Below are positions 1 through 64,000 of a stretch of DNA of 64,000 bases, piece after piece. The position numbers were made by a program, and so were the translations under genes. How positions within the stretch are numbered: position 1 is the first letter of the stretch; each line of letters starts with the position of its first letter. This DNA is from Mobula hypostoma (taxonomy: Eukaryota): the NCBI RefSeq assembly GCF_963921235.1, contig NC_086097.1, forward strand, positions 90,026,001-90,090,000, given 5' to 3'. Under the pieces are notes generated by a model. It made no database searches. It was not told the DNA's origin and was given only the letters and a program-made list of their open reading frames with translations.

Positions 1-224
1 TCGTAACTCCCAAATAGTTTAACGTAATACAAGCCAACCCAGTCAGCTTTATCAGCGATGCACTCATCACCTTAATTAACCTTTCCATTCATCATCGTAG
101 GAAAATTTATAACGTACACAGAGTAAGATAGTTAAAGTACAGCAGGGTTGGAATGAATCAACATGAGGTACTTCATTGAAGAGAGAGGGTATGAGGGAAA
201 GCGTAAGTGTTCTACCATCTTTTA

Positions 225-475
225 GTTCTCCTTCCATCAGACAGAAGGCACACAGTCAACGATTCAGGACTAGCTGCTTCCTCTCTGCCATCCGATTTCT
301 GAATGGACATTGAGCCCATGAACACTACCTCACCACTTTTTTTGCACTACTTATTTAACCATTACATATACTTACTGTAATTCACAGTTTTTAGTGTTAT
401 GTATTGCATAGTACTGCTACCACAAAAACAACAAATTTCATGACAAATGTGGGTGATAACAACCCTCATTCTGGA
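225..475 (+). mobile_element. Rex1/Babar-type LINE 3' end fragment
   Basis: Matches the 3' end shared by many copies in the window (aacgattcagg...gccatccgatttctgaatgga...aaatttcatgaca...gtgataacaac...ttctg). Confidence 0.7.
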
Positions 476-703
476 ATAAAACTAGACTCTCCAGGGTGGC
501 ACCTTCAGTTTCTAACTTACCTGCATTCTAAAGCAATGCCTCCTCTAATCACAAGCTCCACAGTCCATCCTTACTTGTTGTATCTGTAGGCTGGTCCAGC
601 TTTGTCTTGAAGTCCACAGACAAGTCCAGCATTTTTGCCAACTAATTGGCAATTGGGTGTTGCAGTTGGGTGTCAACTAAAGCAAGGTTGTATTTTTCTA
701 GAG

Positions 704-781
704 CAGGGGTTCGCAACATTTTATATACATAGAGTTTCACCATTAAGTAAGGAGTTGTGGACCCCAGGTGGGGAACCCGTG
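704..781. mobile_element. ~80-bp hAT/Charlie-like MITE
   Basis: Imperfect TIRs caggggttcgcaac...gtgggaacccgtg; degenerate 8-bp TSD ttctagag/ctccagag; related copies at ~19727-19808 and ~38798-38877. Confidence 0.6.
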
Positions 782-1316
782 CTCCAGAGGCTGATCTTTT
801 CATCAGCATTCTGATCAAACAAGTGCTGGTTAGTGCTTCCACTATCCTGGCCTGCAATATCTTTCCTGTCCCATGCCAACTACAGCTTCACCATATTCTC
901 TCTTGTTTCTAAATGCTAAAGAAACGAAAGAATTTAATTCATAAAGTACATTTACTGGTTGCACGATGTATCAATGGTCTTTATTACCAATTTGTGATGT
1001 ATGAAACAATGGACTCACAGCACATCCTTGCAAATAGTGAATAGCAAAGTGCTTTTTCATGTGCAGGGAATTAATGTGAATTTCCCCTTTTATTTTCAAT
1101 AGTGCCATACACCTTACAATACATATGAGGGTTCAATGTCATATTAAAGACAAAATATCAAAATGAGCATTTGATCACTGAGCTTACAATGTTTTTCGTA
1201 CATACCTTTAGAAGTAAGTTTATTTAAATAAGTCAAAGCTTGGAATCATCAAAGTGCCTTCTACAGATATCATCTGTTTAAAAATAGGAAAAGTAATAAG
1301 TTTGCTATAATTTTCT

Positions 1317-2459
1317 CCTTGTGCAATTGGATCCTGGATTTCCTCACTTGCAGGCCTCAGTCATTTTGGGAACAGCATCTCCTCCATGAGACCCATCAGC
1401 ACGGGTGCACCACAAGGCTGTGTGCTTACCCCCCCGCTCTACTCGCTTTACACCTATCACCATGTGGCTAAGCACAGCTCCAAAGCCATATTCAGGTTTG
1501 CCGATGACACCACTACTGTGTGCCAAGTCAAAAGTGATGATGAATCAGCAAAGAGAGGGGAGATTGAAAACTTGACTGGGTGTTGTCATAACAACAACCT
1601 CTCACTCAACGTCAACAAGACCAGGAAATTGGTTGTAGACTTCTGGAGAGGGAAACTAGAGGTCCATGAGCCAGTCCTCATGAAAAGATCAGAGGTGGAG
1701 AGCGTTAGCAACTTTTAGTTCCTGGGTGTTACTATTTCAGAGGAGCGACCTCGGACACAGCACATGCGTGCAATTGGAAAGAAAGCACGGCAGCACCTCT
1801 ACTTCCTTAGGAGTCTGTGGAGATTCAGCATGACATCTGAAACTTTGACAAACTTCTATCGATATGCAGTGGAGAGAGTATTAACTGGATGCTTCATAGC
1901 TTGGTATGGGAACACCAATGCCTTTGAATGGAAAATCCTTCAAAAGGTAGTGGATTTGGCCCAGTACATCATGGGTAAAGCCCTTTCGACCACTGAGCAT
2001 ACCTACATGAAACGTTGCCATAGAAAAGCAGCATCCATCATCAGAGATCCCCACCAACCATGTCATGCCCTTTTCTCGCTGCTGCCATCAGGTAGAAGGT
2101 ACAAGAGCCTTAGGACTCGCACCACCAGGTTCAAGAACAGTTACTACCCCTCCAACATCAGGCTCTTGAACAAAAGAGGATAACTACACTCACTTACACA
2201 TCCATTGAGATGTTCCCACAACCAATGATCTCTCTTTAAGGATTTGTTATCTTGTTATCTCATGTTCTCATTATTTTTTGCTATTTATTCATATTTGCAT
2301 TTGCACAGTTTGTTGTTTTCTGCACTCTGCTTGATCCTTCATTTATTCTGTTATAGCTGTCATTCCATAGATTTGCTGAGTATGCTCACAGGAAAATGAA
2401 TCTCAGGGTTGTATATCATTACATGTTTGTACTTAATAAAATTTACTTTGCACTTTGAA
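1317..2459 (+). mobile_element. 5'-truncated Rex1/Babar LINE (RT C-terminus + 3' UTR)
   Basis: ORFs 1386-1718 (TGAPQGCVLTPPLYSLYT, FADDTT, NNLSLNVNKTR) and 1764-2183 (HPxHALFSLLPSGRRYKSL); (actttga)-type tail. Confidence 0.9.
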
Positions 2460-2619
2460 TAGTTTCAGTTCCTGAGTATTGTGTAACAGTTCAATTACAA
2501 GACTATGTTCACAGGTAGGATGGTATTAAGCTAGAAATTGTGCAAAAAGGGATTTGTGAGGATGTTACCTGGAATGGAGGGCTTGAGTTCTCAGGAGAGA
2601 TTAGAGAAGCTGGGAGTTT

Positions 2620-3455
2620 TTTTGTAGATTCAGCCAAGTCCAGCACTGACACAACTCTCCCACCACCAAAAACATCTTCAAGAGTTGATGTCTCAAGTAG
2701 GCAGCATCTGTCACTAAGGGTCCTCACCAACCAGACATGTCTTCTTTACAATATTACCATCAGGGGCAAGGTTGGGAGCCTGAAAACCCACACTCAACAA
2801 CTTCTTCTCTTTCACCATCAGATTTCTGAATAGTCCATGAACTCATGAACACTACCCTGCTCTTCCTCTTTTGAATGTTTATCTGCCTGTCTAGCTGTCT
2901 ATTCATTGCAAAGGCACGTCCCTCTCCACCATTGGCAGTATCTACAGGAGGTGCTGCCTCAAGAAGGCAACACCTCTAATTACAGACTCCCCACCCCACC
3001 ACCATCTGCGTCATGTCTCGCAGCTACCATTGGGCATGAAGTACAGAAGCCTTAAGTACTACATCATCGGCTTCAAGAACAGCGACTTTGACTTTTGAGC
3101 CTACTGACAAATCCCTAATGCCTACAAATTTAGCACATCTGTAAACTGCCCCAACACATCCTTAGGTTGTGATGCTTGTTAATGCAAATGACGCATTTCC
3201 CTGCATGTTTCAATGTACGTGGTAAATAAATGAATCTGAATTTGAGCACTATGACCACTTTCCACAAAATGGACTTGCATTTTGTTCTAAGAGTGTTCTT
3301 TTGTAAAAATTGTGGTTAATTTATGTTTTTCTTGTGAATGCTGTTTATCTGATTCCATGTGCCTATGTTGTTGCTGTAAGTAAGATTTTATAGCTCCCCC
3401 ACCCCCCCATGCAGACATGTTCTAGTGCATATGACAATAAACTCAACTTTGACTA
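2620..3455 (+). mobile_element. Cluster of decayed Rex1/Babar 3' fragments
   Basis: Repeated ctcccNccatt...tgcctcaagaaggca...ccatc(a/g)ggc...tacagaagcc motifs and 3' tails like those of other copies. Confidence 0.6.
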
Positions 3456-3489
3456 ACAATGAAACTACTACTGATCCTGCCTTAGAAGA

Positions 3490-3745
3490 TTTAGAACAAT
3501 CTGAGCGATAAGTTTTTTCACACAGATGGTGATGTGTATATGCATTGAGCTGCCAGAGGATGTGGCAGGGGTTGGAACAATTACAGGGTTTAGAAGAAAC
3601 CTAGTGAGGTATTCGGATAGGGAAGGTTTAGATGGATATGGGCCAATGCAAGCAAAAGTGACCTGCATGGATAGACATGTTGTTCAGCAGAAACCAGTTG
3701 GGACAAAGGGCATGTTTCCATGCTATATAATTCTTTAAATCTTTA
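3490..3745 (+). mobile_element. CR1 LINE 3' end fragment
   Basis: ttttttcacacag...gagctgccagagga...gatatgggccaa...aaagggc...tgctatataattct, the CR1 3' terminal pattern. Confidence 0.65.
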
Positions 3746-4058
3746 TAATAATAATAATAAGCAATTATCATTTACCAAACACTCACCCTGCCCCCCACGC
3801 TGATCACAGACCCAGTTACTCCCCATCCCCTTCGTCAGGAGCATAGTCTTTTTCAGATAACATTGAGAGCCGACTCCAATTTAGGAGCCGTTGGCTGGGT
3901 CAGTCCCTGATCTCGAGGTTGAGGCATTGTGGAGCAGTCATGTTGCCAGCTCATTATCTACCCAGACCCCTAAGAGTTTGTGGTGGTGAATGGGTTCAGG
4001 ACATTGATGCTGCCTCCCCCCCACCCCCCACCAATAAGGTCATCAATCCACCTCCCAT

Positions 4059-4325
4059 AATTTATTTATTCCATTTAGCAAAACAGTGCGGAGTAGGGCC
4101 CTTCCAGTCCTTCGAGACACACTCTCCCAGTAACCCCCAACAAACCCAATTAACCCAAACTTAATCACAGGGCAACTTACAATGACCAATTAACTTACCT
4201 GTTACGTCTTTGGACCGTGGGATGAAATTGGAGGACCTGGAGAATACCCATGCATTCCACGGAGAGGACAGTGCCGGAATTGAACCCCAAACTCCAGAAC
4301 ACCCCGAGCTGTAGTAGCGTCTCAG
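4059..4325 (-). mobile_element. tRNA-derived SINE (HE1/V-SINE-like)
   Basis: Reverse strand has a B-box-like gttcaattccggc, the core tacaatgaccaattaac motif and an aataaataa tail; sister copies at 40828-41127 and 42255-42520. Confidence 0.65.
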
Positions 4326-4839
4326 GCTACATCTTCACGCATAGCCAGCCCTCCCAAGCTTCTGCATCGCCTCTGGGTGACAGCTGGAAGCAGGACAACC
4401 TAAGGTAAGAGTTTATCATAGATCATCAAGAGCACGGACTCAAAGTGAAAGTCAGCAGTCAGACTTCAACCATGTAGGACATTGTGATCTACATCCCCGG
4501 GACTTTGAATCCCACGAGGGTGGGATTAATATTAGGGCAGGGGTAGCGAGCCTATGGCACCCATATCCAAGCTGGCATTTGCAAAAGTTCTGTTTGCAGA
4601 TGGCATGTAATGCTGCCCCTCTTTAAACCCTACCCATAATAGAAATAAGATACATAATGATTATCTTTACTGCCAAATTCATCTGTTATACTTTTATTAA
4701 TAGTAGAACAATGAATACACATAAAAAAGCAAAAGGACTCATTCATTTTTCTCATAAAAGTCCATAATTGTTGTTATTAATTCATGTCAATGTCAATGGT
4801 AATCGTTGCTCAAAATGACCATGGTGTATGAAATAATTT

Positions 4840-5190
4840 TTTAGAAGATTATGAGGTATATAGGTAGTGTAAATGTAAGCAGGCTTTTTCCACTGAGGTT
4901 GGGTGAGACTTGAACTAGAGGTCATGGGTTAAGGATGAAAGATGAAATGTTTAGGGGACATTAGGGGAAATATCTTCATTTAGAGGGTGGTGAGAGTGTG
5001 GAATGAGCTGTGGCAAAAGTGGTGGCCACGGGTTCGATATCAACGTACAAGAGAAATTTGGATAGGCACATGTACGGGAAGGGTATGCAGGACTATGGTT
5101 GAGGTGCAGGTTGAGGGGACGAGGCAGAATAATAGTGTGGAATGTATCAGATGGGCCAAACAGCCTGCTTCTCAGCTGGAGCATTCTATG
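4840..5190 (+). mobile_element. CR1 LINE 3' end
   Basis: actagaggtcatgggttaagg...ttcatttagagggtggtgagagtgtggaatgagctg...attctatg tail. Confidence 0.75.
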
Positions 5191-5599
5191 ACTATCACCA
5201 ATTTGGGCACACACTCTCAAAATGATTCTGTGGGCATTAGTCCTGTTGAGATATGTCATCATTTATGGAAAATAACCACCTTTGTTTTGTAGGGATATGA
5301 GTCACTGGTGTGGCAGCTGCTGCCATTGCTGAAAGGTTGTTGAAGTGCTGCAAAAAGTCTCAGCACTGAGGCACCCATTACATTAGTATGTCAGCAGCTC
5401 ACTGACTGCTAGCTTGAGGACACATTGTGTAATTTAGAAGTTACCTGAGCCAACTGCAGAAACCTTTGAAGATGCACATTCAAGTTCTTGATAAAATAGA
5501 CCCAAATGCAGCAAAGCATTTTAACTGTTCAATTTTGGGAAGCTGCTATCACATGTTCCAATTTACAGTATGAAAGGAGCAACTGTACAGAACACTGCC

Positions 5600-7750
5600 A
5601 CTGATCTCAGCTACACAAGAAATCGAGATGCAATCTCTGAAAAGCTATCAGAGATGCTGAGAGACAACACCAGTACAAAGTAAGTCACAGACCAGGCATC
5701 ATTTGCTATAACAGGCTATGAAATGAAGTCAGGCATATCACTAATCACACTGAATTACTTCCCAATGAGTTGAACACATTCTCAACATATTTTAAACCGA
5801 AGAGAATAGGTATGTCATCACCAACCCTGTCAGCCTCCAATGCAACTGAACACTATTGTTGCAGATGTAAGTTCAGTCTTCAGCTGAGTGCACCTGCAGA
5901 AGCATCAGGCCTGGATGGTGTCCTTGGCCATGTCCTTAGATCCTGTGCCATCTGTTGGTCCCACCTGCTTTAAGGAGATCACTATCATCTTGCTATCCAA
6001 GAAGAGCAGGATAATGTGCCTTAATGACTACCGTCCAGTGACTCTGGCAATCACAAGGTGCTCTGAGACGCCGGTCATGGAGCATACTAACTCTATCCTC
6101 CCTGTCAACCTTGACCCACTACAATTCACTTGTCACCAAATGAAAATCTACAGTGGACACCATTTCTCTGGCCCTTCATTCACCTCTGGAGCATCTGGTT
6201 AGACCACATCAGACTGTAGTTTATTGACTACAGCTTCGCCTTCAGTGCTAGAGTTCCTGGCAAATTCAGCTTCAAACACCTAGAGGTGGGTCTCAGTTCC
6301 TGTTTTTGCAAATGGATCCACGACTTCCTGACCAGCAGAGCACAATCAGCAGGACAGGTAGCAACATATCTATCAAAGTATTCTCAACACTGGTGCCCCA
6401 CAAGCTGCGTCCCGAGCTGTGATAACGTTGCACTAAAGGCGGCACTGCTGTGGCGCCCAGTGAGGGTATTTGCTATGTTACGTACCCCGTAACTGGGTTG
6501 TCAAACCAGCAGAAGTGGAACACTCGTTGGAGTCTGTGATTACTAGAAACTAATAAAGTTTTATTAACAAAAATAAGTAATACAGTACACTAACTGCAAG
6601 GATATAAATGCAACAGGTTAGCAATGATAGTATACACATATACACAGACATAGAGTAATGGGAATCAACCAAGCTTTATCGCAGTCTAGGGGTAAAATGA
6701 TCAGTCTTAAGGTGAAGCAGAGTTCAGTTCTCTCTAGTGTAGTTCGAAGTAATCACTGTTGTTGTACCGTTGGAGAGAGAGAGAGAATGAGAGATACAGT
6801 TGAGGTTTCGGGCAAACCTTTCGATGCCTTCTGATCCCGCTGTGGTCACTGACTGTGACCCCTCCGTTCCGAATGCGACCGTTCTTCCGTGGTGAACCCG
6901 GCACCCAGGCAAGGACAGACACACAACAGGTCCCCACCGGTCATACCTTTACACCCTGTGAGCCTCTGACCAATTCCCACGAATTGGTCCTCCAAACTCC
7001 CACCAACTTGTGGGACACAATGCTCTTTCCAGGGTCTTGTGGCGTGTGTCTTGTGCCTTAGCAAACCCGCTATTTTCATCCCCCGATGGGGTATCACCTG
7101 TTCATCAAACTTCACACTTCCTATTGTCTCAGCAGGATTGTTAATGAACAATTCAGGTTCAAAGCAAACTGTCTGTGGCAGACGCCAACATACTGAATTA
7201 TGTGTCTCTCTCTTGTTATCTCTCTCTTCTCTCTTATTAGCATTTTGAATGGCTCTCCGTTGTCTCTCATTATCTCTCTCATTAACATCATCCATTCTGC
7301 AGGTCTTCTTGGCTTCACTCATGACAGCTATGTCCCGTGGAGGGCATTCTGACTGGTTGCAGCACCCCCTAGTATGGATGCTCCATTGTGCAGGATCAAA
7401 AGAGGTTGCAGAGGATCGTAGCCTCCACCAGTTCTACCAGCACATCAAAAGGCATCTTCAAAAGGCAGTGCATTCAATAAGGTGGTGTCCATCATTAAAA
7501 ATCCTCACCATCCAGAACATGCCTTCTTCTCGTTACTACCATCAGGGAGAGGTAAAGGAGCCTGAAGTCCCACACTCAGCATTTCAGGCACAGCTTCTTC
7601 CCTTCTCCATCTGATTTCTGAATGGTCAATGAACCCATAAAAACTACCTCTTTGTATTCCTCTTTTACACCTCATATTTATTTATTGCCACTTACAGTAA
7701 ATGTTATGTCTTGCACTGTGTTGCTACCACAGAGCAACAATTTTCACAGC
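5600..7750 (+). mobile_element. Decayed Rex1/Babar LINE interrupted by a solo LTR
   Basis: ORF 5888-6202 CFKEITII...[10 protein letters not shown]...LDPLQF; the 3' part resumes after 7330; a matching 3' tip reappears at ~8895-8942. Confidence 0.75.
6476..7326. mobile_element. Solo LTR, 851 bp
   Basis: Termini TGTTA...TGACA; perfect 4-bp TSD GCTA at 6472-6475 and 7327-7330; no internal gag/pol. Confidence 0.8.
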
Positions 7751-8890
7751 ACACACAAAATAGTGGAGGACCTCAGCAGTCAGCATCAATGGAAAGGAAT
7801 AAACAGTCGACGTTTCAAGCCAAAACCCTTTATCAGGACTGGAAAGGAAGGGGGAAGAGGTCAGAGTAAGAAGGTGGGATGGGAGGGGAAGGAGTACAAG
7901 GTGAGAGGTGAGAGGTGAAGCCAGGTGGATGGGATATGGGGAATGAAGTGAGAAGCTGGATGTCATAGGGGGGCACTGGTGGCAGACCCAAATGCAAGAC
8001 ACAGACACTGAAGTACTAGGAACAGGACTTGACTAGAGAGCTGGGACAAGAACACAGACTTGGGCTAGGATGTTGGCTAGGCAAGCAGGACCAGGACAAG
8101 GTACTGGGAACTAGGAGCCTGGGCTTGGACTCCAAGCCGGAGACTGGACAAGGACCCAGAACAGCCCAGCCTCAGGGTAATGGCAAGGACGGCCTGGCTT
8201 ACCCAATGGAGGCAAGGACAGGAAGGGACAGATCCAACTGCAGGGTAGCTTACCCCCACACAGGCGAGGACGGGATACTGACAAGACAAACCAGCACCCA
8301 CACTCGAACCCAGGGTCACTTATATTCCCAGCCCTAAGACAAGAATCAGGTGCCTATGATTAAGCCCAACTGAAACAAGGGGACAGCTGGAAGACCTGGA
8401 TTCCAGAGTCCACAGACCGGACCATGAACCAGAACGTGGACTTCACGGACCGGACCATGACACTGGAAGGTGATAGGTGGAAACGATAAAGGGCTGAAGA
8501 AAAAGGAATCTGATAGGAGAGGAGAGTGAGCCACAGGAGAAAGGGAAGGGGAGGTGACAGACAGGTGAAGAGAAGAGAAGAGGTAAGAGGGAAGCCAGAA
8601 GGAGGAAGGGAAGAAGAAGGAAAAGGGAAGGGAGAAATTACCAGAAGTTAGAGAAATCAATCAGGTTGAAGACTACCAGATGGAATATGAGGTGCTACTT
8701 CTCCAACCTGAGAGTGGCCTCAACGTGGCAGAAGAGGAGGCCTTGAACCAACGTGGCAGTGGAGGAGGCCGTGAACCAATATGTTGGAATGGGAGTGGAG
8801 ATTGGAATTAAAATAGTTGGCCAACAGAGATCCTGCTTGTGGTAGATGGAGTGAAGGTGCTCAGCAAAATAGTGTCCCAATCTACATTAG
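7750..8890 (-). mobile_element. Penelope-like element 3' part (GIY-YIG C-terminus + pLTR with decayed hammerhead)
   Basis: ORF 8695-8880 GHYFAEHLHSIYHKQDL...ATLRLEK; purine-rich UTR on +; reverse hammerhead motif at 7804-7841 (core CUGAUAA). Confidence 0.8.
7961..8462. mobile_element. Solo LTR, 502 bp (Gypsy-like)
   Basis: Termini TGTCAT...ATGACA; perfect 5-bp TSD CTGGA at 7956-7960 and 8463-8467; inserted in the Penelope UTR. Confidence 0.85.
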
Positions 8891-9349
8891 GGGATGTTGA
8901 TTTCACAGCATATGTCAGTGATAATAAACCTGATTCTGATTTTGACCGTAACAGTAGTAAGAAAGCTTGGAACTTCTAGGGCCAAAAATTAAACAATTTT
9001 TAGTTTGTGCTGTTCATCTTCCTTAGGCTTTCCAACAGTAGAGTCTTTACTCTTTATATTCTGTAGATAGAAAGGGGCCTGTCAGGGTAATTGTTTGCTC
9101 TGCTTAGAGTTTGGTATAAAATTGTATTTAATTTCTTATTGGATTATATATTTTTAAAAAATTAGAATGCTGAGACAACCTCGAGATGTAGAAAAATGAA
9201 AAAGACGACCGTCATAAAATAATCCTAGAAACTGTAACAGTCAAAAGTTTTCAAACTTACACCAAGAGATGTCACTAGAAAAACAATGTCTATTTGCTTC
9301 ATAAATTGGATGCAATCACTAGAATGGCATTTGATCTGAAGAGAAGACT

Positions 9350-11310
9350 GCAAAACCTTTACACCTGGTTGCCTTTATCAAACAATGGCTTAGCAGCTAA
9401 AAATTAGTAGGAAGCTAGAGGGTTGGAAAGCTTTTAAAAAGCAACAGGAAGCAACCAAAAAAAAAGGTATTAAGGGAAGAAAAGATGAAATGTGCAGGTA
9501 AACTAGCCAATAATAAAAAAGTATTATACCATAAATTTTTTCAGCTTCATGAAGAGTAAAAGAGAGGCATGAGGGGACACTGACCACTGGAAAATTACAC
9601 TGAAGAGGACATAGTGAGGGACAAAGAAATGGTGGACAAACTAAACAGAATAACTACTTTGTGTCAGTCTTCACTATGGAAGACTCTAGCCGCAAGCCAG
9701 AAATTCAGAAGTGTCACTTGGCAGAAGTGAGTGTGGTCGCTATTACTAAGGAGAAGGTGCTTGGGAAGCTGAAAAATAAGAAGGTAAATATGTCACCTGG
9801 ACCAGATGGACTACACCCCAGGATTCTGAAAGAGGTAGCTGAAGAGATTATGGAGGCTTTAGTAGTGATCTTTCAAGAATCACTAGATTCTGGATTGGTT
9901 TCAGAAGACTGGAAAACTGCAAATGCCTTTTCACTCTTTAAGAAGGGTGGGAGGCAAAAGAGATGAAATTATAGACCAGTTAGCCTGACTTCAGTGGTAG
10001 GAAAGATATTGGAGTCTATTATTAAGGATGAGGTTTTATGGGTACTTGGAGGCACATGATAAAATAGGCCAAAATCAGCATGGTTTTCAAAAAGGGAAAG
10101 CTTGCTTGATAAACTTGCTGGAATTCTATGAGGAAATAACAGTCAGGACAGACAAAGGAGAGTCAGTGGATGTTGTTTACTTGGATTTTCAGAAGGCCTT
10201 GACAACATCCTATACATGAGGCTGCTAAACAAGTTAAAAGCCCATGCTAATGTAGGAATTATTTTAACACGGATAGAAGATTGGCATACTAGCAGGAGGC
10301 AAAGAATGAGAATAAAAGGGGCCCTTTCTGGTTACCTGCTGGTGACTTGGTGACTAGTGGTGTTCTGCAGGGGTCAGTGTTGGGACTGCTTCTTCTCATG
10401 TTATATGTCAATGATTTGAAACTGATGGCTTTGTGGCCAAGTTTGCAGACAATACAAAGATAGATGGAGCAGCAGGTAATGTTGAGGAAGCAGGAAGTCT
10501 GCAGAAGAACTTAGACTGATTAGAAGAATGGGCAAGTAAGTGGCAGATGAAATACTGTATTGGGAAATGTATGGTCATGCACTTTGGTAGAAGGAATAAA
10601 GGTATAGACTATTTTCTGAATGGGGAGAAAATTCAAAAATCAGAGGTGCAAAGGGACTTGTAAGTCCTTGTGCAGGATTTGCTTAAGGTTACAAACTTGC
10701 AGGTTGAGTTGATGTAAGGAAGGCAAGTGCAATGTTGGCATTCATTTCATGAGGACTAGAATATAAAAGCAAGGATATAATGCTGAGGCTTTATAAGGTA
10801 TTGGTCAGACCGCACTTGGAGTGTTGTGAATAGTTTAGGGTCTCTTATCTAAGAAAGAATGTGCTGGCATCGGAGAAGGTCCAGTGGAGGTTCATGTGAA
10901 TGATCCTGGGAGTGAAAGGATTAATATATGAGGAGCATTTGATAGCCCCTGTACTCACTTGAATCTAGAAGAATAAGGAGGGAACCTCATTGAAAGTCAT
11001 CAAATATTGAAAAGCCTAAACGTGAGTGGATGTGGAGAGGATATTTCCTATAGTGGAGGACCAGGACCAGAAGGCATAGCTCAGAGTAGAAGTACATCCC
11101 TTTAGAACAGAGATGAGGAGGAATTTCTTTAACCAGGGGGTGGTGAATATGTGGAATTCATTACCCCACAGAGCTGTGGAGGCCAAGTCATTAAGAATAT
11201 TTAAAGCTGAGGTTGATCAGTAAGGGAGAAGGCGAGAGTATGGGGTTGAGAAGGATAATAATCAGCCATGAGCAGACTCAGTAGGCTGAATGGCCTAATT
11301 CTGCTCTTAT
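9350..11310 (+). mobile_element. Old 5'-truncated CR1 LINE (RT, many stops and frameshifts)
   Basis: SPGPDGLHPRILKE, QHGFQKGKACLINLLEFYE, VYLDFQKA, GVLQGSVLG, KFADNTK; CR1 3' end gaatggcctaattctgctc. Confidence 0.9.
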
Positions 11311-12429
11311 ACCATCAGGATCGAGGGCAGCTTTCATCCCATTGTTCCCAATCTCGTGAATGCACCTTCTATACGCCAAAGGATAAACTCTTGATCTCTC
11401 AATCTACCTCATTACATCCCTTGTATTTTACTTGTCTACCTGCACTGCACTTTATCCGCAATTGCAACTCTCTATTCGACATTCTGTCTTTATTTTTAGT
11501 TCCTTAATGCACTTAGGTATGGAATGATCTGTCTGGATGGCATGCAAACAAAAAATTTTCACTTTGTTCATTACGTGTGACACTATTAAACCAATTCTAG
11601 CAGCAGTATGGTTCCAAGGAATACATACCCATCATGCACCACACCCTCACTCCATCATCCCCAGTTGTTGTACCTCTAACTGATCCAACCCTTTTCGCTA
11701 TAAACCTGCACTGTGTCTTTCTTTCTTCCGGTAGCTAGGAAATTCTAGCTGGCTATGCAGCAGGGACTGAACCACAAGCCTTCGGACCATCTACTTGAAT
11801 TTAATACCATGTACTATGGTGGATAGGTTAGTGGTGGGGTCCACACACGGTCAGTCAGTGAGCATCTGTAGTCTGGTGCCAGGGCACAAGGAAGATCACA
11901 TCCAGAGGAGGAAAAGTCAACACAAATTCTGCCTCAGAGCACACATGAGGACATCAAGGCATCCTGTGGCACTTGCTGACTCAGGTTCAATCCTGACCTG
12001 CTGTGCTTTCTACATATTTTCCTTATGATTATGTGGGTTTCCTCAGGAGACTGTTCATCCCAAATCTGTATGGATTAGTAACTTAACTGGCCACTGTAAA
12101 TTCAACCTAGTGTGTAGGCATGTTGTGTGTAGTTCTGTAGGTGAGTGGTAAAACCTGGGGAGAGTTGATGAAAATGTGGGGCAAATATAATGGAACGGAT
12201 TGGCTGAGTAGCAATGGAAGCAGCTGTTAGACATTGCTCCATGTTGGGATTGCCTTCTCCACTATGGAAAGTCTGAGAACATGTTATAGCTACTGCTGTA
12301 TGCAGAATTGGAGTTGGGCTTTCTGGACCTTCTTACATTTCAGGCAATGCTCCAAGTATCATGTACATTATTATGGCCATTTGTCATTATCTGCAGACTG
12401 TCCCATCAATGTCAAAGAGAGGCGAGTCA

Positions 12430-12740
12430 TACAGCACAGAAATAGGCCATTCCACCCATCAAATCTGTGCCTGCCATCAAGCACTCATTTATACAAATCC
12501 TGCATTAATTTCATTCTATCTTTTTTACACATTTCCATTAAGCCAATCAAATTTCTACCATTCACCTTCGCACTGAAGGGAATTTACAGGCAACAAATGA
12601 CCTACCAACCAGCATATCTCTGAGATGTGGGAGCAAACCCACAAGATCATAGGGTGAACTTCCACAAAACAACAGCAGAGGTCAGGAATGAATCTGGGTC
12701 ACTGGAACTGTGAGGCGACAGCTTTCTGAGCTGTAGCTCT
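12430..12740 (-). mobile_element. Decayed HE1-like SINE
   Basis: aatttaca...cctaccaacc...gatgtgggagcaaacccac...aacttccaca...gaggtcagga core shared with the copy at 24690-25040. Confidence 0.55.
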
Positions 12741-13019
12741 GTGCTTCCAAGGTATTGTTTTAGATGGGTCTTCTCTTCGTGGTGGACATTGATGATCAAT
12801 AACAGAAACAAAGTAAGGGGGGAGCATTGGAATAGGGATGATCTGACATTGCTAGCCAGAGCTTTCTCCGTTTCTGACACTGATCTAAGTTAGGGGTGGC
12901 ATTTCCCACCCTGCTGCTGTCAGCCGCAGTTGGTCCTGTGCTGCCTGTGGGAGTCCACATGGAACCCTACATGGTGGGTCATCTTCTCCAGTGTCCCAGC
13001 TCTCATCCTGGTCCAGGTT

Positions 13020-13515
13020 AATTAACAGTATAGAACAGTTGAGCACACAAAGTTCCTGCTGACCATAATGCCAAATTAAACTAATTTCATCTGCCTGCAC
13101 ATGGCCCATATATCCTGCCTGTTCATGTCCCTGTCTAGATGCCTGTTAAAGATCACTACTAGACCTCCCTCCATCATCTCCCTTGGCAGCACATTCCAGA
13201 TACCAATCACTCTGTGTAAAAAAAAACTTGTCCACATATCTCCTTTGAACTTCCTCCTACTTCCTCCTTAAAGATATCCCCCTCTAATGTTTGGCAATAA
13301 GAACAAAGTCTCTGACCGTCTACCCTATCTATATCTCTCATTATCAGTTCTCCCCTTAGCCTCCAACATTCCAGAGAAAACAATCTGAGTTTGTCCAAAC
13401 TCTCTAATCCAATCAGTATCCTGGTGAATCTCTTCTGCAAAGCCTCCACATTCTTCCTGTAATGGAGCAACTAGAACAGCACACAAAACTCCATATGTTA
13501 ACACTGATACAAGCA
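13020..13515 (-). mobile_element. CR1 LINE 3' fragment
   Basis: ORF 13207-13470 HYRKNVEALQKRFTR...LFSLECWRLRGEL. Confidence 0.8.
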
Positions 13516-13517
13516 CC

Positions 13518-14103
13518 TACCAGAAAAAGCAGGATCTCCCAGTGGCCACCCACTTTAATTCCACTTCCCATTCCCATTCCAACATGTCAATCCATGGCCT
13601 CCTCCATTGTCATGATGAGGCCACACTCAGGTTGGAGGAACAACACCTTATATTCCATCTGGGCAGCATCCAACCTGATGGCATGAGTATTGATTTCTTG
13701 AACTTCTGGTAATGAACCCTACCCCTTCACCATTTCCCTCTATCTCCTTGCCTGCCCATTGCTCCTTCTGGTGCTCCTTCCCTTTTTCTTTCTTCTGCTG
13801 CCTTCTGTCCTCTCCTATTAGATTCCCCCTTCTCCAGCCCTTTATCTCGTTCACCAATCCACTTCCCAGCTCTTTGCTTCACCTCTCCCCCTCCAGGTTT
13901 CACCTATCACCTTGTGTTTCTCCCTCCCCTCCCCCTACCTTTTAATGCTACTCCTTACCTTTTTTCCTCCAGTCCTTCAGAAGGGTCTTGGCCCAAAATG
14001 TTGACTGTACTCGTTTCCATAGATGTTGCCTGACCTGCTAAGTTCCTGCACCATTTTGTGTATGCTGCTTGGATTTCCAGCAGCTGCAGATTTTCTCTTG
14101 TTT
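13518..14103 (+). mobile_element. Penelope-like element 3' part
   Basis: KQDLPVATHFNS...LRLEEQHLIFHLGSIQPDGM GIY-YIG C-terminus; pyrimidine-rich UTR; degenerate hammerhead at 13970-14007; ctgcagattttctcttg end. Confidence 0.8.
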
Positions 14104-15464
14104 CTGATACAAGGTTCTTACTCCATTTGAATAGGAGAAAATGACTATAGGGTAAAAGACAAGCAGTTTTTTTAATAATTAGTTTCAACTTTTTAATCAA
14201 TTCTCAAAGTTTGATTGTGGTATCTAGAATTTGAGGTGCAAATATTTAATTTTTTAGTGGATTCCCAGGGCTGTGTGCTGAGCCCATTGCTCTGCACTCC
14301 ACTCAACATGACAGCACAGCCAAACACCCGAGTATGTCGAGAGGACAGATACACAACAGTGGTGGGGCTCATCAGCATCAACCATGCTGGGATTAACTGT
14401 GTGTTCCAGGAGCAGGCAATGGCAGTTTTAGGGCAATGGAATGTCTGCAGCTATACTTCACGTTTATGCCGTGTGGTGATCACGGCCAAAACCCCATGGT
14501 CATCCCAGCTGATGATGAGGCTGGTCAGCTCAGTGCGTGCAGTGATTAGAATGGACTCTGTATGGCCAAGAAACCATGGCTGTGCTTTTGCTCAATCGCT
14601 TCCTTCACTGGAGAGAGCAGAGAGTGTTGCTGGTAAGGAGGGGAGAGCGGATTTACTGTGATGAGATGATCACTCTTAAGTATATCTTCAGCTGAATCCA
14701 CAGTCATTAGACTTATTCCCTGTTACACAACACTTAGAGTGGCGATTAAAAATTTAAAATGTGTTCATGCAACCTCTCTTCCATTTCATTGTCAAATTAA
14801 CTTTATTTATAATCAAGGTGAAGGTAAACAGAGTAGTGATATGTTTTGTTTAGAGGTTTCAGTTTCAAGCACTGTCCTGGATTCTGATGAACTCACACAG
14901 ACTCTGTGCCCTCTCTGCTGTCAGACTGAGTCGAGAGAGGACCCATTCCAAACTGATGCAGCTCAATAAAGCTCTTGCCTACTTCAATTCGGTGCATTCA
15001 GTGCTCCCAATGTGGCTGTCACAACCAAGCACAGACTTCAAGGATCAAAGTTCAAAGTAAAATTTATTATCAGAGTACATTCATGTCACCACGTACAACC
15101 CTGAGATTCTTTTTCTTGAAAACTGTTTGGCAGAGCACCTGTACTCAGTCCACAATGACCAATCAAAGCTCCCAGCTGCAGACCGTTTCAACTCTCTTCC
15201 CAGTCCCACACCGACCTGTCCATCCTTGGCCCTCTCTACCGCAAACTGTTGGAGGAACACCTTATTTTCCACCTGGGTGGTTTACAACTCAAAGGCATGA
15301 TGCTGAGTTTTACAAAGAAAAGTTGGGGGTGTTCAAAGTTCAAAGTAAATATACAGTTTGTACTTTGATAATAAATTTACTTTGAACTATGAACACCCTG
15401 CCCTTTGTTTTTTTTCTCCCCCCCCCACCCCCTCTTCCTTCTCACTCTCCTCCAGCTCTCCATC

Positions 15465-16285
15465 TGATCAGAATCAGGTTTAATATCACTGACGTATGTT
15501 ATGAAATTTGTTCTTTTGCAGCAACAGAACACTACAATACATAAAAAATAATATAAATTACAATAAGTATATATAAAAAATTAAATTAAATACAAAGTGC
15601 AAAAAGAAAGCAGGAATAGTGAGGTAGTGTTCAGGGTTGGTTCTCTGTCCATTCAGAAATCTGATGGTGAAGGGGAAGAAACTGTTTCTAAAACATTGAT
15701 TGTGCATCTTCAGGCTCCTGTACCTCCTCCCTGATGGTAGTAATGAGGAGAGAGCATGATTAGTGTGGTGGGGATTCCTGATGATGGATGCTGCTTTCCT
15801 GCACCAATGCTCCATGTAGATGTTCTCAATGGTAGGGAAAGCTTTAACAGTGATGGATAGGCCATAGCCTCTACTTTTTGTAGGATTTTCCATTCAAGGG
15901 CTTTGGTATTTCCATACTGTTATGCAGCCAGTCAATATAGACTCCATCACACATCTGTAGAAGTTTGTCAAAGTTTTAGATGTCATAGCAAATCTTTGCA
16001 AACTTTTAAGGAAGTAGAGACATTGCCATGTTTTCTTTGTGATTGAACTTGTGTGCTGGGCCCAGGAGAGGTCCCCTTAAATGGTAACACCAAAGAATTT
16101 AAAGTTGCTCACCCTCTCCACCTCTGATCTTCCAATGAGGTCTGGCTCGTAGACCTCTTGCCTCCTCATTCTGAACTCACTAATCAGCTCCTTGGTCTTG
16201 CTGACATGGAGTTCGAGGTCGTTCTTGTGGCACCACTCAGCAAATTTTCAACCTCTCTCCTATATGTTGATTCGTCACCATGGTG
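15465..16285 (-). mobile_element. Rex1/Babar LINE 3' portion
   Basis: ORF 15558-15893 RKAASIIRNPHH...LLPSGRRYRSL; (gattct) tail read on the minus strand. Confidence 0.85.
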
Positions 16286-16309
16286 TCATCAGTAGACTTG
16301 GTATGGTAC

Positions 16310-17157
16310 TGCTCTCGAATCAGTAAGACAAAGGTATGGATTCTGGACTTCAGGAAGGAAGAGTCGAGTGAACACACCAGTCGTCATTGAGGGATCAGCA
16401 GTGGAAAGGATGAGCAGTTTCAAGTTCCTTGGTGTCAGTATCTCTGAAGATCTCTCTTGCACCCAACGTATTGACGTAATTACAAAGAAGGCACAACAGT
16501 GGCTATATTTTATTAGGACTTTGAAGAGACTTTGTATGTCACCAAAGACACTCACAAATTTCTACAGATATACCATGGAGAACGTTATAACTGGTTGCTT
16601 CACCATCTGGTTTGGGGGAGGACACTGCACAGAATTGGAAAAGGGTGCAGAAAGTTGTAACAAACAAGAGAAAATCTGCAGATGCTGGAAATCCGAGCAA
16701 CACACACAAGATGCTGGAGGAACTCAGCAGGCCAGGTAGCATCTATGGAAAAGAGTACAGTCAACTTTTCGGGCTGAAACTGTAAATTCAGCCAGCTCTA
16801 TCATGGGCACTAGCCACTCCAGCATCCAGGACACCTTCAAAAGATGATGCCCTGAAAAGCTGCCAGGACATGCCCTCTTCTTATTACTACGATCAAGGAG
16901 GAGGCACAGGAACCTGAAGACACACACAGAATGTTTCAGGAACAGCTTCTTCATAACCACCATCAGATTTTGAATGGACAATGAACCCATGTACACCACC
17001 TGATTATTCTTTTCCTTTTTTTGGTTCTGTTTTTGCACAACTTACGAATACATGCATATAAATCTTTTTGTAATTTATAGTTCTTTGTTATGAATTACTG
17101 CTACAAAATAAACCTATTTCACGACATATGCCAGTGGTAGTAAACCTGATTCTGATT
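16310..17157 (+). mobile_element. Rex1/Babar LINE 3' portion interrupted by a Penelope pLTR piece (~16660-16780)
   Basis: ORF 16368-16739 SSFKFLGVSISEDL...KKAQQWLYF switches to aaacaagagaaaatctgcagatgctgg, then the Rex sequence resumes; cctgattctga tail. Confidence 0.8.
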
Positions 17158-17777
17158 TTTTTCTGACAATTACATTAGTAAACATACTGAAATGGTTTTT
17201 GTCCACTTTTGCATTGGTATACATTTACTTCTGTGCTAGTCAATCCACACCATTTCCTGGTTAAGCAACACTTTAAAACTCTCACTCTAAATATCAACAC
17301 TTCTTAGCTCTTATCCTTGTTCTTAAAACTGCTGTCTCAACCCTCTTGCTACACAGACTCCAAAATATCTACTCTCTTCCATTTTTGGCTTCTCAATCAT
17401 CCTTTTTTCCCTGGAGTTAATTTATTCCTGGAATAAATCGTGCAGACAGTTTGAATCACCAAAATATGTTAGCAACTGTATTCTAAAGTTTGATGAAGCC
17501 AGAGCAGCAATAAATACCAGGTGGTGACTCTTTACCCAGATGTCACCCATACCTTCAGCTGCCAAGACTCTGCCTTTGGGAACTCCTAAACCTTGTTGCA
17601 GGGTCTCAGCTCAAAATGTTGACTGTTTATCTCCCTGCATTGCTGCTGCCTGACTTGCTGAGCTCCTCCAGAATTTTCGATATGTTGCTCAATATTTTCA
17701 ACATATGTAGAATTTCATGTGTCCATAGTTTTCTCTCCTTAAATGCTTGATGGAATTTCCAGCTATCTTCCTGCGTA

Positions 17778-18080
17778 GGGCAACATGGTGGCATAGCACT
17801 TAGTACAATGCTTTACTAGATCACCAATTGGAAGACTGGGGTACAGTTCCCTCTGCTGTCTGTAAGGAGTTTGTACGTTCTCACTGTGGCTGTGTGGGTG
17901 TCCTCCTACATTCCAGAACGATGTATGGTAAAGGTAGGCATCTATATTGGCACCAGAAGCATACTGATTCTTGCTGACTGCCCCCAGCACATCCTTGGAC
18001 TGTGATGGTCTGTGGCACAAACAATTGATTTCACTGCATGTTGTGATGTTTCAATGTACAGTACTGGCGACAAATGAAGC
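17778..18080 (+). mobile_element. tRNA-headed SINE with LINE-type 3' tail
   Basis: gggcaacatggtggcatagc (A-box-like)...ctgtctgtaaggagtttgtacgttctc; 3' part shared with ~3140-3245 and ~20660-20775. Confidence 0.6.
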
Positions 18081-18247
18081 TCATTAAAAGCCAGAAAACC
18101 TCATCCCAATATAACTCTGTTTCACAGTTTGTCAAAATATGACAGTGAAATGCTACGGGACGTTAAATATCTGAATCAATTTTGTTGTTGTTGGCAGTCA
18201 GAGTTGGATGTAAAGTAGTCTGGGAATTCTACATGAAGACTTTGATA

Positions 18248-18740
18248 TGTCTCTTCTCTGTCTCTGTCTGGCTCTGTCTACCTCTGTCTCTCTCTCTGTT
18301 TGTCTCTGTCTCTGTCCGCCTCGGTCTCTGTCTCTGTCTGCCTCTGTCTACCTCTGTCTCTGCCTCTGTTTGTCTCTGTCTCTGTCTGTCTCGGTCTGCC
18401 TCAGTCTCTGTTTGTCTCTGTCTCTGTCTGCCTCTGTCTCTGTCTGTCTGTCTCTCTCTGACTCTTCCTATCTCTCTCTCTCTCTCTCTCTCTCCCTCTC
18501 CCTCTCTCTCTCTGTCTCTGCCTCTGCCTCTCTCTCTTTGTGTTTCCGTCTGTCTCTGTCTCTGACTCTCTGTTCCTGTCTCTGCCTCTCTGTTCCTGTC
18601 TCTGCCTCTCTTTGTATTTCTGTCTCTCTCTGTCTCTGACTTTCTGTTCCTGTCTCTGCCTCTCTTTGTGACTCTTTCTGTCTCTCTTTGCCTCTCTCTC
18701 AATACACTCTCTCTGTCCCTCTCTGCCTCTCTGTCTTCCA
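18248..18740. repeat. Imperfect (TCTCTG)n/(TC)n microsatellite
   Basis: About 490 bp pyrimidine tract; explains the CLSLS/ERDR low-complexity ORFs. Confidence 0.95.
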
Positions 18741-21189
18741 TTTTTACACTATAGTCTATGACTTCTGATCTTCACAAAATCTCTACACTTAGATTCAGAC
18801 CTCAAATCTTTTGAAAAGTAGAAGTCTGATCCACTGAGCCAAAAGAGACAGGCAGCTTTATATTCCAGATCAGCCATGCAAAGCAAGCTTCAAATGACAT
18901 TTACAGTAGCGTGAATAAAGACTTGATGTCTGCATTCAGCAAATGTATTTAGTCTCAAGTTTGTCCAAAGTCTATGTCACAAGCTTCGAATGCATGTTGC
19001 ATTGTGCATTGATCAGGTACCAGTGGGTTTACACACATGATGGCCTTGTGATTACGTACTGGACTGGACACAAGTAAAAGGGAGCAGGAAGAAGTCACCC
19101 GGCTCCTAAAGCCTGCCCAGTCATTCAATATGATCATGGCTGATCAACCCCAGGCCTGAACACCTCCTCCGTGTCACTGCCTCAGAATCTAAATCCCGTA
19201 TATTCTCACCAGCATGTGACGTGAAATTTGTTAACTTAGCAGCAGCAGTTCAATGCAATACATAATCTAGCAAGGAAAAAAAATAACAATAAATAAAATA
19301 AAAATATTAATAATAATAATAAATAAACAAGTATATCAATTACATATATTGAATAGACTTTTAAGAAGAGTAAAAACAGAACTACTGTATATTAGAAATC
19401 TTTCAAAAACTTATCAAACTCCTCAATGCACCATAATAACTCTAGCAAATAATTAAATGAGCATTGGAGTAATTAGTTCAATTACAAACAAGAGGAACGC
19501 TGCAGTTGCTGGAAATCCAAGCTGTACACACAAGTGAGTCCTGATAAAGATTTTCAGCCCAAAATGTCGACTGTGCTCTTTTCCATAGATGCTGCCTGGC
19601 CAGCTGAGTTCCTCCAGCATTTTGTGTGTGCTGCTCGGGGTGATTCGTTACACCTTTTCAGCCTTAAGGAAATCCATTTAGTCCAACTCTCTAACTTCTA
19701 TGTTATAAATAGTCTTCAATCAACATCAGGGGTTCCCGACCCTTTTTTTAATGCCATAGAACCTTACTGTTAACTGACGGATCTGTGAGTTCAGGATGGG
19801 AACATCTGGTCTATATGAACAAACCAATACCATAAGCCCTTCCCTTGTATACAATCCTTTTATGTAGCACCTCATCAAATTCTTTCCAAGACAGCACCAA
19901 CTTGCGGTACCCGTTGGTCGAGGCTCAGATTTAGTTGTTTTCTTTTAGGTTTGTGGGGTTTGTTTTAGAGAGGGGAGAGTTAGTTGTCAGGTTAGGATTG
20001 AAGGACAGGGATGTTGGTGGGGGGGGGGAGGGTGTGAATTAAAGGCCAGGCTGGAATTTAAGCCTCTTCTCTGCATTCGAAGGCTAGTGGAAAAACCATG
20101 GTGGAATACCGGACCAACAGACCAGCACAGATGGGAGATGGTATCATCACCATCACCGTTTCCCCCCCACCCCACAGAGTCAGTGAGTTGTTGGCAGCTT
20201 ACAGAGTCAGAGTTTCGTGTGAGCAGGAGGAATGAGGTCCAATGACCAAACCCCCCCCCCCCCAGGGGTTCACGAATCGGTGAGAATGGAGTCAAAACCT
20301 AGTTTGGAATACCATCGTCGTCCAGAGTTTGAGGCCTAGTGCTGGAGATTGGTGGGTCCCGAGGTTGATGCCAAGGATCAAGGCCTGAGGGGTGAAGTGG
20401 AAGTCTGGAAGTTGAAGCCCATTGGCTGGAGCTCAAGTCTGTGAATCTCACTGAGCCTACTGCAGAATTCCAAGGCCTGATGACTGTGAATTTGAGTTTG
20501 AGTCCGCTGAGGCTGGGGGCTGAAGACAGCCTGTCCTGGGTTCCGTGGAGGACCGTGTATGTACATGTTTGGGAGGGAGGAACGGGGCTTGTCTTGCTGT
20601 TGTTGTTCCTTTGCTTTTGGTGTCCTGTGTGGACGTACTATGTTAGCGTCAGATTGGGTGGTGACACTTGTGGGCTACCCCAGCACATTCTCAGGTGTGT
20701 TGGTTGTTAATGCAAAAGGTGCATTTCACTGTATGTTTCAAAGTACATGTGAAAAATAACTTTGAATCTTTGAATGTATTCTGGAAATTCATATTCACAA
20801 GATTTATAGGACTATTGAATCAACCTGTTTCATCTGCATAGAAATCTAGCAAATTAGCTAAACATGATTACTTTTCATAAAACAATAGGCTTTATTGTAG
20901 TAAGCTTTTCCAAATGTCTAGTTGTTTATTGTTTGATTATACATTCCTGCCTCCTGCCTCCAACATATGTTAAGCTAACTGGCCTATACTTTCCAGACTT
21001 TTGTGTCCCTTCCTTCATGAACAAAGGTACACATTTTCAAATTTCCAATCTGCAGAAATCCCACGAAGCTCAGTGAGTTTGAAAAACTTTAACCAATGGC
21101 TCTACTATTTTGACAGACAATTCCTTTAAAACCAGGGTTTGATGTCCTCTCAACTTGTCAGCCTTTAGTCCATTAGTACCTCCAATACC

Positions 21190-22648
21190 GATCCCTCAAA
21201 TTTTTGTTCACATAAGTGAGTATTACCACCAAGGATTTTGATCAATTTTGGCAGAGGATTTTGTTTGTGAACAACATGCTCCTTCTTTCACAGTACAGCC
21301 CAAAAAAACAGAGAACATTGTAAAGCATGAAAAACTAAAAACTAAAGATGGAAATGTCGAAGTTCCTCTGCCCAGTACTCAGTTGAACCACCTCTTGCAG
21401 CTATTACAGCCAGTAGACTTTTTGAATGAGCGTATAAACTTTGCATAACACGAACGGGCAAGATTTGCCCATTCCTCCTTGCAAAAATGCTCAAGCTGTG
21501 CCAAGTTAGTTGGGGAGCAGCAGTGGACAGCATTCTTACCAGAGATGTTCGATTGGGCTTAGGTCACGTCTCTGACTGGGTCACTCAAGGACATCAATTT
21601 TCTTCATTTGAAGCCACTGCCTGGTTGCTCTGGCAGTGTGCTTTGGGTCGCTGTTCTGCTGAAAGACCAACCCTCCCCAGTTTAAGCTTTCTGGCAGAGG
21701 ATAGAAGGTTTTTAACCAGGATCTCTCTGTATTTAGCAGCGTTCATCTTCCCATCAGTCCTGACCAGTTCCTGCTGCTGAAAAGCATCCACATAGCATTT
21801 AGGGACGGTGTTACCTGGCTGATGCATAATACTAGATTTATGCCACATGTACTGCTTAGTGTTGAGGCCAGAAAGTTCCCCTTTAGTCTCATCCGACCAC
21901 AAGACCTTCTTCCATATCTTTACGGTATCTTTTAACTGACGGTTTGCAAAGTATTTAAGGGCAAGGATATGCTTTTTTCAGCCTGGGCTTCTTCATAAAT
22001 ATCCTTTTTGTGCAAGGCCTTAGAGATTGTGGAGCCATGAACCTCATCTCCCATTGCTGCCATTGACTTCTGTAGCTCTCTCAGAGTAACTGCTGGTCTC
22101 ACAGTAGTCTCTATTACAAGTGCCATTCTTCTCAAGTGACTAAGTTTAGAGGGGTGGTCTGACCTAGGCATCATGGCCGTAGTTTCATATTTTTTCCACT
22201 TTTTCATGATGGACTGCACTGAGCTCCAAGGTATGTTCAGTGCCTTTGAGATGGTCTTGTACTTTGAGCGCTCTCTTGTCTTCATTTTGGTTTGGTCTGT
22301 TGAAAATCTACCATACTGTTGGACCTTACAGAGAGAGGGGGTATTTATTCAGGTGATCCTCCAATTTTCCTAATCAACAAATTGGGTGAATTGGTAAGGT
22401 ATATTGCACCTGAGGAAAATTAGCATAGTAATTAGAAAGGGGATGAATATTTTTTCAGTCTCACAATGTTGGATTTTAATTTTTAGTAAATTGTTGACAG
22501 GGTTTGGAATGTTTCATCTGATTTAACATCATGCAGAATGTTTTGTAGATTAGTGCAAAAAGCCCTACTTGGATATATTTTAAATTTAGAAAATGATACA
22601 GTAAAATCTGAAAATAGTTGAGGGGTTGAATGCTTTTTCAAGGCACAA
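21190..22648 (-). mobile_element. Inactive Tc1/mariner (Tc1-like) transposon
   Basis: HTH part YKTISKALNIPWSSVQSIMKKWKKY (21932-22285), WSDETK (21594-21902), decayed W*PSQ..DLSPIEHL at ~21540-21590; Tc1-like end (rc tgtgccttgaaaaagcattcaacccct). Confidence 0.9.
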
Positions 22649-24689
22649 GATCCTTCACCATGAAGACTGATGCAAAGTATTAGCTTAAATTATCTTCATT
22701 TCATTGTTTCCTAATATTAATTCCACATTCTCACTCTTCTGGAGTCCCACACTTATCAATGCTATCCTCTTCCCCCTTGGGTAACCATAGCATCACTTGC
22801 TGTGGCTTTAGATATGACTTGCCAATGTATTCTTATTATCAATCTTCTCCATTCTTACTCTTTTGTTCTCTACTGCTCATTCTGAAATCTCCCGGTCCTC
22901 TGGTCTCACAGCAGCCTTTGTCACTCTGTACAATCTAAATTTTGATTAAAAAACTTCCCTCCTTTGCTAAACTGGTTCACTATTGTCGCATGAAGAAGTC
23001 AGAAGTACTAATAGGCATGAAGTAGTCATGTTGGACAAAATGAGATACAGCAGACATCATAATGAGACCCTTTCAGAGCAAAAGGTCTGCCTGACCCAAC
23101 ACTACATGACATTTTATATGCTAAAGGTCAAAGGACAATTTTATATTTGAATTACATGTGTCCCTCTTCGTGGCCACACAGCAGATGCCCAAACGACACC
23201 CAAATAACAAATGTAATCAGCATTGTCTGGTCTCCCAATTAACTTCTAAATAACTGTGGCTCACAGCTTTAGGAACCCATTGTCCACAGTTGCATTTTAG
23301 AAGTAACCCACAGTTCGTTTTCGTATCTGAAGACTGGTGGCTGAAGTCAGTTGCTGAAGTTATTTGCTATATGTTCTAACCCCCCCACAAAGAAACGCTC
23401 TAATTCCCCATTCTCTGTGTTAGAGCTATATAAGTTTCTACTGCTGCAGCTTATCTACTGACTTTTGCCTTAGTCTGTTTTTCCAGTTCACTGTAAACAA
23501 CTCTTCCTCCCTACCCTTATACATTGGGTTCGGACCAAAGGTGCTGTAATCATTATTCTCTACTGTATCCTGTGCTGTGATGTCTCTCATTCTTGAATAC
23601 ATTGTAGTAAAATATGCCCGTTTTTTGTTTCTCCTTATGATACAGAGGAGGCTGCTTGGCCCATTGTTGTCTACACCAGCACTCAGGAAACACACATGTC
23701 ACATTCTTATTTAAGAGGCATTTACCTAAGCATTTAAAGAACCAGAGAATGTGGGGATATAGATCACGCGCAGCCAAGTGAGATTAATTTTGATTGGCAC
23801 CGACACCCTTTTTTTGTGCTGTACAATGTTCCTGTATGATACATTTCTATGTTCTAATTTTCCACTTATTTCCCCTTCTGTCTCACATGCCCATTAATTC
23901 TCCCTGTTCTTCTGCCACTCACCTATGCCTGGAGCAAGTTACGAAGGCCATTTAGCCTTTCAGCATATCTTTGGGATGTGGGAGCTCACTGGAGCTCCGG
24001 AGGGAGATTCACGTGGTCACGGGAGAGAATGTGCAAACTCAGATAAAACAAGAGGTCAGGATTGAAACCTGCCGCGGTGAGGTCACATCATCAGGAGTTG
24101 AGCTATTGGCCACCCATATCTGCCAGCAGCATCTACAGGGTGACAATCAGATGGCAATTTGGTTGTAAAAGTGAACAACATGTATCCCAGCTCTGCTATG
24201 AGCCACTACACAGAGATAAAACTGACAAAAGTATTTTGAATTATGTATAAGACCACGGGGGTCACCCTGACAACAAGAGCAATTTTTTTTCCAGCCCCAG
24301 ACAGGTCCCTGAGACAATGATGCTCTCGATATCATGGGAGGTTAATAAGCTACTGATAAGTGATCCTAAAGATAGCCGCTGAATGGTAATCGAGAACTGT
24401 GTGCTGTTAAAAAAAAATGTGAGTGTGTATCCAGCACAGAACTGGATGGTGCAATTGGATATGGATCGTCGTTGGCCAGAAGAGCTTGATCACAAGGATG
24501 GTTTTATCGGAGGGACATGTTGGGGTAGTGGGGAGTGGTGAAGTTTGCTTAATAGCAGTTGGGCATTTGGACACAACTTTAGGATGAATGGAAGCAACCT
24601 ACCTACAGCTTATCTTGTGCACAAACACGGACACAGTAATCCCAATACTTAGAAACACCTTGCCTCTTTGGAGTGGCTCTTGTAAATTA

Positions 24690-25040
24690 TGGCATCATTG
24701 TTGAGCTGCAGGATACAAGCCTTTTGGCCCATCAAGACCATCCCAACGGCCAACCACCTGTTTACATTACACCAATCCCTTTTCCTTTATTCTCTCTACA
24801 TTTTTTCTCATCGTCCCCTAAATGACACCACCCACACACAATGGGCAATTTACAGCCTCCAATAAAGCTGCCAATGCAGGCATCTTTAGAATGTGGGAGG
24901 AAACCAGAGCACCGGGAGGAAACCTGTGTAGTCAGAGAGAGAATGTGCAAACTCCACACAGACAGTACGGGGATCAGAACTGAAATGGAGCTCCTGGCAC
25001 TGTGAAGCAGTAATTCCACTAGTGGCATCATTACACTGTC
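24690..25040 (-). mobile_element. HE1/V-SINE-like SINE
   Basis: gaatgtgggaggaaaccagagcaccgggaggaaacc...gagaatgtgcaaactccacacagaca V-core-like motif. Confidence 0.75.
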
Positions 25041-25199
25041 CATATTGGCTTAAAAGCATTTTCTAACCCTTCTTCAAATCCATTGATGGCCCTATTTTAT
25101 GGTGTGGTGCAGTTTCCCAGGTTGCACCAGCTCATGCAAATGATCCTTCATCATGAATGAGTTTATATAAAATTGAACCTAGAGTTGTAGTGCAGCATT

Positions 25200-25492
25200 A
25201 CTCAGCTGTTGGGAGTGTTGTATTTCAGTTAAAGCAAGGCCTTTATGTGCTCTCTTAAGAAGGCAGAAAAATCACCAGGCATTGTTTCAAAGAAGAGCAA
25301 TTGAATTCTCCCTAACAGTTGGCTTCGATCCATGTCAAAGCAGATGAACTTTGGTAACTTTCATACATCTGTTTGTGGGATCTGGCTTTGCAGTGATGGT
25401 TGCCTACATGATGGCTGTGATTACATTTTAGAAATAGTTTCTTAGTCATGAAGAACTATGAGAACACTGAAAAGTACATATGAATGCAAATA
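25200..25492 (+). mobile_element. Ancient Deu-domain (SacSINE1/AmnSINE1-like) SINE remnant
   Basis: ttcaaagaagagca...ttctccc (Deu-core-like), tttgtgggatct, and an L2-like tail tatgaatgcaaat. Confidence 0.45.
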
Positions 25493-25604
25493 TTTTTTTT
25501 TCCCTGCTCAATAATGCATTTTCATCAAATGAACTTTGAGAAGGAAGAGGCTGTTCAGTCCTCACACTTGGCCCACTATGTTGGATACTGATGTATTTGT
25601 AACC

Positions 25605-25990
25605 CAAACAAAATGCTTGAAGAACTCAGGCCATGAGGCCAGGCAGCATGTACAGAAAAGAGCGAATTGCCGATGTTTCGCCCGAGACCCCTCATCAGGA
25701 CTGGAAAGGAAGATGAGAAGTCAGAGCAAGAAGGTGGGGGGAGGGGAGGAAGAACTACGTAGTGGTAGGTGGTAGGTGACACTGGGAGAGGGGGAGGTGG
25801 CGTGAAGTAAAGAGCTGGGAAGTTGATTGGTGAAAGCGATAAAGGGCTGGAGAAGGAGGAATCTGACAGGAGAGGGTAGAAGACCATGGAAGAAAGGGAA
25901 GGAGGAGGTGCACCTGCAGGAGGTGATGGACAGGTAAGGAGATAAAGTGAGAGAGGGAAATCAGCATCAGCAGATTTTCTCGTGTGTTTG
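25605..25990 (-). mobile_element. Penelope-like pLTR/UTR fragment with inverted tip
   Basis: Reverse hammerhead cagtcCTGATGA...GAAACatc at ~25667-25703; a + strand pLTR end (cagcagattttctcgtg) at ~25960-25988. Confidence 0.75.
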
Positions 25991-26329
25991 TAATCTGTTT
26001 CTATGGAAGTCAAGAATATGGCACAGAACTTGTTGCTGTCAAAAGTTTATTAAGCATTACAAGAACAAAGTAAACAAGGTGAAAGAAAAAAGAGCAAAGA
26101 GAGCCTGGGGAAGGGAAGAGCAAGGAGGCCAAAAAATGTAGTTTGCACCAGACTACTTGATAGCACACATTCCATTTCTTACATTAACCAATGAGATAGC
26201 CTCCATTCAAGTAATATGATATCTGTCACTGAAATTAGGATGTTTCCAGAAAAATTACAACCACCAGAAAATGCACTGAACAATTACATGGCTATACAGA
26301 AGGTAATTATCTAAAAATACAAACAAACA

Positions 26330-26790
26330 TAGAAGTTTGACCAGCTTGAGCTGTTTTCTCTGGAGTGGCAGAAGCTGAGGGGAGATCTGATGGAGTTTAT
26401 AAGATTATGAGAGGTGTAGATAGAGCAGACAGACAGTCTCTTTATTTCCCAGGGTTGAAGTGCATTTAGGGTGAGAGGGGTAAATTCAAAAAAGATACGA
26501 GGGGTAAGATTTTTTACGCAGAGAGTGGTGGGGGCCTGAAATGCACTACCTGTGGAGGTGGTAAAGACAGATACATTAGAGACTTTCAAAAGGTAGTTAG
26601 ATAGCCACATGAATGTGATAAAAATGGAAGGATATGAACATTGTGTACGCAGAAGGAACAAGTCTGGTTGACTATTTAATTACTACTTCAATAGGTTCGG
26701 CACAACATTGTGAGCCAAAGGGGAAGTTCCTGTAACAAATTTCACATCACATGCCGGTGATAATAAACCTGATTCTGATTCTGCACTGTT
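26330..26790 (+). mobile_element. CR1 LINE 3' end with a short Rex tail inserted
   Basis: LFSLEWQKLRGDL-type sequence, tttttacgcagagagtggtg, tgttctatgttc tail. Confidence 0.7.
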
Positions 26791-27156
26791 CTATGTTCAT
26801 TAGAAAGTTGGTTGGTTGTCTGGCATCTGTCTGTCTCGAAGGTCAATGGGTGATGATGATCATCATCACAAGCCTGGGCGGAAGGTATGGAGATCCTGAC
26901 ATGCCCAGTTGTCAATATCCCCCTCTCGGCCTCACCAGTGTAGTCCAAAGGAAAGCTTATGAAGCAATATGTTTGGCACCAGCTTGGATGCAGGAGCTGC
27001 CAGAAGGATGTTCAGTGACGTCCAGCCACCTTAAGGGCTCCAGTCCAGATTTGCTGTCTGGGTTTACTCCTGTAGCCCTCGTCCCTTCCGAAGCTGAAAG
27101 TTAAACCACTATGAAAATAACAATTATGCAGTCCAATCCAACAACTATTAACAAGA

Positions 27157-28530
27157 TTATTGCTGATCTGATGGTATCTTCAACTCTGTTTTCCCATTTA
27201 CCCCAGTAACTTTTAAATAGAACATATCCTTCCTATAGTGAGGTGACCAGAACTGGACACAATACTCCAAGTGTGGCCTAACCAGAGTTTTATAGAGCTG
27301 CATCATTACATCACGACCCTTAAACTCTATCCCTCGACTTATGAAAGCTAACACCCCATAAGCTTTCTTAACTACCCTATCCACCTGTGAGGCAACTTTC
27401 AGGGATCTGCGGACATGTACCCCCAGATCCCTCTGCTTCTCTGCACTACCAAGTATCCTGCCATTTACTTTGTACTCTGCCTTGAAGTTTGTCCTTCCAA
27501 AGTGTACCACCTCACACTTCTCCGGGTTGAACTCCATCTGCCACTTCGCAGCCCACTTCTGCATCCTATAAATGTCTCTCTGCAATCTTTGACAATCCTC
27601 TACACTATCTACAACACCACCAACCTTTGTGTCGTCTGCAAACTTGCCAACCCACCCTTCTACCCCTACATCCAGGTCATTAATAAATATCACGAAAACC
27701 GGAGGTCCCAGAACAGATCCTTGTGGGACACCACTAGTCACAATCCTCCAATCTGAATGTACTCCCTCCATCACGACCCTCTGCCTTCTGCAGGCAAGCC
27801 AATTCTGAATCCACCTGGCTAAACTTCCCTGGATCCTATGCCTTCTGACTTTCTGAATAAGCCTACCATGTGGAACCTTGTCAAATGCCTTACTAAAATC
27901 CATATAGATCACATGCACTGCACTACCCTTATCTATATGCCTGGTCACCTCCTCAAAGAACTCTATCAGGCTTGTTAGACACGATCTGCCCTTCACAAAG
28001 CCATGCTGACTGTCTCTGATCAGACCACGATTCTCTAAATGCCCAGAGAGCCTATCTCTAAGAATCTTTTCCAACAGTTTTCCCACCACAGACATAAGGC
28101 TCACTGGTCTATAATTACCCGGACTATCCCTACTACCTTTTTTGAACAAGGGGACAACATTTGCCTCCCTCCAATCCTCCAGTACCATTCCCGTGGACAA
28201 CGAGGACATAAAGATCCTAGCCAGAGGCTCAGCAATCTCTTCCCTCGCCTCATGGAGCAGCCTGGGGAATATTCTGTCAGGCCCCGGGGACTTATCTGTC
28301 CTAATGTATTTTAATAACTCCAATACCTCCTCTCCCTTAATATCAACATGCTCCAGAACATCAACCTCATTCATATTGTCCTCACCATCATCAAGTTCCC
28401 TCTCATTGGTGAATACCGAAGAGAAGTATTCATTGAGGACCTCGCTCACTTCCACAGCCTCCAGGCACATCTTCCCACCTTTATCTCTAATTGGACCTAC
28501 CTTCACTCCTGTCATCCTTCTGTTCTTCAC
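27157..28530 (-). CDS. Open remnant of CR1 ORF2 reverse transcriptase domain (457 aa); transposon-encoded, last ~23 aa are read-through
   Basis: Complete non-LTR RT motifs; upstream ORF2 pieces (28560-29114, 29152-29926) are broken by frameshifts, stops and an insertion. Confidence 0.75.
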   Translation of the reverse strand: MKNRRMTGVKVGPIRDKGGKMCLEAVEVSEVLNEYFSSVFTNERELDDGEDNMNEVDVLEHVDIKGEEVLELLKYIRTDKSPGPDRIFPRLLHEAREEIAEPLARIFMSSLSTGMVLEDWREANVVPLFKKGSRDSPGNYRPVSLMSVVGKLLEKILRDRLSGHLENRGLIRDSQHGFVKGRSCLTSLIEFFEEVTRHIDKGSAVHVIYMDFSKAFDKVPHGRLIQKVRRHRIQGSLARWIQNWLACRRQRVVMEGVHSDWRIVTSGVPQGSVLGPPVFVIFINDLDVGVEGWVGKFADDTKVGGVVDSVEDCQRLQRDIYRMQKWAAKWQMEFNPEKCEVVHFGRTNFKAEYKVNGRILGSAEKQRDLGVHVRRSLKVASQVDRVVKKAYGVLAFISRGIEFKGRDVMMQLYKTLVRPHLEYCVQFWSPHYRKDMFYLKVTGVNGKTELKIPSDQQ

Positions 28531-29162
28531 ATAATTGAAGAATGCCTTGGGGTTTTCCTTTACCCTACTCGCCAGGCCTTCTCATGCCCCCTTCTTGCTC
28601 TTCTCAGCCCCTTCTTAAGCTCCTTTCTTGCTTCCCTATATTCCTCAATAGACCCATCTGATCCCTGCTTCTTAAACCTCATGTATGCTGCCTTCTTCCT
28701 CCTGACTAGATTTTCCACCTCACTTGTCACCCATGGTTCCTTCACCCTACCATTCTTTATCTTCCTCACCGGGACAAATTTATCCCTAACGTCCCGCAAG
28801 AGATCTCTAAACATCGACCACATGTCCATAGTACATTTCCCTGCAAAAACATCATCCCAATTCACACCCGCAAGTTCTAGCCTTATAGTCTCATAATTTG
28901 CCCTTCCCCAATCAAAAATTTTCCTGTCCTCTCTGATTCTATCCTTTTCCATGATAATGCTAAAGGCCGGGGAGCGGTGGTCACTGTCCCCAAGATGCTC
29001 ATCCACTGAGAGATCTGTGACCTGACCCGGTTCATTACCTAGTACTAGATCTAGTATAGCATTCCCCCAGTCAGCCTGTCCACATACTGTGACAGGAATC
29101 TGTCCTGGACACATTTAACAAACTCTGCCCCATCTAAACCCTTGGAACTAATCAGGTGTCAA

Positions 29163-29380
29163 TCAAGCAACACACATCAAAGTTGCTGGTGAACGCAGCA
29201 GGCCAGGCAGCATCTCTAGGAGGAGGTACAGTCGACGTTTGAGGCCGAGACCTTTCGTAAGGGTCTCGGCCTGAAACGTCAACTGTACCTCCTCCTAGAG
29301 ATGCTGCCTGGCCTGCTGCGTTCACCAGCAACTTTGATGTGTGTTGCTTGAATTTCCGGCATCTGCAGAATTCCTGGCAT
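29163..29380. mobile_element. Palindromic Penelope pLTR insertion in CR1 ORF2
   Basis: About 92-bp inverted arms; degenerate 12-bp TSD aggtgtcaatca/agatgccaatca. Confidence 0.85.
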
Positions 29381-29961
29381 AGATGCCAATCAGTATTAGG
29401 GAAGTTAAAGTCACCCATGATAACAACCCTGTTATTTATGCACCTTTCCAAAATCTGCCTCCCAATCTGCTCCTCTGTATCTCTACTGCTACCGGGGGCT
29501 TATAGAATATTCCCAATAGCGTGACTGCTCCCTTCCTGTTCCTGACTTCCACCCATACTGACTCAGAAGAGGATCCTGCTACATTACCCACCCTTTCTGT
29601 AGCTGTAATAGTATCCCTGACCAGTAATGCCACCTTCCTCCCCTTTCTCCCTCCTCTCTATCCATTTCAAAGCACTGAAATCCAGGAATATTGAGAATCC
29701 ATTCCTGCCCTGGTGCCAGCCAAGTCTCTGTAATGGCCGCTACATCATAATTCCATGTATGTATCCAAACTCTCAGTTCATCACCTTTGTTCCTGATGCT
29801 TCTTGCATTGAGGTACACACACTTCAGCCCTCCTACCTTACTGTCTTTACACCGTTTATTCTGCATCTCTTTCCTCAAAGCCTCTTTATGTGTTAGATCT
29901 GGCTTTACTCCATGCACTTCTTTCACTGCTCTATCGCTCCGGGTCCCATCCCCCTTGCGAA

Positions 29962-30903
29962 TTAGTTTAAACCCTCCCGAACCATGCTAGCAAACCTACC
30001 TGCAAGGATATTGCTCCCCCTCAAGTTCAGGTGCAACCCATCCAATCTGTACAGCTCCCACCTTCCCCAGAAGAGATCCCAATGATCCAAAAATCTAAAA
30101 CCCTGCTCCCTGCACCAACTCCTCAGCCACGCATTCAACTGCCATCTCCTCCAATTCTTACCATCACTGTCCCGTAGCACTGGCAGCAATCCTGAGAACA
30201 CCACCCTTGAGGTCCTGTTCTTCAGCCTTCCGCCTAGTTCCCGAAACTCACACTTCAGGACCTCGTCCCTCTTCCTGCCTATGTCGTTGGTACCAACATG
30301 TATCACGACTTCTGGTTGCTTTCCCTCTCGTACCAGGATGTCGTGCACCCGGTCAGAGACATTCCGGACCCTGGCACCCGGGAGGCAACAAATCATGTGG
30401 GTGTCCTTCTCATGTCCGCAAAATCTCCTGTCTGCTCCCCTGACTATAGAGTCTCCAATGACAACAGCTCTCCTCTTCTCCATCCCACCCTTCTGAACCA
30501 CCGGGTCAGACTCAGTGCCGGAGGCCCTGCCACCGTGGCTCACACCTGCTCGGTCGTCCCCGCCAACAGTATCCAGGACGGTAAACTTATTATTCAGGGG
30601 AATGGCTACAGGGGTGCTCTGCACTACCTGTCTGCTCACCTTCGCTTTCCCCCCTCCGACTGTCACCCAACGACCTGCTTCCGACAGCCTAGGTGTGACT
30701 ACCTCCCTGTAGCTCTCATCTATGACTGCCTCATTCTCACTTATGAGTTGAAGGTCATCCAGCTGCTGCTCCAGATTCCTTACATGGTCTTCCAGATCGC
30801 CCAGCCGTATGCACTTCTGGCAGATGTGACTCTGCAGGAGAGGTGCGTTCTCCCAAGACTGCTACGTCTCACATGAGAGGCACATCACCGTCTCAGGAGG
30901 CAT
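29962..30903 (-). pseudogene. CR1 ORF1: CxxC/CxxC zinc finger + coiled coil + SGNH/GDSL esterase
   Basis: ATG at 30903 in frame with ORF 29962-30666; MPPETVMCLSCET*...HICQKC...VRNLEQQLDDL; GDSIVRG, HVGTND, DGLH motifs; single in-frame TAG at 30862-30864. Confidence 0.85.
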
Positions 30904-31790
30904 TGTAAAGACTAACTGGGAGCAAGCCTGTCCTCCGCCTCTTCTCGTCAAAGCCTCAAAGCTCCACTCCTTCACTGGCCCACTCACTCCCTTTGTTATT
31001 CAAAGCCAGCTTTTCCATCCTTTGGATAAGAAAATTCCAAAGACAGAATGTTCTATAAGAGAAATTTCATTTCATCTCTGCCTTAAACGGGTAACTCATT
31101 ATTTTGAAATGGTTCTGAATTACCCCACAAGAGGAGGCATCTTCTACACAGTCTTTCTGTCAAGATCAATCAGGATTACATTTTGATTCTGTCTTATTCT
31201 TCTATACACCAGCATGTACACACCTGTCCAGTACAGCCTCTCCTCAGATTGTACAAGAGGCCATTTAAACCTACTTTCTGGCAGGTGTAGTTGTCCCATT
31301 TCTCCCTCTGTATTGCTGCAAATTATCTTTCAAGTGTTTCTTTGATTCCCTTCTAAAGGCATTTGTTGAATCTGCTTCTATCCTTCTGACAGATAGCTCA
31401 TTTCTAAACCATAACACTGAACTACATGGAATGGAATTATCTACATCTCCTCTGCTTCTTAAACACATCCATTTTTGTTATTTATACTCTTTCCAATGGA
31501 AAATGTTTTTCTATACTAAACTGCTCTATTCACTACCAAAAGTTACTTAATACTTCCAAACAACGCTATTAAAATATCTCTGAGGAGATTAAGGAAAACA
31601 ATTACATCATCTCAAGTTTCTCCACATAACCAAGGTCCTTCAACTTTGGCACAATTGCACTCAATCTTTAACAAGAACATAGGAGCAAGAGTAGGCCACC
31701 TTACCCCACCATTCAATATGATCATGGTTAATCCACCCCAGATCTTAACTCCTCCTCTGTGCCAAATCCCCATAACCCTCAATACTCTAA

Positions 31791-32722
31791 TAGAACATAG
31801 AACATAGAACATAGAATAGTACAACACAGTACAGGCCCTTCGGCCCACAATGTTGTGCCGACCCTCAGACCCTGCCTCCCACATAACCCCCCACCTTAAA
31901 TTCCTCTATATACCTGTCTAGTAGTCTCTTAAACTTCACCAGTGTATCTGCCTCCACCACTGACTCAGGCAGTGCATTCCACGCACCAACCACTCTCTGA
32001 GTAAAAAACCTTCCTCTAATATCCCGCTTGAACTTCCCACCCCTTACCTTAAAGCCATGTCCTCTTGTATTGAGCAGTGGTGCCCTGGGGAAAAGGCGCT
32101 GGCTATCCACTCTATCTATTCCTCTTATTATCTTGTACACCTCTATCATGTCTCCTCTCATCCTCCTACTCTCCAAAGAGTAAAGCCCTAGCTCCTTTGA
32201 TCTCTCATAGTAATCCATACTCTCTAAACCAGGCAGCATCCTGGTAAATCTCCTCTGTACCTTTCCAATGCTTCCACATCCCTCCTATAGTGAGGCGACC
32301 AGAACTGGACACAGTACTCCAAGTGTGGCCTAACCAGAGTTTTATAGAGCTGCATCATTACATCGTGATTCTTAAGCTCTATCCCTCCACTTATGAAAGT
32401 TAACACCCCATAAGCTTTCTTAACTACCCTATCCATCTGTGAGGCAACTTGCAGGGATATGTGGACATGTACCCCGAGATCCCTCTGCTCCTCCACACTA
32501 CCAAGTATCCTGCCATTTACTTTGTACTCTGCCTTGGAGTTTGTCCTTCCAAAGTGTACCACCTCACACTTCTCTGGGTTGAACTCCATCTGCCACTTCT
32601 CAGCCCACTTCTGCATCCTATCAATGTCTCTCTGCAATCTTTTACAATCCTCTACACTATCTACAACACCACCAACCTTTGTGTCATCTGCAAACTTGAC
32701 AACCCACCCTTCTACCCCCACA
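31791..32722 (-). mobile_element. 5'-truncated young CR1 with intact 3' tail
   Basis: ORFs 32224-32721 and 31865-32239 (FADDTK...FFTQRVVGAWNALP); (agaacat)n tail; same subfamily as 27218-30990. Confidence 0.95.
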
Positions 32723-32759
32723 TCTTTTATAAGATCATAAAAGTTATAATCTTTTATAA

Positions 32760-35352
32760 CTTCATGTCCAGCAATGATCCTTTGGTCTCAGTAGCTAAAG
32801 ATGGTGTGCAGGCTGCATTCAAGAGAGTAAATCCAAGGAAAGCATCCCGTCTGGACAGAGTACCTGGCTGGGTACTGAAGATCTGTGCCAACGAACTGGC
32901 TGGTGTATTCACAGATATTTTCAACCTCTTGTTCCAGCAGTGTGAGGTACCCAGCTGTCTCAAGCAGGCTTCAATCATACCAGTGCCCAAGAAGAGCATG
33001 GTAACTGTCTAAATGACTATCGCCCAGTGGCACTTGTATCCACAGTGATGAACTGTTTTGAGAGGCTGGTGTTGAAGCATATCAGCTCGTTCCGAGTGGT
33101 GACTTGGATCCACTCCAATTCACCTACTGAAGCAATAGGTCTACGGCAGAACCCATCTCATTAGCTCTCCACACAACCCTGGGATATCTGGATGGCAAAG
33201 ATGCATAGATCAGGATGCTCTTTGCCGATTACAGCTCGGCTTTTAACACCATCATCCCCTCAAAACTAATCAGTAAACTCCAAGACCTGGGCCTCAATAC
33301 CCCCTTGTGCAATTGGATCCTGGATTTCCTCACTTGTGGACCCTAGTCAGTTTGGATTGGCAAAAACATCTCCTCCACAATCTCCATCAGCACATGAGCA
33401 CCGCAGGGATGTGTGCTCAGCCCCATGCTCTACTCGTTTTATACCTATGACTGTGTGGCTAAGTACAGCTCCAACACCATATACAGGTTTGCTGATGACA
33501 CCGTTGTGGCTTGCATCAAAGGTGGGGATGAATCAGCATACAGGAGCGAGACTGAAAGTTTGGCTGAGTGGTGTCATAACAACAACCTCTCACTCAATGT
33601 CAATAAGAATGAATGAATGAATCAATTGACTTTATTTCTAACTTCCTTCACATACACGAGGAGTAAAAATCTTTACATTACATCTCCATCTAAATGTGCA
33701 ATATGCCATCATAGCAATTTATAATAATCTATAATAAATAGAACAGTCAATATAACGTAGAATGCACTCAAATCAGCATGAGTTAATCAGTCTGATGGCC
33801 TGATGGAAGAAGCTGTCCCGAAGCCTATTGGTCCTGGCTTTTATGCTGCAGTACCATTTCCTGGATGTTAGGAACTGAAATAGATTGTGCTTGGGATGAC
33901 TTGGGTCCCCAATGATCCTATGGGTCCTTTTGACACACCTGTCTTTGTAAATGTTCTGAATCATGGAAAGTTCACATCTACAGATGCGCTGGGCTGTCCA
34001 TACCACTCTCTGCAGAGGCCTGTGATTGAGGGAAGTACAGTTCCCGTACCAGGCAGTGATGCAGCAAGTCAGGATGCTCTTATTTGTGCCCCTGTAGAAA
34101 TTTCTTAGGATCTGGGGGCCCATAGCAAACTTCCTCAACCGTCTGAGGTGAAAGAGGCACTATTGTGCCTTTTCCACCTCACAGCTGGTGTGTACAGAGC
34201 ACGTGAGGTCCTCGGTGATGTGGATGCCAAGGAACTTAAAGCCCTTTACCCTCTCAACCCCAGATCCATTGATGTCAATAGGGACTAGCCCGTCTCCATT
34301 CCTCCTGTAATCTACAACCAGCTCCTTTGTTTTTGCGACATTGAGGGAGAGGTTGTTTTCTTGACACCACTGTGTCAGAGAGATGGCTTCTTCCCTGTAG
34401 GCCACCTTGTTATCGTTTGAGATAAGGCCAATCAATGTAGTGTCATCAGCAAATTTAATTAGCAGATTGGAGCTGCGGGTGGCGACACGGTGATGGGTAT
34501 ACAGATAGTAAAGGAGAGGACTCAGTACACAGCCCTAAGGGGCTCCCCACAGGACAAAAGAACTGACTGTAGACTTCAGGAGAGGGAAAGCAGAGGTCCA
34601 TGAGCCAATCCTCATCGGAGGATCAGAGGATCAGAGGATCAGAGGGTCAGTAACTTTAAATTCCTGGGTGTAACTATGTCAGAAGACCTGTCCTGGACCC
34701 ATCATATAAATATTTTTGTGAAGAAAGCACGATAGTGCCTCTACTTCCTTAGGAGTCTGGGGATTCGGCATGTCATCAAAAACTTTGGCAAACATCTATG
34801 GATGTGTGGTGGAAAGTGTGCTGACTGGCTGCATTACAGCCTGGTATGGGAACACCATTGCCTTTGAGCGGAGAATCCTACAAAAGGTGGTGGATTCGAC
34901 GCAGTACATCACGGGTAAAACCCTCCCAACCATTGAGCACATCCACATGAAACATTGCCATAGAAAAGCTGCATCCATTATCAAAGATCCTCACCACACA
35001 GGCTATGCTCTTTTCTCACTGCTGCCATCAGGTACAAGGTACAGGAGCTTCAGGACTCACACCACCATGTTCAAGAGCAATTACTACTCCAAAACATCAG
35101 GCTCTTGAACAAAAGGGGATAGCTACACATATTTAAGGACTCTGTTATTGTCATTTCATGCTTGTTATTTATTGCTATTTATTTGTATCTGTATTTGCAT
35201 AGTTTGTTTACAGTTTACAGTTCCTGATGTTTACAGTTTACCGGTACCGTGCTATAGATTTGCTAAGTATGCCAGCAGAAAAAGAAAGGAGTCTCAGGGT
35301 TATATGTGGTGACATGTATGTACACTGATAATAAATCTTACTTTAAACTTTG
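32760..35352 (+). mobile_element. Rex1/Babar LINE interrupted by an antisense Rex1/Babar copy
   Basis: FKRVNPRKAS...[19 protein letters not shown]...NNLSLNVNK, resumes ELTVDFR at ~34553; (actttga)-type tail at ~35340. Confidence 0.9.
33608..34552 (-). mobile_element. Nested Rex1/Babar LINE of a different subfamily
   Basis: ORFs 34160-34435 (WCQENNLSLNVAKTKELVVDYRR) and 33773-34138; (attc)n tail seen as gaatgaatgaatgaat. Confidence 0.9.
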
Positions 35353-35972
35353 AAATAACTCCTGCTTCCACAACTCACAATATTTCAGTGAATATATTGA
35401 AGACAAGGTTGGATAGATTTTTGCATAATAAGGGAACTGAGGGTGATGGGGAAAAGGCAGGTAGGTGGAGATGAGTCCATGGCTAGAATGGCGGAGCAGA
35501 CTCGACAGGCCAGATGGCCTACTCCTGTTCCTATTTCATACGTTCTTATGTTCTAACTCTTTAAGGCAGACACTTCCATATATTTGCAGCTCATCAAGAA
35601 AAGAAATTTCTATGTTGTTTGATTTTTAATGTCCAGCTCCTCTTCTTGAAACTATGTATCCTTATTCAAGGTTCCCAATTAGTGAAGATATCTTGACATC
35701 TATTTTGCCATTTCCCTTTAGGATCTTATATATTTCAATAATATCGCTTGTCCTTCTAAACTCCAAAGAGTAAAGACCTAATCTGTTCAGGCTCTCTTGA
35801 TAAGACACTCGCTCAGACATCTCACCTCTCCCGGAAGCTCCAGGAGTCTCCCGCATATCGATAGTGGCTCCCTGACGCCCGGAAGTTATATACAATATCC
35901 CGGAAATAGAATTTTTTGACCGGGAGAGGGAGAGGGAGAGCAAGCATCTTGATTGGTCTCTCTTCATGCTAA

Positions 35973-37163
35973 GAGTGGTCTCCAACCACCGGGCCACGAG
36001 GAAACAATATGGTTTGGCGATATGAAACAATATGAGTAAGCTGCACCTTTCCCCATTCCCTGTCACTCACTGTTGAATTTTAATGCACTTGAGGTACCCA
36101 GTGACCCAAGACATGCAAAGGAATGGGTTCGTGACCCATTTGTGAATGTTCCCGGTGAATCATCCATGTCAGCGTGGGAAAAAGATCAACTCCTCGAGCT
36201 TGCAAATGACGGCGGGCTGAAAAGTACGTTTGACATAACATCTCTGCCGGCATTCTGGATCAAAGTCAAGGCTAAATATCCTGAGATAGGCACGAAAGCA
36301 CTGAAAACGTTGCTTCCATTTTCAACATATTTCTGCGAAGCGGAGCTTTCTGCAATGAATGCAACGAAAACTAAATTGCGGAATAGACTGGACATTAGGA
36401 ACCCACTTTGATTATCGCTGTCTCCAATCACCGTGATAGGACCGTGTTGTTGCAGGAAAACAGGCCCAGGGCTCCCACTGATTCAGCGATATTGGTGTGT
36501 TGCAATGATTTTATGTGTTCATACGAGGAAAATATGCGCTGTGTGTTTAATATCCAAACGTTACTTAAAATGGTATGATGCTATTGACTTATAAGTGACT
36601 TATAATTCAGTGGTCCCCAACCTCCGGGCCACGAAGAATACAGTGGTGGCTGGAACGCACCCAGCACATCTTTAAGAAAAAAGTCGAAATAAATTAATTA
36701 GGTGCCACCCAGCACGTAAATGTCAGCCCAGATCAGAGGCGATTGCCGATTGCGTCACCTCTGATCTGGGCCGACATTTATGTGCCGGGTGGCACCTAAT
36801 CAATTAGCTTGTTTATTTCAGCTTTTTTCTTAAAGATGTGCTGGGTGCGTTCTGGCTACCGCTGTACCGCTGCATTCTTCGCGGCCCGGAGGTTTGGGAC
36901 GACTGTTATAATTGACTTATCACTACATTCATGAGAGGAAAATGTGCGCTGTGTGTTTAATATTAAATTCGTTAAATAAACACCTTTAGAAATGAAATTG
37001 AGTATATTAGCCACTTACAAGTGACTTATAGTTGACTTATCACCTATATTCCGGTCGTGTTTAACACCCGCCAACCCCCCCTCCCCCCGCCGGGTCAGCT
37101 GGTCTGCAGGAATATTGTCAATATTAAACAGGTCCGCGGTGCAAAAGAGGTTGGGGACCCCTG
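35973..37163 (+). mobile_element. hAT Charlie/Buster-type deletion derivative with transposase C-terminus
   Basis: ORF 36073-36411 WVRDPF...FWIKVKAKYPEIGTKALKTLLPFSTYFCEA..SAMNATKTKLRNRLD (hAT dimerization region); end ggttggggacccctg. Confidence 0.85.
36608..36905. mobile_element. Foldback hAT MITE, 298 bp
   Basis: cagtggtccccaacctccgggcc ... ggcccggaggtttgggacgactg; nearly the whole element is an inverted repeat; perfect 8-bp TSD TTATAATT at 36600-36607 and 36906-36913. Confidence 0.9.
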
Positions 37164-37429
37164 ATTTAAATTAGATATGATAATATAATATAAGTACATA
37201 TTTTAATGTCACATTTGCTGCATATACCCAACTTGGTTTACAGGTTAGACAAAATCACTAAAAAAAGTATTACATACACCCTTGGAGGTCGACGATGGTG
37301 GGGGGGAAGGGGGGATAGGGTGGAGAAATGGGGTTGCGGGGGGGGGTGCTACCTACCTGAAATGAGTTTTTGCAGGGTGGAATGTCTGCTTGCTCACACT
37401 AGGACAACAATAACACACGAACATGGATG

Positions 37430-38260
37430 AGGAATATTTGAAGGAGAGAAAGAAGGTTGTATGTATCATTTACAAGCTATTAGTGAGGGCACACAGGGAT
37501 CATCAGTACTGGTCTGTCATCTTTTAACAGTTTATATTCATGATGTAAGGGGAGACTCAGCGTGTAAGATATACATGTTCATTAATGTTTGGATGCTGAA
37601 ACATACTGGAAGGGACAAAAAGTTTACAAAGAAATAGAGAAAGAGTGAGTAGATAAAAGAAGTGGCCAATGGTATGTAATGAGGGAAGATTTAAGGTTAT
37701 TCAGTATTGGAAGGAGAATCAAAAAACTGAACGTTTTGTATACAGTTAGAAAGTAGTAAACATCGGTGTAAGGAGACAGACTGAGTCTCAGGGTGCAAAA
37801 GTTACTATGCAAGGACAGCAAGCTATAAGGAACCCAAACGATTTGCTGGGTTTTATTACGAACCAAGTGAAGGAGACAGGAGAAACTGCTGGTGCAAATG
37901 TTAAGTGTTAGTCTGAGATATCTCTATGTGTACACGGAGACATGCTTGCCTTTGTGTCAGTGCATCTGAGGTTCACCAGATGAATCTCTGGGTTGAGGGG
38001 TCAGTTCTATGAAGAGAGATTGAACAAGATTAACCAAACGGACTGGAGTTTAGAGGAACGAGGGGTGATCACATGGAGGTGACTCTATAAGGAACAATGT
38101 TATTAAACTGGAAAGAGTGAAAAAAAGATTTACAAGGATGTTGCCAGGACTTGAGGGACTGATTTACAGAGAGAGGCTGGACAAGCTTGGATGTTTTTCC
38201 CTGGAGACTGTGAGGTGATCTTGAGGGGCATAGTTAGAGGGAATGCACTCAATCTCTTTC
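37430..38260 (+). mobile_element. Highly decayed CR1 RT fragments
   Basis: cacagggatc...tactggtc, agtggccaatggtatgtaatg and aaagatttacaaggatgttgccaggact motifs. Confidence 0.6.
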
Positions 38261-39147
38261 CCTTAAGCCCTCCCCCTGAAATCACCAAATGTTCAGTTCT
38301 GCCCAACCTCCAGATTTCTGTGTTTGTCTGATCCAGGTTTTCAGGATGTGCTTTCCCTCTTGATTCTGCATCTCTGCACTAAACTCTATTGTACAGTTGG
38401 ACCTCTTTAAAAATTGTGAAACTGGCTAAAAATATTATCAAGATAGCTCTTTGTAGAGGGTTGGGCATTAATCAGCCTGCTTGTACTTCCCCCCTCCTCC
38501 TCCAATTTTTATGAACAGGAGATAATCTAGCCAATGCTTCATGTGGTCTGGTAAATGTCAGTGCTGTAATAATAATGGCCCAACTTGACCAGCTATGTGG
38601 TTAATTCAAGCCTTCAGTACTCCAGCAGCAATATCTTAAACTTCAAATTATACATTAGGTGCTAAGTAAAATACCCAATGCACAGAATCTCATAGTTCGG
38701 ACAGAATAAAGCCCATTGCATCAGCGGGCTAAAGTTACACTGAGAAATAATTGTTATTTATAGAATGACTTTATATTAGAAACAAGTGAATTTAATGCCT
38801 GGATTCCCAACTTGGGGGCCACTGACCTCTCAGTTAAAGACAGGGGTCCATGGCATAAAAATGATTGGAAAGCCCTGATTTAAGGCTTTGAACAATCATG
38901 CAGTATATTTCCTTATGAACAATCATAATTCTCATAACCTCTTCTCACTCTAGGTTATTCAGTCCAAGCGTAAGATCCAGTGTTAAATTTGCACAGAAAG
39001 AATTGAATCTGAACAGGATAAGTCTACAGGACCTTGAATTCATGTTTTAACCATGTATTATACAAGTAATAGTACATATAAACATATGCAATAGAATGGG
39101 AATAGGCAACTCAGCCTCTCAAAGCTCTTCATCAGTCAATACGACTT

Positions 39148-39880
39148 TACCGGTGCTCCCGGTATGGTCTCCTGTATGTTGGTGAGACCCAACATAGATT
39201 GGAAGACCACTTCACTGAGAATCTTAGCTCCGTTCACCAGAAAAAAACAGGACCTCCCAGTGGCCATCCATTTTAACTCTACTTCCCATTCCCATTCCAA
39301 CATGTCAGTCCGTGGCCTCCTCTACCATCATGATGATGCCACACTCGGGTTGGAGGAGCAACACCTGATATTCCATCTGTGTAGTCTCCAACCAGATGAC
39401 ATGAACATCAAATTCTCAAAGTTCCAGTAATTGCCCCCCCCACCTTCCTCTCATTCACCATTCCTCATTCCTGTTTACCTCTCTCATTTTATCTCTTCAC
39501 CTGCCCATCACCTACCTCTGATGCTCTTTCCCCTTTCTCCTTTTTCCATGGTCTTCTCCTATCAGATTCCCCCTTCTCCCGCCCTTTGTCTCTTTCACCA
39601 GTCAACTTCCCAGCTCTTTACTTCACCCCCCCCTCTGAGTTTCATCTCTCACCTACCATCTTGTACTGCTTCCTCCCTTCCCCGTTCCTTCTCACTCTGA
39701 CTTCTCCCCTTCCTTTCCAGTTCTGATATAGGGTCTCAGCCTGAAACATCAACTGTTTCCTCTTTTCCACTGTTGCTGCCTGGCCTGCTGAATTTCTCCA
39801 GCATCTTAGAAACATAGAAACATAGAAATCTTGTGTGTGTTGCTTTGGATTTCCAGCATCTATAGATTTTCTTGTCTTTG
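39148..39880 (+). mobile_element. Penelope-like element: GIY-YIG endonuclease remnant + UTR + pLTR
   Basis: RCSRYGLLYVGETQHRLEDHF (frameshift) KQDLPVAIHFNS...LEEQHLIFHL..LQPDDMNI; decayed hammerhead at 39718-39755. Confidence 0.85.
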
Positions 39881-40827
39881 TGTTACTGTGATCTTACTGA
39901 TTTTCTGCCTGCTTATCATGAATCTATTTACTTCTACCATGAAAATATCCAAAGGCCCTGCTTTTAAGGACAGGATTTCTAAAGACTCAAGCGCCTGCAA
40001 GAGAGAGAAAAAGAATGCTTCCTCTGTTAAATGGGTGTCCATGAATTTACAGATTGAGAACCTTAGTTCTAAATTCACCTGCATGAGAAAGTACCCTTTC
40101 ACATCTACCAAGTCAAGATCTTTTATGGGAATCCGGAGTCATCTCCTCACTCCCCGAAGCCAGTGAACCAATTACAAGACGTAACAGGAGAACGAAACAC
40201 TATCTGGATGGATGAAGCTTGAGAAAAACACTCAGCTGTCTTCTCGCCTCAGGCAATTTGGTTGTCATAAACAGAGATGCCAAGTCATCAATGTCCATCT
40301 GTCACGATCAGTGACTCCCTCCACAATTTGTGCACGGTGACTTTATTCTGCAACGTGCACATAGTGCAATCCATAATTCAGCAAGGCTGCACTAACAGCA
40401 GTTCTCAAATCTGCAGCATTTAAAAGGTCTAGGGCAGCAGTTGGAAAATCTCCATTTGCAAGCTTCCTTTCAAGTTATACAGCTTCCTGAATTGGATATC
40501 ACTCTCTGTCTATTATTGGAGGTCTTTATCTATGTGCAGAGAGTATGGGAGTATCTTCAATACAGGTAAGAACTGGTTTACTAGTACCTTCTCAAGGAAA
40601 GTTACAAATAGGCAATAAGTACTAACTTTGATGGCAATGCCTATATCCCTTGAACGAATGCACAAGAAACCTTCAAAGAAAGCATGCAAAGGTATCCTGG
40701 CATTAGACTCAGCATAGTCACATGGATCAAAGTTAAGATTCTTTGGCAAAACAACTTCACTAACCCTACTGGAAATCCTCCATTTCACTTAACTCAGCTT
40801 CCTTCTTTACCCCCTATTTACGTCCTG

Positions 40828-41127
40828 GGCGGCATGGCAGCGTAACGGTTAGCACAACGCTTTACAGTATCAGCGGCCTGAGTTCAATTCCTGCCGCTGC
40901 CTGCAAGGAGTTTGCACATTCTCCCTGTGACCACATGGGTTTCCAGCGCGTGCTTTGGTTAAATCCCATATTCCAAAGACGTACCAGTTAGGAGGTTAAT
41001 GCGTCATTGTAAATTGTCCCAGTGATTAGGCTTGGGTTAAATCGGGGGGTCGGGAGTTGTTGGGCAGTGCGGCTCAAAGGGCCAGAAGGGTCTGTTCCGC
41101 GCTGTAAAAATAAATAAATAAATAAAC
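40828..41127 (+). mobile_element. Full-length tRNA-derived SINE (HE1/V-SINE-like)
   Basis: A-box-like tggcagcgtaacgg, B-box gagttcaattcc, V-like core, (aaat)n tail. Confidence 0.8.
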
Positions 41128-42254
41128 TCAGTCTGTGCTTGCAAGAACAATGTCAGTTCCCAACCCACACACTAATTGTTTTCTAGTTCTATAAATGTTT
41201 GATGAGTGTCTCAGAGCATTTCACAAGAGATGAATAACATATGCATGTGATAGGAGCTTGTAGATGCCAAGGGGTTTCCTTCACCTCATACCGTGTCAGG
41301 GGAATATAAGGTGCTGAATAGGAAAATGCCCAGTGCCTTGTCAGCATGAATAGCCATTCACTGTTACAGCAGCAAATTGTCATATTGACATAGGAAATCA
41401 CCAGCTTTACTTCAAAACATCCAGTGCTAAAAGTGGTGGAATATTATCGTGACACTAAATCCATCTAAAAAGAAAGATGACATCTCATTTTCTGCTTTAC
41501 CTTCCGTACAAAAATAAGAATAAAATGTTTAACAGAGTGGTTGAGGAGGAAGGGCCTCTCAGCTCCTGGAACTGGGTTCAGTCCTGTGCTGTCTTGTGCA
41601 GTTAGCTTCTTCTCCACTTGCCTGTGGTTCTCTGCTGGGTTTTCTCCCAAAGACATGCTGCTTGCTGCGAATTACCTCTTCCTGTGGATTTATGACAAAA
41701 GAATTAAAGGGGAGTAGCTGAGCACATGTGAGGCAGAAGGAGTTACAGGGCCTCGGGGGAACGGGACTTGTGTAATTCTCCGCTGGGAGCAGGAAAAGGC
41801 TGATGGGCCAAATGGCTGTAATAAGTGAGTAATCTTTCCAGTGAGTCAACTTTGTATTTGATGAGGTAAGGAAATTCAGCACTGAAGACACGAATATTTC
41901 TTTCCTTTTCAGGCCATCAGTCTGAGTATGTACCCCAAGAGAATATTTGTTCCTTTGGCATGTTCGCCCTTATGGCCTTTGGGAGTATGCACTGTTCTAA
42001 TTGACGCTAACTGTGAATTATGTTTTGAGTTCCCATATGAGATCCCAGATCAGGTTTGGAGTGATGAAGAAGTAGGCCTCAGTTCATCGTGGCTTGGCAG
42101 GAAATCAGCAACACAATTTTTATCCATTATATTTTTTCAGTCTATGAGGAGATTTTAGGTTTAGATTGTACAAAGTGAGTTTCTCTTTACTGCTTCATTG
42201 CAGTAAATAGGAGGGACAAGCCATCTTCTTCCTCGTTCAGTCAGAAGGAGGCCT

Positions 42255-42520
42255 TTATTGAAATACAGTGCAGAACAGGCCCTTCCAGCTCCTCGAGTCA
42301 GGCCCCCCCAACAATCCCCGATTTAACCCTAGTCTAATCACAGGACAATTTACAATGACCAATTAACCTACCAACTAGTACATCTTTGGACTGTGGGAGG
42401 ATACTGGAACACCCGGAGGAAACCCATGTGGTCACTGCCTAACTCCCTTTAGGCAGTGGCGGGAATTGAACCTGGCTTACTGTAAAGCATCGTGTTAGTC
42501 ACTACACCACTGTTCCGCCC
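42255..42520 (-). mobile_element. tRNA-derived SINE, same family as 40828-41127
   Basis: Reverse-complement similarity to that copy, including ggacaatttacaatgaccaattaacc and gggaattgaacc. Confidence 0.75.
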
Positions 42521-43009
42521 CGTGGGAGAGTGCAGGTGCTAGAATCAGGAGCAACAACCGGCATGCTGGAGGAACTCAGTTGGTCAGGCAACATCTGTGG
42601 AGGGAAATGGACAGTCATTGTTTTGGGTCAAGGTCCTTCCTTTGGACTGAAAGAATGAGAGGAGAAGGCCAGTGTAAAGAGGTGGAGGGAAGGGGCATGG
42701 CTGACAGGTGATAGGTGGATCCAGGGGAAGGGGTGATAGACAGATGAGGGAAGGAGAAGAGGAGGAATGATCAGACTCCTTTCCTTGCCAGAGTAGAATG
42801 AATCTTACCAAGAGTCCTCTACCGTCATTCTGACCGTAGTGTACATACAACCAAAGGCAGTGGTTAAGCCAGCATCCAATATATTGAGTGCCATGATTAG
42901 CATACAAGGAACAGCTTAGCATGATGGCTTTCACAACCTTCCTGTGGACTTCAGTTTGGCTTGCAGAAACCACTGCCCAATTACCATCAGCACATCACCT
43001 GCAGAACCA

Positions 43010-45256
43010 GGGGTCCCGAAACACTTAGCCACTACTACACCACCACCAATTGCCGACTCTTCCATCCATGGAATGCATTTTGGAAAATCTGATCAACTAG
43101 CTGCATACAGGCCGAGGCTAAAAGGCAAGGTACCAGAGATAAGGGCAACAAAGAGGTGGCCACAGGAGGCAGAGCAGTGGCCACAGGACTGCTTCGAGGC
43201 GGTGGAATTGGCCATGCTCAGGCACTCATCAGAGAACCTGATTTATTACACCATGATTGCCACAAACTCTATAAGTATACTCATATACAAGTGTATACCC
43301 ACAAAATCCTTCGGAGTCTTTCCCAATCAGAGCCCTAGATGAAGAGATCCTCAATTTTCTGAAGGCCAGATCAATGGTGCTTAGGTTTGGCGACCTAAGA
43401 AAGTATAAGAACTTCAGGTATGGCCTCTGGAAAGCCAGTTCACGTGCCAAGTGGCAATATCAGACCAAATTTGAAACACCGAAGGGTGGTCAACAGCTGT
43501 AGCAGGGGTTGAATGCCGTCACCTTCTATAAAGCAAAACCAGGCAACATAAATGACAACAAGTTTTCACTCCCAGATGAGCTCAATGTCTTTTAAGCTCA
43601 CTTTAACTGATAGAACATGGAAGCACCTTCACAAACCCCCTCAGCCCCCAACAACTCTGTGATTTCTGACTCTGAGGCTGACTTGACAGCATCCTTCAAG
43701 AGGGTAAACCCATGGAAAGCATCTGGCTCAGACAGTGTATGTGGCTGAGTACTAAAGACCTGTGCTAACCAAATACCTGGAATGTTTACTGACATCTTTA
43801 AGCTCTCACTTTGGCAGTCTGAGGTACCTACCTGCTTCAAGCAGGTTTTAATCACACCAGTGCCCAAGAAGAGTGTGCTTCAATGACTACCATCCAGTAG
43901 CACTTACATCCATTGCAATGAAGTTCTTTGAGCAGTTGGTGATGAAGCATATCAACTCATGCCTGAGAAGTGACTTGGATCCACTCCAATTTGCCTACCG
44001 GTGCAACAGGTCAACAGCAGTTGCCATTTCATTGGCTCTCCACTCAGCTTTGGAACATCTGGACAACGAAGATGCATACATCAGGATGCTTTTCATTGAC
44101 TCCAGCTCAGCATTCAACACTCCCATCTCCTCGAAACTAATCACTAAGCTCCAATACCTTCTTGTGCAGCTGGATCCTTGTAAACCCCAGTCAGTACAGA
44201 TTGGCAACATCTCCTCCACAATTAGCTACACTACAAGGCTGTGTGCTTATTCCACTGTTCTACTCCCTTTATACTTATGACTATGAGGCTAGGTACAGCT
44301 CTGATGCCATATTTAAGTTTGCTGACACCACTACTGTTGGCCAAATAAAAGATGATGATGAATCAGCTTGTAAGGGAGAGAGATTGAAATCTGGCTGAAT
44401 GGTTCCACAACAGCAACCTCTCACTCAACGTCAGCAAAACCAACGAGATGATTGTTGACTACAGGATGAAGAAACCGGGGGTCCACGAGCCAGTCCTCAT
44501 TAGAAGACTGGAGGTGGAGAGGGCCAGTAATTTTAAATTGCTGGGCTCAGCATGTAAGTGCCATTTCAAAGGAGACACGATAGCACCTCTACTTCCTTAG
44601 AAGTTTGTATCAATTCAGCATGTTGTCTAAAGCTTTGACAGACATTTAAGAAGCACAGTGGAGAGTATCCTGACTGGTTGCATCATGGCCGAGTACGGAA
44701 ACACCAGGTTCCAAGACCAAAGAAGCCTATAAAAAGTGGTGAATACAACCCAGTTCATCACAGGAAAAGACCTCCCCAGCATTGTACACATCTTCAAAGA
44801 GCACTGCCACAGAAAAGAGGCATCCATCAACAAGGACCCCCATCATTCAGGCCATGTTCTCTTCTTGCTTCAACCATCAGGAAGGAAGTACAGGAGCCTT
44901 AGGACCCACATCATCAGGTTCAGGAACAGTTATTACCTCTCAACCATTAGGCTCCTGAACCAGCACAGACAACTTCACTCACCACAACACTGAACTGATC
45001 ACTGCACACAATCTATGGGCTCACTTTCAAGGACTCTACAACTCATCTTTTCAGTATTATTTATTTACTTTTAGCTTTTTTGGCCACGGTTTGGCTCCTT
45101 TTCCACATCAGTTGCTCATTAGTCTTTGTGTGTAGTTTTGCATTGATTCTATCGTATTTCTTTATTCTACTAAGAATGCCTGCAAGAAAATGAACCTCAG
45201 ATCGCACTTGGTGATGTTTGCATACTTTGATAATAAATTTACTTCGAACTTTGATG
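43010..45256 (+). mobile_element. Long decayed Rex1/Babar LINE (end of endonuclease through RT and 3' UTR)
   Basis: HFGKSD...YRPRLK...[36 protein letters not shown]; tttacttcgaactttga tail. Confidence 0.9.
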
Positions 45257-46236
45257 TCAGAAGCAGAAGACGACAGATGGAAGTGACAAAGGGTTGAAGA
45301 TGACGGTATTCGATAGGAGAGGAAAGTGGAGCACGGAATAGAGGCAAGGAGGCTTGGGGGGGCAACCATGGGGGGAGTGTGTGGGTGACGGGCATTGAGG
45401 AGGGTGATCAAGGAGAAAGAGGGTGGGTGATGGGGGCTGGTGGAACTGAAGGAGATAGAAAACAAAGAAGGGGAAAAGGGGGACGGAGCAGTTTGCGTAT
45501 GTGTCCACCTGCACCCTTTGCTCTCATATTTACCTGCACACGGTTGATGAATCTGTCCATGACAGTAAACAGCAATGGCCACTTTGGTGAGGAAACTGAA
45601 AGGTTCAGATTCCCGTGAATTCAGTGGAGTTTTACATCTCTTGCCTCTGTCAATAACCTGATATATATTGCATCAGGCTTTGGGGACATACACAGTCCTA
45701 ATACCCACCTGATTATATTAAGCCAGCTGTTTGGATATGTGCCCCAGGGCCCTAATGTCTCCTAAATGCTACCAGATTAGGAGCATGATGTCTACACTTT
45801 AACTGAAACATTGAGCACAAGAGACTGCCACTGCACATAACAGGCCATAGTGTATATCCTGAATCTTATTCTTTGACTGGAAGCTGGCCTGATTTCCTGC
45901 TTGGTTCTTTCTCAGCAATGAATGATGTAGAAGAAGCTGCAGCCCTGGATCAGGTAGATTAGCTACTGCTGGGGTAGACAGGTGGGCTAGTGTGATATGC
46001 AATATTTAGGATTAAACACAGTAGAACAGAGAGAAATCTGGGATGATATGAGAACTTGGTGAAAGGTATACACTACCTAGCAATTACAGGGAGGTTTGGT
46101 GAATATGCAGTGTGTTCCAGTTGTGGAAGGGGTCAGTTATTTAGCAGTCCTGGGGAAGGACTCCTGCTCCTTCTTGTCCAAAAGCCGTGCTGGGAGGCCT
46201 CCTAATGACTCTTGCATTGGTTTCCCAAGACGTAGA

Positions 46237-47345
46237 AAACCATATAACCATATAACAATTACAGCACGGAAACAGGTCATCTCGGCCCTTCTAGTCCGTG
46301 CCGAACTCTTACTCTCACCTAGTCCCACCAACCTGCACTCAGCCCATAACCCTCCATTCCTTTCCTAAACTTTTACCCTTTAACTCTCAATTCATGTCCT
46401 TTTGTTTGAAACTCCCCCACTCTCAATGGAAAAAGCCTATCTACGTCAACTCTATCTATCCCCCTCATAATTTTAAATACCTCTATCAAGTCCCCCCTCA
46501 ACCTTCTACGCTCCAAAGAATAAAGACCTAACTTGTTCAACCTTTCTCTGTAACTTAGGAGATGAAATCCATGCAATATTTTAGTAAATCTCCTCTGTAC
46601 TCTCTCAATTTTATTGACATCGTTCCTATAATTTGGTGACCAGAACTGTACACAATACTCCATATTTGGCCTCACCAATACCTTATACAATTTCAACATT
46701 ACATCCCAACTCCTATACTCAATGCTCTGATTTATAAAGGCCAGCATACCAAAAGCGTTCTTCACCACCCTATCCACATGAGATTCCACCTTCAGGGAAC
46801 TATGCACCATTATTCCTAGATCCCTCTGTTCGACTGCATTCTTCAATGCCCTACCATTTACCATGTATGTCCTATTTTGATTAGTCCTACCAAAATGTAG
46901 CACCTCACATTTTTCAGCATTAAACTCCATCTGCCATCTTTCAGCTCACTCTTCTAACTGGTCTAAATCTCTCTGCAAGCTTTGAAAACCTACTTCATTA
47001 ACCACAATGCCACCTATCTTAGTAATATCTGCATATGTACTAATCCAATTTACCACCCCATCATCCAGAGCATTAGATAGATAGATATACTTTATTGATC
47101 CCGAGGGAAATTGGGTTTCGTTACAGCCGCACCAACCAAGAATAGAATATATATGACAAACAACATTGGACCCAACATTGAGGCACTCCACTAGTCACTG
47201 GCCTCCAATCTGACACACAGTTATCCACCACTACTCTCTGGCGTCTCCCATCCAGCCACTGCTGAATCCATTTTACTACTTCGACATTAATGCCTAACGA
47301 TTGAACCTTCCTAACTAACCTCCCGTGTGGAACCTTGTCAAAGGA
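46237..47345 (-). mobile_element. 5'-truncated CR1 LINE with a short (atct)n-tailed LINE tip inserted at ~47073-47150
   Basis: ORF 46373-46930 MEFNAEKCEVLHFG...YCVQFWSP...LERRRLRGDLIE; (tatggtt)-type tail. Confidence 0.9.
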
Positions 47346-47865
47346 ACCAAAAAAATCAGCTGGAAGGACAATAAAATTGGAAGAAAAAAAAACGATGATA
47401 CGCAGTCACGGTGAAAAATTTAAAGGAGCTTCATCCCTCTGGCAACAAGATAGTTATGTGCACCTCAGTCTCATCGTTGGGTGAGTGTGGGGACAAGACT
47501 CCCAGAGCCTGAGATGTTTCAGATGTTAGCATTATGAGCAACCTGTTCCCATCTTTAGGGTTGGTAAGTAGTTTAAATTAAGTTGGTAAATTGGTTTATA
47601 ATTGTCACATGCACCAAGGTACAGTGCACATGTTATCCATACAGAACATTTCATCAAGTCAGTACACTGAGGTAGTACAGGGAAGAGAAATAGCAGAATA
47701 CAGACTGAAGTGTTACAAGGAAAATAACGTGCAGGAAGATCATAAGGTGCTAGGCCACAATGAGGTAGATTGTGAGGTGAAGTGTGCATCTTATCATACA
47801 TGGAGACTATTCAATAGTCTAATAAGAGTAGACTAAAATTAACCTTATTTTTTTCCCACTTCCTA

Positions 47866-48587
47866 ATCAGAATCAGAACCAGGTTTATTATCGCCGGCAT
47901 GTGATGTGAAATTTGTTAACTTAGCAGCAGCAGTTCAATGCAATACATAGCATAGAAGTAGAAGAAAATAATAATATTAAATCGAATCAATCAATTAATT
48001 ACAGTATATGTATATTGAATAGATCAAAAATCATGCAAAAAACTGAAATAATATATATTTAAAAAGTGAGGTAGTGTTCACAGATTCAATGTCCATTTAG
48101 GAATCGGATGGCAGAGGGGAGAAGCTGTTCCTGAATTGCTGAGTGTGTGCCTTCAGGCTTCTGTACCTCCTACCTGATGGTAACAGTGAGAAAAGGGCAT
48201 GCCCTGGGTGCTGGAGGTCCTTAATAATGGATGCTGCCTTTCTGAGACACCGCTCCCTGAAGATGTCCTGGGTACTTTTCAGGCTAGTACCCAAGATGGA
48301 GCCGACTAAATTTACAACCCTCTGCAGCTTCTTTCGGTCCTGTGCAGTAGTCCCCCCCCCCCCCCCCCCGCCATACCAGACAGTGATGCAGCCTGTCAGA
48401 ATGCTCTCCATGGTACATCTATAGAAGTTTTTGAGTGCTTTTGTTGACATACCAAATCTCTTCAAACTCCTAATGAAGTATAATCATTGCCTTGCCTTCT
48501 TTATAACTGCATCGATATGTTGGGACCAGGTTAGATCCTCGGAGATCTTGACACCCAGGAACATGAAACTGCTCACTTCTGATCCTA
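47866..48587 (-). mobile_element. Rex1/Babar LINE 3' portion
   Basis: ORF 48097-48465; (gattct)n tail; close to copies at 54593-55280 and ~19183-19395. Confidence 0.9.
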
Positions 48588-48914
48588 ATCACAATCCCAG
48601 CTGAAAATCTACCTTTAGTTAAGCTCACCTTTAGTCATTGCCCAGATAATCATGGATGTATTCTGCCAGAATGGAAATGTTTTATCAACATGGTAAAATG
48701 CAAGTTTATCTGCTTTCAATAATTTGATCCAAGCTGCTGGTCAGGAAAACTATTCCTCAGTGCTATGGGATATTTTATATCCACCAGGAAGATCAAACAT
48801 GGCTTTAGTGTAACATTCCATCCAAAAGATCAGGCAAGACCCTCAGTGTAGCATTGGGATGATTTGGTTCAGATATAGTCACAAGCTTCTACAGTAGGGC
48901 CTTGAACCTCTACC

Positions 48915-49031
48915 TAGATTAACTGTTCAGAAGGCAGTAACTTGTGCTTGTGTCAGCTATGATTTTATGTTGCAATATAAAGTCATGGCTGACACAAGCA
49001 CAAGTTGTTGTCTTCTGAATTAGTTAATCTA
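48915..49031 (+). repeat. 117-nt near-perfect inverted repeat (candidate RNA hairpin)
   Basis: Arms pair right up to the central TTG|CAA with seven G-U pairs, one bulged U and no other mismatch on the + strand. Confidence 0.85.
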
Positions 49032-51860
49032 AGAGCTAACTGTACCTGAATCTTTCACAGATACATTTGAGGTTTGGAGAAACCAAGAGTGCAGTGAAAC
49101 AATACAACTATTACTTACAATCCATCAGGTGCAAAACCCATTAAAGACTTTGTAGGGAGTCAGCAGGTAAACTCGCGCTTGAGGAAGGATGGACTTTGGT
49201 ATTGATGTCCGTTGAAAGCCGGTTCTTTGTCTCCTTAAAGTTTTATTCACAACCCGTTTCAAAAGCTCATTTCGGTCTCCTTGTCCCAAAGGCTTTTTGT
49301 CAGTGGCTGTTCGTGAATTTACGTACTTTCTCAGATCACAAATGCAAAACATAGCAATGGCAAAAGGTGCACTGTGGTTTTTTATTTACGTGGCACCTTC
49401 CATTATCACAGCTGTACAAATTCAATGCATTGTTGCCTCCTGTGTATTGTATTACTGTACAATCACCATTGCTGAAGACAGATTTTTTTTTTTTAAATTT
49501 TATTTTTATTTGGAAGCACTGGAATAATAATTAGACTATCCATTTTAGTGAAGTGTTTTCCTCTGCTCTTCTTTACAGTGATATTGAGAAATTTTTTTAG
49601 TCATCCTCAAACAGGAGCAGGAGACATGAGCTGTTTAAAAGAAACCAGTTAATTCAGCGAGGAAAATGTTGCCCTTGAGTCACATAGCCACATCCCGCCT
49701 CTATCTTAACCACGATAAACCCTCTGCAAATGTCAACCACAGCTTTTCTCGATAGGCAGAGTGGAGAAGGGCAAGTAATCAGACAGGTTGTTAGCTTGGC
49801 GCTTGGGACACGTCTATCTCGATCAAAGAATTTTTCTGTCTAATTCACTCAGACCATTTGTGTTAGGATAGCCTCTCAGGGTTTTACCCATAGTGCACAG
49901 AACAGAAGCCTAATGAACTCTCAGGTTGCTTTCTGACTTCTGTTCGGGCAGTAGCAGGGTGATGCGTTTGGCTGGGATTTGATGGGTAGGAGAGGAGTGA
50001 AAGAAATAAAAACTATTCCTTTGATTAAGCAGTTGCTTATCCAGTATCACCTATCATACTTGTTTGTGTCTTGATACTCATTTTATGATAGGTTGCACCT
50101 GAAAAGGACGTAACAATGCTCAGCTTTGATTAAGGGGCAATATGAAAGCAAGTTGTGAGGTCAGTCTTACTGCAGAGCTCAGGGTGGTGTCTAGGTGATC
50201 AGGGGAACAGAGAGCTGAAGTGTAAGTAGATCTTAGCTGAGGACTGGATTGGCTCATCCACAATGCCTCCCGTGGTTCAAATGTCCATCAGCCAACAAAA
50301 GGGGAGAGCTGAGGGGCTGGGCCTGTTTCCCCTAGAGTGGGAAAGTTCAGGAAAGGACATTATAGGGGTACATAACATTAAGAGGGATAAAGAAAAGAGA
50401 GACTGCAGGAGTCTTTTCCCTTTAAATAAAACTAGTAGAAGTAGACTTAGGGTAAGAAGAAAGTGAGCTTGAGGGATTAGAAGGGGAACTTTTTTTTTCC
50501 ACACAGAGAATGATAAGCAGCAGAAATGTTCTGCTATGAGAGTGGAGGAAGCAGAGTCACAAACACCATTTATGGGGTGCCTAGATGAGCACTGAAATTT
50601 CCTGGGCATTGAGGACTAAAGGCCAAGACCTGAAAGACTGGATTAATATGGAAGAGTACCCAATGGTTTTCAAAGATTTGGTGGACTAAATAGCTTATTT
50701 CCATGCTCTGTGACTCTGAAGATTATCTGTATGTTAGAGAGTACCCAACTTACAAAAATCTATAACCCATTGAGACCCGGTGGGCACAGGGGAGTAGGGT
50801 GTGTTGGGTTAGGGAAAGCAGTGATACACTTCTGAAGCAATACCAAACTACAGCTTGTTTACTCAGTGTCAAGCATAGGCACTTTTGAATATCCTTGTGA
50901 TCTCCTTCGTAATGCTAGCCCAAGCCCTGTTGAAACTCGACTCAACACTCCTGCAAAGCTATCCGTGACCTCTGTTAAGGTTTGATTTCATTCTCTGGAC
51001 CTGGCTGTCTGCTGCTGAGAAAGTCCTTAATTTTGCACTGATTAAAAATTTACATTCTATGACTTCATTTCTTTGCTCCATTGCTGCTTCGAGCTGCTTG
51101 TCACGTCTGCACTCACCCCAGCCAGGCAGAACTCTTGTCATCACTGTCTGGCCCGTACCATGTACTTTTTAGCTTCCTTCACCAGAAAGGTGGATGACCC
51201 TGGCCACACCACCTTCCCAACAAGTTATTCAGCTCTCCGTTCTCCTGCCATACACCCTGACCACTTAGACATCACTCTGGGATCTACGACTGAGCTTCTC
51301 ACATCTTCCCTCCACATTGTCATAACCACGGACTCTACTGCAGCGTCTAGGAGCCTCCACAGACTCGGCAATAGCGCTTGTGAATATGCATGGTCCAGCT
51401 AACTACTGTCTCATTACGGTGGCATTTAAACTAACTCCCTTCTTTTTGCTGTAGTCTTGTCAAGACTTGAGCAAAGCACATCAACGTTACGCTCCATGCT
51501 TACCTTCATTCTTGTCCGAGAAAGAGGACTGCCGTTTTCAACTGATGCTGGAAATGTGCAGTATTCATTCAGAGTTTTAGTTAACGCCCTTGTTAGCCTA
51601 GCATTTGATTTCCTTTCCCTCCAAGATTCTGCAAAGTTCTCATTAAACTGTGAATTGCTTTCTCTCCGCACTTGGGCCACATCTAAGTGTTCTGACACAT
51701 ATTACCCCTTAGTCAAAGCTGAGCATTGTAATGTGCTTTTCAGGTGCAGTCTATCATTACACAAACACGAGGAAATCTGCAGATGCTGGAATTTCAAGCA
51801 ACACACATAAAAGTTGCTGGTGAATGCAGCAGGCCAGGCAGCATCTCTAGGAAGAGGTAC

Positions 51861-51896
51861 AGTCGACGTTTCGGGCTAAGACCCTTCGTCAGGACT
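51861..51896 (-). ncRNA. Minimal type I hammerhead ribozyme motif (Penelope type)
   Basis: Reverse strand reads AGUC-CUGACGA-AGGGUCUUAGCCC-GAAAC-GUC-GACU: helix I AGUC/GACU, intact core, ACGU palindrome in place of helix III, GUC cleavage triplet. Confidence 0.75.
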
Positions 51897-51939
51897 AACT
51901 GAAAGAAGAGCTAGTAAGAGAGCTAACTGAAAGAAGATT

Positions 51940-51975
51940 AGTCCTGACGAAGGGTCTCGGCCTGAAACGTCGACT
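51940..51975 (+). ncRNA. Minimal type I hammerhead ribozyme motif (Penelope type)
   Basis: AGUC-CUGACGA-AGG(GUCUCGG)CCU-GAAAC-GUC-GACU; all core nucleotides present. Confidence 0.8.
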
Positions 51976-54283
51976 GTACCTCTTCCTAGAGATGCTCCCT
52001 GGCCTGCTGCATTCACCAGCAACTTTTATGTGTGTTGCAGTCTATCAATAAATGAATATCGAGACACGAAAAAATATATTAGGTGATATAACCGAGACCT
52101 TAGTCAAAGGGCAGCTTTTACTTCTTAAAGCACAGAGAGAGAGAGGTGGAGAGGTACCACAGCCAATGGTAAGGCAGAGTATGTATGGAAGGTTGCCAGC
52201 ATTTGACTACAAAAAATAAGTGACAAGTTAGAGTTTGATATTTTCAGAACTTCCTGAAGATGCTTCACAGGGGAGATTATTCTACCTCAAGAATTTCCCC
52301 AGTGGCCCCTGGATATTCCCATTGGGAGGATTATTCCAAGGGAAACTCCCATTTATCTCCAATGTTAGTAGGAGGCCACTCACTGCAAAGTCCTGACCAT
52401 TATGTCTGATGGCTGATTCTGTCAGAAGATTTATAAGGGAAAATGTACATTCTCAACAAATATGATATGGGCCAAATCATTTCCCAATTAAAGTAGGGGC
52501 ATTCTGCCCAAAACAGGACTATTTCCAGCCTCAGCATAGAGGTAAGAATCGGACCCATGGAAATTCTGGTGTTGTCTTCCCTACAGAGTTACAGAGAAAA
52601 GATCATAAGTATTTAAGGTGGAGAGAGATAGGAAGGTCTTTTACGTGTTGAAAGACTGAATAGTTGAGGGCTATGGGGAACTGGGAAATAAGAGGAGGTG
52701 AGACCTGGGCAGATCATTTATGATCATCATTGATATTGGGGCAGGCTTGCGGGGACAGATGGCCAATCCTGGTCCTATATTCTTGTACTGATGAATAGTG
52801 CAAAGATCCCAGAGCACTCTAGGAGCTTAAGGGTACCCAGATATTATGGAAGGATCTGAACAAGATGAAGAATGTTTTATAATCAAGCAGTTACAGAGCA
52901 GAGGTGACTGTGGGTCAGCAAACATTGGCGTGGTGGGGAGATGGCTGCAGGCACTCCAAAAGCTCCTCGTGGATTCAGTGACTGTTCAGCTTTCCATGGT
53001 TGAGTTCATCTTGGACCTCTGTTCAACGTCAGCTAGCCTGACCTGTTGCTCCAGCACTGGAGCAAACAATGGAGCACTGACTGATGGAAAGTGAGTCCAT
53101 TTGCACGTTGCATTCAGTGGCTTTGTATAGTGCCCGGACAGGTGCTGAACAGGTAGTTATACCTTACAACTGAATGGGATCAGTGACTTTGTGGAAAAGT
53201 GTAAGTACAGTTTCATGGCTAGTTGTAAAAATGTTTCTTATTATTTACTTTTAATGTTATTTTATCTTATTTATTTTCTTATTTATCTAAATATACTTGA
53301 AATGCTTTAATGCTCATTTTACTTTATTTTAATACTGTTGTTAATGTTGTGAGGTGTCTTGTATTCAATTATTTTTAATATCTCAGCAACTTTTATTTAA
53401 GTTGCCTTCTTGATATTCATATCTACCTGAAATGTTTTGAATGGTTATTTTTCTTTTAATGTTTTCCATCTTTCCACTTGTACTTTAAACTGTTTTTAAA
53501 ATAAATTTACTCACTAATATTTATAATGCCTTAATTGTTCTTATATGATCCTGTTTGAAGTATTTTAACATAACCACCAGAGACGCTTCAAGTTAGTTCA
53601 GAAGCTTTGGACACCAGTGAGATGTCAAGGTTTTCTGCAACTGGGGTCTTCAGGAATGTTGGCTTTAGTATGCTGACATTATGGCACCCACTCTGCCTTG
53701 TCCTCTGCCCTCTGTGTCTAGTGGGTCAATACTGCAGGTTACGAGTCTGGGCAGCCAGCTGGTTCAGCATGACCTGGTCTGATGGGTCAAATCGGCAAGT
53801 CCCCAGGTCTGGCGTGATGGGATGAAAGGACAGCCACAAAGCATTACTGTAACTGTTTACATGGAAGATAAACTGCAGTCTGATCTGTTTAGGTTTGTTT
53901 TGTTTTGGAAGTTGGATGAAATCCTATGCATACCAGTCAAAAATAAAGCCCAGATGTGATGAAAATAACACTGCAAAGTCATTACAGTACAAGAATTAAA
54001 TATGACAAACACAAATACAGGACATGGAACAATATTTATGAAATTAAATCTGAATTGCTAGTTTTGTGCATTTTGACTAAAGCTGTTGGCATATTTGTAA
54101 ATACATTTCTGCCACCTGTACCCATATGCATGCCATAGCAGAATATCACAGACTATCAGTGAAAATGTAATTGGCAACTGGTTGTATTGAATGTAATTTG
54201 TTGGTGTTGCAATAAAAAATTAGTAAAAAAAAAAGAATATCTCAGACTGAGATTTAAAGAAAATTTTAAAGACATTTACGTAT

Positions 54284-57200
54284 AAGACATAGGAGCAGAA
54301 TTAGGCCATTCCACATATTGAGTCTGGTATACCATTTGATCATTGTCGATTTATTATCCCTCTCATCGCATCCTCCTGCCTTCTACCGTAACCTTTGATG
54401 CCCTTACAAATCAAGATCCTATCATCCTCCACTTTAAATATACCCAATGGCTTAGTCGCTACAGCATTATATGGCGATCAGTTTCATAGAATCACCACCC
54501 TCTGGCTAAATAAATTTTTTTTCATCTCTGTTCTATAGGGACAGCCTTGTATTCTAAAGCTGTGCCATCTGGTCCTAGACTACCCTACTATTCAGAATCA
54601 GAATCAAGTTTATTATCACCAGCATGTGACCTGAAATTTGTTAACCTAGCAGCAGCAATTCTATGCAGTACATAATCTAGCAGAGAAATAATAATAATAA
54701 TAAATAAAATAAAAATAATAATCAATAAGCAATTAAATCAATTACATTTATTGAACAGATTTTTAAAAACAGAAATACTGTATATTAAAAAAAGTGAGGT
54801 AGTGTCCAAAGATTCAATGTCCATTTACGAATCGGATGGCAGAGGGGAAGAAGCCGTTCCTGAATCGCTGAGTGTGTGCCTTCAGGCTTCTGTACCTCCT
54901 ACCTGATGGTAACAGTGAGAAAAGGACATGCCCTGGGTGCTGGAGGTCCTTAATAATGGACGCTGCCTTTCTGAGACACCGCTCCCTGAAGATGTCCTGG
55001 GTACTTTTCAGGCTAGTACCCAAGATGGAGCCGACTAAATTTACAGCCCCCTGCAGCTTCTTTCAGTCCTGTGCAGTAGCCCCTCCATACCAGACAGTAA
55101 TGCAGCCTGTCAGAATGCTCTCTGTGGTACAAACATAGAAGTTTTTGAGTGTATTTGTTGACATGCCAAATCTCTTCTAACTCCAAATAAAGTATACTCG
55201 CTGTCTTGCCTTCTTTATAACTACATCGATATGTTGGGAGCAGGTTAGATCCTCAGAGATCTTGATACCCAGGAACTTGAAGCTGCTCACTTTCTCCACT
55301 TCTGATCCCTCTATGAGGATTGGTATATGTTCCTTCATCTTACCCTTCCTGAAGTCCACAATCAGCTCTTTCATATTACTGATGTTGAGTGCCAGGTTGT
55401 TGCTGCGGCACCACTCCACTAGTTGGCATATCTCACTCCTGTACGCCCTCTCGTCACCACCTGAGATTCTACCAACAATGGTTGTGTTGTCAGCAAATTT
55501 ATAGATGGTATTTGAGCTATGTCTAGCCACACAGCCATGTGTATATAGAGAGTAGAGCAGTGGGCTAAGCACACACCCCTGAGGTGCGCCAGTGTTGATC
55601 GTCAGCGAGGAGGATATGTTATCACCAATCTGCACAGATTGTGATCTTCAGGTTAGAAAGTTGAGGATCCAATTGCAGAGGGCGGTACAGAGCCCCAGGT
55701 TCTGCATCTTCTCAATCAGGATTGTGGGAATGTTGTTATAAATACTGAGCTATAGGTGATGAATAACATCCTGACGTAGGTGCTTGTGTTGTCCAGGTAG
55801 ACTAAAGCCGTGTGAAGAGCCATTGAGATTGTGTCTGCCATTGACCTATTGTGGCGATAGGCAAATTGCAATGGGTCCAGGTCCTTGCTGAGGCAGGAGT
55901 TCAGTTTAGTCATGACTAACCTCTCAAAGCATTTCATCACTGATGATGTCAGTGCTACCAGGCAATAGTTATTAAGGCAGCTCACATTATTCTCCTTAGG
56001 CACTGGTATAATTGTTGCCTTTTTGAAGCAAGTGGGAACTTCCACCCGTAGCAGTGAGAGGTCGAAAATGTCCTTAAGTACTCCCGCTAGTTGGTTGGCA
56101 CAGGTTTCCAGAGCCTTACCAGGTACATCATTAGGACCCTCCGCCTTGCGAGGGTTCACTCTCTTTAACATCAGCCTCTGAGACTAACATTGGCCTCTGA
56201 GTCGGAGATCACAGAGTCATCAGGTGCAGCAGGGATCTTCACAGCTGTAGTTGTGTTCTCCCTTTGAAAGTGGGCATAGAACACCTTGAGTTCATCCGGT
56301 AGTGAAGCGTCGCTGCCATTCAAGCTATTGGGTTTTGCTTTGTAGGAAGTAATGTCTTGCAGACCCTTCCAGAGTTGCCGTGCATCTGATACTGCCTCCA
56401 ACTTCATTCAAAATTGTCTCTTCACCCTTGAAATAGCCCTCTGCAAATCATACCTGGTTTTCTGGTACAGGCCTGGGTTGCCAGACTTGAATGTCACAGA
56501 TCCAGCCTTCAGCAGACGACGTACCTCCTGACTCATCCTCGGCTTTTGGTTTGGGAATGTACAGTAAGTCTTTCTGGGCACACACTCATCCACACAGGTT
56601 TTAAAGAAGTCAGTAACAACTGCAGCATACTCATCCGATTCAAAGCAGTCCTGTAGGCGCTCCTGTGCTTCCCTTGTCCATTCCTTCTTGGTCCTCACTG
56701 CTGCTGCTGCAGTCTTTAGTCTCTGCCTATACTCAGGGAGTAGAAGTACAGCCAGGTAATCAGACTTCCCGAAGTGAGGGCGTGGAATAGCACGGTAGGC
56801 ATTCTTGATGGTGGTGTAGCAATGGTCCAGTGTGTTGTTTCCTCTGGTATTTCAAGGGATTTGTTGATAGTAGGTGCCCTTAGACACGTGCTATTGGAAA
56901 AACCCTCTCAACGTCCAATATACATCAAAGCATTTCAATATTTGATAGGTTTTAATGAGACTGCCACCTTTCACTCTTATGAACTTCAGTGAGTTTAGGT
57001 CGGGAGCCATCAAACACTCCTCATACGAAAACTCCTTCATTCCCGTGATCATTCTCATGAACATCGTCGGAACCCTCTCCAATGTCAGCACACCTTTTCT
57101 TGGTTAACGGTCCCAAAACTGCTTGTAATGCTCCAAGTGAGGTTTGACCAATGCTTTATAAATCCTCAGGATTACATCCTCGCTTTTATATTCTAGTCCT

Positions 57201-57405
57201 CTCAAAATGAAGAACACTGCATTTGCCTTCCTAACCACCGTCTCAAACTGCACGTTAAACTTTAGGGAATCCTGCACTAGAATTCCATTTTCACCTCTGA
57301 GTTCTGAATTCGGTCTCCATTTAGAGAATATATTTTTTCTATCAAAGTGCGCATGACCATGCACTTCTCTACACTAGATTCCATCTGTTGCTTCTTTGCC
57401 CATTT
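54284..57405 (-). mobile_element. Old CR1 3' fragment split by a Rex1/Babar insertion
   Basis: CR1 tail at 54284-54590 continues at ~56891 (LERV...FMRMITGMK; YKALVKPHLEH); ctatt on both sides of the insert. Confidence 0.75.
54593..56850 (-). mobile_element. Rex1/Babar LINE, ~2.3 kb (endonuclease end + RT + 3' UTR)
   Basis: ORFs 56408-56698, 56171-56407, 55716-56171, 55177-55635 (TGAPQGCVLSPLLYSLYTH, FADNTT) and 54814-55023; (gattct) tail. Confidence 0.95.
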
Positions 57406-57675
57406 GGCAGAATTGCGAGGCAGGGTGAATTCATGGTGGGAGACATCAAACGTCATAGGACGGGGGCAAGAAGCAATGGGAGGAAGAACATTTGACAAGT
57501 AATATGTCCCAGCATGAGCAAATGTAGATGGACTAGACACGTTAATAATGATGGCAACACACACAAAATGCTGAAGGAAATCAGCAGGCCAGGCAGCACC
57601 TAGGAAAAGATTACAGTCAATGTTTCGGGCCCAGACCCTTTGGCAGGACTCAAGGGCTGCTCTGATTTCCAGCAT

Positions 57676-58305
57676 TAGATTAGATTAGATTATGAGGACA
57701 CGCAGTCCTCTTTTATTGTCATTTAGTAATGCATGCATTAAGAAATGATACAATGTTCCTCCAGTGTGATATCACAGAAACACAAGACAGACCAAGCCTG
57801 AAAAACTGACAAAAACCACATAAGTATAACACATAGTTACAACAGTGCAAACAATACTGTAATTTGATAGAAGAACAGACCATGGGCACGGTAAAAGGAG
57901 ACAGTAGAAGGAAGAAAACTCTCCTTACCATGAGCTTCCAGTGTCGCAAACTTGCCGATGCAGCACCCTGGAAACACTCGACCACAGTCCGACTCTCAAT
58001 CCGTCCGAAAACTTCGAGCCTCCGACACCGAGCACCGAGCACCATCTCTGCCAAGCGCTTCGACCACAGACCCGGCCGCCAGCAACAGGCAAAGCCGAGG
58101 ATTTGGGGCCTTCCCTCTGGAGATTCTCGATCGCACAGTAGCAGCGGCAGCAAAGCAGGCATTTCAGAAGTTTCTCCAGATGTTCCTCCGTGCTTCTCAT
58201 GTTTACCTCCATCAAATCAGGATTGTGCACGGCCCCTATTTAACAAATACGATATCATTTCACCAGAGAGGCCGCGCGATCTGCGTCACGCCGCCACCTT
58301 CTCCT
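57676..58305 (-). mobile_element. Non-coding, CpG-rich retroposon with (AATCT)n tail, inserted in a Penelope pLTR
   Basis: agattagattagatt tail and tttattgtc at the left; the host pLTR ttccagcat|ctgcag is split at 57675 and ~58306. Confidence 0.65.
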
Positions 58306-59234
58306 GCATCTGCAGGTTTTCTCTTGTTTGACGTTAATAATGATACTAGCAAGATCAATGGCAAAGGTGGGGTGGAGCAAATTCTGAGATATCTGCTTAA
58401 AGGAAGATCTATCAGGTGGGCATTCGACTTCACAACTGTGGTCCAGGTAAATCAACATCCCTTGCCTCAACTTTCACCTGATTCCTACTTGGTGTGAGTA
58501 GACCATGATGTCTGCAGGGATTGAATGGTTTAAAAAAGGTCTTCATAAGCAATGTCAAAGTATAAATTGATGAAGAATTATGGTCAGAAGGTTTCAAAGC
58601 ACCTACTGCCTGATGAGTTTGCACTCACTCACACTAATCCCATTTTATTCTCCCCACATCCTCAACAACTCCACCTTGATGTCCCCACTCCCTTATGCAC
58701 TAGGAACAACATATAGTGACCAATTAATATTCTAACATGTTCTTGGGGGTGTAGAAAAAAAGCAGAGCAGATGGAGGAAGGCCATGCATCTCACAAAAAG
58801 AGAATGAAAACTCCACACAGAGAGCACAGGACGTCAGGATTGAACCCAGGAGTTTTTAGAGCTGCACGACTGTGTGCCCATTTACAATGTTACTACACAT
58901 CTTACCAGTCTCCGTGTGTCTCCAGTCAAATTTGTGTGTACACTAAGGATGTTAATGAGTTCATTCGCTCTACAAAACACATAATAATAAAGCAGCATTG
59001 TGTGAGAGAATTTCCAGCCGTGTCTGTAATGCAAAATGGCATCAGCTTCAGTGAGACTCACACAGCTGGCAGGTATCCAGAATCTGAAGCACTAGCCTAC
59101 AGTTGCTGCTTGACCCGCTGAATTCCTCCAGCAGTTTGTTTTTCACTCTAGGTTCCAGTGTTTGTCATCTTTTGTGTCTACAAGTCAGATCAGATACTTT
59201 TTGGACAATAACTTGGAAGTTAAGGCAGGCTCTT

Positions 59235-59654
59235 CCTCCGAGAAGACCACAAACTTGCCGTTGGGTTTGGAGACTTGCGTGCCTCGATGAGGCGGAGAGC
59301 TAATGTTGGCCGGAGTCAGAGTTTTATGCTTCGGCTCTTGGTAGGGTCATGCATGGCAAACAGGTCAAAGGGTAGAGGCCAGACTGGTAGTCCACCGGTC
59401 CTCCAGGTTCAGGGGTTCAGCTCAGGGCCAACAACCCTGACCGGTCAAACAAAATGGTTATGGAAACAGCAATGAAGAATCCTTCTACATCTGAGTGCAA
59501 CGTTATTCCTGAGTCTCCACCCGGGACTTGCATGACTGGCAGCAGTGAAAACCGAGGGGAAGCTACTGACACAATGAAGGAAGCTATGAACACCACCAGA
59601 GACGGAGGACCTTCATTGCTGCCCTAAACTCCAGCGGCATAACAGGCACTGTAT
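59235..59654 (+). mobile_element. RTE-clade (BovB/Rex3-like) bipartite non-autonomous element
   Basis: RTE-like 5' UTR (gaccac...ggtagggtca...catggcaaacaggtc...ccagac...gtccaccgg) fused to an RTE-like 3' end (cttcattgctgccctaa); TSD ggcaggctctt/ggcagtctctt. Confidence 0.65.
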
Positions 59655-60721
59655 GGCAGTCTCTTGCTGACCTTGTCCTGAGAGGAGGTGGAGGTCGGAA
59701 AATTTAGAAGCAGCCACCAAAAGAGCTTTGGTCAGCTACTTACTAAGTCTAAGGGAGTGTCCTTGCAGAAGACTTGTTATAAACTACACTGTGCTGGTGC
59801 CCTGAGTGTCCTGCTCTTGTTTTGTTGGAAGTATCCTATTTGGTGGGGGAAGGGGCAGAGGCGTTATGAAGAGCTGTCGATACCCTTGATAACATGCTCC
59901 GAAAATGAAAATTTGAGATAGGCCAGCTGTATACTTTGTCAGCATTGGTGTGCAGCTCTGAAATGTTAGTAGCCTGTGTACTGTATGACCTGGGATCATG
60001 TAATACGTAACCCTGCAGGACAGCACATCATCAGAGCAGCACAAGAGAGCTGATGTTCTCTGCAGCCAATTATATCCACACAGGACCGATAGCAAATCAG
60101 ATTTTGAACTTCTCCTTAACAATTTAAAAGGCATTAACCATGATTAATGTGCGGCGTCCTTTTAGATTATAGTCCATACCGTGATAGGACCACAATTAGT
60201 AATGAAAGCAATTCAGAGTTAATCTATGTGAAAGGCATGCTGTCATTGAACTTATAACATGAGAAGGAGGTTTTTTCACTGAATCTAAGCTCTGTAATGT
60301 GGTTATTTATTTTTACTTCCAGAGGCATGAGTTTGTTCCTGTCAAACTCAAGGTATAATGTAATATTATACTTTATATTATATTGTAGTTTGATTTAATA
60401 TTAACTCTGGGCACCACTGATTGTTGAGGATATTATCTTCCTTATAGTGTGTAGATCTCATGATGTCCTGCAGGGTTGATCCAGATCATATGAGACTCTG
60501 GCTACTCACAAGCAGGACAGCAAATAACCACTGACAAAGTGTACAGTACTTTGAGATCTGAAGTTCAGAGATGTATAATCGAGGAAATGTTACACTGAGG
60601 GGCAGGTTATCAAATGAGCGTTACTCAGAGGACTGTGTTGAAGATGTTATACAGTGAGTGTTACATTTAGAGGAAGTTTATATTGAAGTGCTTCAAAGAG
60701 GGGCAGCTTCCAAACACTCTT

Positions 60722-62269
<1,548 letters not shown>

Positions 62270-62994
62270 CACAGTATGAAGCAGTGTACTTTTTCAATGA
62301 AGGGCAAGAGAAACCACAACACCCTCCATATTTTCCTACAAAATCCTCAGATAGAAGAAAAAAAGAAACCAATATTGTGACCTAATCTAATCGCTTCAGA
62401 ATTCTGGGCAGCGTTGGCATACAGTGGCCTTTTTAGCCTGCCCCACCATCCAGTATGGTCATAGCTAATCTGCACCAGGCGTCCACACCATTTTGCTGGC
62501 AAGATAACACCTCCTGCCCAACTTTAGTTCTTGGCCAACTCATTGTGCATTTAAGTGCCAGCTGCTCTGGAACAGGATTGGAGCCACTTCTGGGGTCAGT
62601 CAGGTCAGGATGGCAGGTTGACATTTACAAAGTCAAGGCTGACATACCAGCAGGTCAGCACTGTGAACATGCTACGCTCTCGGAAATACCAGCCTTGAAA
62701 TTACATTGTGTGGTGTTGATTTTCCAGCGATGTATCGCTGAAAACTGATCTAGCAAGATGTAATAGGCAGTCAGGACCACGGCTAGGTGGCTTCAGTTCA
62801 TTCCAGAATTTGAACCAAACTTCCCAATGAGATTCACCGTTTCACACCTGGAATAATAACTGTGGTAGTCATGCATGGTATCTAGTTGTTCTCAATGCAA
62901 CATTACAAGATAAACTAAAGCAAGCTGTCAAAGGAGAGACAGTTTGTCAATCCAGAAACAATTAGATTTTAATAATGCAGTTTTTAACACCTGG

Positions 62995-63445
62995 AATATA
63001 CAGGAGAATCATTTCGTCCTAGCTACTCAACAGAAAAACAGGCTCTTCCATGTGAACAAGATGTTTATCCAAGGTAGTCCCATTTGCCTGAATATGTCCT
63101 GTATCCCTCTAAATCTTTTCTGTCCATGAACCTGTCCAAATATCTTCTAAACATTGTCATTGGACCTGTCTCCATAGCTTCCTTTGGTGCTTGTTTTGCT
63201 TTTTGCTTTCACTCTTGCCCCTCACCTTTCTCCTCTCACATTGAACCTGTCCCTTCTACTTTTAGGCTCCCCTACCATGGGAAACAGGCTGTGATTATCT
63301 ACTCTGTGGCCCTCATTATTATACACAACTCTATAAGGTCACTCCTTGGCCTCCTATGCTCCAGGAAAACAGGCCTAGTCCCTCCTTATAACCAAAACCC
63401 TTCAGTCTAGGCAACACCCTTTCTAACTTCATCACATCCTTCCCA
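62995..63445 (-). mobile_element. Decayed CR1 3' end
   Basis: tatccctctaaatcttttctgtccatg...tatacacaactctataaggtcactcc...ctccaggaaaa. Confidence 0.65.
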
Positions 63446-63449
63446 CAGT

Positions 63450-64000
63450 GCAGGGCTCACTTTCAAGAACTCTTCATCTCATGTCCTCGATATTTATTGT
63501 TTATTTATTTATTTATTATTATTATTATTTCTTTCTTTTTGTATTTGCAAAGTTTGTTGTCTTGTGCACGCTGGTTGATCACCCAAGTTGGTGCAGTATT
63601 TCATTGAACAGTTATTATTCTGTGGATTTATTGAGTATGCCCGCAAGACAATGAATCTCAGGGTTGTATATGGTGACAGATATGTACACTACTTTGATAA
63701 TAAATTTACTTTGAACTTTGCAAACAATACTCCATGTGTTTCAGAATCAGGTTTAATATCACTGACATATGGTGTGATATTTGTTGTTTTGCAGCGGAGT
63801 AATATATTAAAATGTACCATAAATTATAATAAGGAATACATATCAAGAAATTAAATTCAGTAAGTAGTGCAAAAAGAGAGGAAAACAGTAAGGTAGGGTG
63901 CTCAAGGGTTCATTGTCCGTCAGAAATCCGATGGTGGAAGGCCGGAAGCTATTCCTACTATGTTGAGTATGTGTCTTCCAGCTCCTGTACCTCCTCTCTG
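63450..64000. mobile_element. Two tail-to-tail Rex1/Babar 3' ends (+ 63450-63720; - 63742-64000)
   Basis: actttgaactttg tail on +; cagaatcaggtttaatatcac tail on -. Confidence 0.75.

Follow-up and report, generated by a model that had tools for sequence, protein, structure and literature searches.

The window analysed here, a stretch of 64,000 nucleotides from the ray Mobula hypostoma, contains a short palindromic insert (51745-52050) with a hammerhead motif on each strand. The question is whether such a foldback is a replicating element in its own right, a working part of a host transcript, or the trace of a single insertion. The original prediction described it as a mobile, ORF-less, MITE-like ribozyme unit that might also provide a cleavage site in a host pre-mRNA. 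Our analysis indicates, with a probability of roughly 0.88, that the insert is a single inert insertion of an EN+ Penelope-like element (PLE), in which two short 5'-truncated pLTR ends stand head to head.

Structure of the foldback

The two inverted arms (51798-51898 and 51938-52038) are 101 nt long, lie 39 nt apart and are complementary at 97 of 101 positions (96%), as had been predicted. The flanking duplication of about 15 bp was also confirmed. Its copies on the plus strand, 51745-51759 and 52036-52050, agree at 14 of 15 positions; the duplication measures 15 nt, or 12 nt when the right copy's first 3 nt are assigned to the element. None of 400 random position pairs equalled its score of 12, the best random score being 8. 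The host sequence has a diverged paralog on the minus strand (50001-50144), in which the flanks are joined across the site and 113 of 144 positions are identical to the joined flanks; this paralog contains the 15-mer only once, and hence the duplication is a true TSD.

The insert is asymmetric. The left arm, which reads on the minus strand, carries 38 nt (51760-51797) without a mirror on the right arm, and alignment identifies them as the Penelope 'tail'. The usual 3' end of the family is at about 51762: 420 (X1) and 398 (X5) loose ends fall there and have long heterogeneous flanks. The 395 loose ends at 51921 (X1) run on into one family consensus. Inward from the tail lies the part of the pLTR end that the right arm mirrors (51798-51898). 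It includes a minimal type I hammerhead motif (51861-51896), with the cut predicted 3' of the C at 51865. The next 23 nt (51899-51921), upstream of the hammerhead, are native to the element and contain a branch-point-like motif, a pyrimidine tract and a YAG on the minus strand; the 5' truncation of this arm is at 51921. Just 16 nt of the spacer (51899-51937) are filler. This plus-strand segment, 51922-51937, comprises one G and a re-copy of 51895-51909, a templated insertion that corresponds to the repeated spacer sequence noted originally (the 15-mer recurs at 51923-51937). The right arm proper (51938-52035, plus strand) is a pLTR end without tail; its start, 2 nt ahead of helix I, immediately follows the first YAG of the family, and the arm contains the second minimal type I motif at 51940-51975, with a predicted cut after 51971. 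Three of the four differences between the arms are CpG transitions within the hammerhead (P=0.13 for such clustering). The identity of the arms, the TSD, the one-sided tail, the unique junction and the decay are established properties of this insert.

The family in the window

Eleven family loci were aligned in the 64 kb. A longer decayed copy on the plus strand (39139-39882) contains in one piece a frameshifted GIY-YIG C-terminal remnant, a pyrimidine-rich segment, the hammerhead region and the tail; a second one (13464-14106, plus strand) has these parts in the same order. The GIY-YIG remnants are 70-76% identical to the ray proteins P0001 and P0002, in which the GIY-YIG domain is detected by Pfam with E values of 4.6e-4 and 1.2e-3 that do not reach the curated cut-off. 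Pfam gave no RT hit in these two proteins; an RT motif is recognizable by eye, as is a Cys-rich motif in the linker before GIY-YIG. Because 39139-39882 joins the hammerhead-plus-tail end to an ORF remnant, the arms are tied to a Penelope-like ORF, which bears out their assignment to Penelope-like pLTR ends. The focal insert combines the features of EN+ PLEs: kinship to an RT with C-terminal GIY-YIG, inverted 5'-truncated pLTR pieces, a one-sided tail of 30-40 bp (here 38 nt) and a TSD.

Five of the 11 loci are two-armed, with five different junctions, and each has the tail on exactly one arm. The second foldback (29163-29375) belongs to the same subfamily; it has no spacer, another junction and a tail on the right arm only, and its weak 12-nt TSD (10/12) is marginal, being matched by 11 of 400 random pairs. 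The third two-armed insertion (57554-58330) consists of a tail-less antisense arm that stops at helix I and a tail-only sense arm that a later insertion has interrupted, and is flanked by a perfect 14-nt TSD (57539-57552 and 58331-58344). At the fourth (19484-19638) a tail-only antisense arm is combined with a tail-less sense arm from helix I; the TSD search there and at 16661-16780 gave no significant match in the comparison with random pairs. The fifth (25600-25991) is decayed, with a long tail-less antisense arm, a tail-only sense piece and an unreliable TSD. A TSD above the random maximum is found at just two of the five loci. All five, two of which are decayed, have the end of the tail-less arm at, or a few bases from, the same pre-tail site. 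In the two young foldbacks the arms within each share three variants (columns 80, 113 and 129) that differ between the foldbacks; this is expected if both arms were made at insertion from one source.

Origin of the insertion

Earlier publications already describe inverted pLTRs with tail and TSD as well as minimal hammerheads paired on opposite strands. Known PLE insertions contain an inverted 5'-truncated copy and a tail of 30-40 bp at one end (PMC8557442), or inverted pLTRs, tail and a TSD of 8-10 bp (PMC3846280), and dual minimal hammerheads on opposite strands lie 100-700 bp apart (PMC4209133). The focal insert shares with the EN+ PLE insertions of Arkhipova et al. 2013 (PMC3846280), Craig et al. 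2021 (PMC8557442) and Schostak et al. 2008 (PMC2377424) the head-to-head inverted pLTR pieces, the tail on one arm (38 nt), the TSD, the 5' truncation and, in longer copies, the GIY-YIG remnant. It differs from them in its arms, which at 162 and about 98 nt are too short to retain an ORF, so the insert consists almost entirely of palindrome. Its TSD of 12-15 nt also slightly exceeds the 8-10 bp of the rotifer examples.

Within the insertion-scar explanation we lean towards a two-primer route, which is suggested by the anatomy together with in vitro work on a different PLE clade. The PLE protein would nick both target strands 12-15 nt apart, and each 3'-OH would serve as the primer for copying RNA of the same source element into cDNA. 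One cDNA would start at the end of the tail and the other at a start site just inside it. Both would stop early, after 162 and about 98 nt, and would then be end-joined, the filler being a short slipped re-copy. The in vitro work concerns PAc, a Poseidon element of Anolis carolinensis (Frangieh et al. 2024, PMC11167929). There cutting and extension took place on both target strands, the tail was delimited by two RT start sites, and insertion proceeded in vitro without need for hammerhead cleavage. Two starts on two strands would give exactly the focal anatomy. However, PAc comes from another species and probably another clade, since the Cys-rich linker before GIY-YIG in P0001 is a Neptune/Nematis feature (PMC8557442), and inverted products were not reconstituted in the PAc study.

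The most serious competitor, which we nevertheless consider doubtful, is self-priming: the 3' end of a single target-primed cDNA would snap back, copy itself into the mirror arm and join the second target end. This process has already been proposed for palindromic junctions (PMC3846280), and it would agree with the variants shared by the arms within one foldback and with the near-perfect mini-hairpin in the centre of 29163-29375. However, the tail-less arm has the same pre-tail end at 5/5 loci, whatever the target, and a second RT start fits this better than a random stop. Furthermore, the focal junction is a 39-nt loop with direct-repeat filler, in which homology for a snap-back is not clear. 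The single locus matters little, being one of very many decaying Penelope ends. As a population, such insertions offer natural data on the route by which PLEs give rise to inverted insertions with one tail, which the literature consulted still describes as undefined.

The boundary before helix I

Tail-less arms and 5' ends gather at a site before helix I that looks like both a 3' splice site and an initiator. The branch-point-like motif, pyrimidine tract and YAG are present in 6/6 copies that reach upstream, and in three of the four copies inspected a GTAAT donor-like site lies 264-294 nt further upstream, at the ORF stop. In D. virilis an intron ends at the 5' side of helix I (PMC4209133). 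We tentatively suggest that the micro-foldbacks may record PLE integration, in which a dimeric enzyme primes both target strands, at the two RT start sites that bound the tail, and the tail-less cDNA tends to end at a defined RNA boundary just before helix I and not at the hammerhead cut site. If this is true, an intron or a transcription start decides which hammerhead form is made, and the high copy number would allow two-primer and snap-back synthesis to be distinguished by counting.

Two candidate signs were rejected. P0003, the one candidate with a pLTR-derived peptide (1/1), gives no support for use of the splice acceptor, as the peptide starts two residues upstream of it. An extra G before helix I, as might derive from a cap, is present in two window copies; genome-wide the letters G, CG and GA can be read as ordinary family sequence.

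Junctions across the genome

If the foldback replicated as a unit, as originally proposed, its copies should have the same junction. Contigs from two DNA-labelled runs were placed on the element (108,778 and 69,966 pieces). Summed contig depth rose up to 1e7 on the arms, compared with 9-13 on the right flank. At least 696 different joints were present genome-wide (15 listed and 681 further, the counts being incomplete), and the deepest among those listed had a depth of 519 versus 1e6-1e7 for the arms. In the window, the junctions differ in five of five cases. All-different junctions had been named beforehand as the outcome that speaks against a replicating unit, so the MITE-like reading is unsupported.

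It is accordingly very improbable that the foldback is an ORF-less unit, MITE-like or retrozyme-like, which is moved in trans by PLE protein. The insert is indeed TSD-flanked and without ORF, it has cis ends on both sides, and pLTR sequences are able to mobilise unrelated DNA in trans (PMC3846280). Moreover, some joints have a single-contig depth of 250-520, 20-40 times that of the flank, meaning that some junction types recur or were amplified; two contigs have nearly the focal junction, with 2 extra letters. The spacer also exceeds single copy (about 1,500 at 51934 in X1, not 12), which repeat spill-over may explain. However, the arms are asymmetric, the filler at the focal junction is a one-off templated product, and both RT start regions would be buried in the 101-bp hairpin. 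Non-LTR retrozymes (bioRxiv 10.64898/2026.07.22.740005) are likewise ORF-less, PLE-derived and hammerhead-bearing, but they consist of at least two head-to-tail units of the same sense. The focal insert does not contain such head-to-tail repeats, the defining retrozyme trait; it is head-to-head, with one motif per strand. With MITEs it shares the short length, the inverted repeat and the TSD, but the copies of its family have neither fixed symmetric termini nor a common interior.

In a second organism the flanks are different at 17 of 773 positions, and contigs end inside the element at both sides; they reach 22-26 letters into it, fewer than the 31 letters of the bridging rule. The insertion is probably older than the split from this organism.

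Hammerhead motifs and RNA folding

Exact matches to the hammerhead core pattern occur at 51944-51971 (plus strand) and 51865-51892 (minus strand), with 0.00 expected by chance (100 shuffles); 7809-7836 matches with one mismatch. Both arms contain CUGANGA, GAAA and an NUH triplet, a helix I of 4-5 bp, an extra nucleotide after position 9 and a palindromic 15.2-16.2. The core boxes, the extra nucleotide between 9 and 10.1, the palindrome and the length of helix I are shared with the published minimal hammerheads (PMC4209133). The minus-strand motif (51861-51896) is composed of a 4-bp helix I, CUGACGA, an extra A, helix II with G-C at 10.1-11.1, GAAA and the palindromic ACGU. The motifs on both arms thus match the predicted minimal type I hammerheads of Penelope-like pLTR ends, with ACGU in place of helix III. 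The claim that both are intact holds for the core nucleotides, which are complete; in the plus copy a G·U replaces G-C at 10.1-11.1, the pair with which helix II begins (51963 T), and this also sets it apart from the published examples. Further differences are the focal helix II of 4 bp with a tetraloop, compared with 7-8 bp, and the C at N7, which in the model favours an inactive hairpin. The published minimal hammerheads showed no activity as monomers and low activity as dimers (PMC4209133), and the anole PLE yielded no RNA ends at its cut site (PMC11167929). In dimers, the ribozyme fold of the focal motifs is calculated at -11.1 (plus) and -16.3 (minus) kcal/mol versus cofold minima of -30.3 and -29.2, tertiary contacts being outside the model.

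The anticipated match in a covariance search did not appear: Rfam gave no hammerhead hit at the gathering score in the 64-kb window or at E<=10 in 51600-52200. We infer that this is expected for a motif without helix III. The same search returned sub-threshold matches to miRNA hairpins, which are caused by the foldback. A degenerate hammerhead pattern had no matches in viral contigs or in metagenome contigs.

The RNA of 51745-52050 is predicted to fold with -211.3 kcal/mol (z -23.7), and none of 100 shuffles was as stable. On either strand, the penalty for imposing helices I and II is 57 kcal/mol when the full transcript is folded and 40-50 kcal/mol for a ribozyme that has just been transcribed, in energy models that leave out hammerhead tertiary contacts and protein assistance. 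Since the ribozymes face outwards, the antisense arm is always transcribed first. In a read-through RNA the emerging motif would be caught in the 101-bp duplex, and cleavage would not be expected. These values agree with the predicted long hairpin that masks the ribozyme, and self-cleavage within read-through RNA, the other fate foreseen, is strongly disfavoured by the models. In the insertion-scar explanation the hammerheads are pLTR passengers that the hairpin itself would switch off. Ribozymes that face outwards in foldbacks of this kind would silence themselves, so that the number of 'intact' hammerheads counted in these genomes is higher than the number of active ones.

Host context

A search of 266 non-repeat frames of at least 55 aa against Pfam, which misses short exons, gave hits in four, all to transposon domains. 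The proposed cleavage or processing site in a host pre-mRNA found no host exon among these frames to which it could belong. Two runs guessed to be RNA covered the repeat, with scant coverage of the flanks (13 and 14 of 30 bins), and are uninformative on expression. Clustered molecule ends were absent from the contigs, a type of data in which they would not be visible. The A>G places in the two runs (5 and 8) were not above those in the DNA runs (15 and 16), a comparison that pools all copies and is uninformative as well.

Co-option of the locus in a host transcript, by self-cleavage or as an ADAR or Dicer hairpin, is the least probable of the explanations: the 101-bp hairpin would be a plausible dsRNA substrate if transcribed, the insertion is probably common to the second organism and a copy of the same subfamily lies within one predicted alternative isoform of a ray gene (P0003), but the differences between the arms lie in the ribozyme and weaken helix II, host domains number 0 among the 266 frames, cis cleavage would be blocked by folding, and the related ribozymes cited above showed little or no activity (PMC4209133) or no cut-site RNA ends (PMC11167929). 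As a population, foldback hairpins of this kind could be a large passive source of dsRNA.

Structure of the foldback insert

The arms of the focal insert (51745-52050), at 51798-51898 and 51938-52038, are 96% complementary on self-comparison. The 15-nt flanking duplication is 14/15 identical and scored 12, compared to a maximum of 8 in 400 random position pairs. The hammerhead core pattern has one exact match per strand, with a chance expectation of 0.00. Complementarity, random-pair test and pattern search bear out the arms, duplication and hammerhead cores of the original prediction at its positions; an Rfam search of the insert gave no hammerhead match. A host-sequence paralog at 50001-50144 matches the flanks in joined form at 113/144 positions and contains a single copy of the 15-mer; hence the duplication is a real target site duplication (TSD). 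The insert measures 276 nt inside the TSD, or 279 nt if the TSD is counted as 12 nt, and its fold reaches -211.3 kcal/mol (z -23.7 against shuffled sequences). The insertion target is an old low-copy repeat (51698-52130), whose second, empty copy is the paralog, 1.6 kb off and in opposite orientation.

The insert is asymmetric. The left arm spans 51760-51921 (162 nt), and the right arm is about 98 nt long. The right arm has no mirror of the outermost 38 nt on the left (51760-51797); these 38 nt are a tail of the 30-40 bp class, which excerpts of PMC8557442 and PMC3846280 describe at one end of Penelope-like element (PLE) insertions. The 39-nt spacer consists of 23 nt of native element sequence, an origin indicated by 395 loose contig ends at 51921 that run on into one consensus, and 16 nt of filler. 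This filler, in which a G is followed by a second copy of 51895-51909, suggests slippage at the joint.

The element family

The left arm has many relatives within the window; we aligned 13 arms from 11 loci, leaving out weaker fragments (6790-6816, 59099-59133 and 45278-45352) and two endonuclease-only remnants. In the longer copies (39139-39882 and 13464-14106) a decayed coding remnant is followed by a pyrimidine-rich stretch and then by a focal-type hammerhead and 3' end. Database relatives of the remnant are two ray proteins, P0001 and P0002 (76% and 70% identity; 2 matches among 8 candidates), with a GIY-YIG match slightly below the Pfam cut-off; inspection by eye also showed an RT motif and a Cys-rich linker. 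Because the longer copies join the same end to a remnant with such relatives, we infer from sequence that the arms are terminal repeats (pLTRs) of an endonuclease-positive PLE, possibly Neptune-like. The family is very abundant: in two DNA-labelled runs, 1 kb at the locus drew matches from 108,778 and 69,966 contig pieces, and summed contig depth, which is not copy number, rose to 1e7 on the arms vs 9-13 on the right flank.

Junctions and proposed route of insertion

Two arms are present at five of the 11 loci (focal, 29163-29375, 19484-19638, 57554-58330 and 25600-25991). These have five different junctions, each with the tail confined to one arm. A TSD is clear in two and marginal in one; the TSD search demonstrated none in the other two. 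In two young foldbacks, three variants are common to both arms of each and absent from the other foldback, as expected if both arms arise at insertion. Contigs genome-wide contain at least 15 listed joints (the deepest among these at 519) and 681 further ones. With all five window junctions different and at least 696 joints in contigs, the evidence goes against the proposed replicating, ORF-less MITE-like unit and favours ordinary inverted insertion scars, the junction outcome that the original prediction named as its refutation. Some joints at 20-40 times single-copy depth, a depth of about 1,500 at 51934 in one DNA run (X1) and two contigs with a nearly focal junction count against this reading; recurrent or modestly amplified junctions do therefore occur.

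The anole PLE enzyme, according to excerpts of PMC11167929, cuts and extends both strands, and RT starts at two sites bounding the tail. If one start site were used per target strand, and both cDNAs stopped early and were then end-joined, the product would be a TSD-flanked, head-to-head, one-tailed insert. All five two-armed loci show this head-to-head, one-tailed anatomy, and we give this route a probability of roughly 0.6 for them. The main rival, snap-back self-priming, is put forward in PMC3846280 and appears less likely here.

Inverted pLTRs with tail and TSD are already published. Excerpts of PMC4209133 describe "dual min-HHRs", paired on opposite strands about 100-700 bp apart. Retrozymes are defined as tandem units (bioRxiv 10.64898/2026.07.22.740005), an arrangement that the focal insert lacks. 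A literature search, covering few subscription papers and no supplementary figures, found nothing on the ray family or such micro-foldbacks.

Ribozyme folding and decay

Both hammerhead motifs face outward from the insert centre, so the antisense arm would be transcribed first in either direction. In the full transcript, the penalty for imposing helices I and II is 57 kcal/mol; at the point where the ribozyme is newly complete it is 40-50 kcal/mol, and the two helices have pairing probabilities <1e-13. A single transcript of the insert lacks the two same-sense copies that dimer cleavage requires, and the dimer fold of isolated motifs lies 13-19 kcal/mol above the cofold minimum in an energy model that excludes tertiary contacts and proteins. 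Published minimal hammerheads were inactive as monomers and of low activity as dimers (PMC4209133, in part), and cleavage by the anole ribozyme required its protein, while the ribozyme was dispensable for insertion (PMC11167929, in part). Of the two RNA fates originally proposed, these models make masking by the hairpin the likely one in any transcript and disfavour self-cleavage, at a helix cost of 40-57 kcal/mol. The earlier interpretation is partly supported: for the Penelope-like pLTR ends and for masking, and not for the replicating unit. Host domains numbered 0 in 266 frames of the window.

The arms differ at 4/101 sites, three of them CpG transitions within the hammerhead (P=0.13). One creates a G·U at the 10.1-11.1 pair of the plus-strand copy; excerpts describe G10.1-C11.1 as highly conserved (PMC4209133) or conserved (PMC2837043). 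Contigs from a second organism, with flanks differing at 17/773, end inside the element from both sides after 22-26 letters, below the 31-letter bridging threshold. Neither the arm differences nor the organism comparison gave a sign of ribozyme preservation.

A candidate splice acceptor or start site at helix I

In three of five two-armed loci the tail-less arm begins no more than 2 nt from the base that opens helix I, and 51940-51941 is the entry point for 9 of the 15 listed joints. Each DNA run also has about 300 loose ends at 51940, long and heterogeneous, which stem partly from other subfamilies diverging upstream. By eye, a pyrimidine tract and YAG precede helix I in all six copies reaching upstream, with a branch-point-like motif in most. 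Pyrimidines make up about 80% of the region, and this acceptor-like appearance may therefore be compositional. The site also matches the initiator consensus.

The motif GTAAT occurs at the ORF stop in three of four inspected copies, 264-294 nt earlier in two complete ones. From donor-like GTAAT to acceptor-like YAG, 39427-39720 and 13709-13972 span 294 and 264 nt; joining the sites would, by eye, preserve frame and alter helix I. The interval is possibly a PLE intron. Excerpts place the D. virilis Penelope intron with its 3' end at helix I (PMC4209133) and 46 bp past an internal start (PMC2377424).

The acceptor-like site is unused by the sole predicted protein found with a pLTR peptide, P0003 (ray STARD3 N-terminal-like isoform X3). 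Its peptide, near the C-terminus, comes from the focal pLTR subfamily, is 29/32 identical to the right-arm frame and may reflect exonisation or an annotation artefact.

Other elements in the window

The two-armed insertion at 57554-58344 has a perfect 14-nt TSD. A later insertion, about 620 nt long and opening with a short (TAGAT)n run, interrupts its tail, and the order of events is readable. The foldback at 29163-29375 sits inside a minus-strand CR1-like LINE remnant (27160-30861) in which RT (Pfam RVT_1) and an ORF1 resembling an esterase (Lipase_GDSL_2) are recognisable. Two palindromic elements that do not belong to the Penelope family lie at 36591-36920 and 48915-49031 (78% and 86% self-complementary); the former adjoins a transposase-like frame (36040-36408) and could derive from a DNA transposon. 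A Tc1/mariner transposase remnant occupies 21597-22348 on the minus strand (Pfam HTH_SB, HTH_Tnp_Tc3_2). Long degenerate microsatellites at 18167-18771 (CT-rich) and 61266-62279 (GT-rich) produce spurious open frames.
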